Origin: Rebecca billardiae RCC1528
Taxonomy: Eukaryota; Protista; Haptophyta
NCBI GenBank assembly: GCA_965240325.2
Contig: OZ251229.1
Span: 372,001 to 436,000, forward strand
Direction of reading: 5' to 3'
Length of the DNA stretch: 64,000 nt
This document shows, piece after piece, positions 1 through 64,000 of the stretch. The translations under genes were made by a program, and so were the position numbers. Within the stretch, counting starts at the first letter, position 1, and the number at the start of each line of letters is the position of its first letter. The notes beneath the pieces were generated by a model, which made no database searches, had not been told where the DNA came from, and was given only the letters and a program-made list of their open reading frames with translations.

Positions 1-1940
1 AGAGAGCGGGACGGCGCACCTGATGGTCCCGCTGTGCTTTCTCCCCCCTTGATTGCCCTTGGCATCAAGGAGAGTCCGGCAAATGGAATCCGGGGACGCT
101 CCTCACTCGCGGGGGGGGCCTGTTGACGGCCGCGCCGAGCACCCGAGCGTCTCGACCCGCGCCTCGTCTGTACACGCGCATTTGGCGGGGCGCGCGCGGA
201 GCGCGCCGCGAGTGGGCGCGTCGGCCCGTACGCTTGGAGCCCTCTTTCGGAAAATTCCGAGCGCGCCGCGGCGCGCCCGTCGCGCCGCGCTGCGGCGTGC
301 ACCGTGCACGCGTTCGCTTCGGCTCGGGTGCCGAGCGCCGCCGACGAGCGGGAAGAGCGCCAGGGGCGGGTGCGCTGGCGCGGGCGGGGTGTGGAGGCAC
401 GATGTGGGAGTCTACCTCTCGTACCGGGCGCGCGCGCCCGCTCGGCGCCGTCGCTTCGCGCGGCCGTAGGCGTCTAAGCGTCGATGGTTGGCCTCGAGAA
501 CCGCTAGAAGGGGGGCCGCCTGCCGCAAGCGACGCGGGTAACGATTGACGAGACCGAGCACGCATCTGACGAGACCGAATACGCACCAGGCGGCACCGCG
601 CAACGGCCCGGCGCATGGAGGCTCCGGTGACCAGGCTTGGCCAGCGCCGCCCGCCGCGCGCTGCACATTAGGCGGGGCGCGCGCGCGGAGTCCGCCGCGC
701 GTGGGGGCCTCAGGCCCTCGGGAGAAGCAAGCGCGGCATCGCCGCGCCGCGCCCGCGCCACGGCATACGTCCAACGACCCAGGTGCGACCGCGCAGGCGC
801 TGCGCGCTATGGCACTGGGGCGGATGGTCATGGTGCGCGCCGCGCGCGCGGGGGCTGAATGTGGAGGCGGGCGGTGGTTGCCCGGCTCGCTCGCCGCGCG
901 CGCGCGTCGCCCTGCGTTACGCTCTGAACTCTTTGTGCGCGCGCATTGCGGATGCTGCACGAGTAAGCCATGGTGCTTAGTGGTCTTGGTCCACTGTCTC
1001 GCCGCGCCAGCACGTTGCGGCTGCAGCAGCCGCAGCTCACTGGACCATTGATGCCAGGTGTCAAATCTGAATCGGCAGGGAAGCGGAAGGAGCGCGCCAC
1101 CTTAACTTGCGGCTCGTGCTGGAGGCGACCTGGTCGGACGCACTACCACCCGTCCCAGAAAGCCCGTGAGCCCGTCTTCGGCTCAGCGGGCTCATGACCG
1201 TCCATGGACGGTCATGAGCTCAGTGACTATGAAATGGGCTGGTAACGAATAGCTGCGGGTATTTTTCAATACCAGGGAGCCTTGATGTCGGGGGCTGGGA
1301 CGGGTGGTGTACAGACGCCCGTGCGGCCGTGAGGGGCGCTGGTACTGGTAGGTCAGCGCGGTGGCAGGTGCCGTGACCACTGAGTCACAGGTCTGGCCAG
1401 GCCTCAGCGCCGCACGATGACCCCGGCTGGTCGTCACGCATGGGCACATCGTCAGTCTCCTCATCAGATGCCCGGTTGCTAAGTTGGTCACCGGCCTTTT
1501 GTCATTCAGACAGAGTAGTAGCCGCAGTCACGTTGAACGTGGGTTGATGATCAGAGGGCGGAATTCGTTTGCGTAGCACGGCCGGGGCCGCGGATCTTTT
1601 TCCTCGAGTTTTTTTTCTGATCATGAGACGAAAATGGAAATCGCCCGGGCCAGTGCAGCATGCAAAAGTGTGCCGACTGCAGCGGCAAGGGCGTCGGCGC
1701 CAGCGCAGTCGGCGCCATCGCTCATGGCAAAGCACCAAGCACGTCGTGCAGAGTAGCCGAGGTCTTCGAGGGCTTGGCACAGCTCTGCCCGCCCCCGCGC
1801 CCTGGGAGCGGGGTGCCGTCGCGAGGTGCGTGGCGCGCCCGCTGCCGGCGAAGCACGGGCGCCCGCGCGCACCCTCCGAGCGGCAGCTGCATTCAGGCTG
1901 CCGCGGCCCCGCGCGCCCGCGCAGGCCCGAGCGCGCAACG

Positions 1941-2661
1941 ATGGACTCGCACGGCGCGGCAGGTGCAAGCAGCCCAGGTGCGATGGAGCGACGGCTCGCG
2001 CGGTCGGGCGCTCGGGTGTAGCGTGCGTCTCGCCTGCCCATGCTGCCCTGTGCACGCCGAACCCGCCCCGCCCCCCAGCCAGTCCACGCAGCGCGCGGCG
2101 CGGCGCGCAGGCGCGGCGCGGCGCTGGGCCGTGCGGGCGCGCGCGCCGCGTGGCCCGAGCATGCGCGCGCACGCGGGCCGGCTGCGTGCTCGGGGTCCGC
2201 GCCTCACGCGCCGCGCCGCGTCCGCCCGCCGCGCCACCTGCCGTGTGCACCCGACAACGCCGCGCAGGCCAGCCTGCCCCGCTCGGCATGCCGGCTGCGC
2301 CCGGCTGCGCTGCAGACGGGGCGTGCGCGCACCCAGCCCTGCCGGCGCAGCAGGTCGCACAGGCGCCGCCTGCGGCGCCACACGGCGCGGGCATGGCCCA
2401 GCAGCACGCGCAGCCGCAGCTGCCGCCGCAGCACGCGCACCCTACCTGCCCCGTGCCCGCGCACACGGCCGGTGCCAGCACGCCCCGCGACGCGCAGCAG
2501 CAGCAGCCCGCGCAAGCGCCGTGCGGCGGCGCCGGGGCGGCCGGCGCCGAGGCGCAGCTCCGCGGTGGCGGGTCGTACGCGGCGGCGCAGGGGCTGCCGT
2601 CGCACATGCCGTCGCAGTACGGCCTCACCTCCGCGCAGGCACAGGCGCTCCTGCGCACCGT

Positions 2662-2703
<42 letters not shown>

Positions 2704-4568
2704 GCAGCAGCCGCAACAGCAGCCGCAGCAGCCGCAGCAGCAGCCGCAGCAGTGGCACGCGGCGCATGTCTCGGCGCACCAGCCGGGCGCCCAGGGCGCG
2801 GGGCAGCATGGCGGCGTGCCGCACGGCGCCATGCAGACCCATGCCATGCACATGCCGCCACCGGGCGCGCACGGCGCACAACCCCCGCGCAGCGCTGCAG
2901 CCTCGGGCGGTGGGCCGTCCGGGCAGCCGCCGGGCGCGGCCCCTCAGCTGGCTGCGCCGCTGCACCGCCGCTTCCAGCCGGCGCAGCCGCAGGAGCCGTG
3001 GCAGCAGCCGCAGCAGCAGCCGCCGCAGCAGTGGCAGCAGTGGCAGCAGCAGCAGCAGCCGCCGCCGCAGCAGTGGCAGCAGCAGCAGTGGCAGCAGTGG
3101 CAGCAGCAGCCACCGACGCAGCAGCAGCCGCCGCAGCAGTGGCAGCAGCAGCCGCCGATGGCGCAGTGGCAGCAGCAGCCACCACCGCAGCAGCAGCCGC
3201 AGCAGCCGTGGCAGCAGCCGCAGCAGCAGCCACCGCCGCAGCAGTGGCAGCCGCAGCAGCAGCAGCAGCAGCCGCAGCAGCCGCAGCAGCCGCAGCAGCC
3301 GCAGCAGCCGCAGCAGCCGCAGCAGCCGCCGCAGCAGCAGCCGCAGCAGCAGCCGCAGCAGCAGCAGTGGCAGCAGCAGCCGCAGCAGCAGCCGCAGCAG
3401 CAGCCGCAGCAGCAGCCTCACCAAGCACAGCCGATGCCGCCGTCGCAGGGGCCTCAGCCCGGCCTGGCCACGGGCGCGCCCGTCCACGCCCAGGCGGCGG
3501 CCGCGCCGCCCGCGCTCGCGCGCCCCCCTCCGCCCGGCGCGGCCGCCGGGCAGCCAGTGGCCGGTCAGCAGCCTCTGGGGCAGCCCGTGGGCGCGGTGGT
3601 GGCGGGCGTGGCGCACCCCGGGGTGGGCGCGCGCGCGCAGGCGCGCGGCATGCCGCCCGGCCCCGCGCACCCGAGCGCGCCCGCCGCGCCCGCCTCCGCC
3701 GCGCCCGGCGGCGCGTGCGGCAGCCGCCCCCCGGCGCACCCGTCTGCCCCGGGCGGAGGGCCGGCTGCGCCCAAGCGGCCGCGCAAGAAGGCGCGCGCGC
3801 ACTCGCCGGGCGGCGCCGAGCGCGCGGGCGCGGGCGCAAACGGCGGCGCCGAGCGCGCGGGCGCCGGCGGCTCGCCCTCGAACGACTCGTCCCCGCACGG
3901 CGGCGGGTGCGCCGGCGGCCTTCCCTCGGCGCGCGCCCCGTCCGAGCCGCGCGTGCTCAGCGTGTTCGGTATGCAGCTGCTGCTGCCGCCGCCGTTTGCG
4001 CAGCTGGACTGGAGGCAGCCGGCGCTGGGGAAGGCGGAGCTGCGGATCCGGCGCGCGCGGGAGGCGCGGTACCGCCAGCGCCTGCTCGGCGCCGGCCGCG
4101 CCGCCGACGGCGCCGACGCGCCGCCCCTCGATCTCGCGGGGCGACTCGAGCTGCCGCTCGCGCGCAGCGGCGCCGCGGCCGCCTCCTCCTCCGCCGCGGA
4201 CGCGCTCGGCCTCGGCCCGGGGCTGGCGCGCGCGGACTCGCTGGGCGAGCTGGGGAGCGGCTCGGCGGCGGACGCGCTCGGCGCCGCGGCGAGCGCCCTC
4301 GGCCCGGGCGCGGAGGAGGAGCTCCAGCGCCGCCGCATCTGGGCCGGCCTCGCGCGGCGCGAGCTGCCGCGCGCGTGCCGCGCGCAGCAGCAGGCGCTGC
4401 GTGACGTTCTGCACAACGCGAGGCGCGTGGCGCAGGCGTGCCAGTCCAAGCTGCGGCTGCGCGTGAAGGAGACGTCGCGCCGCGCGGTGCAGGCGACGGG
4501 GCGCGCGAAGCGCGTCGCGCGCGAGGTGCTGCAGGGCGCGTCCGCCACCGCCGCCAGCGCCAAGCCGA

Positions 4569-4611
<43 letters not shown>

Positions 4612-6742
4612 GCCCAAGCGCGCGCCGCCGCAGCCGCGCGACGCGTGCCCTTACGAGGCCTTCTTCTTCTTCTCGCAGGAGCGCGAGCGGCGGCGCGCGG
4701 AGGACGAGGCGACGGAGCGGGCGCGCGGCGCGGCCGCGCTGCAGACCACGCTGCTCGCCGTCGAGCTCGTCGCGCACGCCGCGCTCGCGCGCGCGGAGGC
4801 GACGGCGGCGCGGCCGCGCGACGCGGCGGCGGCGGCGCGGCCCGCGGCGCCAGGCGGCGAGGGCGCGGCGGCGGCGGCGGCGGACGACGACGATCCGCTC
4901 GCGCCGATGCGCGTGGCATCGTTCGCGCTCAGCGCCAACGCGCCCACCCTCGCCTCCGAGCTCGCCGCCCTCGCCGCCTCCGCCGACGACGGCGCGCGCG
5001 ACATTGCGGCCGACGCGACGCGCGTCGCGCGCGCGGCCGTGCTCGCGTCGCTGCGCGCGCGCGCTCAGTACGAGGAGCTGACGGGCGCGCTGGCGCAGGG
5101 CGCGGGCGTGGGCGCGGCGCCGCGCGCGGCGCGGGTGGACGCGCACGCGCGCGCCGCGCTCGACGCCGCGCTCGCCGAGCCGCGCGGCTTCGAGCGCCTC
5201 GGCGCGCTGAGCGCGGGCCGCGCCGATCCGCACGGCCGCGGGCTGCGCGCGGCTGAGATGTTTGTGCGCTGCCCGCTGCGCCCCTTCGAGCGGGCGGGCG
5301 TGCGCTGGCTGCTGCACATGTGGGACGCGGCCGTGCCGTGCGCGATCGCCGACGAGGTCGGCGTGGACGAGCAGCTTGTCGCCTTCCTCTGCGCGCTCCG
5401 CCTCGGCGGCGCCGCGGCGGGCGGCGAGGGCGCGGCGGGCGGCGGCGGCGGCGGCGCGGCGGGCGGCGGCGGCGCGGGCGCGGCGGCGCGCGCGCGCGCG
5501 CCCGCCGCCGCGCCGCTCGCCACCGGGCCGGCGCTGCTCGTCGTGCCGAGCGAGCGGCTGCGCGCGTGGCGGCACCGCCTGCGCCAGCTCTGCCCCGCGC
5601 TGCGCGTCGTCTCGTACGCCGGCGACGCGCACGCGCGCGCGGCCGCGCGGCACCGCGGCTGCGTGCGGCCGAGCGCGCTCGGCTGCGCGCCGCTGCTCGG
5701 CGCGCGCCCGCCGATGCACGTGCTGCTGGCGGACTACGCGTCGTACGCGCTGGACGAGGCGCAGCTGGCGCACGTGGCGTGGTCGGTGCTCGTGTGCGAG
5801 GCCGCGCACGAGCAGCCCACGCGGCTGCGCGCGCCCGTGCTGCGCGCCCCCTGCGCGCGGCGCGTGCTTGTGCCGCGCGCGCCGCCGAGCGCGCAGCCGC
5901 AGCTGAGCGCGGCGCGGCTGCTGTGTCTCGCGCAGGCGGTGGCGTGGGTGTCGGACGGCGGCGCGCTGCCGCCGAGCGCGGGGCTGAGCGCGGCGGACCG
6001 GCTGCGGCTGGTGCGCTGCATCGCGCCCTTCGTGCTCTCGCGCTCCGCCGCCGAGCTCGCCCCGCAGCTCGCCACGCTGCCGCTGCTGCGGCTGCAAGCG
6101 CGGCCGTGCGCGGTGCAGGCCGCCGCGTGCGATGCGGCGCGGCGCGCGGCGCGCGCCGCGGCGGCGCGGCGCGGCGCGCACGGCGCGGCGGCGGCGCACG
6201 ACGCGCTGGCGGCGGTGTGCGTGCACGCCGAGCTCGGCGCGGTGACGAGCGTGCGCGGCCGCGCGGGCGCGGCCGCGCGCGCCGAGCCCGGCGCGCCGCT
6301 CGCGCTCCCGCCAGCGAGCTCGCTCGCGCGCGCCGAGCCGTGGCGCGCGCGCGCGGGCGCGCCGCCGTGGCTGGCGCGCGCGGCGGCGAGCGGCGCGCTC
6401 GGCGTCGCGGTGGACGCGCACGTGGGCGCGCCGCCGGCGGCCGCGCTCGACGACGCGGCCACGCTCACGCGCGCGCTCGGCGCCGCGCTGCGCCTCTGCG
6501 GCGGCACGCCGCTCGACGACGTGTGCGGCGCCGCGCGCGCGCGCGCCGCGCTGCGCGGCGGCCTGTGTGTGTGGCGCGCGGCGCACGTGTCGCAAGCGGG
6601 CGCGGGCGAGCTGCGCCGCGTGCTGCCGACGGTGGCGGCGGGGCAGGGCGGCGCGGCGGCGGGCGGCACGCGCGGCGCGCTCGCCGCCGCCTCAGCCGCC
6701 GCCGCGCCCGCCGCCGCCGCCGCCGATGCCGCCGCCGCCACT

Positions 6743-6789
<47 letters not shown>

Positions 6790-7043
6790 GCGGCGCGGCG
6801 CGTTCGCGTGGGCTCGGCTGATCGGGCTGTCCGCGTCGGAGGTGTGCGTGCGCGCGACGGCGTCGGCGGCGCTCGGCGCGATGCTCTCGATCGTGCACGA
6901 GAAGCGCCTGCCGCCGCCGCCGCCGCTCGCCGGGCGCGACGACGACGACGGCGCCGGCGCGGCGGCGGCCGACGCGCGCGCGCGCGCCGGCGCGGCGGAC
7001 GGCGGCGGCGCCGGCCGGGCGGCGCGCGCGCGCGGCGCGCTCA

Positions 7044-7076
<33 letters not shown>

Positions 7077-9090
7077 ACGCGGCGGCGGCGCGGCTGCTCG
7101 CGCGCGCGGCGCAGGGCGCGCGGCTGTGCATCCTCCGCGCGCACGCGCCCCCTCGCCTGCCGCACCTCGCGCCCCTGCTCTCGGGGTCCGCGCCGCGTCT
7201 GCTCAGCAGCGGCCGCGGCTGCGCGTGGGAAGGCGTGTGGCCGGTGGGCGCGGACGCGGCCGCGCTCGGCGAGGCGCTCGGCGCGTGCGCGGCGGTGCGC
7301 GCGCACCTGGGCGTGCCGCCGGCGCGCGCGCTCGCGCGCGCGCCGCTCGTCGACGAGCGCCTCATGCGGCAGCTCGGCGGCCGCGCGCGAGGCGCGGCCG
7401 CGGCCGAGGCGGCGGGCGCGGCCGCGGCCGCCGCGGCCGCGCCCGCCGCGGCCGCGCTCGGCCGCGGCGCGCCAGGCGTGCCGCCCACGCGCGCGACGCT
7501 GCTGCTGGCGACGGCGCGCGCGCTGGGCGAGGCGGAGGCGGCGGCGGCCGCCGAGTCGAGCGCCGCGCGCGCGCCGCCCTCCGCGTGCCGCAGGGTCGCG
7601 CCGCGCGACGGCGGCTGCGGCTGGGCGGTGGCGGCTGCAAGCGCGCTCGCGCCGCCGCGCCCGGTGGCGCCGGCCGCGCGGCCGGCGCGCGCCGAGGCGC
7701 GCGCGGCGATGCGCACGCTGCTCGCGCCGCCGTCGCACGCGCACGCGCTGCACACGCCGGCGGTCGGCGCGCTGCTCAGCCGCGGCGCCAAGCTGCGCGC
7801 CCTCGAGCAGCTGCTGCGCCGTACGCTGCAGGTGGGCCGCGCCGCCGCGCGCACGCACGGCGCGCACACACCGCGCGCGCGCGCGCCCTCCGCCCGCGCG
7901 GCCGTGTGCAGTGCGCTGCCGCTGCGCTGCCGCTGCGCTGGCGCTGTGGCGCTGTGGCGCGTGGGACTGGCTGCGGCGCACCCGACCCCCGACCCGCGCG
8001 CCGCCATCGCGCGAGCGCACGCGCCCTCCCGACTGCCGCCACCTCACGGCCGCCCGCGCCGCCGCCCGCGCCGCCGCCCGCGCCGCCGCCCGCGCCGCCG
8101 CCCGCGCCGCCGCCCGCGCCGCCGCCCGCGCCGCCGCCGCCGTGTCGTTTGCGCGCGCGCCCCCTCACGCCGCGGCGTGCGCGGCGTGCGCAGCCGACGC
8201 GCTCCCACGTGGTGATCTGCTGCTCGAGCGACGCGTGCGCGGACGCCGTGGCGTGCGTCCTCCGCCATTGCTCCCTCCCCCACGTGCCCCTGACGCTGCC
8301 CACACACACGCCCCCGGCGGCGGCCTCGGCGCAGCCGGCGGCGGCAGCGGCGCGCGGCCAGGGCGCTGCTGAGGAGGCGCAGCAGCGCGCCGCCGAGCAC
8401 GCGGATTCGGGCCGAGACTCGGGCCGAGACGGGGCGGACGCCGAGGCCGAGGCTACTGCGGCGATCGAGCTCTTCGCGCGTGCTGGGTGCGCGCCACGCG
8501 CGCGCGCGCGCGCTCGCTGGCCACGTGGCTGGCGCGCGCCCGCACCGCCGCGCGCGGCGCCAACTGGGTCGGGCCCGCGCCGATCGACGCGCGCGGCCCC
8601 CGGTCGCGCGCGCGGCCGCGGGCGCAGGGATCTGGACGCCGCGTGCGCGTGCGTGCTCCTCGCGCCCCCCGGCGCCGCCCTGCCGCCGCGCCTGCCCGGC
8701 GTGGACGCGCTGGTCTTCTTCGAGCTCCGGGCGGCGGTCGATGCGCCCGCGCGCGCCGCGTGGGTGAGCGCGCTGCTCGGCGACGAGGCGGAGCGACAAG
8801 CGGTGCGCGCGCGCGCGCGGCGCCGAGCTCGTGGCGCGAGCGCTCGTCGGCCCCTCCGCCCGCCCCGCCCCGCGCTGATCGACGCCCCCCTGCGCGCACC
8901 GTCGCCCGCGGCGCGCCCCGGGTCGTTGTGGGCGGTCGCGTGCGGCCGCGGCGTGTGTCGCCCACAGCCTCTGCTGTACCAGCTCGAGCTGGCGGGCACG
9001 ATCGACGAGCGGCTGGGCGCGCACCTCGCGGTGCATGCGGCCGGCGCGGCCGAGAGCCTCGTGTCACTTCTCGCCGACGAGCTCGCGTGA
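1941..9090 (+). CDS. INO80-like SNF2-family protein with polyQ N-terminus and DBINO-like domain; ATPase motifs degenerate. Predicted exons 1941-1977, 2268-7831, 8194-8486, 8628-8802, 8968-9090
   Basis: DBINO-like IWAGLARRELPR...NARRVAQAC...RAKRVAREVL. SNF2 scaffold in order: LRPFERAGVRWL, GPALLVVP, PFVLSR, VCVHAEL, GAKLRALEQLL, VDALVFFE, LYQLELAGTIDERL. Four GT-AG introns join the ORF frames consistently. Confidence 0.75.
2662..3420 (+). repeat. (CAG)n-based polyQ / QQW / QP low-complexity coding tract
   Basis: Runs of cag with ccg/tgg interruptions, visible directly in the sequence. Confidence 0.95.
8051..8140. repeat. 15-bp tandem repeat (cgcccgcgccgccgc)x~6 inside predicted intron
   Basis: Direct tandem repetition. 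Confidence 0.85.
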
Positions 9091-9717
9091 GGATCCAAGG
9101 CTGCGTGCGACCTGAGCCGCCATCGTATTCGTGATGACTTGATAGTTGATGATGGGACATCGGAGTATTGCACCAAACAATCAAGGGATTGCACTGGTAT
9201 CGATCGGATGCACGGAAAGAACCCAGCACGCAATCTCATCAGCGCGAGGCCGGAGGCCCTGATGACTGGCTTAAAAACAGGCCCGCGCGCGACCGCGTGA
9301 CCAACCATATTGGTCAACCATACGGCGTCAGGTGCGCGAAGCGCGTCCATCTATCGGTGGTCGGTCGAAGCATTTCATCTGCTGTTAATAATCCCTCTCT
9401 CACGGAAGCATCGGGGAGATGGTACGGGGGTACCACGAAGTTGGCAATTTGACCGATCGATGACCAAATGCACCCTTTCACCTTTTTTGGGGGCATTTCG
9501 TCAGGAGGAGTGGGCTGCCCGACGATTGGCCCTTGGCCACTCAAGCCGCGGGAGCACCTTACCTGCACACTTAGGGCAACTCATCACATTGGCCCTAATC
9601 GAGCGCGGAGGGCACCCTAATGAAGGTCGCAAGAACCGCCATCCGACAGCAACCGCTCGGGGGCACTCGGCCCGCGAACTTCGCAGCCTGGGACCTCGCG
9701 TACGTAACTTCGCCCCG

Positions 9718-10219
9718 ATGACGGCCGACGACGTGAGCACATCGCGCGGTCTGAGCGTGAGCAAGCGGCGCATGTCGGGCGAGCTGCGTGAATCAGACGC
9801 GTGCAACGAGGTGCCAAGCCCTCGGCTCACTCTTGCGGAGGTGCGTGCCCTCCGCCCGCGCTGTGGATGCGCGCATGCGCGCGCGCACACCCGCGAGCGC
9901 ATGCCTCCGCCTCACCCCCCGACCCCCCGACCCCCCCGACGCGGCGCAGGCAAGCGAAACGAGCCTCGCCGAGCAGCACACACCCATCGCAAAGGTCGCG
10001 CGCGAACCGTGGACCAAGCCGCAGAGCAGGTCCGCCTGCCCGCCGCCCTCGCCGAGGCGGTCGACTGCGTACAGCCCATTCCGGCAGAGCAGCAGCCGGC
10101 AAGTGGCACCCGGCAGCCGACGCCGATTGTACGCCTTCGACGAGCTGGACGTCGAGACGGCAGCGCCGGCAACTACCTCGCCACCGACGCGGCAAAGCAC
10201 CGGCACCGTCTCCGAATGA
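9718..10219 (+). CDS. Small hypothetical protein (~130 aa), intron 9841-9949
   Basis: ATG at 9718, gag|gtgcgt donor and cgcag| acceptor give a continuous frame (MTADD...TLAE|ASETS...TVSE*). No recognisable domain. Confidence 0.4.
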
Positions 10220-11014
10220 GCACTCCTGTTGGCGCGGCGCTGGCGCCCCCCATGCCGGCGCCCGCCGACCGTCACTTCGTGTCTCCAATCCGCAGCCCCT
10301 TACCACGGCACCACTGGGCTCGACGCTCCACCTCAGCGCAAAAGTCACATCCCAAGGGGTTCTATTCACGAGGCACGGGCGAGCTACGCCGCATGTCGTA
10401 CCTGCCGTCCGGTTGGACCGGAGCAGTTTTGACGTGTGCCTAGTACGTGGAGGGCGCCGCCGAGCCGCCGGGGCCCCGGCGGCCGGCGGCCTCTGAGACG
10501 CCGACGGCCGCCTGTCGCTCACGCCCGGCGGCATGATCCGCGCAGCCGCGCGACTGCGGACTGGGTCGGGCGGCGCTCATCGCTATGTGTTGGTAGCCCC
10601 GCATGATCACTGACGAACATCGAGCAGGCCCTTGCCATGCCGATTCTGATTGTCATCTCGGATCAGATGACACGGCTCACGATCACGGCCGCCCGCATCC
10701 GCCAAGACCGATACTACAATTATGGGCGGTTCTGTGATTACGCCCGCGAACGCGATTCGCGAAGGCGCGATGAAGTCGAGGCAGTTACGGGTAAAGGCTG
10801 GCTAGACAATTAATCGTACCCGCTCGAATTCGACCGTGATTAATATTCGACCGCCTAGTATTAATCTTCGCCCGTGGGAATAATAATGGTCGACGCACAA
10901 CACACTTTTACCCAGGTGCATCTAATCTCCCGTAACGGTCGAGCACGGGAGCGGGTAGGTAAAAGGTAGGCGAGGGGTGCGGCGGAGTATGGTAAGGACA
11001 TCGCGGGCTCTGGC

Positions 11015-11475
11015 GCGCGAACGCTTTGTCACTACTGGCCGCCGAGCCGTAGATTGGCGCTCCGTGCACCAACAAAGACATCCCCAGCCGCATGTTGCCA
11101 CTCGACACCTCGTCTCGCCTCGCGCGGAGCCAACTTGTGGTGTGCGGGAGCCACCCGAAGCACAGGCTGTGCTGCGCGCGGCGCGTCGCGAGTCGCGAGT
11201 GCATCGGAGCACACAGCGATGCATGACGTGCCATGGGACAGACATGAGTATGTACTCAACGGATTGCGCGTGCGACGCCTTCGCGGTGCACTCCCGACTC
11301 GCGACACGCTGCGCGCTGCACAGCCTGTGCTTCGGGTGGCTCCCGCACACCACAAGTTGGCTCCGCGCGAAGCGAGACGAGGTGTCGAGTGGCAACATGC
11401 GGCTGGGGATGTCTTTGTTGGTGCACGGAGCGCCAATCTACGGCTCGGCGGCCAGTAGTGACAAAGCGTTCGCGC
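11015..11475. repeat. Long inverted repeat / fold-back element (~190-bp arms, ~80-bp loop)
   Basis: 11015-~11205 is the reverse complement of ~11285-11475 with few mismatches; near-identical ORFs are called on both strands. Confidence 0.92.
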
Positions 11476-14400
11476 CCCTCTCGAGGACCCGCCCCGGCCG
11501 GCCGTTACAGGGCCATTAGAAGGCGGTGCCTCTTACCTGATGCTCCCCCCCCCCCGACTCCTCGCCGGACATTGTTCGCGCGCGCGCGATCTCGATTCTT
11601 TGCCGCGGCGCGCGCACGCGTCCGCGCGTGCCGAAGCGGAGCAGGCTGGCACGCGGCGCGCGCGGACCAGCCGCCGCAGCACCCGGTCTCGGCGTCGTGC
11701 GACACCCGACGCCACGCCCCGCGACACTGCTGAGATGTCGAGCGCGCCGCGGCACGCCGCTCTCGACCACGACTCCATTCGGCGCAAGGCGACCGCCGAG
11801 CAGCGCCGCGCGCTCGGCAGCGTGCGCAGCAGTACAGCTTGCCCGTTCATCTTGTGAGACAGGCGCCGATGACGAGGCACTACTGAAGGCTACCCTTCTA
11901 CCACGATGGCCGCGCCCGCCTTCATGCGCGCGGTGGCGCGCATGCAGGCCGGCGGACCCTGCGAACCCGTAGAGGCTCGTGGCCGTCGGCACCGCGACGC
12001 CCTCGCACGGCCAGCGCGCGCGCCGAGAGTCGCTCGGCCCGCCTCCCGGACGGCAGCGCCGCCAGTTCCGCTGGGCTCGACCGTCCGACCACTCCACCGT
12101 TAAGCCCTGCCGCCACGGAACCGAGACGGGGGTGGTGACGAGGGGGGCGCTGTGGCAACGCGCTGCGAGTGCGCGCAGGGGCGATGGCCAGTGGCGTTGC
12201 CAGATGGTGGGGGCGATGCTACCGCGCCCAGCCAGCCGCCGCGGCTGAGCCGGTGCAGGTGAGCCCGCGCCCCGGTTGGCAACCGCGCGCGCGTGGACTG
12301 GCAACATCGCTCTCGCGCCGAGTCGCCAGCGTGCCGCGGACGGGGGCCGTGGGGCTGACTCCCGGACGTGGCGAACCCCTGCGGCACAGACGCCACTGCG
12401 CCCGCGCTGCCTGCCTGGGCAAGGCTGCCGTCGCGCCAGGCAGCGGCGGCCGAAGCGGGCCTGCTGTGCCGCGTGCATGTGCCGCGTGCGGCCCCGCGTC
12501 CTCGGCCTTGCCGTGCGGGCCGCGTGCGACAGCCAATGCGCGGCCGCAGTGGGCCCACGCACGCGGGCCGCGCCTTCCAACCGACGCGCGCCCCACCGGC
12601 CGGGCGCGTACCCGGGCCTGGCACGCAGCCCGAATGCGCTCGGCGCTCCTCGCGCCCCATGCCGCCAGACGATCGGCCGCGAGGAACGTGCCTGCTAGCG
12701 GACGCGGGCAATGGCGTGTGGGCCTGCCCGGCACGCCGTGCGCCGCGTAGAGGTTCTCGCCGCCTGCATGCTCGCAGCGTGGCGCCGCCCTCGCTGGCAC
12801 TCTGGCCGCAGCAACCGGGATTGGCGCCGAAGGAAAGTAAAGTCCGGGTGTGGGCGGCGGCCCCCGCCGCGGCCCGCGCGCGGCCGATTATTTCGCCCGC
12901 CCGGAAACATTGCTCGAGGCGAATGGCGGGCGGCGGCGTGCAGTTCGCCCCGGCTGCACGTGCAGTTCGCCCTTGCGCCGGTGGGCATGTCGCGGGCCTT
13001 GCACCTCTGTCGACAACGTTGACAAACAATGCGGCACCCAAGCGCAGACGTCAGTGTGCACGATCGAGGCAGTAGGCGTACAGACGCGATAGTTGCAGAG
13101 CCTTTTGTGATCATGCGAGTCATACATTGTCAGTGACTCTCGCCCAGGTCGTCTGCGCGCTGAACTGACGTTTTGACTGAGTGCCTCGAGATCGCCTCGA
13201 CGATGGCCCGTGCATTGCTTGAACACTCAACACAGTCCAAGCGGCCAACCAGACACACGTGCTCAGTTCCCTGTTGTACGCTCTGATGGGCTTACTTGAG
13301 GCGGCATGGCGCGCGCCCATACTGGCCCTACCTCGCCCGCACGCGCCTCGCGCGCTGGGCCGACCAGGTCGCGACGCACATGCGCAGTCACGGCTGAGAT
13401 TGCCCCGGCTGCCGGGCGGTGCCGCGCTCGCGTGCGCGCTGAGTCGCAGGCGCGGAGACGGCGACGACGAGCGAAGCGCGCGGGGCAGAGAGGAGGGCAG
13501 TGGCCTCCTACAGCAGCGCCGCCGGGCGCGCCGCCGTCGCGCGCACCTCAGCGCCCGCAGCGGCTCACGCCGTGCGCGCCACAACCGCCCCTCGACGGCG
13601 GCGGCGGCGGCGAGTGCCGCTGCGCCGCGGGAAGCTTTTGGACCCAAGCTCCAGCTGCAGCCCAACTGGACGTGCTGTACCCTGACTCCCCTTGCGCACA
13701 CAGCTCAGGCAGGCCAGATTGACGCCCTACTCGCCGGAGAAGCAGCGTTTATGGCGGCGCTTGGCCGCTTGCCGTGCAACGTCTCGCGATGATGCCCCGA
13801 AGCTCGCTGGCGCACAACCGTGGCGGTGGGCGCACGCGGCGCGCGTGGTGCACGGGCTGGGCTCTCAGACACATCCGCTGACGAATACTCCCTGCTCAGC
13901 GCGGGCCTGCACCGTCGCAGGAGGCTCACGGCCGCGGACGGCGTCGCACGCGCGAGGCTCTGCAATCCGGTGGGCGGCGCGCGGCGGTGTCAGTCAGCAG
14001 GAGCCGTGAGGGCAGGAGCCGCGCGCCGTCGCGATCCAATGCGGCGAAGCCCGGCTGGCACAGCCGCCTCGTCCGAGCGCCACCGCTGGCGGCGCCATTC
14101 ACGGTGGACGCTTCGGGCGCGCTCCGGCCACCGCGCCGCCGCCCGTCCGCGGCGTCGCAAGCCGACGTACCACACCGACCTGCGCCGTGGGCCGCGCTGA
14201 GCATCATTCGGGCAGATCTGAGGCGGTGCGCCTCATGAGCTGCGCGCGTGGGCTCCGCACACCGCTGTCGGCTCGTGCCAGCGTTGCGCAAGCACACACA
14301 ACGCGACGTCGACGCGGAGTCGGGTGTCGATCAGAGTCAGACATCCCGATCAGCAGTGGATTTGAAGCGCCCGTCGATCTTGAAAAAGAATTGAGTGCGA

Positions 14401-14500
14401 GAAAATCTGAAGTGCACTGAACTACCGGAAAAACCCTTTGGCCAACCGTGAACCGCCGACCGCCGTGCGTCCGCCGACAGCGCTGGCGCGAGCACCCTCG

Positions 14501-15931
14501 ATGTCACCGACGACGCGCGCGCCCCCCAAGGCGCGCTCGGCAGCGGCGGCCGTGCGGCTGACCGACCTGCCGCCCGAGCTGGTCGCGTGCATTCTCGGCC
14601 ATCTCGATCACGTGCGCGACCTCGCCGCCGCCAACGCCGCCGCGCGCGTCTTCCGCGGCGCGCCGCTCGAGCACGCGCTGCGCGAGCGCGCGGCCGCGCG
14701 CGGGCACGAGGCCGCGCTGCCGGCGAGTCTGCCCGTTGGCGTGTGCACGTGGGCGGAGGAGCTGCTCGCGCGCGAAGGAGTTCTTTCGCTCGCACACGTG
14801 CACACGCACGTCGTGACTGCTGCCGGAGACGCTTGGCGGAAGGGGTATTTCAGCGCGTTTGTCGACGTGGACGGCGGCGTGCACACGTGCGGCGCACCGC
14901 TGGGCCATCCCGAGCTCAGCAGGGAGACGCCCGTGCTCGTGCCGACACGTGTGGGCTCGCTGGTGGCTGTGCGTGTGAGTGCAGTGGCTGCTGGCAGCAG
15001 GCACCTGCTCGCGCTGAGCGCGGCGGGCGCCGTTTACGCGTGCGGCAGCAACGACTGTGGCCAGCTGGGCGTGGGCGACAAGGCTGAGCGACGGGCGTTC
15101 GCGCAGGTGGCTGCGCTGGGCGTGGAGCTCGTCGTCGGCATAGTCGCTGGCAGTTGCCACAGCCTTGCGCTCACGGCTGCGGGCGCTGCGTTCAGCTGGG
15201 GCCACAACTTATACGCCCAGCTCGGCCACGGCGACACGAAGCAGCGGCTGCAGCCGACGCGCATCGAGGCGCTGGACGGCGTGCGCGTGGGCGGCGTGGC
15301 CGCGGGCAGCTGGCACACGCTGCTGCTCTCGATCGGTGGCGAGGTCTACTCGTGCGGCATGGGCCACGACGGCGCGCTCGGCCACGGCGACAGCGCGCAC
15401 CAGCCGCTGCCCGTGCGCATCGAGGCGCTCGCGGCCGTGCGCGCCGTGCACGTGAGCGCGGGCCAGTACCACAGCCTGGTGGTGGACGCGGAGGGTGGCG
15501 CGCACTCGTTCGGAGGCAATATGGCAGGCGCGCTTGGACTCGGTGACAAGGCGAATCGCCGTGTGCCCACGCGCATCGAAGCCCTGGCGGGCGTGCGTGC
15601 CGTGCGCGCTAGTGCAGGCTTTCACACCAGCGCGGTGGTGTGCGCGGATGGCAGCGTGCACGCGTTTGGGAGCAACCACTGCAACCTTCTGGGGCTGGGG
15701 CTGGGGCACCGAATGATTCACACGCTGCCCGAACGGGTAGAGGGCCTCGCGCATGCGCGCGTGCTTAGCTGCTCGCTCGGCGAACGCCACGCCCTCTACG
15801 TTACAGCGGATGCCGGTGTGCACGCGTGTGGCCAACAGTCGGGCGCGCTCGGCCTGGGCGTGGTCAGAGATGGCGGATTGCAGCCGACGCTTGAGCCGGA
15901 GCGCGTGGGACGACTGCGGCCCCTGCGCTGA
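14501..15931 (+). CDS. F-box + RCC1-repeat beta-propeller protein (paralogue 1), intronless
   Basis: F-box-like RLTDLPPELVACILGHL; ~6 RCC1 repeats (AAGxxHxLAL...VYxxGxNxxGQLGxGD...PTRI). Confidence 0.9.
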   Translation: MSPTTRAPPKARSAAAAVRLTDLPPELVACILGHLDHVRDLAAANAAARVFRGAPLEHALRERAAARGHEAALPASLPVGVCTWAEELLAREGVLSLAHVHTHVVTAAGDAWRKGYFSAFVDVDGGVHTCGAPLGHPELSRETPVLVPTRVGSLVAVRVSAVAAGSRHLLALSAAGAVYACGSNDCGQLGVGDKAERRAFAQVAALGVELVVGIVAGSCHSLALTAAGAAFSWGHNLYAQLGHGDTKQRLQPTRIEALDGVRVGGVAAGSWHTLLLSIGGEVYSCGMGHDGALGHGDSAHQPLPVRIEALAAVRAVHVSAGQYHSLVVDAEGGAHSFGGNMAGALGLGDKANRRVPTRIEALAGVRAVRASAGFHTSAVVCADGSVHAFGSNHCNLLGLGLGHRMIHTLPERVEGLAHARVLSCSLGERHALYVTADAGVHACGQQSGALGLGVVRDGGLQPTLEPERVGRLRPLR

Positions 15932-16136
15932 GGCTGCACCACGCGCTGACACTCGCCTCGTACGACGAAGCGAGTGGACAGTGCAACGTCGCTGCCAGTC
16001 GGCAAGGCCGCTTCAGTAACGTTGAAACCACCGGCCGTCTGCTACATCGATTTCGAACCGTCGAATTCTCTCAGGAGGTTTCGATCACGACCTCAATTAT
16101 GACGACTTTGGCTGCTGATGGTTGCCTGAGCCGGGT

Positions 16137-16206
16137 AGTTTCCAGGTCTCTCTTCGGAGAGCGTGCGATGAAGGATGGCGCGGCAACCTGCCACCGTGAG
16201 CCTTAT
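16137..16206 (+). repeat. Dispersed structured repeat, copy 1 (3'-truncated)
   Basis: caggtctctcttcggagagcgtgcgatgaaggatggcgcggcaacctgccaccgtgagcctta also occurs at 33520, 33723 and (minus) 56746. Confidence 0.85.
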
Positions 16207-16534
16207 ACTAGAGAGTGAGTTGCAGCCGCCGCTGCACGCCGGCGGTCCCAGCTTCACGAATCACGACCATCACCTTCAGACGTTGATAGCCGGGTGCGGA
16301 CAGCGCGCTGCAGACTCGGCACTCGCTGATGCAGACGACGCCGCCGTGCGCACGTGCCAGCCCTGAGGACTTCTTAAATGAACTGCTCAGATTGATGGTT
16401 AGCTGGCAGCCGCAGCGTCATACTAAGACTCTTAGACAGCTGGCGGTCGTCATTACATTCGTCAAGGTAGCTGCTGCCGCCACGGTCCCGAGTGCTGCGG
16501 ACGCTGGGGCGGGTGGCGGGTGCAGCCTGCGTTG

Positions 16535-17130
16535 ACAACTGCGCAGGGCACGCATCAAGCGCGCGCCCGTACTGTCTACTGAGCCTCGCACCGTGTATGT
16601 AGGGCTGGTGGACGGCCGTACTGAACACTTGCAGGCGACGCCCGGTGCGCAGTAATCCAGTCGAGCAACACTGATTCGGCGCACCGCCGTCGAGAGTTCG
16701 GCAGCAGCAGGGCCAGGCAGCCAGGTGCCAACCGCGCAGGGCACGGCACGCATCAAGCGCGCGCGCCGACTGAGCCTCGGACCGTAGGGCTGGTGGACGG
16801 CCGTTAACACTTGCAGGCGAGGCCCGGTGCGCACATCCAGTCGAGCAACACTGATCGGCGCGCCGCCGTCGAGAGTTGCAGCAGCAGGGACAGGCAGCCA
16901 GGTGCCAACCGCGCAGGGCATGGCACGCATCAAAACAGTTGCAGGCGAGGCCCGGTGCGCAGATCCAGTCGAGCAACGCGGACGGCGGCGCGCCACTCCG
17001 TCGAGAGATGTAGAGAGTTGCAACCGCCGGGGCAGGTCGTTAGGTGACAACCGCGCAGGACACGCATCAAGCGTGCGCCTCCTGAGCGCCGGGCAGGAGA
17101 GCGGCCGTGATCAGTTGCAAGCGACGCCCG
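16535..17130. repeat. Degenerate ~180-bp tandem repeats (about 3-4 units)
   Basis: Recurrent blocks caaccgcgcagggca..gcacgcatcaa, ttgcaggcgaggcccggtgcgca and tccagtcgagcaac. Confidence 0.75.
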
Positions 17131-17494
17131 TCGTGCGGATCACTCGATCACTCGTCGAGCCGTCGGGATCACTCGTCGAGCGTTACAGATCGGTCATCCG
17201 GGCACCCGGTCGTGAGGTGCAGGCGAGGTGCAGGTGGAGGACGGCAGTCGACAGTTGCAGGTGACAGGGCGTGAACATCTTGCTCACACATCACCCCGAC
17301 GGTCCACACCCTCGGTCGCAGCCCCGCGGCGCCCGCGGTGGCATCTCGACCTCCCGTCACGGCGGTCAGCCTGGCCCGAGCGCCCCCTCTATTCCAGGGG
17401 CGTTCCCCGCATTGGTCATACGCCAAATTGAACCACCTTCCTATTGAAACGACCTTCCTCCATTCGAAGCGGGTACATTTGAATACGGAAAAAG

Positions 17495-17521
17495 GCAAAG
17501 CCCCCGCAGCGGGGGCTTTGC
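17495..17521. repeat. Perfect 13-bp-arm palindrome GCAAAGCCCCCGC-A-GCGGGGGCTTTGC
   Basis: Read directly. Confidence 0.9.
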
Positions 17522-17869
17522 AGTTTGCATTTCAGGAGCGTGTGGCAGGATCCCGGGAACGCCCTTGACTTTGGAGCGGGCCCCTCTTGACGAGCGAGTA
17601 TCATCGCGGTTGCTGTCCAAATAATGAGCCGCCAATTAACTTGAGTCGCGTCGGCTATAATCGATCGACGAATACGACCCCTGCGTTGAATACTTGTACC
17701 TCGCAGCTGTATATTGAACAATACTCATGGCCGCGCGGGGCCCAAATAGCGGCAACTCAAGCAGGAAAGGACAAACGCATACCTCACAGGCGGCTCACAC
17801 GTAGATTGGCACTATCTACTGTCGCAGCAAATATGTGCGAAGACTGTCCCAACCACGGGTACGCGGGGT

Positions 17870-17955
17870 AAAAGCCGGCGATCCGCTGACTTTCGGAGTA
17901 AAACCCCTCGATCCGCTGACTTTCGGAGTAAAAAGCGTCGATCCGCTGACTTTTC
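17870..17955. repeat. Three 30-bp tandem repeats (core cgatccgctgacttt)
   Basis: Core recurs with ~30-bp period; probably subterminal repeats of a DNA transposon. Confidence 0.85.
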
Positions 17956-18066
17956 ATAGGGAAAACTCCGAATTGTGGGCATTTTCGTATTGCTCACGCA
18001 CCTCTTCGCTACTCGTATTTTACACGATTAAGTAGAGTAGAATGTCGCCCCAGCAGTGCGTGGCGC

Positions 18067-18350
18067 CAGGGATGGGCAGATTCGCCGAATGGCCTCAACC
18101 TTCGCTTCTTCGCCGAATTCGCCGAATTCGCCGAATTCGCCGAATATGGCGAATTTCTGCGTATAGCGAACATTTCCTATCATCCCAATAGGCTACCGAG
18201 GGCTGCGTGACACAGTCAGCGGGCTGTGTGCGCCACGGCAGGCGCGTCAGGCGGTCTGCCGTGCATGCGGCGCCTATCTGCCTGTCTACTCAGAGTACTC
18301 TGACGAGTCGTCGGAGTCGAGGCCGACGGTCGCCGCCGCCCGCCGGGCCT

Positions 18351-18386
<36 letters not shown>

Positions 18387-18872
18387 CCTGCCGCAGCGTA
18401 GGCGATGGCAGCCTTCTGGGCGCGCTTGAGGTTGACAAGCAGCGGGACGACGAGGGCAGCTCGCTGGCGTCGCACGACACCTCGCCTGAGAGCGACGGCA
18501 GTGATGCCGCCGGCGTCCCCATGCGGGGTGACTCGGGCAGCGTGAGGATGACGAGGTCGAACCAGAGGCTGTTTCCGGTGAGAGCAGCGATGATGATGGC
18601 GACTGACGACGCTAGCGGTTGTCAGGCCGTGCGCAATGGGCTAGTCAACTAGCAACCCGTACAGCCATGCGCTGCCGCATGCGCCAGCTTACCGGGTAGC
18701 TAGTATATTACTATCTGCATTGAGGTGATGAGTCCGGGGGCGTCGCACACCCGACTGACCTCCCGGACAGGGGCATTCGCCACCTTCGCCGAATGCGCCC
18801 AGCCTTCGCCGTTCGCCGATTCGGCGAATTCGGCGAATTGAAAATTCGGCGATTCGCTTGCGCCCATCCCTG
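18067..18872. mobile_element. Non-autonomous hAT-type DNA transposon (806 bp)
   Basis: 11-bp TIRs CAGGGATGGGC / GCCCATCCCTG (Ac-like CAGGGATG), 8-bp TSD CGTGGCGC on both sides, and subterminal ttcgccgaa repeats at both ends. Confidence 0.92.
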
Positions 18873-21800
18873 CGTGGCGCAGACCGAACAGCTCACCGCC
18901 CAGATCGAGGACGCATACAGGCGTTGGACTCAGTCGCCCAAGGGACGACAGGCAACGCAACGTGACCCCAAGCGGGGCGGTCCCGCGCACGCTCTCAATA
19001 CTGAGGAGGCGGACCGCCGACAACCAGCAGTCACGTGCTCGCACTGTGGGCTACGCAACCACACCGCAGAGCGGTGCTGGAAGCTACATCCAGACTTGCG
19101 GCCACCCAGGCCGCCCGGTGCACCAAGGCAGGGCAACTTCAAGCCGCCCGCCAAGCCCGGCGGGCGCGACGGCAAGTTCATCAAAGTACCTCCGCCCCAA
19201 AAGCGGGCGGGGAGGCCGCGGGCCCAGATGGTGCAAGACGAGGACATCGACCCGGAACCCGATGACGCAGATCTCGAGCCGACGCAATACGCGTATCTGG
19301 ACTCGGGCGCGTCCCAATCATTTGTCGATATCAACCTCTGCCTGCTACACAATGCTCACCCGATCAGCATGTCTGTCAAGGTTGCCAAGCGCGACATTGA
19401 GCTACACGCATCCAAGGCAGGCGACATGTACGTATACTTACTCGACGCCGACTCAGACACAACCGTGCCGGTGTGCCTGGAAAACGTCGTCGGTGTCGAA
19501 GATCTCGATACTACTCTCTTTTCAGTCAACGCGTTCGCCGCGGTCGGAATGGTTGTGGTGTTCGACGAACGACCATACATCCGCATCGGCCCCAAGAGGG
19601 TTCATTTGCGCCCCGACAACACGGTCGGATTCAAGGCAGTCGTACCCAAGGCCGAGACAGCCATGCCGGCCACCGCGGACGACGTGCCACCAGACGTCGA
19701 CCCGATCAAGAACGGGCGGAAGATCACGCTCTGGCAATCCAGACTAGGATATGCCGATATCAAGCGTGTACGCGCAACCTACCGCGCGAACGACAAGATG
19801 TCGGAGGCATCGTCCTGCACGTACCAGCCCTCCGACGTTGCCAAGTTCAAGGCCAAGCCGTTCCCGGGCACACGTGAGAGAACAACTCGACCGCTCGAGA
19901 TGCTCCACAACGATGTCATCGGGCCCATCAACGGGCTGCCCGCAAAGACTCCAAGGTGGGGAACTCTATTCATCGATGATTTTTCCGGATACATGCGCTT
20001 CTACGACATGCAAAACAAGGCTGAAGCGCCGGAGAAGCTCGACCTCATGGCCAGCGAGATGGGAGCCAACTCTCTATCCGCCACCATGCAGAACAAGGGC
20101 ATCGCCGGATGCACCATTCACCTCGACGGAGGCCGAGAGTTACACTCAAAGAATTGGAACCGAGTCCTTCGCAGGTACGACATGCTATGCAACTACATGT
20201 CGCCCCCCCACACGCAGCAGCTGAACGGCGTCGCCGAACGTGGCCTCGGAGTCATCATGAATGACGCCAGGACAATGCTGTACCTCTCAGGCGTACACCA
20301 CAAATGGTGGTATTGGGCAGCCAAGTGCGCTGCCGCGCAACGCAACCTGATGAGCAAGCATCATACCAGCGATGGCAAGCTGGTTTCACCGCACGAGTTG
20401 ATGTTTGGCACCTCGCCCGGGCCCTTCCTGCAAAAGCTGAGAGTCTGGGGCTCGCCCTGCATCTACCTCGTACAGTCGATCAACAAGCAGAACAAGCTAC
20501 TCCCGCGCGCGCGGGAGGGCATCTTACTGGGATACGGATTTGACGGTATCTTCGAGCGAGGCGCCATCAAGCGATCGCACGGATACATCGTTTTGAGTGC
20601 CGACGACGGGAAAATCGTCATCACTCGGCATGTCAAGTTCAACGAGCAAGTCATTTTGGATCGAATCTCTACGCATTTCAAGGAGATCCGCGAAATTCGG
20701 GACCCCCTGCTGGCGTGTCACAGAGCGCTCGGCGACCCCCTCAAGGTGCAGATGCTGGTAAGACCCATGACAGCAACACCATCGAGGAGGGCGACGAAGA
20801 GTTTGCCAGCAGCAGCAGCGACGCCGACAGCGACTCTGAGCGCGGAGGAGACGATCCGCCATCGCCGGACGAGGAATCAGACGACGATGACAAGGACGAC
20901 AGGGACAAACCCGACGACGACGAGAAGGGAGATGATGGCGACGGCGACGACGGTGATGGAGACGGCCCCGGAGCTGGAGGCGGACCATCGCAAAGCAATA
21001 CGCCACCTCAGCCAAAGCAGCCTCCTCCCTCCGCCGATCGCCGCCCACAGCGGACTCTCAACATGACTGGCAAGTCATACTTCCCGCCGACACGGCGCGC
21101 GCGCGCGCGCGCAGCTCGCACAGCTCGCATCAGATATCCCGGTACCTACATCGTTCAAGGGAGCGATGGAGAGCAAGCAAGCATCCGATTGGACAAGGGC
21201 TATCATGGAAGAATACGAGGCCCACGACAGGCTGGGCACATTCACGCCCGTCATTGTTCCCAAAGGGAAAGCAATTATCCCATCGAAGCTGGTCTTCAAG
21301 GTCAAAGCCAATCCAGATGGTACCATCGAAAGGTACAAGGCAAGATTGGCGGGTCAAGGCTTCCGCCAGATTCAAGGAGTCAATTACGACGAGGTGTTCT
21401 CGCCTACTATCCGGTACGACAACGTACGCCTCCTATTGGCACTGGCAACGGAGCTACGAACACCAGAAAGACCTTGGGTCATCCACTCTGCGGACGTGAG
21501 TACGGCGTACCTACAAGCCCCATTGGAGGACGGCCTGAAGATCTACACTACGCTACCCCCGCTTTACCCGTGTGCCCTCAAGCCACCCGAGGGACACGTG
21601 GTCGCGGCTGACTGGGATATGGCCCTTCCAGGATTTCATTCGGAGTGCATCTTCGTCCGCACCTCAGGAGACATCATCGACGTCATCGCAGTGTACGTGG
21701 ACGACCTGCTTATTCTGCTGAGCAGCTCCCCCGACAGCGCAAGACCCAGCTCGATTATCGAAGAAATTCGAAAAGAATTCACCCTCCGGGATCTGGGACC

Positions 21801-22458
21801 AGCAACGACTTTCCTAGGCATGGGTATCGCCCAGGGCCCCAGGGGCCCAAGTCGACGACTATCTCCATGTCACGGTACATCACCGATCTCCGCAAGAGGC
21901 ACCGCACATGAGCGACATTACGCCCGTCGACAACCCATGCGGATCGGCTGCAGAGCAACCGACATCATCAATCCAGACAGACGATTCATCATCGTGCTCG
22001 TCGGAGGAATCAAAGACCTACGGAGCAATTGTCGGAGCGCTACTATTCATCATGAACACCTGCCGACCCGACATCAGCTACGCAGTCAATATGTTGGCAA
22101 GGCACATGGCGAGCCCAAGCTCGAGCGGCCTTACAGGTGCCAAGCAAGTGCTCAGGTACTTGGCCTGGACAAAGAATTCCGGCATCTCTTTCATCAAATC
22201 AACACCTACTCAGCCACGGACGGAGACGTTTGTGGACTCGGATTGGGCCAACGATACAAAGGATCGCCGCTCGACAGGAAGCTATATCTACTTCCACGCA
22301 GGCGGCCCAGTATCGTGGCGCACCTTCAAGCAGTCAATCACAACCCTCTCATCATGTGAGGCCGAATATGTCGCTCTCGCGGAAGGAGCCGAAGAGGCAG
22401 TTTACCTACGCGACGTCATCAGCGATATTCTCAATATTCCCAAGACGCCCATTGTGAT
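18873..22458 (+). mobile_element. Defective Ty1/copia retrotransposon internal region (gag knuckle, protease, integrase, RT, partial RNase H)
   Basis: CSHCGLRNHTAERC knuckle; YLDSGAS; integrase LHNDVIGP/FIDDFSG/HLDGGRE/NGVAER; RT YKARL, ADVSTAYL, VYVDDLL; RNase H FVDSDWA, RRSTGS, SSCEAEY. Copia domain order, with frameshifts, an RT deletion (ALPG|FHSEC) and no 5' LTR seen. Confidence 0.95.
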
Positions 22459-23686
22459 CCCTAACCCGGTGCCGCAAGCGACCAACGGTCCGCGACGTGA
22501 TGCCCACCGTGAGCGGATCACGCCGCGTCTGAAACTGCACCTCTCACTACACCTTCACCTGCCGCTCCCGTGCGGCGGCCGCCGACGCCTCACGAGCCGC
22601 CGGCTCGACCGAGCCCGATCCGCGCGACTCGGTACGCACTGCGGATATCCCCCTGCAACAGATAGGACTCAGTCCTATGCCATAGGACAAGATCACCAGA
22701 GCGCCAGCGCCTCAGTTCTGCGCGTACGATCATCGGTGTGGCTATATCGTACACACAACTCAACCGGCTATTGACACACACCGTCTCCGCCTGCCGCCAC
22801 TGCTACAGCGATCGGGCGCGCGCGCGCGTACGCGCGCGCGCGCGCGCTCGGTTGTGGGACAACCGTGAACCGGCGTCCAGGGACGGCCCCACAACCAGCA
22901 CATGACAGCGTCAGTTGCTCGCCCCTGGCAGCCGAGCGGCGACCCTGGGCACGGACGGCGCCGGCGGGTGCTCGCACCGGATGCCCGCGCTGCCGCCCGC
23001 ACCGCCGCCCACGCCGCCAGGCGCGTTGCTGCCCGTGGCACACCATTCTGGGGCGGGGCGAAGAGAGGGCAACCGCCATTGTGCGAGCGGCCACGGACCT
23101 CCCACGATGGTGGCAGCCGTCCTTGTGGACGATGAGCCCACGAATCCAATAGCGTGCGGGTCGAGCGTCGCGTAAATCGACTGCGGCACACGCATGGCGT
23201 GTCTACAGGTGCGATACCATCCACGCACGCGACATGGCAAGATGTTCCGGCTACCTCCGAGGCTTGCTCTACATGCGCGCCGATGCTCGATCGCAACCAC
23301 CTGACGCCGCGAGAGACCCGCAGCAGCTTGCGCGCGCAGCCCCGGCGTGACGTACAATGCCATGCTTGGCGAGGACCAAAACGCATTGTGGATGAACCTC
23401 ATACGGCTCCGGTCGAACACAGTGAACCACGATGTGTGAGCATCAAGCTGGGTGTCATCTACAAGTGCCACATGGCGGTCGGCGTTGCCGCCGTGGAGTC
23501 GCAAGGCGGCAACGACCGCGACGGCTTCACGCGCTCCATCCGTGGAGCCCAAAACATGCGGTGGTGGTCGAAAAGCACAACAAGCTCGCTCTGGCGGATG
23601 GTGGCGACACTGCTACCGACCCCTAGGTGCAGTCGTACCATTCGGCAATATGATAAAATGTCGTCTACTGAGTCGTCCAATGTGGC

Positions 23687-23725
23687 TGTCCTGTGGCATA
23701 GGACCCAGTCCTATGGCACAGGACA
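23687..23725. repeat. 39-bp hairpin (tgtcctgtggcataggac-cca-gtcctatggcacaggaca); related inverted copy at ~22645-22690
   Basis: Self-complementary with one mismatch. Confidence 0.75.
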
Positions 23726-23933
23726 GCAGTGGGATATCCGACTGGCGTCACGACACACCGAGCGGCGTGCGGCTGACTGCCCACGAATCGCCGCCCCGCA
23801 GCAACGGTGAGCTCGCACGCCGCGCGCGCATCTTCTCAAGTACATGGGCATCTCGTGTGTTCGGCGTCATTTTCCGTGTAGGCTTGACCCCCACCGGGGC
23901 GTCGCTCTCCCCAAGCGGCGTGTTTGGATTTGG

Positions 23934-24042
23934 CAAACCTTTGCCTGGTTCTGAAGCCTTTCCGGACCGCCAAGCCGAATCCGCCATCGTGCGGCCGGTT
24001 TGGCGGACCGGAAAGGTTAGTCAGAACCAGGCAAAAGGTTTG
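23934..24042. repeat. Imperfect ~45-bp-arm inverted repeat (MITE-like)
   Basis: aaacctttgcctggttctga..cctttccgg.ccgccaa.ccg pairs with cggtttggcggaccggaaagg..tcagaaccaggcaaaaggttt. Confidence 0.8.
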
Positions 24043-24537
24043 TTTGGGGATACGACGGCTCGCTCGTGCTCGCAGCCGCCTTCGCCCCTTCCGCACGCCG
24101 AACTGACTGCAACGGGCTGCGCGCCCACGCATCCCGCGCGGACTGCTGACTGTTTTGTGGCGGTGTCTTTGCGCAGTGTTATTGGATATGGCGTCAATCC
24201 GACGGACGCCTTACGTTAATGTAATCGGCTTATAGTAGCTGCTAGCCGCTAGTGTACTATTGCGCCGTCTAATTATATATATGACCGCGTTCCGCGGTCC
24301 TTTTCTGCATAGAATCAACGCAGTTGGGGGCCCGCGGTGGCCGTGCAATCGCGGCTCTCCGCCGTAGTGGCAGTTCGCCAGTTGAAGTCGGTTCTGAGAT
24401 GACTGAAGCTATATTAGTCCGACCGTCGCCCTGCCTGCGCGACCGCGAGACTCATTCACACTTCACACATGCAATCACAGCAGCGGACCTGAGACCGCAC
24501 CCGGCACCGGTCGTCAAATCGGACGTCCGTCTGACAA

Positions 24538-24684
24538 CTAGCTGCCAAATGTCCAACTGGCTGATCAGCTCGGATCCGACCCGTCCGCGATCGTGCCATC
24601 GGCATCGGAATTACTACTAGTAGCTGCCAAACTGTGTCCAACTCTGGCTGATCAGCTCGGATCCGACCCGTCCGCGATCGTGCC
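24538..24684. repeat. Tandem duplication of a ~60-bp unit (tagctgccaaa..ctggctgatcagctcggatccgacccgtccgcgatcgtgcc)
   Basis: Two near-identical copies. Confidence 0.85.
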
Positions 24685-25904
24685 GAGTGAGTCGTGCCGC
24701 GGAGCTCGGAGTACTGAAGGAGTCGGGTGTGACAGCAGGGTGCTTTAGCGCTGCGGCCCGTGCCAGCCAACGACCAGACGTACTCTGGCCACTTGACCCG
24801 TTGCACGGGTGAGTGACCGTACGCCCTGCCTAGTGCCTACCGCGCGCGCCGCGCGACCGGCGACTCGGGGTGATGGAGAGCGGATGGCGACAGCAGCAGC
24901 AGTCCTCATGAAGACGATGAAACTGGCGGCACGGGTGCACGAGGTGGCAGGCGAAAGCGCGCCGACGAGACCGCATTTGACACACCTGAGCCGCACGCGC
25001 GTGCCCGGTCGCCGAGCGGCGAGCGCTGCAAACGCGCAACCGTACCGCGCGCGCCACGACGGCGCGGCACTAGCTGATGCAGGCCGTACTGCCGGCACTG
25101 CTTCTGCGATCATGCGCCACGGTCGCAGCTGACTGCGTGAGCAGCAAGCGGGAGGCGGGTCCGGAGGCACGTGCAGGCGCCGTCCCGCATATCCGCCATC
25201 GCCCATCGTGCCGGGGCACGTCACCTCCGACGATCCGGATGTGGCCCAGTCCGGACGTCACGCGAGGCCGGGAAGACGACTCAAGACGAGTACGATTCGC
25301 TCGTAACGAACCGTTACACTAATGTCACGTCCAGCTGACGTCCAGATCGCACTTTACTTAAGGGAATCAGCTGGGCGCGCTTTTTTTTGGCCTGATAGAC
25401 CTCTCAATGCGATCTCAAAAACTCGAAACTCGGTCTCCGCCAGCCCTAAAAATCGCCCCCCGTCCCTTTTTTTCCGCCGCCCCCCGACCCCGTCCCTTTT
25501 TTCTTGATCAAAGATCTTTTTGAAACGTGGTTCGGGCCCGCTGGTGCGGGCTCCACGCTGCGCGCTCCGCCCGCTGCACCGCGGGCCATAAAGACCGTAA
25601 GCAGTCTTAATTATATTGTCGAACCAGTCGCATTAGGTGGCAGTGACGGTGGCAGTGACGGTGGCAGCTGCATTACCAGGATCGGACAACCGACCGCGTC
25701 CGCGACGGCAGCGGCTCCGGAGCGGCGTGCACAGGGCGGCGCGGGTCGGCCGTCGGGCGCTTGGCGGCCCGAACCGCATGTCAATGACCGGCATTGGCCC
25801 TGGCCGACGGCATAATCTATGTTGACGCGCCGAGCTCGAGCGCATGGTCGCATGAGGGCGCACCGGTGCCAACTGCAGGTGGCAGCTTGCCAACCGCATA
25901 GATC

Positions 25905-26110
25905 TAGCTCACAGAGTGGGCCAGCTCACAGAGCGGGAGCTCAGAGCGGGAGCTCACTGAGCGCCGAGCGCAGGCTCAGACTTCAGAGAGACAGCTCAGA
26001 GCGAGTCAGCGGGAGCTCAGCCTCAGAGCAGGAGCTCAGGCTCAGCGCGGGAGCTCAGCGCGGGAGCTCAGCGCGGGAGCTCAGAGCGGGGGCTCAGAGC
26101 TGGAACTCAG
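25905..26110. repeat. Degenerate minisatellite (gcgggagctca / gctcaga units)
   Basis: Many gctca(g) units with ~13-bp period. Confidence 0.8.
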
Positions 26111-26969
26111 ACCGGGCTGGCAGACGAGTCAGCAGCTCGGCGTCGGCATGTTCTGCAGTGGACAAGCCACCGGCGCGCCCTCGGGTGCGCCCATGCGCTC
26201 GAGGTCGGCGCGTTGTCATAGATAATAATGCAGCTGGCAAGGCCAATGCCGGTCGGTTGGCAAGCCACCCGCGCGCCCCTGCACGTGCTCGAGCTGCGGC
26301 GTCGTCATCTCATGCAGCGGCTGCCATCGTCCCTGTCTTGCCGACAGCCAAAGGGCGAGCATGACGGCGGCGCGCGGCCCCATCCGAGGCGAACATCAGC
26401 GGATGTGCAGCGAGACGGTTCGATGCCAGCTGGGCGATCATGGAGCAGTGCATGTCCCTGCAGAGCTGGCTTTGCTCTGCGGCGGGCCGGCCGCTGCCGA
26501 TGCGGAGGACGACACGCTGCAGCGCTCGGACGAGTGCTGGCCGGACCATCCGGAGCGAACGCTCGTCGACTTTGACGGCCTCCCTGTGCCCGCCGGCTCC
26601 GGACCGCGCCGACAACGCCGACGTCGCGAGCACACCATCACCCAAAGGCCGAGTGCGCGAGGCGCAAGGCACGCCACGCCCGCGTGCTTCTCGTCGCGCC
26701 CAACGATGACGGCGCGCAGATATCCATCTCGCGCAAGCCCCGAAAGAGCGGCTGAAAGAAGCAGGTGTCGATCTGGTACTTAGCGGGGCGAAAAGTCTGA
26801 AAGATGCAGATTTCGCCAGATTTTGGGGCGGTCCGGGCGCCCTTTTCGCATTCCGGCGCACTCGGCGGCCCGAGCGAGCGAGTCGCGTACTGTAGCAACG
26901 GTGGTCACCCTTGCGCGTAGTAGAGTGCAGACTAACTGTCGATCGTTCGCGCAGGCGCCTTGTGAAGCC

Positions 26970-28379
26970 ATGGACTCGGCGTGCGCGCGTGCGGATGTGC
27001 GGCTGACCGACCTGCCACCCGAGCTGATCGCGCGCATCCTCGTTCACCTCGATAACGTGCGCGACCTCGCCGCCGCCAACGCCGCCGCGCGCCTCTTCCG
27101 CGGCGCGCCGCTCGAGCACGCGCTGCGCGAGCGCGCGGCCGCGCGCGGGCACGAGGCCGCGCTGCCGGCGAGTCTGCCCGTTGGCGTGTGCACGTGGGCG
27201 GAGGAGCTGCTCGCGCGCGAGCGTACTCTCGAGCTCGCGCACGGGCACGCGCACGTCGTGGCCTCGGCCTCCGGTGTATTCCATATCGACGGCAGCAGCG
27301 CGTTTGTGGCCGCGGACGGCAGCGTGCTCACGTGCGGCAAACCGCTGGGCCATCCCGACCTCGACCGGGAGTCCCACGTGCTCGTGCCGACGCGCGTGGC
27401 CTCGCTGGAGGCGGTGCCCGTGCGTGCGTTGGCTGCCGGGAGCCAGCACCTGCTCGCGCTCTGCGCGGCGGGCGCTGTGTACGCGTGCGGCAGCAACGAG
27501 TTCGGACAGCTGGGCGTGGGCGACAAGGCTGGGCGACGGGCGTTCGTGCAGGTGGCGGCGCTGGGCGTGGGGCTCGTCATCTGCATCGACGCTCACGACC
27601 ACAGTCTCGCGCTGACGGCTGCGGGCGCGGCGTACAGCTGGGGCTTCAACCGCTGCGGCCAGCTCGGCCACGGCGACACGGAGCACCGGCTGGAGCCGAC
27701 GCGCATCGAGGCGCTGGACGGCGTGCGCGTGGGCGGCGTGGCCGCGGGCTGGGGGCACACGCTGCTGCTCTCGGCGTGCGGCGCCGTGTACTCGTGTGGG
27801 CAGGCTGATGCTGGCCAGCTTGGCCACGGTGACAATCAGTGGCGGCCCGTTGCGCTGCGCATCGAGGCGCTCGCGGGCGTGCGCGCCGTGCACGTGAGCG
27901 CGGGCGCTGGGTACAGCCTGGTGGTGGACGCAGCGGGTGGCGTGCACTCCTTCGGAGATTGTGCCTTTGGCGCGCTCGGCCACGGTATCGTGGCCGATAG
28001 CTTTGTGCCCACGCGCATCGCCGCACTGGCGGGCGTGCGTGCCGTGCGCGCCAGCGCGGGCGGTTACACTAGCGCAGTGGTGTGCGCGGACGGCAGCGTG
28101 CACGCGTTCGGGTTCAACGGCAGCGGCGCGCTGGGGCTGGGGAACACAGTGGTGAGCAGGCTGCCCACGCGGGTGGGGGGCCTCGCGCAGGCGCGCGTGG
28201 TCGACTGCTCATTCGGCGCAGATCGCGCCCACTACGTCACAGCGGACGGCTGCGTGCACACGTGCGGCACACATATGGCCGCGCTCGGCCTGGGCGTGGG
28301 CTACGATGGCGGAGTGCAGCAGACGCCGCAGCATGTGGTGCAGCTGCCGCCCCTGATGCGGCGCTGTGGGCCGCGCTGA
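26970..28379 (+). CDS. F-box + RCC1-repeat protein (paralogue 2), intronless
   Basis: RLTDLPPELIARILVHL plus RCC1 repeats; N-terminal DNA is nearly identical to paralogue 1. Confidence 0.9.
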   Translation: MDSACARADVRLTDLPPELIARILVHLDNVRDLAAANAAARLFRGAPLEHALRERAAARGHEAALPASLPVGVCTWAEELLARERTLELAHGHAHVVASASGVFHIDGSSAFVAADGSVLTCGKPLGHPDLDRESHVLVPTRVASLEAVPVRALAAGSQHLLALCAAGAVYACGSNEFGQLGVGDKAGRRAFVQVAALGVGLVICIDAHDHSLALTAAGAAYSWGFNRCGQLGHGDTEHRLEPTRIEALDGVRVGGVAAGWGHTLLLSACGAVYSCGQADAGQLGHGDNQWRPVALRIEALAGVRAVHVSAGAGYSLVVDAAGGVHSFGDCAFGALGHGIVADSFVPTRIAALAGVRAVRASAGGYTSAVVCADGSVHAFGFNGSGALGLGNTVVSRLPTRVGGLAQARVVDCSFGADRAHYVTADGCVHTCGTHMAALGLGVGYDGGVQQTPQHVVQLPPLMRRCGPR

Positions 28380-29179
28380 GCGCAGCCAGTGGCGGGTGCG
28401 CTGGTCGCGCAGGCTTGTGAGTGCGCGATGCGCTCGTGCTCGCAGCCGCCTTCCGCACGCCGAACGGACTGCAACGGGCTGCGCGCCCACGCATCCCGCG
28501 CGGACTGCTGTGCCGAGTGCGCGGTGTACGTGGCTGTGACAGTCCTGTGCCCGCCATGAGCGCAGCACGGCAGTAGCTGGCTAGCTCGGCTCGCGCGCGC
28601 TACTCTACAGTCCGATCGGACTCCGAGTCTCAGGGTCGTCTGTGTGTTCCCGATATCGCTGCCGCTGCTGCTACGCATAACTCTCTCTCTCTCCGTTGCG
28701 TTTCCAAACACACCTGTGTGCGAATCAAGCCTCGACGGGCGTCGGCCAACCCGTCGGCCACAGGATGCCCACTTTTGCCCGTTCATCGGCCAGTGGCCGA
28801 CTACGACGAATAAATATGAATAAATGAATACACATATATATATGTATATATTATTCATTCATCCCTTTTTCTTTTTCGGCAAAAGATTATTCACCACTCG
28901 GGCAGAACGTATGGTACCCGCCAACGAGGTCGGCTTGAGTCTTGACTCTGTCTGGATGATCTCGTCGCAGAAGCTGCTTGCAGCCGACTACTGTGCTGCG
29001 GCAGCCACCGCTCGTCCGCTCGCCGCGAGGCTGCCGCAGTCGCCGCGTCGGCAGACGTGGTCAGCGTGAGACGATGCCGCAGCGCTGCTGGCAGTGCAAG
29101 CGCGAGCCGTGGCAGAAGTAGGGGTCGTGGGCGCGGGCGTGGGCGCGGTCGCGGGCGCGGGTGCGGCCGCTGACTCGCC

Positions 29180-30430
29180 CTCGGAGTGCATCTTCGTCCG
29201 CACCTCAGGAGACATCATCGACGTCATCGCAGTGTACGTGGACGACCTGCTTATTCTGCTGAGCAGCTCCCCCGACAGCGCAAGACCCAGCTCGATTATC
29301 GAAGAAATTCGAAAAGAATTCACCCTCCGGGATCTGGGACCAGCAACGACTTTCCTAGGCATGGGTATCGCCCAGGGCCCCAGGGGCCCAAGTCGACGAC
29401 TATCTCCATGTGACGGTACATCACCGATCTCCTCAAGAGGCACCGGACATGAGCGACATTACGCCCGTCGACAACCCATGCGGATCGGCGGCAGAGCAAC
29501 CGACATCATCAATCGAGACAGACGATTCATCATCGTGCTCGTCGGAGGAATCAAAGACCTACGTACCGAGCAATTGTCGGAGCGCTACTATTCATCATGA
29601 ACACCTGCCGACCCGACATCAGCTACGCAGTCAATATATGTTGGCAAGGCACATGGCGAGCCCAAGCTCGAACGGCCTTACAGGTGCCAAGCAAGTGCTC
29701 AGGTACTTGGCCTGGACAAAGAATTCCGGCATCTCTTTCATCAAATCAACACCTACTCAGCCACGGACGGAGACGTTTGTGGACTCGGATTGGGCCAACG
29801 ATACAAAGGACCGCCGCTCGACAGGAAGCTATATCTACTTCCACGCAGGCGGCCCAGTATCGTGGCGCACCTTCAAGCAGTCAATCACAACCCTCTCATC
29901 ATGTGAGGCCGAATATGTCGCTCTCGCGGAAGGAGCCAAAGAGGCAGTTTACCTACGCGACGTCATCAGCGATATTCTCAATATTCCCAAGACGCCCATT
30001 GTGATCCATGAGGACAACAAGGGGGCGATTGATCTCTCAAAGAACAGCATCCATCATCATAAGCGCACCAAGCACTTCGACGTACGACACCATTTTATTC
30101 GAGATTGTGTCGACCTCGGTGCAGTCAACATAACCAAGTTACACACATCGGAAAACATCGTCGATTGTCTTACCGAGGCGCTACCCATTAACCCAAGGAC
30201 AAGTTTACAAAATTCCGAGACATCATGGTGACACCAGTTACGAATTGAGTAGAGGGCGTGTCAAAACCCCAAGGCAGCCATTGGCGCCATTCCCCAGCTC
30301 GAGGTTTCAGTCTCAAGGCGCTGAGCAATTCTAAGCGCCACCATGGTGAGGCTTCATTCCAATTCAAAACCTTATCATCGACCTCAACTGTCGGTTTTGT
30401 TCATGCTCCGTGCACCAAATTCATTCATCA
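29180..30430 (+). mobile_element. Ty1/copia 3' fragment: end of RT, full RNase H, PPT and start of 3' LTR (TG at 30259; LTR end uncertain)
   Basis: 29180-30008 duplicates 21640-22458 and continues IHEDNKGAI...KRTKHFDVRHHFIRD; purine-rich gagtagagggcg is followed by TGTCAAAA. Confidence 0.88.
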
Positions 30431-30588
30431 TTGTTGAGAGAACCGCGCGACCACAGACATTGTGGACGAATGGAGCTTCAGCGTGGATCGAGCTGTCGGC
30501 TAATTTAGCGAAGTAATTTCAGATCGACACGTCGTCTTCGCGTGCCAAAGATTCCCGGACGGTGACTCGTTCGTCTGATTCTGTCTTA

Positions 30589-30921
30589 GAAGCTTCGAGA
30601 TGAGGTCGTAGGATGTACGTTGCCGTCCATGCTGTTTTGCTGTCGATTTGTGATCAGGTCAGTGTTGATTTAGGATTATTTTTGTGCGAGCGCCGCCGCA
30701 GCGGTCGTGCCGCCACTGTGTGACTGCGAGTAAAATGTTGGATTGGAAAGTGGCTTCGAAGCTTCGAGATGAGGTCGTAGGATGTACGTTGCCGTCCATG
30801 CTGTTTTGCTGTCGATTTATGATCAGGTCAGTGTTGATTTCGGATGATTTTTGTGCGAGCGCCGCCGCAGCGGTCGCGCCGCCACTGTGTGACTGCGAGT
30901 AAAATGTTGGATTGGAAAGTG
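30589..30921. repeat. Tandem duplication of a ~168-bp unit
   Basis: gaagcttcgagatgaggtcgtagg...ttggattggaaagtgg occurs twice. Confidence 0.9.
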
Positions 30922-32149
30922 GAAATCACTGTAGATTGGCGATTCCTTTGACAATCATCATCATCCATCGTGCGTTTCAGAATGGTCAACAATAATAACT
31001 GAACAAGCGTCACGGAACACTCCAGGAATCAAAGGTCCTGAGACGTCCTCAAGCGAAGCTGAGAAGGTGGTCCAAAGTTTCCAATCACGACAAGTCTGAG
31101 ACAAGCCCTTCAGCCTGAGAACTCTGCAAAAGCTTTCTCAGCTGATCCGCAGTCACCACCCTATCACCACGACGCTGAACTCGGGTCAGCAAGCAAGCAG
31201 GGGCACCCCTGCACCACGCGAACGGAGCGAATCTCCGCCACGCGCACCGAAGTGCCAATATCATGCGCATGTATCGTATATATATATATATATATTGCTG
31301 CGCGCTCTAAAGTCTATAAGCCGAGTCCGTAAGCAGTAGCATTGGGCATCAACAACACACTGTCACGTGGCATGTCCATCAGTGATCAGACCATCGGACC
31401 ATCGGGCAATATATTATTATTGATATATAAGTGCGTTCATCGCCGCCGCCGACCGTGTCAGCTCGCATCGCCGCGCACGGGTACTCGCCAAGTTGCTAAA
31501 CACCCAGGACGAACATCGGCCAGAATAATAATCGGCTGCAACTCTTCACTAGCCCGCTGGGAAGTAGGAGGCCTCTGACACGCACGCACGCGCGGTCTCA
31601 CTTGGGGAGCCAGCCTTCTACACATGTGAATGTCACGTGGAAAGCAGCCAGCCTCAGCGCGCGGGGAAGGCCGCGAGGGAGGGCGGGAGCGCGCGCGAAC
31701 GAGGCCAGTAGGTGTCATGACCCGCGCCCGCAGCGCGCGCGCGCCCGCAGCGGCCGTATGTGAGCGAACGAGCGCGCCGCGCGCGGCCGCCATCGTATCG
31801 CCGCCCGGCTGGGGGCGCCGCCCGTGGGTTTGTGGCACAAGCTCCACCAGCGGCACGACCGCGACCGAGCTCGGCGCGAGCGGCGCGTCGCGCGCCCACG
31901 CGACGCGGTGCTCGGCGGCGCGCGCGCGCTCGAGCCGCGCGCCGAGCCGCTCCACGCGCGCGCCGTCCGCCTCGGGCCACACCCAACCACGCCCATCCGC
32001 GACCTGCGGCGGCGGCGGCGGTGTGGGCGCGCGCGATGCATCGTGCCCGCACCCGGGCGGAGCGGGCGGTGGCGGGCGGTGGCGGCGAGTGCTGCGCTGC
32101 GCCGCCGTCTCCAGCCCCGCCATCGGCGCTGGCGTCGCTCTCGACGGGC

Positions 32150-33230
32150 GCCGAGCCCGGCGGCGAGGGCGGCGGCGAGCACAACCATGCCGTCGCCCGG
32201 GCCGAAGCGCAGCAGCCGCAGCTTGTGGTTGGACGAGTCGGCGAGCACGCCCAGAGGCGGCGCGTGCGCGGAGAGGGCGAGGGCGGAGGGGAAGCGGAAG
32301 CGGGCGAGCGCGCCCGCGCCGTCGAGGTCGCCCGGCGCCCCGCCACCCGCCGCGGTGCTCACGCCGCCCGTCGCGAGCTGCACGCGGCGCACGAGGTGCC
32401 GCCCCGAGTCGACCGCGAGGGCGAACGCGCCGCCTGCGCCGCCGCCGCCGCCGAACGCGACGCCGCGCAGGCTGAACCCGAACACGTTGGCAACGGCGCC
32501 GCCGGCGAGGGTCGAGACGAGGCCGGTGTCGAGGGCGAACGTGCGCAGCAGCCGGTTCCCCGCGTCCGTGCGCACGGCGAGCGAGCCGTCCGCCGAGAGC
32601 GCGACCCCCGTCGGCGTGTCCGGCCGCGCGCCGCCGCGGATGCCGTCTGCGTCGCGCGCGCCAAAGGCGCCCGCGACCGTGCTGACAGCCTGCACGCCGC
32701 CGTCCGCGGCGCTGAGCTCGACCCTGCGCACGGTGTGGCCGGATGCGTCGGCGACGAGCGCGAACGACGCGTCGGCGGCGATGGCGATGCCGCTGGGCAG
32801 CGCGAACGACGCGTTGGCCGGCGGTCCGTCCAGCCCGCGCCCTCCGCGCCCGTGCCCGCCGCCGTGCTGACCGCGCGCGTGCCGAGCTCGAGGCGCCGCA
32901 CCTTGCGGGTGCCCGCGTCGGCGACGTGCGCGGTGGTGCAGTTAGGGGCAATCACGATGCCCGCCGGCAGGAAGAGCTCCGCCGCGGCGCCGGTGCCGCC
33001 CGCCGCGCCCTCCGAGCTGGCCGGCGCCGGCCACGATCGAGACCGCGCCGTCCGCCGTCTCCACGCGCCGCACGCGCGAGTGGCCGCGGTCAGTGACGAG
33101 CGCGAAGGAGCCATCGGGGGCGAGAGCGATGCCGTACGGTGGGGAGAAGGTGGCGACCGACGCCGCGCCGTCCGCGCGCCCCGCCTGCCCGGTGCCTGCT
33201 GGCGTGCTCACATTGGGCACGCCGTCGTCG
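32150..33230 (-). pseudogene. NHL-repeat beta-propeller gene, frameshifted
   Basis: Repeats VSTxAG..G..DG...A.F..P.GIA...DGSFALVxD...RVRR are spread over three frames, with shifts near 33010 and 32840. Confidence 0.75.
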
Positions 33231-33457
33231 CGCGCGCACGCCTGCGCACGCGCCGCGCCGCGCACGGCGTCAGCCGCGGCGGGGACGGGGATGTGCGACT
33301 GGCCCCGCATGTGTACGCCACGCGCGCCGGCGCGAGCGCGCGCGCATCGCGCGTTCAAGCCGCGCGCGCCACGCGAGGCCGGCGGGCCGCGCAGACCAGA
33401 CGGCCGCCCGCCATCGTGCGCGCTGGAACAATAACTCAGTAAGCCACCACGAACGGC

Positions 33458-33763
33458 AGCGGGCGCATCTCGCCTGCCTGAGCTGTGTGCGTCTCTTATT
33501 CTTAGTAAACTGTACAGTACAGGTCTCTCTTCGGAGAGCGTGCGCTGAAGGATGGCGCGGCAACCTGCCACCGTGAGCCTTACGCACGTTAAAACAAATA
33601 AACTGTGTGCGCACGTTAGAACATAGTAAACTGTGTTGGCGGGCGTCAATCTCGCCTGCCTGTCAGCTGGGTGCGTCTCTGATTATTCTTATGATAGTAA
33701 ATTGTACTACCATTATACCTTACTCTCTTCGGAGAGCGTGCGATGAAGGATGGCGCGGCAACA
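33458..33763 (+). repeat. Dispersed structured repeat, copies 2 (33520-33606, ending ttaaaacaaataaactgt) and 3 (33723-33763), in a local tandem duplication
   Basis: Matches 16137 and 56746; the upstream gcgggcg..atctcgcctgcctg..gtgcgtctct block is also duplicated. Confidence 0.8.
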
Positions 33764-34593
33764 GCCTGAACCGACAAACTCGACTCGAGCGACACGTTCA
33801 TTCAACGTGATGAGGCCGAGCCGAGGGGGAGGCTGGGGGAAGCTTGCATTCCAAGGGGCGTCGATCGCCGCGCCGCATCCCAGAACCGCGTCGGGCGCGT
33901 CGGCCGCACCCAAGACGAGACGTTGTCCAAAGTCCTCCGCCCTGGGCTCGCATTTCGCGCTTGCACGGATGCCCTCGAGCATGGTCAGGTGCCGTGCGCG
34001 CGCCGGCTTCACGCAGGACGCGCTTCCTTTACACGCTCCGCGCCATGCGGTTTCTGGTGGGCCCGAGCTCCGCTTCGCACGATGGCCCGCTTTGTTCCAA
34101 CGGTCTCCTCCCGTGATGCCGGCCGTGGCGGCCACCACCGCAACCGGGTTGTCTGGGCGTTTGGAGACCTGCCTGTGGTGACGCGCCAGTTGGTCGCGGC
34201 CCGTCGCCTTGGTTACGTTGTCAGGCTACTCATGGGCGTTCCGCACCAGCAGGCGGAGCTGCGCAGCGGATCCACCCATCACGCTGCTCATGGACAGGGC
34301 ATGCACGTGTGACGCGGCGCCCTCTCGGCGGCGTCCCGCGTACATGACGATGTCCATCGCACGGCCCCCCAAAACGCTCACGACGCGCGGTTCGGCATGG
34401 CGACCCAAGATTTATTTATTCTCGATTCATCCTTCTTTCTTTTTCTTGGCTGTGCTTTCTTATTTTTTTCCAACACCAAGCAGCCTGTGCGGCAGCAGCC
34501 CCTCTTCCCGCCAACAGCCTCGCGCGGAGCACGCCGTCAAACCTTGTGATCGCGGACTCGGAAGACGCCAAGGAAAACGCACGCCTCGAAAAC

Positions 34594-37500
34594 ATGAACC
34601 TCCTCGTCGCCATCCTGGCCATCTCTTCCGGGTGCGCCACGCGCTGCCTTCGCTCGCTGCGCGCGCGCGCTGCGAAGACGAACGCGCGCGCGCGCGGCCA
34701 CGCCGCGCACCGGCAAGCACAACACGCGTGCGCGCCCAGCGCGCGAGATTGGCGCGGCGTGCTGCTTGCGCGTGCATGTATGACGCGCGCCATCGCACTT
34801 CCTTCGCCTGCCTTGCCCGACGCGAACGTCTCGCCCTTCCGGGCACGCGTGCTAACCTCGCGCGCATGCATGCATGCGCGCGCGCTCGTCGCCGCGCAGA
34901 CTCGGGTGCGGCACGGCGGAGCCGACGAATCCAGCCTCGCCACTCGGCATGTGCGACGGGAAGCCCTCGACCCGGCAGCAGCAACGGTGAGCCTTGCGCG
35001 ACTCTCGCGCGCCGCGCATGCGCGTTGCGCTTGCGTCTCGCTCGCGCGCCGCGCGACGGCCGTCGCGATCGCAGGGCACGCGTGCGGCCAGCGCGGCGCT
35101 TCGTCGCATCGTGCGGCGCGCGGCACGCGCGAGCGCGCGCATCGGCCCATGCCGGTCCCAGTGGCCCTGGCCCGCCTCGCGCGACGCGATCGTCTAACCT
35201 TGCCGGGCGCGTGGGCATGCCCACCACGCGCTCGCGGCCGCGCAGGCGAGCTGAAGTCCCGCCGCACTCGCCATCAGGCATGCTCAGCCCTGGGCCAAGC
35301 CAGCCTTCGCCAAGCCCGTCGCCGTCTCCACCGCCGAGCCCGCCGACTTCGCCTCCGGCAAAGCCCGCCGGCGTCTCCGCCGCCGAGCCCGCCGCCCTCG
35401 CCGCCGCCGAGCCCGCCGCCCTCGCCGCCGCCGCGCTCGCCGCCGAGTCCGGCGCCGCGCCCGCCGCCGTCGCCGCCGCCGAGCCCATCACCGAGTCCGC
35501 CACGCTCGCCTCCACCAAGCTCGCCGCCCTCGCCGCCGCCGGGCAGCCCGCCGCCGTCGCCGCCGCCGAGTTCGCCGCCGAGTCCGGCGCCGCGCCCGCC
35601 GCCGTCGCCGCCGCCGAGTCCATCACCGAGTCCGCCGTCGAGTCCGCCTTCGCCGAGCCCGCCGCCGTCTCCGCCGCCGAGCCCGCCGCCCTCGCCGTCG
35701 CCGAGTCCATCACCGAGTCCGCCGCCGAATCCGCCTTCGGCGAGCCCGCCGCCGAGTCCGGCGCCGCGCCCGCCGCCGTCGCCGCCGGTACGCCCGCCGC
35801 CGTCTCCACCGCCCAGCCCGCCGCCCTCGCCGCCGCCGCGCTCGCCGCCGAGTCCGGCGCCGCGCCCGCCGCCGTCGCCGCCGCCGAGTTCGCCGCCGAG
35901 TCCGCCTTTGCCGAGCCCGCCGCCCTCGCCGCCGCCAAGCCCGCCGCCGAGTCCGGCGCCGCGCCCGCCGCCGTCGCCGCCGCCGAGTCCATCACCGAGT
36001 CCGCCGCCGAATCCGCCTTCGCCGAGTCCGCCTTCGCCGAGTCCGGCGCCGCGCCCGCCGCCGTCGCCGCCGCCGAGCCCATCACCGAGTCCGCCACCCT
36101 CGCCTCCACCAAGCTCGCCGCCCTCGCCGCCGCCAAGCCCGCCGCCCTCGCCGCCGCCGAGCCCATCACCGAGTCCGCCACCCTCGCCTCCACCAAGCTC
36201 GCCGCCCTCGCCGCCGCCAAGCCCGCCGCCCTCGCCGCCGCCGAGTTCGCCGCCGAGGCCGCCTTCGCCGAGCCCGTCGCCCTCGCCGCCGCCGAGTTCG
36301 CCGCCGAGTCCGCCTTCGCCGAGCCCGTCGCCCTCGCCGCCGCCGCGCTCGCTGCCGATTCCGCCGCCGAGTCCGCCTTCGCCGAGCCCGCCGCCGTCTC
36401 CGCCGCCGAGCCCGCCACCCTCGCCGCCGCCAAGCCCGCCGCCCTCGCCGCCGCCAAGCCCGCCGCCCTCGCCGCCGCCAAGCCCGCCGCCGTCGCCGCC
36501 GCCAAGCCCGCAGCCCTCGCCGCCGCCGCGCTCGCCGCCGTCGCCGCCGCCGAGCCCGCCGCCGCCGCCTCCACCAAGCTCGCCGCCCTCGCCGCCGCCA
36601 AGCCCGCCGCCCTCTCCGCCGCCGAGTTCGCCGCCGAGTCCGCCTTCGCCGAGCCCGCCGCCCTCGCCGCCGCCAAGCCCGCCGCCGAGTCCGGCGCCGC
36701 GCCCGCCGCCGTCGCCGCCGCCGAGTCCATCACCGAGTCCGCCGCCGAATCCGCCTTCGCCGAGCCCGCCGCCGAGTCCGGCGCCGCGCCCGCCGCCGTC
36801 GCCGCCGCCGAGCCCATCACCGAGTCCGCCACCCTCGCCTCCACCAAGCTCGCCGCCCTCGCCGCCGCCAAGCCCGCCGCCCTCGCCGCCGCCGAGTTCG
36901 CCGCCGAGTCCGCCTTTGCCGAGCGCGCCGGCCTCGCCGCCGCCAAGCTCGCCGCCCTCGCCGCCGCCGAGCCCGCCGCCCTCGCCGCCGCCGAGTCCAT
37001 CACCGAGCCCGCCGCCGAATCCGCCTTCGGCGAGTCCGCCTTCGCCGAGTCCGGCGCCGCGCCCGCCGCCGTCGCCGCCGCCGAGCCCATCACCGAGTCC
37101 GCCACCCTCGCCTCCACCAAGCTCGCCGCCCTCGCCGCCGCCAAGCCCGCCGCCGTCGCCGCCGCCGAGTTCGCCGCCGAGTCCGCCTTTGCCGAGCCCG
37201 CCCGCCTCGCCGCCGCCAAGCCCGCCGCCGAGTCCGGCGCCGCGCCCGCCGCCGTCGCCGTCGCCGAGTCCATCACCGAGTCCGCCGCCGTGCCCGCCTT
37301 CGCCGAGTCCGCCTTCGCCGAGTCCGGCGCCGCGCCCGCCGCCGTCGCCGCCGCCGAGTCCATCACCGAGTCCGCCGCCGAATCCGCCTTCGGCGAGCCC
37401 GCCGCCGAGTCCGGCGCCGCGCCCGCCGCCGTCGCCGCCGCCGAGCCCATCACCGAGTCCGCCACCCTCGCCTCCACCAAGCTCGCCGCCCTCGCCGCCG

Positions 37501-40500
37501 CCAAGCCCGCCGCCGTCGCCGCCGCCGAGTTCGCCGCCGAGTCCGCCTTTGCCGAGCGCGCCGGCCTCGCCGCCGCCAAGCCCGCCGCCGAGTCCGGCGC
37601 CGCGCCCGCCGCCGTCGCCGCCGCCGAGTCCATCACCGAGTCCGCCGCCGTGCCCGCCTTCGCCGAGTCCGCCTTCGCCGAGTCCGGCGCCGCGCCCGCC
37701 GCCGTCGCCGCCGCCGAGTCCATCACCGAGTCCGCCGCCGAATCCGCCTTCGCCGAGTCCGCCTTCGCCGAGTCCGGCGCCGCGCCCGCCGCCGTCGCCG
37801 CCGCCGAGCCCATCACCGAGTCCGCCACCCTCGCCTCCACCAAGCTCGCCGCCCTCGCCGCCGCCAAGCCCGCCGCCGTCGCCGCCGCCGAGTTCGCCGC
37901 CGAGTCCGCCTTTGCCGAGCGCGCCGGCCTCGCCGCCGCCAAGCCCGCCGCCGAGTCCGGCGCCGCGCCCGCCGCCGTCGCCGCCGCCGAGTCCATCACC
38001 GAGTCCGCCGCCGAATCCGCCTTCGGCGAGCCCGCCGCCGAGTCCGGCGCCGCGCCCGCCGCCGTCGCCGCCGCCGAGCCCATCACCGAGTCCGCCACCC
38101 TCGCCTCCACCAAGCTCGCCGCCCTCGCCGCCGCCAAGCCCGCCGCCCTCGCCGCCGCCGCGCTCGCTGCGCTCGCCGCCGCCAAGCCCGCCGCCGTCTC
38201 CACCGCCGAGCACGCCGCCCTCGCGGCCGCCGCGCTCGCCGCCGAGTCCGGCGCCGCGCCCGCCGCCGTCGCCGCCGCCGAGTCCATCACCGAGCCCGCC
38301 ACCCTCGCCTCCACCAAGCTCGCCGCCCTCGCCGCCGCCAAGCTCGCCGCCCTCGCCGCCGCCGAGCCCGCCGCCCTCGCCGCCGCCGAGTCCATCACCC
38401 AGCCCGCCGCCGAGTCCGCGTTCGCCGCGCCCGCCGCCCTCGCCGCCGCCAAGCCCGCCGCCCTCGCCGCCGCCGAGCCCGCCGGCCTCGCCGCCGCTGC
38501 GCCCGTCGCCCTCGCCGCCGCCGCGCTCGCTGCCGAGTCCGGCGCCGAGCCCATCGCCGAGTCCGCCACCCTCGCCTCCACCAAGCTCGCCGCCCTCGCC
38601 GCCGCCAAGCCCGCCGCCGAGTCCGGCGCCGCGCCCGCCGCCGTCGCCGCCGCCGAGTCCATCACCGAGTCCGTCGCCGAGTCCGCCTTCGCCGAGCCCG
38701 CCGCCCTCGCCGCCGCCGAGCCCGTCGCCCTCGCCGCCGCCGCGCTCGCTGCCGAGTCCGGCGCCGAGCCCATCACCGAGCCCGCCGCCGAGTACGCGTT
38801 CGCCGCGCCCGCCGCCCTCGCCGCCGCCAAGCCCGCCGCCCTCGCCGCCGCCGAGCCCGCCGGCCTCGCCGCCGCCGCGCTCGCCGCCGAGTCCGGCGCC
38901 ACGCCCGCCGCCGTCGCCGCCGCCGAGCCCATCACCGAGTCCGCCACCCTCGCCTCCACCAAGCTCGCCGCCCTCGCCGCCGCCAAGCTCGCCGCCCTCG
39001 CCGCCGCCGAGCCCGCCGCCCTCGCCGCCGCCGAGTCCATCACCGAGCCCGCCGCCGAATCCGCCTTCGGCGAGTCCGCCTTCGCCGAGTCCGGCGCCGC
39101 GCCCGCCGCCGTCGCCGCCGCCGAGCCCATCACCGAGTCCGCCACCCTCGCCTCCACCAAGCTCGCCGCCCTCGCCGCCGCCAAGCCCGCCGCCCTCTCC
39201 GCCGCCGAGTTCGCCGCCGAGGCCGCCTTTGCCGAGCCCGCCGGCCTCGCCGCCGCCAAGCCCGCCGCCGAGTCCGGCGCCGCGCCCGCCGCCGTCGCCG
39301 TCGCCGAGTCCATCACCGAGTCCGCCGCCGAATCCGCCTTCGCCGAGTCCGCCTTCGCCGAGTCCGGCGCCGCGCCCGCCGCCGTCGCCGCCGCCGAGCC
39401 CATCACCAAGTCCGCCACCCTCGCCTCCACCAAGCTCGCCGCCCTCGCCGCCGCCAAGCCCGCCGCCCTCTCCGCCGCCGAGTTCGCCGCCGAGTCCGCC
39501 TTTGCCGAGCCCGCCGGCCTCGCCGCCGCCAAGCCCGCCGCCGAGTCCGGCGCCGCGCCCGCCGCCGTCGCCGCCGCCGAGCCCATCACCGAGTCCGCCA
39601 CCCTCGCCTCCACCAAGCTCGCCGCCCTCGCCGCCGCCAAGCCCGCCGCCCTCGCCGCCGCCGAGTTCGCCGCCGAGTCCGCCTTCGCCGAGCCCGTCGC
39701 CCTCGCCGCCGCCGCGCTCGCCGCCGAGTCCGGCGCCGCGCCCGCCGCCGAGTCCGGCGCCGCGCTCGCTGCCGATTCCGCCGCCGAGTCTGCCTTCGCC
39801 GAGCCCGCCGCCGTCTCCGCCGCCGAGCCCGCCACCCTCGCCGCCGCCAAGCCCGCCGCCCTCGCCGCCGCCAAGCCCGCCGCCCTCGCCGCCGCCAAGC
39901 CCGCCGCCGTCGCCGCCGCCAAGCCCGCCGCCGTCGCCGCCGCCAAGCCCGCCGCCGTCTCCGCCGCCGCGCTCGCCGCCGAGTCCGCCACCGCGCTCGC
40001 TGCCGAGTCCGCCACCGAGTCCGCCGCCGAGTCCGCCTTCGCCGAGCCCGCCGCCCTCGCCGCCGCCAAGCCCGCCGCCCTCGCCGCCGCTGAGCCCGCC
40101 GCCGTCTCCGGCGACGCGCTCGCCGCCGAGTCTGGCGCCGCGCTCGCTGCCGAGTCCGCCGCCGAGTCCGCCGCCGAGTCCGCCTTCGCCGAGCCCGCCG
40201 CCCTCGCCGCCGCCGAGCCCGCCGCCCTCGCCGCCGCTGAGCCCGCCGCCCTCGCCGCCGCCAAGCCCGCCGCCGTCGCCGCCGCCAAGCCCGCCGCCCT
40301 CGCCGCCGCCGAGCCCGCCGGCCTCGCCGCCGCCGCGCTCGCCGCCGAGTCCGGCGCCGCGCCCGCCGCCGTCGCCGCCGCCGCGCTCGCCGCCGAGTCC
40401 GCCTTTGCCGAGCGCGCCGCCCTCGCCGCCGCCAAGCCCGCCGCCGAGTCCGGCGCCGCGCCCGCCGCCGTCGCCGCCGCCGAGCCCATCACCGAGTCCG

Positions 40501-43500
40501 TCGCCGAGTCCGCCGCCGCCGAGCCCGCCGCCGTCGCCGCCGCCGAGCCCGCCGCCCTCGCCGCCGCCGCGCCCGCCGCCGAGTCCGCCGCCGCGCCCAC
40601 CGCCGTCGCCGCCGCCGAGTCCTTCACCGAGCCCGCCGCCCTCGCCGCCGCCGAGCCCGCCGCCCTCGCCGCCGCCGAGCCCGCCGCCGTTTCCACCGCC
40701 GAGCCCTCCGCCCTCGCCGCCGCCGCGCCCGCCGCCGAGTCCGGCGCCGCGCCCGCCGCCAAGCCCGCCGCCGTCGTCGCCGCTCACTTCACCGTCGAGC
40801 CACCAACCCTCGCCGCCGCAGAGCCCACCGCCGACCCCGCCACCGTTACCACCACCGCCGCAGGTGCCACCTGCACCGCGGCCAAGTCCACCGCCGACCT
40901 CGCATCCGAGCCCGCCACCTGCACCGCGGCCGAGTCCACCGCCGACCTCGCATCCGAGCCCGCCACCTGCACCGCGGCCAAGTCCACCGCCGACCTCGCA
41001 TCCGTGCCCGCCACCTGCACCGCGGCCAAGTCCACCCGCCGCTCCGCCGCCGAGCTCGTCGCCAAGCCCGCCACCGAGCCTGCGTCCGCCAAGCCGGCCG
41101 CCGCCGCCGCCGCCATCGCCGCCGCCGAGCTCGCCTCCGCCAAGCCCACCGCCGTCGTCGCCGCCACGTCCACCGCCGAGCGCGCCGCCGAGCTCACCTC
41201 CGTCGCGAACGCCAGCTTGGCCGCCGAGCCCGCCGCCGTCGCCGCGGCCAAGTCCACCGCCGTCGCCGCCACCTTCGCCGCGGTCATGTCGCCTGCCGCC
41301 GGCGCCGCGCGGAGCGCCTGTCTGGGCGCGAGCCCGCACGCGTGTGCGCCTCGCCTGTACAGCGAGCGTCCGGCGGCGCCCTTGCGCCGCAAGCGTCAGA
41401 GCCGCAAGGAGGCACGTCGCCGGCTCGGGCGGGAGGCGAGTGGACGCGAGCGAGCCGCTAAGCGCGCGGGGCGTCTCCTGCCGTGCGCGCTGGGCGTACT
41501 GGCGCTCGCGGTGCTCGCGCTCGGCTGCGCCTGGCGGTACGCCCCGTGTGCGCTGCTGGCGCTGGTCGCGGCGATCGCGGTCGGCTGCGCGGCGATCGCG
41601 GCCGTCGCCGATTGCGCGTGGGCGCACGGCGCGCGCGTGCCCGAGCCGCGCGGCGAGCCTCCGGCCGAGCCCCTGCGCCGCGAGCGCCGGGTCCGCAGGG
41701 CGCGGGCCACGCGCGGTGCGCCACGCCCGCGCAGCGAGCGCCGCACGCGGACGAGCGCCAAGAGGAGGTCACGTCGCAGTCGGCAGCTCGAGCGTGCCCG
41801 CGCCCGGCTCGCGCGCGCGGCGAATCCGTTCGCGCTGGCCGTGTTCTCCGAGAGCGCGGCGCGTGTGTTCGAGGAGCAGGCCGACGGGGCCAAGCGCACG
41901 GCGGAGCGGGCCGAGCGCGCGGCGAACCCGCTCGCGCGCGCCGTGTATGCCGACAGCGCGGCGCGTCTGTTCGAGGAGCAGGCCGAGGGGGCCAAGCGCT
42001 TGGCGATGCGGGCCGAGCGCGCGGCGAATTGGCACGTGCGAGCCGTGTATGCCGAGAGTGCGGCGCGTCCGTCCGGGGAGCACGCCGAGGGGGCCAAGTG
42101 CGGTGGCTGTCTGCCCGGGCGCGCTGCCGAGCGCGAGGCGAGCTTCGTGGCGCGCGTGCTGCACGTGCTGCGCGCGCTGTGCGGGCTGGCACTCGCGCCG
42201 CTGGCGCTCAGCTGCGCCTGCTCGTGCGCCGCGAGCGCGCGCGGTGCGCTCGCGGCGCTGGCCGAGGTGGTCGCGGCCGGCGGCGCGGTGATCGCGGCCG
42301 GCGGCGCGGTGTTCGCGGCCGGCGGCGCGGTGTTCGCGGCCGGCGGCGCGGTGATCGCGGCCGGCGGCGCGGTGTTCGTGGCCGGCTCCATGGTGTTCGC
42401 GGCCGGCCACGAGTGGGAGGCGGGCGCGATCGAGGGTCAGCTCAGCGAGCCTCCGGACGCGCCCCCGCGCCGCAAGCGCCGGCGCCGCCAGGCGCGGGCC
42501 GCACGCGGGGCGGCACGTCTGCGCAGCGGGCGCCGCACGCGGACGAGCGCCAAGAGGAGGTCACGTCGCAGTCGGCAGCTCGAGTTTGCCCGCGCCCGGC
42601 TCGCGCGCGCGGCGAATCCGTTCGCGCTGGCCGTGTTCTCCGAGAGCGCGGCGCGTGTGTTCGGGGAGCACGCCGAGGGGGCCAAGTGCGGTGGCTGTCT
42701 GCCCGGGCGCGCTGCCGAGCGCGAGGCGAGCTTCGTGGCTCGCGTGCTGCACGTGCTGCGCGCGCTGTGCGGGCTGGCACTCGCGCCGCTGGCGCTCAGC
42801 TGCGCCTGCTCGTGCGCCGCGAGCGCGCGCGGTGCGCTCGCGGCGCTGGCCGAGGTGGTCGCGGCCGGCGGCGCGGTGATCGCGGCCGGCGGCGCGGTGT
42901 TCGCGGCCGGCGGCGCGGTGTTCGCGGCCGGCGGCGCGGTGATCGCGGCCGGCGGCGCGGTGTTCGTGGCCGGCTCCGTGGTGTTCGCGGCCGGCCACGA
43001 GTGGGAGGCGGGCGCGATCGAGGGCACGGAGTCGTGTCGCCGTCGCCAGGCCGAGCGGGCCGAGCGCGCGGCGAGTCGGCTCAAGCTCGCCGAGCGCGCT
43101 GCGAGTCTCGCGCGCGCGGCGCGTCTGCTCGAGCGAGCCGAGCGCGCGGCGAGTCACGCGGCGCACGTGCGGCGCGCGCTGCGCGAGTGGGCACCCGCGC
43201 TGTGCGCGGCGGGCGCGCTCGGCGGCGCCTACCTGCTCGCCCCGTGGGCGTGCCCGACGCTGGTCGCGCTGGTCGCGCGGATCGCGGCCGCCCGCGCGCA
43301 GGCGCGCCCGAGCCTCCGGCGCGGCGGCCGTCGCAGCCGCGCGCGCGCGGCCGAGCCCGCCCTCCGCGCGCAGCGCGTCACGCTGCGCGGCGGCGGCGGC
43401 GCGGACGAGAACTGCCTCGCGCTGGAGCCGGCGGCACCCGTCGGCGCGCCGGCCCGCCGCGCGTGCCTCCGCGCCGCGCTCGCCACCGCCGTGCGCCTCC

Positions 43501-46500
43501 TCGCGCTCCGCGCCGGCTCGCGCGCCGACGCGGACGCGCTGCGCGCGCGGTGGGCGATCGCCGAGCGCGCGCTGAAGGGCAGGACGCACCGGCTCGGCGT
43601 GCTGCAGGCCGTCGCCGACGCGCTCTGCGTCGACATCGTGGTCTTGAGCGCGGGCTACGGCGCGCACGCGTTCCGCTGCCGCACGGGCGACGCGCCGCCC
43701 GGCTCGTGCATCTGGCTGCTGCACGAGGGGGGCGGCGGCGCGGGCGTCGGGCACGTGCGCGCGCTGGTCCACGCTGAGGACCGAGCCGCGCGTCTCGCCC
43801 TCGGGCTGTGCGAGGAGGGCGAGCCGCTCGTCGTCGCGCGCGGCGACGCGCCGGACGGCGCCATTGAGACGCGCCGCGTCGGCGCGCCCAAAAAGCGTCG
43901 CCCCCCGGCGACGCCGCCGTCGGGCGACGTCCCGACGGGACGACCCAAGGACAAACGCCGACGGGCCGCGGCCGTTGACGCGGCGACGCCCGAGGCCGCT
44001 GGCGACGGCGAGGCGGCCGACGTGGGGATGGACGAGGCCGCTGGCGACGGCGAGGCGGCCGACGTGGGGATGGACGAGGCCGCTGGCGACGGCGAGGCGG
44101 CCGACGTGGGGATGGACGAGGCCGCTGGCGACGGCGAGGCGGCCGACGTGGGGATGGACGAGGCCTCGGGCGACGGCGAGGCGGCCGACGGCTCTCTGCC
44201 CGACCCGGACGACGACGAGAACGACGAGGATTTGGCGCGCGCGCTCTTGGAGGACGAGGACCGCGTCGAAGCCGACGACGACGGAGGGGCCATGGGCGAC
44301 GGCAGCGCGCGCGCGGCCGCGGAGGGCGGCCGAGCCACGGCGAACGGGTCGCCGCCGCTCGAGCCGCCGCCGCCCGCGCGGGTGTCGCAGCGCAGGCGGA
44401 CGCGCATCCGCGACGTGGTGCAGAGCACGGTCGACGGCGTGATGGCGTACGCGCGCGGCCTCGCTGGGCAAGGCCATGACCACGCCACGCGGTGCGAGGA
44501 GTTCGAGACGGAGGTCGGTGATCCCGGCCCCGCTCTGGAGACGTGGGTGATGGCGGCGATGGACTCGTACACGTCCCGTCAGGCGCCGACGCGGGACACG
44601 ACGCGCGGCCGCGCGCGCAGCTGGTTCGAGCGCCGGCTGGAGCAGAGCGGCCGCGTGAGCACGGCGTACGAGGGCGCGTTCGACGTCCTGGGCGTGCTCG
44701 AGGTGTCGTCGTACGCCGTGAACGGCGAGTGCGCAGCGTTGGACAAGCGCGGCTTCAAGATGGTCGCCTCGTGGATGGCGAACATCTGCTTCCGTGCCGC
44801 GTGCATCGAGCTGGGCTTGCCTTACACGGCCACCGACCTGCTCGGCAAGGCGCACGCGCCGCGGGCCGTGCAGCCCACGTCGCCCGGCGTGCGCGAGGAG
44901 GCGCGGGCGACGCTCAGGCACGCGCTGCGCTCAGGCGCGCCGATCGTGAAGCTGGCCACGCGCACGTTCGTGTCAGCAGCCGACGCGGCGCACGTGGCGC
45001 ACGATGTCGCGCGCGAGCTCCGCGGGACGTGCACGATGCTGCAAAGCCCGACAAGCATGGCGGGCGGCGTGCACGTGCTCGAGTGGGTGGACGGAGACGG
45101 CGAGCAGATCGTTACGGTCCTGTACCAGGCGCTGCACCCCGAGAACAAGCTCACGCGGCTCGGCGCGCCTCGCGCCGAGGCGGGCGGCGCGCGCCCTCCC
45201 CCCAATCGCGCCGAGCTGATGGACGCGGTGCTGCTCCTCGCCATGCGCGCGGCCGCGGGCGAGGGCGCGTCGTTTGGCGCCTTCCACCCGGCCGTCGCCG
45301 CCCACGCGGAGCGGCAGCGCGTGGCCGGCGGCGGTGCGATGGTGCGCGACGGGCAGCACCCCGTCGTGCGCATGTGCAGGGAGGGCATGCGGCGCGAGCG
45401 CGAGGTCGGAGGCGGCGCGCGCGTCGCCGACGTCGAGCCGCGCGTGCAGGCTGAGCTGCGCGCGGAGTACGAGCGCCTCCGCGAGGAGCTCGGGGCGGCT
45501 GCGCCCAAGGACGTGGACGCGATGGCTGCGAGGGAGGGCGGGCCGTACAGGTGCTGCCTCGTGCTGCTCGGCCGGCGCTCGGCGGCCATCAAGGCCACTG
45601 CGGTGGAGGCGCTCGTCAAAGAGGTGCCGGCGCTCGGCTCCCACACGGCCGTGCTCGCGATGCTCGCCGTGTTCTACTATTCCAAGCCGGTGCAGGCGGT
45701 GCTCGAGCCGCTGCGCCAGGCGGCGAAGGCCAGCGACCACGCGAACGTGAAGGCGCGACTCGGAGAGCTCGCGCGACTCACGCCCGAGGGCGGGCTCGCG
45801 GCGATCGACGAGAAGCACGGCGAGGCCGCGCGCGATGTGCTGTCCAAGAAGGTGCGCGACGCGCTGCGGTGGCCCGCGCTGTGGTGCAGCGCGCCGTGCA
45901 GGGCCATCGTCGCCCGGCTGCTCGGCGCGGGCGACTCGTCGGACGCGACCCACGTGCGCGAGCTGCTCGAGCAGCTCGCGCGCCTCACGCCCGAGGGCGT
46001 GTTCGCCGCGCTCGACGCGAAGCACCGCGAGGCGGCGGGCGCGTGGCTGCCCGAGAAGGTGCGCGACGCGCTGCGGTCGCCCCCGCTGTGGTGCAGCGCG
46101 CCGTGCAGGGCCATCGTCGCCCGGCTGCTCGGCGCGGGCGACTCGTCGGACGCGACCCACGTGCGCGAGCTGCTCGAGCAGCTCGCGCGCCTCACGCCCG
46201 AGGGCATGTTCGCCGCGCTCGACACGAAGCACCGCGAGGCCGCGCGCGATGTGCTGTCCAAGAAGGTGCGCGACGCGCTGCGGTGGCCCCCGCTGTGGTG
46301 CAGCGCGCCGTGCAGGGCCATCGTCGCCCGGCTGCTCGGCGCGGGCGACTCGTCGGACGCGACCCACGTGCGCGAGCTGCTCGAGCAGCTCGCGCGCCTC
46401 ACGCCCGAGGGCATGTTCGCCGCGCTCGACGCGAAGCACCGCGAGGCCGCGCGCGATGTGCTGTCCAAGAAGGTGCGCGACGCGCTGCGGTGGCCCCAGC

Positions 46501-48927
46501 TGTGGTGCAGCGAGCAGTGCAGGGCCATCGTCGCCCGGCTGCTCGGCGCGGGCGACTCGTCGGACGCGACCCACGTGCGCGAGCTGCTCGAGCAGCTCGC
46601 GCGCCTCACGCCCGAGGGCATGTTCGCCGCGCTCGACACGAAGCACCGCGAGGCCGCTGCCGCGTGGCTGCCCGTGAAGGTGCGCGACGCGCTGCGGTGG
46701 CCCGCGCTGTGGTGCAGCGCGCCGTGCAGGGCCATCGTCGCCCGGCTGCTCGGCGCGGGCGACTCGTCGGACGCGACCCACGTGCGCGAGCTGCTCGAGC
46801 AGCTCGCGCGCCTCACGCCCGAGGGCGTGTTCGCCGCGCTCGACGCGAAGCACCGCGAGGCCGCGCGCGATGTGCTGTCCAAGAAGGTGCGCGACGCGCT
46901 GCGGTGGCCCGCGCTGTGGTGCAGCGAGCAGTGCAGGGCCATCGTCGCCCGGCTGCTCGGCGCGGGCGACTCGTCGGACGCGACCCACGTGCGCGAGCTG
47001 CTCGAGCAGCTCGCGCGCCTCACGCCCGAGGGCATGTTCGCCGCGCTCGACACGAAGCACCGCGAGGCCGCTGCCGCGTGGCTGCCCGTGAAGGTGCGCG
47101 ACGCGCTGCGGTCGCCCCCGCTGTGGTGCAGCGCGCCGTGCAGGGCCATCGTCGCCCGGCTGCTCGGCGCGGGCGACTCGTCGGACGCGACCCACGTGCG
47201 CGAGCTGCTCGAGCAGCTCGCGCGCCTCACGCCCGAGGGCATGTTCGCCGCGCTCGACGCGAAGCACCGCGAGGCCGCGCGCGATGTGCTGTCCAAGAAG
47301 GTGCGCGACGCGCTGCGGTGGCCCGCGCTGTGGTGCAGCGAGCAGTGCAGGGCCATCGTCGCCCGGCTGCTCGGCGCGGGCGACTCGTCGGACGCGACCC
47401 ACGTGCGCGAGCTGCTCGAGCAGCTCGCGCGCCTCACGCCCGAGGGCATGTTCGCCGCGCTCGACACGAAGCACCGCGAGGCCGCTGCCGCGTGGCTGCC
47501 CGTGAAGGTGCGCGACGCGCTGCGGTGGCCCCAGCTGTGGTGCAGCGAGCCGTGCAAGGCGATCGTCGCCCAGCTGCTCGGCGCGGGCGACTCGTCGGAC
47601 GCGACCCACGTGCGCGAGCTGCTCGAGCAGCTCGCGCGCCTCACGCCCGAGGGCGTGTTCGCCGCGCTCGACGCGAAGCACCGCGAGGCGGCGGGCGCGT
47701 GGCTGCCCGAGAAGGTGCGCGACGCGCTGCGGACGCCCCCGCTGTGGTGCAGCGCGCCGTGCAAGGCCATCGTCGCCCGGCTGCTCGGCGCGGGCGACTC
47801 GTCGGACGCGACCCACGTGCGCGAGCTGCTCGAGCAGCTCGCGCGCCTCACGCCCGAGGGCGTGCTCGCCGCGATCGTCGCGAAGCACGGCGAGGCCGCT
47901 GCCGCGTGGCTGCCCGTGAAGGTGCGCGACGCGCTGCGGTGGCCCCAGCTGTGGTGCAGCGAGCCGTGCAAGGCGATCGTCGCCCAGCTGCTCGGCGCGG
48001 GCGACTCGTCGGACGCGACCCACGTGCGCGAGCTGCTCGAGCAGCTCGCGCGCCTCACGCCCGAGGGCGTGCTCGCCGCGATCGTCGCGAAGCACGGCGA
48101 GGCCGCTGACTCGGTGCTGCCCAAGCAGGTGCGCCCCGCGCTGCTGAAGGGCAGCACGTGGAACACCAAGCAGAGGAAGGACATCGTGGCCGAGCTGCTC
48201 GGCGCGGATTGCGCGGCGGGCTCGGACGCGCGCGCGCTGCTGGTGCAGCTGTTGGCGCTGTCACCCTGCGCGGTGTTCAGTGTCCTGGCCCTCAAGTACG
48301 AGAAGGAGGTTACCGAGCTGCTGACCGTCAGGGTGCGGGCAGGGCTCCGCGCCACGAACGTATGGGTTCACGCGTCCTGCAAGGACCTTGTCTCCGAGCT
48401 GCTGCTCACCAGGGCGCCCGAGAAGGTGGCGCAGCTGGCTGCGTTGGTCAGCCCGACCGGCGCAGGCTCGGCACAGGGCGCGGACGTACGCATTCATCGC
48501 GTGCGTGCTCAGGAAGATCTGCTCGGGCTCGTTGGGCAGCGCAACGGCGACAATCGGTTCGCGTGCCCGGTCCCGGCGTGCAAGCAGGCATTCAAGGAGT
48601 TTAGCAAGTTGGAGGTGCGCGACGCGCGCGCGAGCCGCGCACGGGCGCTCGCGCAACCACTGCATCTCTTGGTCTGACTCGCCGCGTCTTCGCCCCCCCC
48701 CCCCCCCCCTCCACCCCACCCCCGCACTGGACCGCCACGCGCGATGCACTCGTCGGCGTTGTGCGCAGAGGCACCTGTTTAGCCATGTGGATGGGAAGCC
48801 AGGCCAATGCTGCGCGTGCGGCACCTTTTTTTCCCAAGTAGAGCATGCACTGGTGCGCGCACTGCACACGTGCGCGCCCGTGCTCGGCGGCCTGCGTCGC
48901 TACTGGCCTGTCATCTGCCGTCGCTGA
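34594..48927 (+). CDS. Giant modular protein (~4,550 aa as modelled): signal peptide, SPPP/Ala-rich tract, TM-like segments, LRGG-OTU-like, NLS, UDG-like, 69-aa repeats, C2H2 finger. Predicted exons 34594-34631, 34900-34986, 35246-48614, 48769-48927
   Basis: Spliced N-terminus MNLLVAILAISSGLGCGTA; the 13-kb frame is open; the last intron completes CPVPAC-x3-F-x5-L-E|R-HLFSH. The frame read across the SPPP tract is uncertain. Confidence 0.65.
35300..41280 (+). repeat. ~6-kb (Ser-Pro3)n-type coding repeat with higher-order duplications
   Basis: ccg ccg agc / ccc tcg units; reads as SPPP in one frame and AAAEP/AAAKP in another. Confidence 0.95.
41650..43025 (+). repeat. Internal in-frame duplications (588-bp offset, 42078 vs 42666) with 21-bp AAGGAV[IF] repeats
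   Basis: Near-identical blocks at DNA and protein level. Confidence 0.9.
43992..44190 (+). repeat. 42-bp (14-aa EAAGDGEAADVGMD) acidic tandem repeat, ~4.7 copies
   Basis: Direct repetition. Confidence 0.95.
45768..48405 (+). repeat. 207-bp (69-aa) coding tandem array: 11 full units plus 2 degenerate
   Basis: LARLTPEG starts at 45768, 45975 ... 48045, with an exact 207-bp period. Confidence 0.97.
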
Positions 48928-49479
48928 CACGCGAAGAGGGCGGCGCGGTTGGCCGCGCGCGTGCCGTGCGTGGCACATGCGCAGAAACACGCCAAGAAGT
49001 GCCAGAAGGCGACGTGCACGGCTACGACTACGACTACGACTACGACTGCATGATCATCGGGTTGATATTGTAATAATGGCGTGAGGCGAGCTGCCTGAGT
49101 CCAGCTGCCGGACACGCTCACGCAGGCACCCCCTGCGCAAGCTCTAGCTGCCGCGGAGCTGCCGCAGCCACCGCCTGGCTCATGGCTGCTCGGGCAGCCA
49201 CCGGCTCCGCACGCGGACAGTCGGCTACTACCGAGTATACAGCATATCACTGATTCTGTCATTGGTGGGCCACGACTGGCTGGCCCTGGCCATATCAGAT
49301 ATTATCCGCGGACGCCTATGTACATGCCTGACGGTCGGTTTCTCACTGCTACTTCCGGTCTCAGGGGGTCCTAAGCAGAGGTGGCCTAGGGCCGCTAGAG
49401 CGATATCCGCCGCCAACATTGACCCCCCGACACACGCGCACGCTCGACGGCACTGCCCGAGTGGCTCCGGAGACACTCG

Positions 49480-50885
49480 TCACGCCAGCCATTCGCGCGT
49501 CTCGGCGTCCTGCAGGTCGTACACGCACATGGCCGTCGGTGCCCGCTCGCGCTCGAACCTGACGGAGGCGATCTCGCCGCCAGTGAGCACGCCCACGATC
49601 GTGCCATAGACCCAGCTCCGCCGGGCCTCCTTGCCCTCGCACCCGCTGTGCAGCAGCGCGCGGACGTACTTGCCCTTGCTCACCGCGAGCGCGCGCCCCG
49701 GCGCGGCGCTCACGATGTTGGCGCGTGGGACTTTGACCGGCTCGGGGCCCGCAGCGATGCGCACCGTGACCGAGTCGTCCGAGACGGCATAGACGACGCC
49801 CGCCGAGCAGCCGCCGGCGACGAGGTTGAAGACGAAGCGCTCCCCGACCGCAGGCGGCTTGGCGATCAGCTTGTTCACCTTGTCGTCCTGCGCGAGAACG
49901 CTCTCATCCTGATCCTCCTCGTCCACGACGAGACACTCGTTGAGCATCTCGTCGTTATCCGGGCCAAACGGAAACATCGTGATCGGCTCCCAGCTCGCCG
50001 GCCAGTGCACCCCGTGCGTCGCGACCCAGCTCACCAGCACCTCGACCACGAGCCGCTCGCGCGTCGACTCGACGACACGCTTCACGACACGAGAGCCGTG
50101 CAGGCCGCGCACCTCATGCTCATCCTCGGCAGCCACGCGAGTCTTGGTCTTGGACTTCTTCCTCTTCTTGCTCGGCGGCTCGGACCCAGCCTCAGGGCTG
50201 CGCCTCGCCTTCGCCTGCGCGCACGTAGCCATAGTCGGCGCAGGTGGCGCGGCCGGCGCGCACGTGAGTTGTCGATCGCTCGTATCGCGCTGCCGCGCGG
50301 TCGGCGCGCACGGTGATAGCGCGCGCGCGCGCTCGCGGCCACACGCACCTCGGCGGCCGCCAGCAGCTGCTCATACGGGCAGTCGCGCGCCGGCTGCGCG
50401 TACTTCTCCTCGAGCAGCTTCGCCAGCGCGATCATCGCGTCCTCCTTCGACATTGACCACCTGGTCGGCGCCGACTTGTTCCCGTCGATCAGCACGAACA
50501 CCTGGATCTGATCGATCAGCTCCTTCGTCGTGCACTCGAGGCACTGCGACCACGAGCTGAAGCGCGTCGGCGCGACTTCCTCGCGGATGCGCGTCTCGCG
50601 GTCGGCCTTCGACTTCTCCGCCGCGTCGCGCCGCTCGATGCCGGCCTCGATCTCGGGCAAGATCTTGGCGAGATCCGCGCGCCACCGGCTCAGCTCGGTC
50701 GGGTAGATCGCGCGCTTGTACGCGCTGAGCTCCTTCGCGGCCTGCATCGCCACCGGTAGCAGCTTGGCCTCGAGCTCGTCCAGCGCCCACGTGCCCACCT
50801 TGTTGGCCGACGCCTTGACAAGGTGGCAGATGTTCGCGTTCGTCGGCGTGAGCGCTCGCTTGCGCTTCTCGGCCGCCATGCCCAT
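49480..50885 (-). CDS. Chromodomain plus two Tudor/Agenet-like domains, ~420 aa, intron 50215-50348; N-terminus resembles a transposase C-terminal tail
   Basis: HEVRGLHGSRV...EVLVSW...WPASWEP (chromo); VGERFVF..GVVYAV..SVTV and KGKYVRAL..WVYGTIVGV..ASVRFE (Tudor-like); KKRKK NLS; clean phase-0 intron. Confidence 0.65.
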
Positions 50886-50964
50886 CGGACGCTCGAGGCG
50901 AGACGGCGAGTAGCCGCGCGATCGCAGCCAGCGTGGGATCTCGCACGCCGCGCGGCACGCGGGG

Positions 50965-53900
50965 ATGAACAAGCGCGAGCTTCCGGAGGCGGAGGGGGCG
51001 GAGCCGCAGGCGAAGAAGCCCAAGGCGCAGAGCACCGCGGCCGCGACGTCACGGGCCGCTGGCTCTGCCAGCGCGGCAGGCGGCGGTGCGCCTGTCCGCG
51101 CTGCGGCTGACGGCGCGACGGCTGCCGCGCAGGCTGGCGCGAGCAGCGCCGTGCCCAAGGAAGCCGTGGCCGACGTGGTGGTGGAGAGCACTGCCGTGCG
51201 CTCCCCTACGGCATCCGCCAGGCCTCCCTCCGGGGCGAAGTCTCCCGCCGCCCTGGCGGTTCGCGACGGGTGCGCGCATGCGCGCCGCGCGCGTGCGGTG
51301 CACGCGCACAGCCGCTGCGCGCGCGTGGCATGCGGCTCGGCGCTGACGCGCGCGGGCGAGCGTCGCGCGCCACGCCATTGCCGACCGCCCTCGCCGCGCA
51401 GCAAGCTCACCAAGGACGAGCTCAAGGCGCTCAAGCTGCGGCACACGGCGATTTTCAAGGGCGCGGAGAAGATGAAGCGTGGCCTGAAGGAGTTGCTCAA
51501 CTCGCTGCTGGCGACGGAGCAGGCGGTGGTGGCGAAGACGCTGCAGCAGGCGGCGCGCGAGCGCACCAAGCAGGAGGCCGCCGCGCGCGCCACCGAGCGC
51601 AAGGCCGAGCGCGAGCGCGCGCGCGAGGCGGCGCGCGCGTGGGCAGAGCTCCAAAAGAAATATCCGATTCCGGATGAGCTGCTGGGCGCCGAGCCGCCGC
51701 TCGAGACGGCGCTGCCGGCGCGGCCGGCGCCGCGCGCGCGGATCGCGCTCGCGCCCGAGGCGCAGCACCTCGCGCCCGAGCTCCTCGCCGTCTGGGACTT
51801 CCTCTCCTCCTTCAAGCTCGCGCTCGGCGTCGAGCCGGTGCCGGCGGAGACGCTGCGCGCCGCGCTCGAGCACAGGGGTGCGCAGCCGCTGCCGCTGCTC
51901 GCGGAGGTGCACCTGCCGCTGCTCGCGCTGGTGATCGAGGAGGCGGCGGGGGTGCAGCGCGCCGCGGCGGCCGCGCGCGCGGGCGGCGCGCCGCCGCCCC
52001 GCAACGCGCTGCTGCCGCGCTCGAGCGCGCTGGCGCCCGAGGTGCGCGGCGCCGAGGGCGCGCACCAGCTGCCTGCGCACGCTGCGCTCGCGGCGGCGGC
52101 GGCCGGCGGCGGCGGTGGCGGGGCCGCGGGCGGGGCGGCGGGCGGGGCGGGCCCTCCGCCGCCGCTGCTCGTCGGCTGCGCCTCGTCGCTCGCTCTCACC
52201 GGCACGAGCTGGCCCGAGGTGCTGCGCGCGCTGCTGCGAGGCATCCTGCGCCCGCCGCCCGCCGCGGGCACGCTGTTGGGCGACGCGATTACCCAGCTGG
52301 GTACGCTCGAATACTCGATGCTGCCGTTCGAGCACAAGCTGGCGCTGCTGCGCGTGCTGGTGGACGCGGCGGTGGCGACGGAGCCGATGAGCTCGCTGAT
52401 GGCCGCGCACGCCGAGCGCCGCGCCGAGGTGCTCGCCGAGAACCGCCGCGAGCTCTCGACCCACGCCAAGCTGGCGGAGCTGTCGGACGGCGCGCTGGCC
52501 GACACGGCCGGCGGCGCCGCCGCGAGCAAGGCGCAGCAGCTGCGCCGCGCGCTGCCGTCGGACTCGAAGGTGGTGGTCGTCGGCCGTGGGCGCGGCCGCG
52601 GCCGCGGCCGCGGCGCAGGCCGCGGCGCAGGCCGCGGCAGAGGCCGCGGCCGCGCGGCCGCGCTCGCGGCCGACGACGACGGCGCCAGCTCTGTGGCCGG
52701 CACGGACGGCGGCGCGAGTGCCGTCGATCCGATGGACGTGGCGGGCGGCGGCGGCGGCGGCGCTGACACGGAGGGCGAGGGCGCGGCCGAGATCGCCGGC
52801 GCGCCCGCCGGCGCCGACGCCAAGCCCGCCGGCCCCGTGATCAAGCTCCTCCCCGCGCCGCCGCTTCCGGCGGTGTCGGACGACGAGGACGAGACGGATG
52901 GCGGTGGGTGCACGGACGCGGACGGCGCCGACGGTGAGGGCAGCGGCGGCGGCGACGACGACGACGCGCTCGCGCTCGGGCTGTCGCGCACGGAGCGCCT
53001 GCGGCTGAAGGACGAGCGCGAGGCGCGGCGCCGCGCCATCGCCAGCGTGCGAGAGCACAAGGAGCGCCGCCGCGCCGCCGCGGCCGAGGCGGCCGCCGAG
53101 CGCGCGGCCGCGTGCGACGCCCTTGAGAGGGCGATCGCTCTGAACGAGTCCGAGGCGCTGGAGGCGGCGCTGGAGAAGGCGCGCGGCGTGGGGCTGGAGT
53201 GGCGCGACGCGGAGGGCGCGCTGTGCCGCACCGAGCTGCTCCACGCCGCCGAGGTCGCGCACGCGCCCCTCCGCCGCCTCGACGAGCTCGACAATCTCGC
53301 GCGCGAGATGGAAGGCCGCTTGGCCGAGCTGCCGATGCGCTCGACGGTGCTCGGCGCGGACGCCGAGCACCGCCGCTACTGGCTCTTCGCGGCGGACCAG
53401 GGGAAGCTGTTCGTGGAGGAGGCGGACGGCGCGCCGCGGCCCGCGCAGCCCACCGCCGCGACCGCCGCCGCCGCGACCGCCGCCGCCGCCGCCGCGCGCG
53501 TGGGCATGAGCGCGCGCATCGCCGCGCGGCTGCAGCAGCAGGCGGTGGAGGAACAGGCCGCGGCCGCGGCCGCCGACGCGCCGCCGACGCGCTGGGCGTA
53601 CTACGAGTCGGTGGCGGAGGTGCGCGCGCTGATCGGCTCGCTCGACTCACGCGGCGTGCGCGAGCGCGCGCTGCGCCACGCGCTGCGCCGCATGCTCGGC
53701 GTCTTCAAGGCGACGATGCCCGCCGAGTCCGGGTTTCCGGACCCCGTGTCGGACGCCGAGCTCGCGGCCGACGGCTGGCAGGCGCACGGGCCGCACGTGG
53801 GCGAGCGCGCGCGCCGCGTCTTCGAGGAGTCCGTGTCGATCGGCACGGTGACGCGGTACCTGCCGCCCACCGCGGCCGAGCCCGCGCTGTGGCACATCTC

Positions 53901-55607
53901 CCACTTCGACGGCGACGAGGAGGACGTCGAGAAGGGCGAGCTCGAGGCGGCGCTCCGCGCGTACGCCGAGGCGGCGGCCGAGCCGGCCGCCGCGCCGCCG
54001 AGCAAGGCGCTGTGCGGTTACGTGAATCGGCTCGCGCGCGGGCGGCTCAACCCCAAGTCGCACCTGGGCGTGGCGGGCGTGCGCGCCGAGCTCGCCGCGG
54101 CCGAGTCCGCGCTGCGCGCCGGCCTGCGCAAGCGCGGCGCCGAGCGGGGCGAGCTGGACGAGGGCGCGCGCCGCTGCTGGCTGGACGCGCTCGGCGCGGC
54201 CGCCGGCGCATGCGATTTCGGCCCGCTCCTGCTCACGCTGGAGGAGATGGCGCGCGGCGCGCAGGCGATCGACGACCTGAGCGAGGAGGACGAGGCGGAG
54301 GGCGGCGAGCCCGGCGGCGCGGCGCCACCCGACGACGACCACCGCCGCTGGAAGCACGCGGGCCACGAGTTCCTCGGCAAGCGCGTGCGCCGCTTCTTCC
54401 ACGCCGACGCCGCGGCCGACGGCGGCGCGGGCGCGGACAGTGGCGCGGGCGCGGACTGCGGCGCGCAGGAGCCGTCGGACGGGCTGATCGACGGGTTCAC
54501 GCCGGCGACGCCGGGGCTGGAGGACGAGGAGCCCGCGCTGTGGCACGTGACGCACGACGACGGCGACGAGGAGGAGGTGGAGGAGTGGGAGGCGGTCGAG
54601 GGGATGGCGGCGTTCGAAGCGGCCGTGAGAGAGCCTCGCGCAGACGCAGACGTGGCGGAGTCGCGCCGGATCGCGGAGGAGCGGGCGGCGAGGGCGCGCG
54701 AGGACGCGCTGGAGGCGGCGCGGCTGCGCACGCTGCCGAGGCTGTGGCCGTCGCGGGGCGCGCGCGAGCGGTAAGCCCGCCCGCATCCCCCGCGCGCGCG
54801 TCCCGCCCCCAGCCTCGTCCCTCCTCGCGTCGTGCGCGAGCGCGCGATGGCGCACACGTCACACGCGCGCGCGCGCCGCACCGTTGACGGAGCACGCCCG
54901 CTCGGCCGGCCGCGGGCTGCGCGCTCCTCCGGCGCACGGCTGACGCGCCGGCCCCGGCGCGCGCGTGCCGCGCCGCGCGCAGCTGGCGCGCCGCCGCGTC
55001 GAGCGCGCGCACCCTCGCGCAGGTCTCCGTGTGCACGATGGCGCTGGTGGACCACTGCGCCGCGTTTGGCCTCTGCGCGCACTCGCCGGACCTGTGCAAG
55101 CTGGCGTGGGTCGCGTCGTTCACCCGTGAGCGCACTGCGCGCGCGCAAGACCCGCCGCGCGCGTGCCCGTCATGCGCGGCCGTGTGTGCGCCGCTCGCGG
55201 CTGCGCCCCCCGCTCGAGTGCGTGCGCACCGTGCGCACACGGCTCTCATGTCGCGCGCGAGGCGCCACACGCTCCGTCGCCCGCGCCACGCAGCCGCCGC
55301 GGCTGGCTCGTCGGCGGCGCCCAGTGAGCCGACCAAGCCGACCAAGCGAGGCGCGCGCACGGCCGCCGAGCTGGCGGCCCGGCTCGCGTGCTGGCAGTGC
55401 TTGCCACCGTCGGAGGTGGATGCTCCCGAGCCCGGGGGAAGGCGCGGGCCCAAGGTGAGCCGCGAGGCCGCCCTGGCCGCACTGGCCAACGCCGAGGCGG
55501 AGCAGATGAGCCGGCTGGCCGAGCTGTGCGTGCCGGCGCCCTTCATGTTCATGCTCAGCAGCGCGCCCGGAGCCAACGGCGGCGCGGCGGCTGTGGCTCG
55601 ACGCTGA
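50965..55607 (+). CDS. DDT-WHIM1/2/3 domain protein with two Tudor-like domains (BAZ1/ACF1/RLT-like ISWI partner); introns 51270-51401, 54771-54982 and probably 55126-55293
   Basis: DDT LLAVWDFLSSF..LLAEVHLPLL; WHIM1 YSMLPFEHKLALLRVLVD; WHIM2 LGADAEHRRYWLF; WHIM3 WAYY..LDSRGVRERAL; two copies of VG.R.RR.F..LWH..H.DGDEE. Confidence 0.85.
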
Positions 55608-56019
55608 TGCGCGAAAAGGATGCTGATGCTGCAGGCGAAACACGCAAACACGAGTTACGACCAGGGCTGCGAGTTTGTGATCACGTGCGCGTGATATTAC
55701 GGGCACGGCGTGAGCCGCCGTGATCACGTCAGTCGTCACGTGATCCGTCACGACTCACGTATACTCACGTGACGCCACGCCGGCCGTGGGCTTCGTCACG
55801 TGACGGTCCGGTACGGGTAGTCGACATGGGCCAGACCCGGACTGGTTTCTTATTAGAGATCGTCGTCGATCGTTAACTAGTATTAGTATTAGTATTAGTT
55901 ATTAGTTATTAGTCATTCGTCGCATTAGTATTATTATAATAAAAGTGTATTATAATATTTATTTATTATCTGTAGAGAGAGAGCCATCGGAGATAACTAC
56001 GGAGAGAGAGCGCGCTATC

Positions 56020-56121
<102 letters not shown>

Positions 56122-56745
56122 AATGCGCAATTTGTTTCCATATTTATATTCATATCTATATATGCAATGCAATGTTTCCATATATTGGCTCTAAAGATAT
56201 GCCTAAATGGGGCAAAACCAATTTGCGGGCCCGGGGCCGTAGGCCCGCCCCTTGCCTTTGCGTCCTTGCTCGGCTTGTACTGCCCGGCATAAATAGATTC
56301 ATCATTAAAAGAAAATAATGACACGTGATGGCATCATCGTCAAGTTTTTCAGTTGAACAAACTCCTGCGTCGCCGTCCTCTGACAGACTGGCTGATGATG
56401 CTCCGGGACCCCTGGGGCTGGGCCTGGCTGGCGGCCTCCCAACTCGTGATCGTCATTCGTCTACCGGACTTGTCGTAAGCTACCCTGCTATCATAACGCA
56501 CAATTAAAATATAGGGCTACGCTATGGTACGTTCAATTAACGTATTGTGCGTACGCGAGAAAATAGAAATCATACAGTTTACTAAGAATGAGAGATGCAC
56601 ATAATCATGCTGTTGGCATGGCATACCCCCGCCCCCTCTGGAGGCGGGCTGTCCACAGTGGTAAGTGGTATCAGGGCACTAGGTGTCTCGGTCAATCTGA
56701 CACTCCCCCCCTCCCCCGACTCCTCTACCGTATTGGCAATAAATG

Positions 56746-56839
56746 CTACAGTTTATTTGTTTTAACGTGCGTAAGGCTCACGGTGGCAGGTTGCCGCGCC
56801 ATCCTTCATCGCACGCTCTCCGAGAGAGACCTGGAAACT
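56746..56839 (-). repeat. Dispersed structured repeat, copy 4 (longest)
   Basis: Reverse complement of the 33520 copy, extending to agtttccagg as in the 16137 copy. Confidence 0.85.
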
Positions 56840-57210
56840 GGTTTAGTAGGACATTGTAACGTCGTGGCGTGCAACGGCCATTCGTCAAGAGTCAATAAAT
56901 TCCCCTATAACGGGCTCCGGGTTCCTGATCAGACTGGCGGCCGAAGCCTCCAGCCCTACCCTGGCCAGCCCCAGTAGCTGTAGATAGTATAGTATATCTA
57001 CTCGGCTCGCAGTTACAAAACCGTGCGTACAATCATTAAAGATCAGAGCTTCGGGTGATGACGAGTTGACGACCGGCGCGGGCGCCGGTCGGCGCGCGTT
57101 TTATTAGGCAGGCGCTCAAGTTACAAATAGACGAAATAGTGATTGTAGTCCAAATAGTCAATTAAGTCCATCACCCCGTCACCCGCGGGCGTGGCCGTGG
57201 CCCGTGCAAC

Positions 57211-58149
57211 ATGCTGTCGCGCGTGCAGGCCGTGTTGTTGGCAGGCGCGCTTCTCGCAGAGTCGTGCAGCGCCTCTCTTCCGAGCTGTTCCGGGTCGGTC
57301 GATAACGCTGAGCCGGATATCGATTGCAACAATGCCCCGTCGATCTCCATCACGAACGAGATGGTCGACTCTACACTGTCCACCAGCTCCCTCGCCGGGT
57401 TGAACGCGTACGGCAACGCCATCTTGAAGTTCGCAAACAATCGTGCTGAAGCGGTGGTGCTCACGCTCAACACGAGAGTTGCAGGCGACCCTGGTGAGTG
57501 CTGCATGCAGCACGCCGACGCCAGCACGCCGACGCTCGCTCCCATCCCCGTGCACATCCCCGTGCGGCGTGCAGCCACCTGCCCTCGCACATGGCTCGCG
57601 TCGCCGTGCTGACGCTGCAGCGCCCCGTACGTGCCCTGCGCAGCGGATTGCGCCATGGAGGTCATCAACGTCTTCCGGGACGCCGCACCAGGCTGCGACA
57701 ATGATGATGTGATGACTGCGGAGGATCCTGACCTGAATCCGGCAGACGAATGCCTGCCCACGCCACTGCGCAGGCGCCTTTTCAATACGCCGACAGCGTA
57801 TGCCGACTCCGCAGTGATCGAGAATGTGCAGCCAGGCGAGCTTCTCTGGATCGTCGTCGACATGGAGGAGAACTACGGTGGCTGCGGTCTGATGACTACG
57901 CCATACACGTATGCAACACGCACACTCAACCTGTGCTGCTCTGCAAGCACCTTGGCAGCTGGCAACGAGTGCGATCCCGACTTTGGCACCTCGGGGCAAC
58001 AGTGCGTGGAGGGTTGGACCGCGGCTTCCCCGCCGCCGCCTTCCCCGCCGCCGGCTCCCCCGCCTGCTACGTGGTCTTTCTGCAGCCAGTCTTCTTTGTG
58101 CGGCGTGTACTTCTCTGTGCGTCATCATGCTGCAGTGCGCCCGTCCTAG
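57211..58149 (+). CDS. Secreted Cys-containing protein with PPC-like beta-sandwich and short SPPP tail; intron 57494-57643, possible extra intron from 58117 ending the gene at 58321
   Basis: Signal peptide MLSRVQAVLLAGALLAESCSA; g|gtgagt...cgcag| joins two ORFs in frame; SAVIENVQPGELLWIVVD..Y..TLNL pattern. Confidence 0.6.
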
Positions 58150-58842
58150 TACACGGTTACTACCCCGGCATCTCATCCGCGCCCAGCCAGCGCGTTGTGC
58201 CATGACTGATAACAACCGCGCTTCCTTGGGTGCTGTGGCGTGTGCTGCGCCTGCCGCCGCTGCGCAGATCATAGCCCACATACTACGTCGTCTTCGGCTC
58301 TGGCTCTCGCAGGTGTGGTAATTGATGCACGGCGGACTGATGAGTGACAATGCCAATGGCCGTGAGTGGATGACGCAGTGTGAGAGTGGCTGGCCGAACG
58401 ACTTCTCATTATTCGACGACCGTGCCGCGCCGCGCAAACGCCCGGAAACGGCATAAAGCGCGACTGCTGATTTCATTCGCGCGCGCTATCGACGTTACTC
58501 ACTGTTGCTCATATCGGAGACGACAAACTGCTACAGTATTTACACTGCTGGTAACCGTATGACTGCCTACTATGACAGTATGGCACAGTCCGATATTCAG
58601 CGGCGTACGTACTTACTAGTAGTTACTAGTTACTAGTTACTACGTCTAATCATAATGAGTAGCGCAGTAATACGCTATACGTACTGTACCGTGTCGTCTA
58701 TACGTATTGCCCCATGAGTGGCATGACACGATTTGTGCACCGTCGGACATTCCGAGGCTGCTGTGAGATTCACGCCATCTGCTTGGGAATCGTCGACGGT
58801 TACGGGTAAGTAGTTTTGATATATTAATTTATTCCGATATCG

Positions 58843-58947
<105 letters not shown>

Positions 58948-58952
58948 GTGTG

Positions 58953-60676
58953 TGTCTAGCCGTCCTCGTGAACGCCGACGCCAACTGCTGGCCGAAGGTG
59001 GGCACGCCGCCTGGCATGTCGATGCCGAGGCGGCTGCGTGTGTTCCTACTCAGTGGGATTTACGTGTCCTCATGCCTTGGCGAGCGGCAGCAGATGCGGT
59101 GGGCATGCCGCTCGCCGTCGACGAGACGCGGTGCGTGAGTGTGAGTGTGAGTGATCCCGCGCGGACGTCCGCTGACGGAAGGCTGAGCGCCTGCGGACTC
59201 GTCGACTGAACCTCCACCTGACCGCCCGGGAGCAGCACTGCTGGGGACCTAACCTGAAAAACCCAATCGTGTTGGGAGGCAGGGGGTCACATGAGCCCTA
59301 AGTGCAGCGCCGCAAGACCGGGCGGTCGGACGGCGGGTGTTGTGATCCCGCCGCCCGAGCACCAGACCAACGGGCCCTGGGTGGGCGGGTTGCCGAAAGA
59401 TGTTGGTCGGTGCACGCGACGCGCCACCCGCGTGCGAGCCGCCGCCGCCGGCGACGCAGGACGAGCTTGGCTGGAGCCATCTCGCACGCCGCGCCTGGCG
59501 AAGCAGGCGGCAGAGGCCGGCGCCGGAAACCGATCTCGGGCGGCAGAACAACCCGGACAGACTGTTTGTCCGGGAGCAGCGCCCTTTGAGGCGATGGTCT
59601 GGTAGAGGGCGATGTGGCTGATGAGCGGCGCTGGCGCCCGGCGTTCTTGTCGTCCTCTTAGACAATCAGTTATTGTACCAATAACCCCACGTCTAGCCGT
59701 CCTCGTGAACGCCGACGCCAACTGCTGGCCGAAGGTGGGCACGCCGCCTGGCATGTCGATGCCGAGGCGGCTGCGTGTGTTCCTACTCAGTGGGATTTAC
59801 GTGTCCTCATGCCTTGGCGAGCGGCAGCAGATGCGGTGGGCATGCCGCTCGCCGTCGACGAGACGCGGTGCGTGAGTGATCCCGTTTCATGGTGTGTTGG
59901 GGAGCACCGCGTGGAGGAGAATCCCATTGAGCGATGGGAAGGAAAGGGGCAAGGCACGTGTGAGTCGCGCACGCACGAGGGCCGGCCAGCGGGGGCTGGG
60001 CAGGTGGGGCAGTGCGAGTGAGACGGAACCCGAATAGGAGAGATAGCAGGCAGCCGGCCCCGCGGGCGCGGCGCTGCGGAAGCAGGAGAAGGCTAGACGG
60101 CCTTTGCGGATGCTGTGAATGGCCCGCGGGTGCGCACGGGGCCCGGCGCGCGGTGTGCCGCCAGCGGTCCTTGTGTAGGAGCCGGCTGGCGTTGGCACCG
60201 GGGCGATCCCGAGGCAGGGCGGGAGAGATGGAGCAGCGATCCGCGTGGGGGCGCACCCACGGAGGAGGAGGCATGTGGCGAAGAGGGAACGGTGCGATCG
60301 GGGCGGTTGCGGAAGAGCCACAGGGTGCGCACGCACACAGAGAGAGAAGAGGCGGTGGCCCGAAGCGCGAGGGGGCGCGATGCGGAGCGTTGCTTACCGC
60401 CGAGTTGCCGAAAGATGTTGGTCGGTGCACGCGACGCGCCACCCGCGTGCGAGCCGCCGCCGCCGGCGACGCAGGACGAGCTTGGCTGGAGCCATCTCGC
60501 ACGCCGCGCCTGGCGAAGCAGGCGGCAGAGGCCGGCGCCGGAAACCGATCTCGGGCGGCAGAACAACCCGGACAGACTGTTTGTCCGGGAGCAGCGCCCT
60601 TTGAGGCGATGGTCTGGTAGAGGGCGATGTGGCTGATGAGCGGCGCTGGCGCCCGGCGTTCTTGTCGTCCTCTTAG
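58953..60676. mobile_element. Interleaved direct repeats A(58953-59140) B(59388-59661) A(59691-59880) B(60404-60676); probable retroelement remnant
   Basis: Two essentially identical ~190-bp and two ~270-bp blocks; the element class is inferred only. Confidence 0.5.
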
Positions 60677-60779
60677 GGTCGTTCTTCCGAGCCCCCCCAC
60701 GCTTTTTCCCCAGCCCGAGCCCGAACATTGTTGTATGAGGACCTATTGCGAACGCGGGGGCGTGGAGGCCTCCTCAGGA

Positions 60780-60850
60780 TGACGAAACTTGGCCGGGACC
60801 AAGTGTTGTTGGAAATCCAAACAACACTTGGTCCCGGCCAAATTTCGTCA
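60780..60850. repeat. 71-bp hairpin with ~31-bp stem (one mismatch)
   Basis: tgacgaaacttggccgggaccaagtgttgtt ... aacaacacttggtcccggccaaatttcgtca. Confidence 0.92.
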
Positions 60851-62131
60851 CATACTATCTCGTCCCGAAAGATCGCAGGACGGAAGCTTCTGTGCCTTCC
60901 AACATCGGCCCACGAGAGGGTCGAGAGCATGCCGTGCGTGCGTGCGGCGGTCGGCGGAGACAAGTACGACCGGCGCGTTCGCGCGCGCGCTCGTATGCTC
61001 GGCGGCGGTGGTGTTGAGGCTGGCCAGTCACGTGTGACGCCTGGCTGCGCTCGCGTGCTTGAGCGCAGCTTGTGCGGCGCAAGCCTCCGTTGTGCAGTGT
61101 GATCTGACGTGCGCAGAATGCACTCGTCGCGCCTTGCGCCCGGAGCGTTTGAATTCGTAGAAGATTTCGACTCAGCCACGATGCACACGGTCGTGCGTGT
61201 CTCCAGAAGACACTTACGAGCAGGGCTCGACCGTGGCATGCCCACCATCTCCTGCGTCGCCTGTGTCGTCCGCCCGGCGGCCGTGAGACGAAAGGCTCGA
61301 GTCCCGACGCGACTTTCTCGTGCCGGAACGAACCTCACGATGGCGACACTTTTCACAAGCACAGAGCAAGAAACAGCAAGAAACAGGCGGTGCAAGTCAC
61401 CGGCACATGACCGAGGCGATCGCGCGCTGACGCGCCGAGGAGCCCGCAAACCTCGCTGCGAATCCGCCGCCCGAGCAGCGATCGTCCTCTCGGCCGAGTG
61501 CGGCTTCAGTGCTTCGCGTGCGCCCGTGGTAGGGCAAGGAGCTGAGCAAGGACGAGCAGGTCATGCGCGCGCGCGCGAGTGGAACTCGCTCGTCGATGCT
61601 TCATCGCACGCCGCCACCCTTCGACGCCGGGTGGCTAGGGCAGCGGCGGCGGCGCGCGAGAGTGCATGATTGACCGCGCGGGGTGCCGGCTGCTCACCAC
61701 GCGTGCGCGCTCGGGCTGGCTGCGGCGCAGTGTGAGGTCGCGCACAAGTGCACACGTGACTGCGCGAATGCGGCGTGGAAGGCCGAGCACAAGGCCGCGT
61801 GCCAGAGCGGCGCTGCGCGCGCGGAGGCGCAGGGCGTGTGACCGGACCGTGCGCTCCGTTTGCTCTCAGCTAGCTGCGTCGTACCGTCCGATCGCTTGTG
61901 CCACTGCCTTGGGCCGGTGTGCATGCTCGAGCGAGTTCGGCGGCTCGACGCCTCTCAACCGCGGCCCGCGCGGGGTCCGGGTGGCCCAACGCGCATCCTG
62001 AGGCTTTGTCCGGTCTCGGTGCCACGCAAGGCACCAACAGCGCCGCAGCTTTCGGCGGCAGCTCGGCGCGCGCGGCTCAGGCACCAGCTGCCAACGCTCC
62101 TCGCGAGGGGCGCGGTGCGTGGCGGGCAGGC

Positions 62132-64000
62132 ATGTCGAAGCTCAAGTCTGTGAGCCGTTCCGGCACCGTTGCCTGGTCGACCTCCGCCGAGCGGCCTGGC
62201 CTGCTCGCGGCGGGTACGGTCGCGGGCGCGATCGATGACAGCTTTGAGAGCACTGCGCAGCTCGAGATCTTCAACCTCGAGCTGGCCTCGCCGAGCGCGG
62301 AGATGCCGCTGCTGGGCAGCGTGACGACGAGCGAGCGCTTCCAGCGGCTCGCGTGGGGTACCGGCGTCGACACCGCCTCGTACCCGCTCGGCGTGCTCGC
62401 GGGCGGCATGGTCGACGGCTCGATCAAGATCTTCAACGCAAGCAAGATTGTGGACGGCGCGGAGGGCGAGGCGCTGGTGGCGACGGTGAGCAAGCACCAC
62501 GGCCCCGTGCGCGGCCTCGAGTTCAACTGGAACCAGCCCAACCTGCTCGCCTCCGGCGCGTCGGACGCGGACATGTACATCATTGACGTCTCGCAGCCGG
62601 CGACGCCGACGTTTTACACCGCGGGCCAGCGCACGGGCGGGCCGGGCGGCGCGGACATCTCGTGCGTGGCGTGGAACCGCAAGGTGCACCACATCCTCGC
62701 CTCCACCTCGCACTCGGGCCAGACCGTCGTGTGGGACCTCAAGCTCAAGCGGCCAGTGATCTCGTTCAACGACCCGAACAACAAGACGCAGCGCAACTCG
62801 GTCGTGTGCTGGAACCCCGAAGTGGTGCGTGCGTGCGTGTGTGCGTGCGTGCCGCGCGGCGCGGCGGGGAGGTGGCGTGGCGGGACGGCGCGGCGCGAGA
62901 GCCCGCCGCTGGGGGTGTCGCACGCACGCCCGCTTGCGCGCCGCGCGCGCCCGCGGGCTCGCGGCGCCGCGCGCGCGCGCGAGGGGTCAGACCACCCACC
63001 CGCTCTGGCCACGCCCGCACGCGCGCCGCGCGCCGCGCGCCGGCTCGCAGGCGACGCAAGTGCTCGTCGCGTCCGAGGACGACCAGTACCCGCTGCTGCA
63101 GATGTGGGACCTCCGCAACGCGTTTGCGCCCGTCGCCGAGCTGCGCGGGCACACGAAGGGCATCCTCGCGGCGTCGTGGTGCCCCTTCGACAACGGCCTG
63201 CTCCTCTCGGCGGGCAAGGACAACCGCACGCTCTGCTGGGACCCGCTGGCCGGGCAGGTCCTGTGCGAGGTGCGGCGGCGCGCCGCGCGCGCGCGGCCTC
63301 CATCGCGCGCCAGCCGGGCAGACGCCGCGCGGCTCGCGCCGTGCAGGCCGCGGCGGCCGCCGCGCCACGCCGGCAGATGTGAGTCTTGTGAAGCTCACTC
63401 TCTCTCTCTCTCGCGTCCGCGCGCGCGCCCGCCCGCACACGCCGCCGCGCGCGCCCGCGCCGCCCGTGCCGCGCAGCTGCCGGCGAGTGCGAACTGGAAC
63501 TTCGACGTGCAGTGGTCGCCGTGCATCCCGGCGGTCCTGTCAACCGGCTCGTTTGACGGACAGGTGGCCGTGTACTCTCTGACGGACTGCGCGCCGCAGG
63601 GCGACGGGTGGACGGGCCACCCGGGCGCGGAGCCGGCGCACGGGATGCGCCGCGCGCCCAAGTGGCTGCAGCGGCCGTGCGGCGCGTCGTTCGGCTTCGG
63701 CGGCCAGCTCGTCACCTTTGCGCCGCAGCCTGCCGCGCCCGGCGCCGCCGCGCCGCGGCCCACCGTCCAGGCGCTCCAGGTGGCCACGGGCTCGGACACG
63801 GTGCAGCGCGCGGCGCAGCTCGCGGAGGCGCTCGAGAGCGGAGACGTGAACACGCTGTGCAAGGCGAAGGTGGAGGCGGCGACGACCGAGTCGGACAAGG
63901 CGGTCTGGGGCCTTCTCGCCGTGCTCTCGTCCGCCGACGCGCGGCAGGAGTTGATCGAATTCCTCAGGCCGGTCGAGGGCGAGGGTGCGGACGCGGCGGC
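62132..64000 (+). CDS. SEC31: COPII outer coat protein Sec31 (WD40 N-terminus), 3'-partial; introns 62825-63050 and 63270-63476
   Basis: LKSVSRSGTVAWS, LAAGTVAGAIDDSF..AQLEIF, AWNRKVHHILAS, VWDLK..PVISF, WDLRNA.AP, RAPKWL.RP.GASFGFGG.LV. Confidence 0.95.

Follow-up and report, generated by a model that had tools for sequence, protein, structure and literature searches.

A single genuine, very large gene is carried on the forward strand of the window (the whole 64,000-nucleotide stretch analysed), and its sequence-derived model has three exons and encodes ~4,521 aa (Table 1). In the predicted domain order, an acidic Ala-rich repeat region would be followed by hydrophobic hairpin and glycine-zipper segments, an LRGG motif and a divergent OTU-type deubiquitinase-like domain, and then by NLS-like clusters with an acidic repeat, an orphan region, thirteen 69-residue helical repeats and two C2H2-type fingers. 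Taken together, the gene, this architecture and the OTU-like reading are somewhat favoured. Almost all the sequence features listed in the initial annotation were present where it had placed them.

Table 1. Features of the giant gene (positions in the window)
Feature	Position	Strand	Evidence and remarks
Putative exon 1	34594-34631	+	ATG and signal-peptide-like MNLLVAILAISSG; read from sequence
Putative intron 1	34632-35245	+	614 nt; splice-site enumeration; no main-frame GC3 periodicity seen before ~35,280
Main exon	35246-48614	+	13,369 nt, single frame; ORF, GC3 phase, frame-wise stop counts
Ser-Pro run SPSPSPSPPPSPPTSPP	35307-35357	+	Sequence
Ala/Glu/Ser/Pro-rich repetitive stalk	35308-41238	+	12/48-nt tandem array by TRF; composition; GC3 0.98
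Thr/Ala-rich segment with CTAAKSTADLAS-type 16-aa repeats	40785-41285	+	Composition and sequence
Basic cluster LRRKRQSRK	41382-41408	+	Contains R-R-K-R; directly 5' of membrane hairpin
Candidate membrane hairpin, aa 2420-2442 and 2444-2471	41466-41621	+	Kyte-Doolittle maxima 2.45 and 2.70
Internally duplicated module	41653-43024	+	Self-BLAST, 92-96% identity; TRF; hydropathy
Last hydrophobic segment WAPALCAAGALGGAYLLAPWACPTLVALVARIAAA	43188-43292	+	Sequence; aa 2994-3028
SLRRGG ... TLRGG, ubiquitin-tail-like motifs	43311-43394	+	Directly 5' of OTU-like domain
OTU-like cysteine-protease domain	43395-43793	+	Motifs; AF2; Foldseek
Two NLS-like basic clusters, PKKRR-x14-PKDKRRR	43887-43964	+	aa 3227-3252
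Acidic 14-aa (42-nt) tandem repeat DEAAGDGEAADVGM, ~5 copies	43991-44217	+	TRF x4.8 at 43991-44190
Orphan middle region, ~444 aa, contains ...VLYQALHPENK	44379-45710	+	No match in any sequence library
Array of 13 x 69-aa repeats	45711-48401	+	TRF, register, AF2, Foldseek
C-terminal zinc fingers split by intron 2	48555-48927	+	Splice enumeration and sequence
Intron 2	48615-48768	+	154 nt, C-rich tract; GT-AG

The single large coding unit proposed in the initial annotation was borne out by an open frame of 4,822 codons (ORF 34209-48677), by its GC3 of 0.9-0.99, which held one phase unbroken over 13.2 kb from ~35,280 to ~48,600, and by the stop counts of the different frames. GC1 exceeded GC2, which indicates the + strand. 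In the non-stalk part (41286-48677), the main frame had the terminal stop only and the other five frames had 5-32 stops; its 2,463 codons contained 0 internal stops, where position-specific base frequencies predict 25.6 (P(0) ~8e-12). The GC3 phase and the stop counts by frame thus indicate that the openness of this ORF is more than GC-richness. Internal promoters or further splice forms may also exist. GC3 and exon structure matched those of neighbouring host genes, and multi-kb exons were also present in other genes of the window. The nearest match of the neighbouring DDT/WHIM gene was KFE25_007084 of Diacronema lutheri (Pavlovales, Haptophyta), the genome of which has a GC content of 73% and 45% single-exon genes (PMC8379373). 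The host is thus not a green alga but a pavlovophyte-type haptophyte, with extremely high GC and few introns.

A signal-peptide-like first exon is plausible from its pattern. Its donor at 34632 (G/GTGCGC) joins the acceptor at 35245 (GCGCAG/) in phase, onward from 35246, with signals identical to those of the 3' intron. The signal peptide claimed earlier is to that extent possible, but the GC3 signal in the frame of this exon was weak and two in-frame ATG codons, at 35217 and 35280, compete as starts. The stalk, ~1,835 aa with 48% Ala and a net charge of -133, lacks Cys and Trp and is probably disordered or extended. On its own (35280-41285) it was open in 3-4 frames, so its coding status is argued solely from GC3 and frame continuity. 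At the 3' end, 48615/48768 was the only one of all GT..AG pairs tried that yielded F-x-C-x4-C-x3-F-x5-L-x2-H-x3-H, in agreement with the intron-completed C2H2 finger described earlier. Downstream of this first finger (FACPVPACKQAFKEFSKLE/RHLFSH, with the slash at the intron), the Krueppel-like linker VDGKPGQC leads into a second, degenerate finger, and the frame closes with the stop codon TGA (48925-48927). The predicted fingers may bind nucleic acid.

Hydrophobic segments were located by a simple hydropathy scan, in a protein that is Ala/Gly/Leu-rich and GC-biased, at aa 2420-2471, 2653-2733 and 2849-2929, with a further one at aa 2994-3028. The first of these, the candidate hairpin, has strongly basic clusters on each side, which by the positive-inside rule would place both flanks in the cytosol; an exported stalk conflicts with such a topology. 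The R-R-K-R within LRRKRQSRK may be a dibasic convertase-type motif. The duplicated module contains a basic cluster, 34-aa ANPFALAVF-type repeats (102 nt x2.8 at 41813-42098 by TRF), a Cys-rich hydrophobic stretch and heptad AAGGAVF 'glycine-zipper' runs (42266-42407 and 42854-42995). The hairpin and glycine-zipper segments most likely keep the protein on the membrane.

The TLRGG motif (aa 3058-3062, nt 43380-43394) was found directly before the OTU-like domain, as had been claimed, with D-E-N-C following at aa 3066-3069. Its LRGG, the sole LxGG among 2,630 non-stalk residues, lies 7 residues ahead of the candidate catalytic Cys3069, a juxtaposition unlikely by chance (~0.001-0.003). The motif order of the domain is D-E-N-C-L (Cys3069), GVLQAVADALCVDIVVL and GVGHVRAL (candidate His3182), with a Cys-to-His spacing of ~113 aa. 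A second candidate catalytic cysteine, Cys3086, is present in RRACLRAAL, and no acidic third catalytic residue was evident on motif inspection. The AF2 model, which was single-sequence and of low confidence (mean pLDDT 40.6), drew this domain as helices followed by 4 strands (pLDDT 54-70), with the D-E-N-C cysteine not at a helix N-terminus and prolines after it. The majority of the top 50 matches listed by Foldseek against the PDB were OTU enzymes, all with E values of 0.4-2, and the top matches were OTUB-like, otubain-1, A20, Otu1, OTUD2, Cezanne and the tymovirus/marafivirus (TYMV/MRFV) proteases; a few OTU proteins were also among the viral-library matches. The motif order and these matches favour the earlier assignment of an OTU-like protease, but none of the matches was significant and the Pfam OTU models did not match the giant protein even at E <= 10. 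An OTU-type protease fold is probable on this weak but consistent support.

A membrane-anchored deubiquitinase or scaffold that does not process itself would also carry such a domain; its LRGG would be coincidental or an autoinhibitory pseudo-substrate, and its repeats and fingers would bind proteins in place of nucleic acid. Most cellular OTU enzymes require folded ubiquitin, not a bare LRGG peptide, and helical repeat arrays and C2H2 fingers frequently mediate protein contacts. This reading is nevertheless unlikely, as the LRGG is unique and adjoins the catalytic motif, and the NLS-like clusters and Krueppel-type linker suggest a nuclear, nucleic-acid-binding role.

The bipartite NLS-like pattern reported in the initial annotation was confirmed as basic clusters, which may direct nuclear import. 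The acidic repeat was the site of the region's only database matches, all of low complexity. In the middle region, which has ALHPE at aa 3641, a glycosylase-like (UDG-like) alpha/beta domain ending in LHPE had been proposed; this was not supported, because AF2 drew the region all-helical at pLDDT < 50, no UDG was among the listed top 50 Foldseek matches, and no Pfam or PDB sequence match was obtained. The 69-aa array measured 207 nt x11.5 by TRF (93%, 45766-48144), a copy number that may depend on assembly, with 10 near-identical central copies (45918 to 47987) and divergent copies flanking both sides. AF2 modelled it as all-alpha with ~6 helices per unit (pLDDT 50-70), in keeping with the proposed solenoid, but at low confidence and with Foldseek matches that were generic helical repeats and TALE proteins alone (E > 0.1; for TALE, TM ~0.2 and E > 0.4). 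A generic helical solenoid is predicted.

The full model of the initial annotation combined these elements into a type-I-like surface protein whose stalk is exported and whose OTU domain cuts after its own LRGG and releases a nuclear, repeat-guided, glycosylase-like effector, as a one-component signalling, defence or toxin system. The in-phase first exon, the extracellular appearance of the Ser-Pro run and of the acidic, Cys-free stalk, the LRGG next to the OTU-like domain, the NLS-like clusters with the C2H2 finger, and the clustering of 69-aa repeat variation at few positions all accord with it, and a self-cleaving membrane-bound transcription factor is known in MYRF (PMC3742443). As a whole it is very unlikely. 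The UDG-like fold was unsupported, the 7-residue distance from LRGG to the candidate cysteine makes cleavage in cis sterically implausible, and the basic hairpin flanks contradict a stalk on the outside. The variation among repeats is also consistent with shuffling of a few repeat types in which R and A alternate, and PADLOC returned no defence family save weak AbiEi-like matches recurring on near-identical copies.

It is highly improbable that the locus is largely non-functional, either as a recent or degenerating ORF that has stayed open through extreme GC content and repeat expansion or as two adjacent genes seemingly fused. The several open frames of the stalk, the GC3 dip at 41319-41409, the lack of homologues in the databases scanned and the mostly nonsynonymous differences between copies of the duplicated module (15:2 and 18:2 nonsynonymous:synonymous), which suggest weak protein-level constraint, would fit this, but the absence of internal stops, the continuous GC3 phase and an intron that exactly completes a canonical zinc finger oppose it; two genes sharing one frame uninterrupted by a stop would need additional splicing to be translated separately.

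An exhaustive phmmer search of 1.84 billion proteins for relatives of the giant protein gave low-complexity matches only, as did word-index, Pfam, PHROG, PADLOC, NCBIfam, PDB, metagenome and viral scans, and the claim that no described protein has such an architecture holds as far as these databases reach. The transposon-borne polyprotein suggested earlier, or an endogenised viral gene, is scarcely probable: OTU-fold proteases are present in RNA-virus polyproteins (PMC3968130) and Ginger1 DNA transposons (PMC2836005), the gene is almost intronless and without cellular homologues, and a short repeat ~1 kb upstream (33520-33762) has an inverted copy at 56748-56833, but domain scans detected no transposase, integrase, RT, helicase, RdRp or capsid domain, the surroundings of the gene showed neither terminal inverted repeats nor LTRs, the window held no second copy and IMG/VR no relative, the GC3 and exon structure are those of the host, and the short repeat, also present at 16137-16205, is therefore a dispersed element and not a terminus.

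In the favoured reading, the product would most likely be a membrane-associated protein with a cytosolic C-terminal half that combines a ubiquitin- or Ubl-directed protease with a helical-array and zinc-finger binding platform. Viral OTU-fold proteases process polyproteins at ubiquitin-tail-like sites, also in trans (TYMV KLNGA and RLLGS; EAV RLIGG; PMC5695851). If the predicted protease is active, the adjoining LRGG would be its obvious substrate or pseudo-substrate; cleavage would necessarily occur in trans, between neighbouring molecules, and would free a fragment with the OTU domain, NLS, repeats and fingers, able to enter the nucleus. Considered alone, this release step is rather doubtful. 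A protein that cleaves itself and moves to the nucleus is possible, and the proposed signalling system is a hypothesis. The gene itself is genuine, unusual, lineage-specific and fast-evolving, with nested recent tandem duplications (TRF, self-BLAST) and a nonsynonymous excess between copies as signs of its rapid evolution.

Long open reading frames arise cheaply in DNA this GC-rich, antisense ORFs of 2,100 codons were present, and three or four frames were open over the region encoding the stalk, the Ala-rich repetitive N-terminal part of the giant-gene product. The main frame of the giant gene was open for 4,822 codons (residue n of this ORF corresponds to nt 34209+3(n-1)). Its GC3 was 0.9-0.99 from ~35,280 to ~48,600, with no break or phase shift, and this signal was missing both upstream of ~35,280 and downstream of ~48,600. 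In the non-repetitive part (41286-48677) no internal stop was found in this frame, for which about 26 would be expected (P about 8e-12 for none), and 5-32 were found in the other frames. The GC3 continuity and the lack of internal stops in 41286-48677 confirmed the claim of the initial annotation that one large coding frame lies here. The gene was assigned to the + strand because GC1 exceeded GC2. An antisense reading of the stalk, Gly-rich and with a common wobble phase, was rejected, as GC1 > GC2 was confined to the + strand and the + frame runs on into the unique region.

At the 3' end, a single GT..AG pair converted FACPVPACKQAFKEFSKLE into a perfect C2H2 finger (...RHLFSH), followed by a Krueppel-like linker, a degenerate second finger and a stop codon, which coincides with the end of the gene in the initial annotation; the intron-completed finger proposed there was borne out. 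After removal of this intron the spliced peptide, FACPVPACKQAFKEFSKLERHLFSH, satisfied the regular expression (F/Y)-x-C-x2-5-C-x3-(F/Y)-x5-hydrophobic-x2-H-x3-5-H. The stop-codon counts by frame in 41286-48677 and the splice that completes the finger both contradict the view that the giant gene is decaying or open by chance. At the 5' end, an ATG encodes MNLLVAILAISSG and could be spliced in phase to 35246, with splice signals (G/GTGCGC...GCGCAG/) the same as those of the 3' intron. It is plausible from this pattern that the 5' exon belongs to the giant gene; the signal-peptide exon suggested earlier can be joined in phase, but the support for it is pattern-based. The product of the spliced three-exon model is 4,521 aa long, and its parts are listed in the table with the other features of the window.

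Features of the giant gene, its product (aa, ORF numbering) and the window (nt)
Feature	Position	Strand	Remarks
Main ORF of giant gene	34209-48677	+
ATG of putative 5' exon	34594	+
3' intron	48615-48768	+
Stop codon after splicing	48925-48927	+
Ser-Pro run			N-terminal, before stalk
Stalk			1,835 aa; 48% Ala; net charge -133; no Cys or Trp; 12/48-nt array
Thr/Ala-rich segment			C-terminal of stalk
Basic cluster with RRKR			before hydrophobic hairpin
Hydrophobic hairpin	aa 2420-2471		both flanks strongly basic
Duplicated module			basic cluster, 34-aa repeats, Cys-rich hydrophobic stretch, AAGGAVF heptads
Last hydrophobic segment	aa 2994-3028
SLRRGG and TLRGG	aa 3035-3062
OTU-like domain	about aa 3063-3195
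PKKRR-x14-PKDKRRR			between OTU-like domain and acidic repeat
Acidic 14-aa repeat			between PKKRR-x14-PKDKRRR and orphan region
Orphan region	aa 3391-3834		444 aa
69-aa repeats			thirteen copies, before zinc fingers
Zinc fingers			C-terminal end
INO80-like ORF	1826-8215	+	80-86% GC; INO80-type DBINO domain
(GCA/GCC)n coding microsatellite	2975-3417		~440 nt, within INO80-like ORF
RCC1-like-domain paralogues	14438-15931; 26823-28379		82% identical over 1.36 kb DNA
Short dispersed repeat	16137-16205; 33520-33606; 33723-33762	+	~65-90 nt; copies 97-98% identical
Short dispersed repeat	56748-56833	-	as above
Ty1/copia-type retroelement	18793-22460		retroviral SH3-like/integrase region 18793-21066; RVT_2 21166-22359
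Repeated retroelement segment	21640-22460; 29181-30007		827 nt; 98.3% identity
Apparent orphan genes	32161-33241; 49441-50161	-	opposite-strand neighbours of giant gene
DDT/WHIM/PTM-Tudor gene, ORF	50965-54774
tRNA-Ser(CGA), ARAGORN	51668-51761	+	94 nt; within DDT-gene ORF
tRNA-Ala(CGC), ARAGORN	55214-55296	-	83 nt
Direct repeats	59386-59661 vs 60401-60676		99.6% identity; lower-GC stretch
Direct repeats	58954-59141 vs 59691-59878		100% identity; lower-GC stretch

Recent tandem duplications were found throughout the giant gene, at six scales. GC3 was kept, despite mostly nonsynonymous differences between copies (nonsynonymous:synonymous 21:3 in the C-terminal array of 69-aa repeats, 15:2 and 18:2 in the duplicated module). 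Duplications, nonsynonymous excess and kept GC3 together mark the product as a rapidly evolving protein on which compositional pressure is strong. The ten central 69-aa copies had the same nucleotide sequence over codons 1-27. They varied only within codons 28-69, mainly at 41-46, 54-56 and 61-62, and fall into a small number of shuffled types that follow an alternating pattern.

Giant repeat proteins without relatives are common among protists. A phmmer search of aa 3040-3920 against 1.84 billion representative proteins gave five matches, all low-complexity and all to the acidic repeat, and word-index searches of aa 2360-3057 (TM region) and aa 4387-4822 (the C-terminal 436 aa) gave no match. 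Scans of the product with Pfam, PHROG, PADLOC and NCBIfam yielded no credible match, phmmer searches of the PDB were empty, and no relatives were found in metagenomes or IMG/VR, nor a paralogous piece elsewhere in the window. The neighbouring DDT/WHIM/PTM-Tudor gene (DDT gene) had one strong match, KFE25_007084, a hypothetical protein of Diacronema lutheri (Pavlovales, Haptophyta; 761 bits, ~50% identity). The D. lutheri locus retrieved (L001) matched the window only in the DDT gene and the RCC1-like repeats, with no giant-gene counterpart upstream of the DDT-gene match. As the D. lutheri proteome was among the proteins searched, even the nearest sequenced relative lacks the giant gene or has it in a form past recognition. 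The earlier statement that no described protein has this architecture held, in that the combination of parts is undescribed and has no homologue in the databases searched; the parts are of known kinds and the protein is not categorically new. Since the architecture is missing from the 1.84 billion representatives, no homology-based transfer is possible.

OTU proteases have a papain-like fold, with the catalytic Cys on the helical lobe and the His on the beta-sheet lobe; the Cys lies in a D/N-x-N-C-L motif, the His in H-aromatic/aliphatic-x-x-L ~90-120 residues on, and an acidic third residue is usual. In the OTU-like domain the three classical motifs were ordered and spaced correctly: D-E-N-C3069-L, then GVLQAVADALCVDIVVL, then GVG-H3182-VRAL, with 113 residues from candidate Cys3069 to His3182. 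The context of Cys3069 was atypical, as prolines follow it and it is non-helical in the AF2 model. An acidic third catalytic residue was not evident, with no Asp, Asn or Glu at His+2 of His3182; by analogy with TYMV, a Cys-His dyad is possible. No Pfam family matched at E <= 1 (aa 3040-3400) or E <= 10 (aa 3055-3224), and no OTU was among the phmmer matches in the PDB and 1.84e9 proteins.

Both AlphaFold predictions were single-sequence, because there were no homologues for an alignment. The AF2 model was poor overall (pLDDT 40.6) and reached 54-70 over the OTU-like domain, which was predicted as helices followed by a four-stranded sheet. The best 50 PDB matches listed by Foldseek were mostly OTU enzymes, including rice OTUB-like, otubain-1, A20, yeast Otu1/Otu2, OTUD2, Cezanne, OTULIN and LotA, all at E 0.4-2 and TM <= 0.38, in partial alignments (45-190 columns) from a low-confidence model. 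The TYMV and MRFV proteases were among the top matches and had the lowest rmsd (2.1-2.6 A over 45-57 columns, probability 0.85-0.87). The Foldseek matches and the motifs are consistent with an OTU-type domain, as weak support. The proposed OTU-like protease was weakly supported by motif order and by the predominance of OTU enzymes among the structural matches, but not by any profile match, by the Cys context or by an acidic residue.

The same list of the best 50 structural matches contained no UDG, the family to which the initial annotation had likened the orphan middle region as a glycosylase-like alpha/beta domain. The UDG superfamily is characterised by an alpha/beta fold, motif A (GxxPx) and motif B (HPS...). 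For aa 3391-3834 no UDG match was obtained in Pfam, the PDB or NCBIfam, and AF2 drew the region all-helical (pLDDT < 50). The remaining likeness is a loose VLGVLEVSSY ... LHPE resemblance, and these searches and this poor model gave the UDG-like label no support.

The 69-aa array was predicted to be all-alpha, with about six short helices per unit (AF2 pLDDT 50-70); its Foldseek matches were limited to designed helical repeats and TALE dHax3 (E > 0.1, TM about 0.2). The array resembles TALE, PPR, OPR and PUF proteins in its tandem near-identical helical units with substitutions at few positions, and has the LTPE motif in common with TALEs. The TALE unit, however, is a two-helix hairpin of 33-35 aa, the match to dHax3 was at E 0.4-3, and there was no sequence similarity. 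No significant 34-aa sub-periodicity was found within the 69-aa unit (the observed score was reached by 37% of shuffles), and on this and the weak Foldseek scores a TALE-like reading was rejected. Matches to AbiEi (Pfam AbiEi_3 and PADLOC; E 8e-20 and 9e-17) were also discarded, because they add up 12-18-bit matches to copies that are nearly identical; one repeat by itself gave E 0.16. The zinc fingers resemble the Krueppel type in the exact F-x-C-x4-C-x3-F-x5-L-x2-H-x3-H pattern and the G-K-P-containing linker, but the 4,500-aa protein has only one canonical finger and one degenerate one, at its very C-terminal end. Membership was clear for the C2H2 pattern only; the candidate OTU features point weakly to that superfamily, and assignment to UDGs, to repeats of the TALE type or to mobile elements found no support.

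The TLRGG motif just before the OTU-like domain (LRGG) is the only LxGG among 2,630 non-stalk residues and precedes the candidate catalytic Cys by 7 residues, a placement with a chance of about 0.001-0.003. OTU-fold viral proteases (TYMV, EAV) process polyproteins at ubiquitin-tail-like sites, also in trans (PMC5695851; PMC3968130), and polyprotein cuts at such sites, with trans action possible, are described for tymovirus, marafivirus and arterivirus OTU enzymes (PMC5695851, PMC3744425, PMC3968130). Given this precedent and the unique LRGG by the Cys, a functional link between motif and domain is a reasonable reading of the sequence. The viral enzymes (TYMV PRO/DUB, MRFV, arterivirus PLP2) share with the OTU-like domain its compactness (about 130 aa), the motif order Cys, central helix-strand, His, and a ubiquitin-tail-like site within the same polypeptide. 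They differ in that their cleavage sites lie downstream of the protease, whereas LRGG is immediately upstream of the putative protease, and there was no significant sequence or profile match; unlike the viral polyproteins, the giant gene is cellular, has a host-like composition and lacks replicase domains. LRGG is too near the Cys loop for cis cleavage; trans cleavage between neighbouring molecules, a pseudo-substrate and coincidence are the possibilities.

A signal peptide, if used, would export the stalk. Both flanks of the hydrophobic hairpin would be cytosolic because basic clusters lie on both sides (positive-inside rule). The proposal of a membrane-tethered protein with an exported stalk therefore fared unevenly: the putative signal exon and hydrophobic segments agree with it, but the basic clusters on both sides of this first hairpin do not. 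On the favoured reading, the giant-gene product would be a membrane-associated protein with a putative cytosolic OTU-like protease and a binding platform formed by the repeats and fingers. Any LRGG-dependent processing of it is unlikely, and the full surface-to-nucleus scheme very unlikely. In a proximity relay, which we regard as highly improbable, membrane-anchored molecules would cut their neighbours after LRGG with their own OTU-type protease, the released fragment (OTU, NLS, repeats and fingers) would move to the nucleus, and the array of 13 x 69 aa, with its few hypervariable patches, would read nucleic acid modularly as a new repeat class.

The systems nearest to the giant-gene product in logic are the self-cleaving MYRF and the viral protease/deubiquitinases of OTU type; its parts come closest to the OTU superfamily and to C2H2 fingers. 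MYRF and MrfA are self-cleaving membrane-bound transcription factors (PMC3742443, PMC3828593, PMC5883603). With these and the SREBP/ATF6/NTL types, which proteolysis likewise frees from the membrane, the giant-gene product would share the proposed logic of a membrane anchor, built-in protease, NLS and DNA-binding module in one chain. The MYRF protease is a phage-tailspike ICA domain, whereas that of the giant gene would be OTU-like and no ICA domain was found with Pfam; the orientation also differs, the putative DNA-binding part being C-terminal to the anchor, and there is no homology.

A transposon-borne polyprotein, the alternative offered in the initial annotation, and a viral origin were rejected: the giant gene contained no transposase, reverse transcriptase, integrase or replicase domain, no TIR or LTR was found around it, and there was neither a second copy in the window nor a relative in IMG/VR. 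A short dispersed repeat (core CAGGTCTCTCTTCGGAGAGCGTGCGATGAAGGATGGCGCGGCAACCTGCCACCGTGAGCCTTA, with a CTCTC-TTCG-GAGAG hairpin and no Rfam match) may be a MITE/SINE-like element or a small RNA gene family. The giant gene and the DDT gene lie between two copies in inverted orientation; further copies exist, which argues against these two as transposon termini.

The window is a eukaryotic nuclear segment of 55-86% GC, with a Ty1/copia element, part of which is repeated, an INO80-like ORF, two RCC1-like genes and the DDT gene. The second RCC1-like gene had a weak F-box-like match at its N-terminus. In the D. lutheri genome GC is 73%, 45% of the genes have a single exon and the repeats are mostly of the LTR type (PMC8379373). 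Multi-kb uninterrupted exons were also seen in other window genes, matching this genome style; the INO80-like ORF is another multi-kb intron-free exon with a coding repeat expansion. A green-algal origin of the window, suggested at first by its GC content, the PTM-Tudor domain and a TGTAA motif, was rejected on the strength of the single strong DDT-gene match to D. lutheri; the DNA, which is not human, comes from a GC-rich haptophyte akin to D. lutheri but distinct from it. The opposite-strand neighbours of the giant gene had coding GC3 periodicity and no Pfam domain, and are apparently further orphans. Two tRNAs were called by ARAGORN and none by Rfam at gathering score in the window; their unusual length suggests false positives in GC-rich DNA. 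The direct repeats at 58954-60676 may be LTRs, or another element may have been duplicated in tandem.

The LRGG/OTU juxtaposition and the unusual 69-aa array allow concrete and cheap experiments. If the relay were true, it would represent a new self-releasing membrane-bound nuclear factor with a programmable-looking repeat scaffold. If the LRGG/OTU pair frees the C-terminal half, this would be the first case in a cell of a membrane-tethered nuclear factor that relies on an OTU-type protease as RNA-virus polyproteins do, and the 69-aa array would be a candidate for a modular binding scaffold of a new kind. The conservative reading, if correct, provides an example of a taxonomically restricted gene of 4,500 residues built by extreme GC and nested tandem duplication in a streamlined haptophyte genome, and adds an OTU-like domain so divergent that present profiles fail to detect it.

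Follow-up and report, generated by a model that had tools for sequence, protein, structure and literature searches.

A tandem array of 69-residue, predicted helical modules at the C-terminus of a giant open reading frame in the alga Rebecca billardiae

The giant open reading frame and its C-terminal repeat array

The window, by which we mean the whole 64-kb stretch of R. billardiae DNA that was analysed, carries on its plus strand one uninterrupted stop-free open reading frame (ORF) from 34209 to 48677. In-frame ATG codons first occur at positions 35217 and 35280, and the ORF closes with a stop codon at 48675-48677. The giant ORF (35217-48677), which is probably a single exon, ends with the repeat array described below. 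From ~35400 to 48300, the G/C content at third codon positions (GC3) in the ORF frame is 0.89-1.00, with values of ~0.5-0.7 at position 2. The repeat periods inside the ORF (9/12/15/24, 21, 588, 42 and 207) are all multiples of 3.

Several segments of this ORF precede the array. An OTU-like stretch at 43383-43970 gave nothing in Pfam at E<=10. On the plus strand at 43881-44232, the translation shows NLS-like clusters of basic residues (KKRR, KDKRRR), after which comes an acidic repeat of 14 residues (4.5 copies of 42 bp; Tandem Repeats Finder: 44000-44190, period 42, 98% matches). The basic clusters may serve as a nuclear localization signal and the acidic repeat as a putative activation domain. 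Between these segments and the array lies a non-repetitive region of ~430 residues (44382-45674, plus strand) with no Pfam family at E<=1, no PDB sequence match and no homologue; its AlphaFold single-sequence model (pLDDT 40.6) was unusable.

The array itself (45768-48044, plus strand) consists of eleven near-identical units of 207 bp, or 69 residues, as defined by Tandem Repeats Finder and translation. The initial annotation had listed eleven such units starting at 45768 in a particular order of block variants; translation reproduced this order exactly, and Tandem Repeats Finder agrees (45766-48144, period 207, 11.5 copies, 93% matches, 0% indels). All eleven units are mutually distinct, with pairwise differences of 1-25 nt, unit 1 being the most diverged. 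One 50-nt stretch of scaffold sequence is found in eleven exact copies (0 expected from shuffles). The net charge per unit is ~0, and the residues C40, C44, H17 and H62 are present in all eleven units, with variable block 3 lying exactly between the two cysteines. A shorter period of 34-35 residues (102 bp, 56-61% by Tandem Repeats Finder) was considered and rejected, as the best split of the unit into halves was no better than in shuffles (P=0.41).

That degenerate units cap the array, as had also been proposed, is borne out at its C-terminal end. Unit 12 (48045-48248, plus strand) has 68 residues, one codon fewer than the others, scores 64.5 bits with a hidden Markov model (HMM) of the eleven units, and shares 73% nucleotide and 54% amino-acid identity with unit 11. 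Unit 13, the C-terminal cap (~48249-48458, plus strand), scores 25 bits (E 8e-10) and, in a comparison of the six frames, 28.5 bits in the plus-strand frame. Upstream, there is only a possible N-terminal half unit (YYSKPVQAVLEPLRQAAKASDHANVK...; 45675-45767, plus strand) leading into unit 1, to which the HMM weakly matches unit positions 39-64 (E 0.1). With these caps, the last ~900 residues of the protein consist of ~13 modules.

The array is assigned to the plus-strand coding frame on the basis of GC3, which in the ORF frame is 0.94-1.00 both within the array and in the sequence on either side. In the degenerate units only frame 0 of the plus strand is free of stops; the other five frames of the unit 13 region score at most 11 bits, most of them with stops. 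Judged by the HMM, the cap units also retain the hydrophobic pattern of the eleven. The survival of both the frame and the hydrophobic helix pattern in such strongly diverged caps argues for selection on a folded protein. We regard the tandem repeat as genuine and protein-coding.

Downstream of unit 13, a C-terminal tail (48459-48677, plus strand; no Pfam match) carries the motif F-x-C-x4-C-x3-F-x5-L from 48558 on and then reaches the stop codon. We considered that this motif might be one half of a C2H2 finger, with the other half encoded in an exon further downstream, but no convincing continuation was found in any frame at 48.6-49.5 kb. A poly-C tract follows the stop codon. The one run of public reads that we found (0.06 share of words) yielded contigs none of which covers the array; they stack on the poly-C tract (~48683-48728), and two short contigs span 48783-49078. 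A neighbouring gene of the DDT/WSD/WHIM type points to a nuclear eukaryotic context.

Variation between the units

Units 2-11 differ at 26 nucleotide columns, all of them within columns 25-149. Across codons 51-69 plus 1-8 not even a synonymous site varies, which gives an 83-nt circular run without a difference (P=2e-5 under uniform placement of variable columns). The ~13 variable residues fall into four blocks (codons 9/15, 20-27, 35-37 and 42-50). Block 1 holds 11 nucleotide differences inside 17 nt and has only three alleles. Silent variants are confined to the variable half-unit, next to the blocks. A compensated frameshift was considered as the origin of the difference between the RDVLSKK and AAWLPVK cassettes; by eye, an indel pair aligned them no better, and the alternative frames did not contain the other peptide.

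Many of the substitutions are radical (R/A/G, D/A, V/W, K/V/E, W/S/T, A/E and P/Q), and they lie mostly at predicted helix ends and in loops. The variable positions are therefore probably exposed to solvent, a placement at the surface that is suggested by the type of substitution and the predicted secondary structure only.

The units are of three types: R (units 1, 3, 4, 6 and 8), A (units 5, 7, 9 and 11) and G (units 2 and 10). Units two apart differ on average by 7.4 nt, as against 13.5 nt for adjacent ones, which points to a two-unit (414-bp) higher-order repeat and to the three unit types. Recombination between the blocks has also taken place (Hudson-Kaplan Rm >= 4). The blocks had been proposed to recombine independently. 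Recombination itself holds, with at least four events, but independence is borne out only in part, as the order of the units largely mirrors the 414-bp higher-order repeat and the three unit types.

The differences between units had further been described as mostly non-synonymous. As a count this is correct: 21 of the 24 distinct variant codons are non-synonymous. However, third codon positions are 98.7% G/C, so that only ~11% of the allowed changes would be silent. The observed silent share (3 of 24, or 12.5%) is what neutrality predicts (11.3% with third positions locked to G/C), and no non-synonymous excess is apparent. Similarly, the Nei-Gojobori pN/pS is 2.1 but becomes ~0.7 if codons must end in G or C, in which case ~18 of ~55 synonymous sites are free to vary. 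The differences between modules are no more than neutral change plus block duplication would give. This carries a warning: in genomes with a GC3 of ~99%, a mostly non-synonymous count or a Nei-Gojobori ratio above 1 is the neutral expectation.

Searches for relatives and comparison with known repeats

No relative of the array was found. An exhaustive phmmer search of 1.84 billion representative proteins gave a single match (P0001, E 3e-4), an unrelated repeat protein, and a word-indexed protein search with the 1038-residue array gave no real relative. Neither prokaryote genomes, nor metagenome contigs (searched by protein pattern and by exact 50-mer), nor the ESM Atlas (feature search), nor PDB sequences (phmmer and profile) held a relative. 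Among viral contigs no match was genuine; that in L001 falls in an 803-residue ORF of an AT-rich contig without such a repeat, and was taken as spurious. The six frames of the 64-kb window contain no paralogue. As these searches gave the array no homologue, conservation cannot vouch for its function.

In Pfam, a single rotated unit touches only one family, AbiEi_3 (PF11459; 19 bits, E 1e-3), with unit residues WCS...FAAL aligned to profile positions 59-102. AbiEi_3 is a bacterial antitoxin and transcriptional regulator. The match of the unit fails to reach the family's curated cut-off (26 bits), and the unit was not assigned to the family. The E value of 2.5e-40 for the whole array results from summation over the repeats. 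The other weak Pfam matches, mostly to bacterial helical families, probably reflect composition.

AlphaFold predicts five helices per unit with middling confidence (pLDDT 68, pTM 0.48). The best PDB neighbour of this model by Foldseek is 8ugc (E 0.02, one unit covered), and VIA-align gave 3uzr, 9y59, 9dd2, DAXX 4HB and the Rx coiled-coil domain (Z 4.2-6.7, each over one unit); all of these scores lie within the noise range stated for helical proteins. Nothing above noise was returned by any fold search (Foldseek against the PDB, VIA-align wide, VIA second look, BFVD and Atlas). Structurally nearest to the unit, though unrelated to it in sequence, are de novo designed helical repeat proteins and generic bundles of four or five helices. 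These neighbours indicate no more than a compact, helical build of the unit. XRE/lambda-repressor-like HTH domains, matching the degenerate last unit of the model, and the HNF-6 cut domain, matching the first, were set aside (Z 3.3-3.8). So was the 70-residue, five-helix annexin-type repeat, which is absent from all fold-search results.

The array had been called TALE-like in organisation but not TALE in sequence. The latter is confirmed: the unit has 69 residues, the TAL_effector Pfam family gave nothing at E<=10 (units) or E<=1 (array), and TALE chains are missing from the phmmer and profile searches of PDB sequences. The former stands as a descriptive analogy, in that an invariant scaffold, confined variation, recombination and caps are present. 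Like the TALEs of Xanthomonas and Ralstonia, the array has units near-identical down to synonymous sites, few variable codons, degenerate end units, and NLS-like and acidic segments within the same protein. Its units also start with L-T-P-E followed by hydrophobic residues, presumably resembling the start of a TALE repeat. The differences are substantial: a TALE unit has 33-35 residues and two helices, and one hypervariable di-residue per repeat specifies one base, whereas the unit here has five predicted helices and ~13 variable positions in four blocks; moreover, the host is a eukaryotic alga. Against TALE chains, the model gave Foldseek E values of 0.7-2.4 (TM 0.17-0.23) and a VIA-align Z of 2.4 over 57 residues, and with five helices per unit this middling-confidence model lacks the two-helix superhelix of TALE. 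The repeats of PPR, PUF and OPR/HPR-RAP proteins are likewise helical and in tandem, but their units have 35-38 residues. Neither the array nor single or rotated units matched the PPR, PUF or OPR-HPR Pfam families, nor did the searches reveal a catalytic domain such as RAP. A code of the TALE, PPR or PUF kind is unsupported by the tests run. What the array does share with alpha-helical tandem repeats in general is in-frame tandem units, predicted helicity and diverged terminal caps.

A probable lineage-specific binding platform and its alternatives

We moderately favour the reading that the array is a genuine, lineage-specific helical-repeat platform for binding, located C-terminally in a giant, probably single-exon protein. 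Unequal crossing-over and gene conversion would have maintained the near-identity of the eleven central modules at the DNA level. The array would have grown at least in part through duplication of the two-unit (414-bp) block, with the three unit types recombining at least four times. Homogenisation has left no difference in codons 51-69 and 1-8, and those that survive all lie in codons 9-50. The product may be an elongated platform on which each module offers a slightly different surface patch. The ORF carries NLS-like and acidic segments ahead of the array, so that the most likely ligand would be a nuclear one, either a chromatin protein or a nucleic acid. Several points count against this reading: synonymous and non-synonymous changes stand in the proportion that neutrality predicts, the net charge per unit is ~0, the structural model is of middling confidence, the searches gave no homologue, and the contigs of the one public run leave the array uncovered.

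A rival reading is neutral repeat dynamics, in which a young, fast-evolving expansion sits within a giant, largely low-complexity ORF; the variable blocks would be remnants of two or three original types of unit that gene conversion has yet to erase, and the protein may be dispensable or barely expressed. The match between the silent share and its neutral expectation, the restriction of silent variants to the variable half beside the blocks, the higher-order dimer, the lack of homologues in the searches, and the tandem repeats that make up the remaining ORF all agree with this. Nevertheless, we think it unlikely, because: the caps keep the frame and the helix pattern despite strong divergence; all repeat periods in the ORF are divisible by three; and drift alone would hardly pack 11 nucleotide differences into 17 nt of block 1 while leaving an adjoining 83-nt run free of any. 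The initial annotation had instead inferred a specificity code. In a coded binder of this kind, each module would read one DNA or RNA element through three or four variable blocks and module order would spell the target. A scaffold identical even at silent sites, variation restricted to recombining blocks, degenerate caps and the upstream NLS-like and acidic segments would fit such a binder. Yet this reading is quite unlikely to be correct, as a GC3 of 98.7% leaves no apparent non-synonymous excess, no more than three alleles occur in block 1, and the order of the units derives largely from a duplicated dimer. Furthermore, neither sequence nor fold resembles nucleic-acid-binding repeats (TALE Z 2.4; Pfam TALE, PPR and PUF blank), unit charge is near neutral, and neither the window nor the databases searched hold a paralogue or orthologue in which block alleles could be seen to track targets. 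A specificity code as such is not refuted, as radical substitutions at predicted helix ends and in loops may keep the idea alive.

Two further explanations carry still less weight. Cys40, Cys44, His17 and His62 might form a putative Cys2His2-type site or a redox-active C-x3-C at a helix start, tuned by the AP, EQ or EP of block 3 between the cysteines; the array would then be a string of helical domains that bind metal. Invariance of the four residues in all eleven units fits this, but is of little weight because the whole scaffold is homogenised. Both caps lose most of these residues and are recognisably the same module, and no metal-binding family is matched, which makes metal or redox modules very improbable. 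Lastly, the array might be an artefact, with copy number or order misassembled, or a non-coding minisatellite whose open frame is fortuitous in a GC-rich genome. Each of the six frames is indeed open or nearly so across the array, which follows from the rarity of stop codons at 76% GC. However, the unit length is a multiple of three without indels, in-phase GC3 periodicity continues through the unique flanks, a single frame survives in the diverged caps, and all eleven units are distinct, unlike the product of a collapsed or duplicated assembly. We regard this as the least probable of the explanations considered.

The array illustrates concerted evolution clearly: one half-unit is fully homogenised, the other is variable, and the two meet at a sharp boundary. 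A bolder version of the favoured platform, which we consider a long shot, is that the five-helix module is a new recognition unit. Three surface blocks per module (codons 22-27, 35-37 and 42-43) would read a nucleic-acid or chromatin target element by element, and the array would serve for targeting within a giant precursor with transmembrane-like segments, NLS-like motifs and acidic repeats. If true, this would represent a eukaryotic, alga-specific counterpart of TALE on an unrelated fold. Should the modules bind their target one by one, this little-studied lineage of algae would supply programmable recognition with a new helical scaffold.

The repeat array and the gene that carries it

Tandem Repeats Finder detected a single array at 45766-48144 (period 207 bp, 11.5 copies, 93% matches, 0 indels), and the forward frame read from 45768 translates into eleven units of 69 residues, reproducing exactly the units and the order of variable blocks listed in the initial annotation. 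A 50-nt piece of the common scaffold is present in 11 mismatch-free copies in the array versus 0 in dinucleotide-preserving shuffles. At the protein level, the 11 core units are all distinct. The proposal that degenerate units cap the array is borne out downstream, where a profile of the 11 units recovered two diverged copies on the forward strand, unit 12 (48045-48248; 64.5 bits) and unit 13 (~48249-48458; 25 bits, E 8e-10). The same profile gave a weak candidate half unit upstream (from ~45675, +; E 0.1), and no further copies in the six frames of the 64-kb window. Both cap units retain the hydrophobic pattern of the core (L1, F10, L13, L25, V29-R30, L33-R34, W39, C44, V48 and L51-L52), while most residues outside it have changed.

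The array region is 76% GC and all six of its frames are open or nearly so; at this composition, an open frame by itself proves nothing. A stop-free frame at 34209-48677 (+), here called the giant ORF, carries the array at its end. The G+C content of its third codon positions (GC3) is 0.89-1.00 from ~35400 to 48300, and the phase does not change across the unique sequence flanking the array. Second positions of this frame are ~0.5 G+C in the array and its flanks and ~0.7 further upstream. All tandem repeat periods within the giant ORF (9/12/15/24, 21, 588, 42 and 207 bp) are multiples of three. In the degenerate units 12 and 13, forward frame 0 is the only one that is stop-free in both, and unit 13 scores 28.5 bits against the core units in this frame and at most 11 bits in the other five. 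Because of the GC3 phase, the periods, the sole surviving frame in the caps and the conserved hydrophobic pattern, the array is a real protein-coding repeat.

The array most likely forms the C-terminal end of a giant gene with a single exon, for which the ATGs at 35217 and 35280 (+) are the candidate starts. The N-terminal side of this gene would be an Ala-rich low-complexity region of ~2000 residues; ~5.5 kb of 9/12/15/24-bp repeats (35400-40800) read as such a protein in the frame of the array, with GC3 of 0.96-1.00 and a GC skew down to -0.33. Reasoning from the codons, the antisense frame sharing the wobble position would also be Ala-rich, and therefore composition alone does not settle the strand of this part. 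Further along, two stronger transmembrane-like hydrophobic segments (41466-41618, +) precede an internal duplication with a 588-bp period (42187-42489 and 42775-43077), each copy of which carries a 21-bp repeat encoding Gly/Ala/Val/Phe-rich transmembrane-like segments (AAGGAVIAAGGAVFAAGG...; ~42327-42404 and 42915-42995, +). The stretch at 43383-43970 (LRGGGGADENCLALEP...), a candidate LRGG site plus OTU-like protease, matched no Pfam family even at E<=10. Basic clusters in the translation (KKRR and KDKRRR, from 43881 onward, +) are followed by an acidic 14-residue repeat (42 bp x 4.5, 44000-44190, +) and by a non-repetitive region of ~430 residues (44382-45674, +), for which no Pfam family, PDB sequence match or homologue was found and the single-sequence AlphaFold model was unusable (pLDDT 40.6). 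Beyond the array, the C-terminal tail (48558-48620) reads F-A-C-P-V-P-A-C-K-Q-A-F-K-E-F-S-K-L and fits the first half of the classical C2H2 zinc-finger pattern; however, it lacks the expected histidines, with Arg in the place of the first, and no continuation was found in any downstream frame.

The window is eukaryotic nuclear DNA from a very GC-rich organism (G+C 56-86% in 2-kb windows). The GC content of the genome and its abundance of single-exon genes agree with the values published for the Diacronema lutheri genome, 73.25% GC and 45% single-exon genes (PMC8379373). The next gene downstream of the array (50965-54771, +) encodes a DDT/WHIM1/WSD protein that also has a PTM/DIR17-like Tudor domain and is an ordinary accessory factor of eukaryotic chromatin remodelling. 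Upstream of the giant ORF are a gene for an RCC1-repeat protein (14438-15928; RCC1-like domain, E 3e-79) and a copia-type retroelement with domains in two adjacent ORFs (18793-22356; integrase SH3-like domain PF25597, E 1e-13; RVT_2 reverse transcriptase, E 4e-34), which sits in a lower-GC island of 58-62% GC. A pair of repeats spaced by 156 bp in the RCC1 gene (15371-15700) recurs ~12.3 kb downstream (27813-28142) with 61-80% identity, suggesting a second RCC1-like copy beyond the retroelement.

Distribution and origin of the variation among units

In units 2-11, variation is limited to 26 of the 207 nucleotide columns, none of them outside columns 25-149. The remainder, codons 51-69 and 1-8 (LLGAGDSSDATHVRELLEQ followed by LARLTPEG), is identical including silent sites, forming an invariant circular run of 83 nt (P=2e-5 under uniform placement of variable sites, P=1.6e-4 by codons). 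Thus part of the unit is fully homogenised at the DNA level and variation is restricted to the rest. The variable residues are 9 (V/M/G), 15 (A/T/E), 22-24 (RDV, AAW or GAW), 26-27 (SK, PV or PE), 35 (W/S/T), 37 (A/P/Q), 42-43 (AP, EQ or EP), 45 (R/K) and 50 (R/Q).

By pairwise differences, the units fall into three types, R (units 1, 3, 4, 6 and 8), A (5, 7, 9 and 11) and G (2 and 10). Most pairs within a type differ by 1-6 nt and pairs between types by 11-25 nt; in the first variable block alone, R and A differ at 11 nucleotides within 17 nt. The mean difference is 7.4 nt between units two apart and 13.5 nt between neighbours; units 4/6/8 are separated by 1-3 nt and units 5 and 7 by 2 nt. 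The array centre is therefore a higher-order repeat of two units (414 bp), multiplied by block duplication. At the same time, the four-gamete test fails for 126 of 276 pairs of informative sites, and a minimum of 4 recombination or conversion events is required, so blocks have indeed been exchanged. The variable blocks had been described as recombining independently, which holds insofar as exchange has occurred between the three unit types, but the order of the units largely reflects duplication of the two-unit block.

The ratio pN/pS among the 11 units is 2.1 by the standard Nei-Gojobori method, which taken at face value suggests positive selection. The array, however, has 98.7% G/C at third positions (G 392, C 357, T 9, A 1), and when G/C-ending codons are required, only ~18 of the 55 nominal synonymous sites in a unit are free to vary, bringing the ratio to ~0.7. 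Similarly, 27% of single-nucleotide changes to the consensus unit are synonymous when unconstrained and 11.3% under the G/C-ending constraint, as compared to an observed synonymous share of 12.5% (3 of 24 distinct variant codons). The silent variants, at columns 60, 63 and 138, all occur in the variable half of the unit and adjoin the blocks. The initial description of the differences as mostly non-synonymous is thus correct as a count (21 of 24 variant codons) but not as an excess: because third positions leave few silent changes, this predominance is expected under neutrality in this genome. The counts neither show nor exclude diversifying selection. In the degenerate units pN also exceeds pS, with the same GC3 caveat.

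Predicted fold and search for relatives

Units 8-13 were modelled with AlphaFold2 using a shallow alignment made of other, register-shifted stretches of the array. The model is all-helical and of middling confidence (pLDDT 68.2, pTM 0.48), with five predicted helices per unit (residues 6-24, 27-32, 36-40, 42-53 and 60-71) and R-L-T joining successive units. Of the 13 variable residues, nine are placed by the model in the last turn of helix 1 or the loop after it, in helix 3 or the loop leading into it, or in the first turn of helix 4. These positions, together with the many radical exchanges, suggest that the variable residues are solvent-exposed.

No structure search of the model yielded a significant fold match. 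The best Foldseek match in the PDB was a designed flat repeat protein (E 0.02). A search independent of Foldseek gave Z <=6.7, within the stated noise for helical proteins; its matches were to generic helical bundles (among them the APH helical subdomain, designed switches, the DAXX 4HB and plant NLR coiled-coil domains), and each spanned one unit, for instance model residues 212-280. Neither BFVD nor the ESM Atlas gave a structural match to the model. TALE chains appeared in the Foldseek search of the PDB at E 0.7-2.4 and TM ~0.2, one of them realigned by VIA-align at Z 2.4 over 57 residues, and the unit profile found nothing below E 0.1, and no TALE, among all PDB sequences.

By sequence, the array family is an orphan. 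A word-indexed protein search with the 1038-residue array returned nothing, and an exhaustive phmmer search of 1.84 billion cluster representatives returned one match (E 3e-4), an unrelated repeat protein of different sequence, which was rejected. As the library gave no self-match either, the gene is apparently absent from the 15 billion predicted proteins behind it. No relative was found in the prokaryotic genomes searched, in metagenome contigs (by peptide pattern and exact 50-mer) or by Atlas feature search; a single viral match, to an 803-residue ORF on an AT-rich viral contig without such a repeat, was taken as spurious. The Pfam family AbiEi_3 scores E 2.5e-40 on the whole array, but this is the sum of ~11 weak matches, each below the cut-off (14-19 bits and E 1e-3 at best on a single rotated unit; curated cut-off 26), and membership was rejected. 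The only public run sharing words with 43200-49100 does so for 6% of them, because thousands of its short contigs pile on a poly-C tract directly after the stop codon (48694-48728), which is uninformative about the organism. Two of its contigs, of 151 nt, cover 48783-49078, and none covers the array.

What the array may do

The initial annotation likened the array to TALE proteins, and as a description of the pattern this is apt: a homogenised scaffold, variation confined to part of the unit and diverged caps are common to both. Membership, in contrast, is excluded by the 69-residue length, the sequence and the fold (Z 2.4). The specificity code proposed with it received no positive support. 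The array is probably an elongated binding platform, each module of which would present a different surface patch. Its ligand would probably be nuclear, given the basic and acidic segments upstream in the giant ORF.

Two other explanations bear on the same features. The invariant half could be a hot region of conversion or crossover and the variable half what remains of two or three ancestral unit types, a neutral origin with which the substitution counts agree just as well. The other concerns His17, Cys40, Cys44 and His62, which are invariant in 11 of 11 core units and might form a metal or redox site. The motif L-W-C-S-x-x-C-(R/K)-x-I, located where helix 4 begins, recalls W-C-G-P-C-K, the active site of thioredoxins; the variable AP/EQ/EP of the third block is located between the two cysteines of the unit. 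However, invariance means little in a homogenised scaffold, and the cap units lose most of the four residues.

The array family has a new sequence and, as far as a model of middling confidence can show, cannot be placed in any known fold. As an object it is of a familiar kind, a helical tandem-repeat domain that evolves in concert and has variable, putative surface positions.
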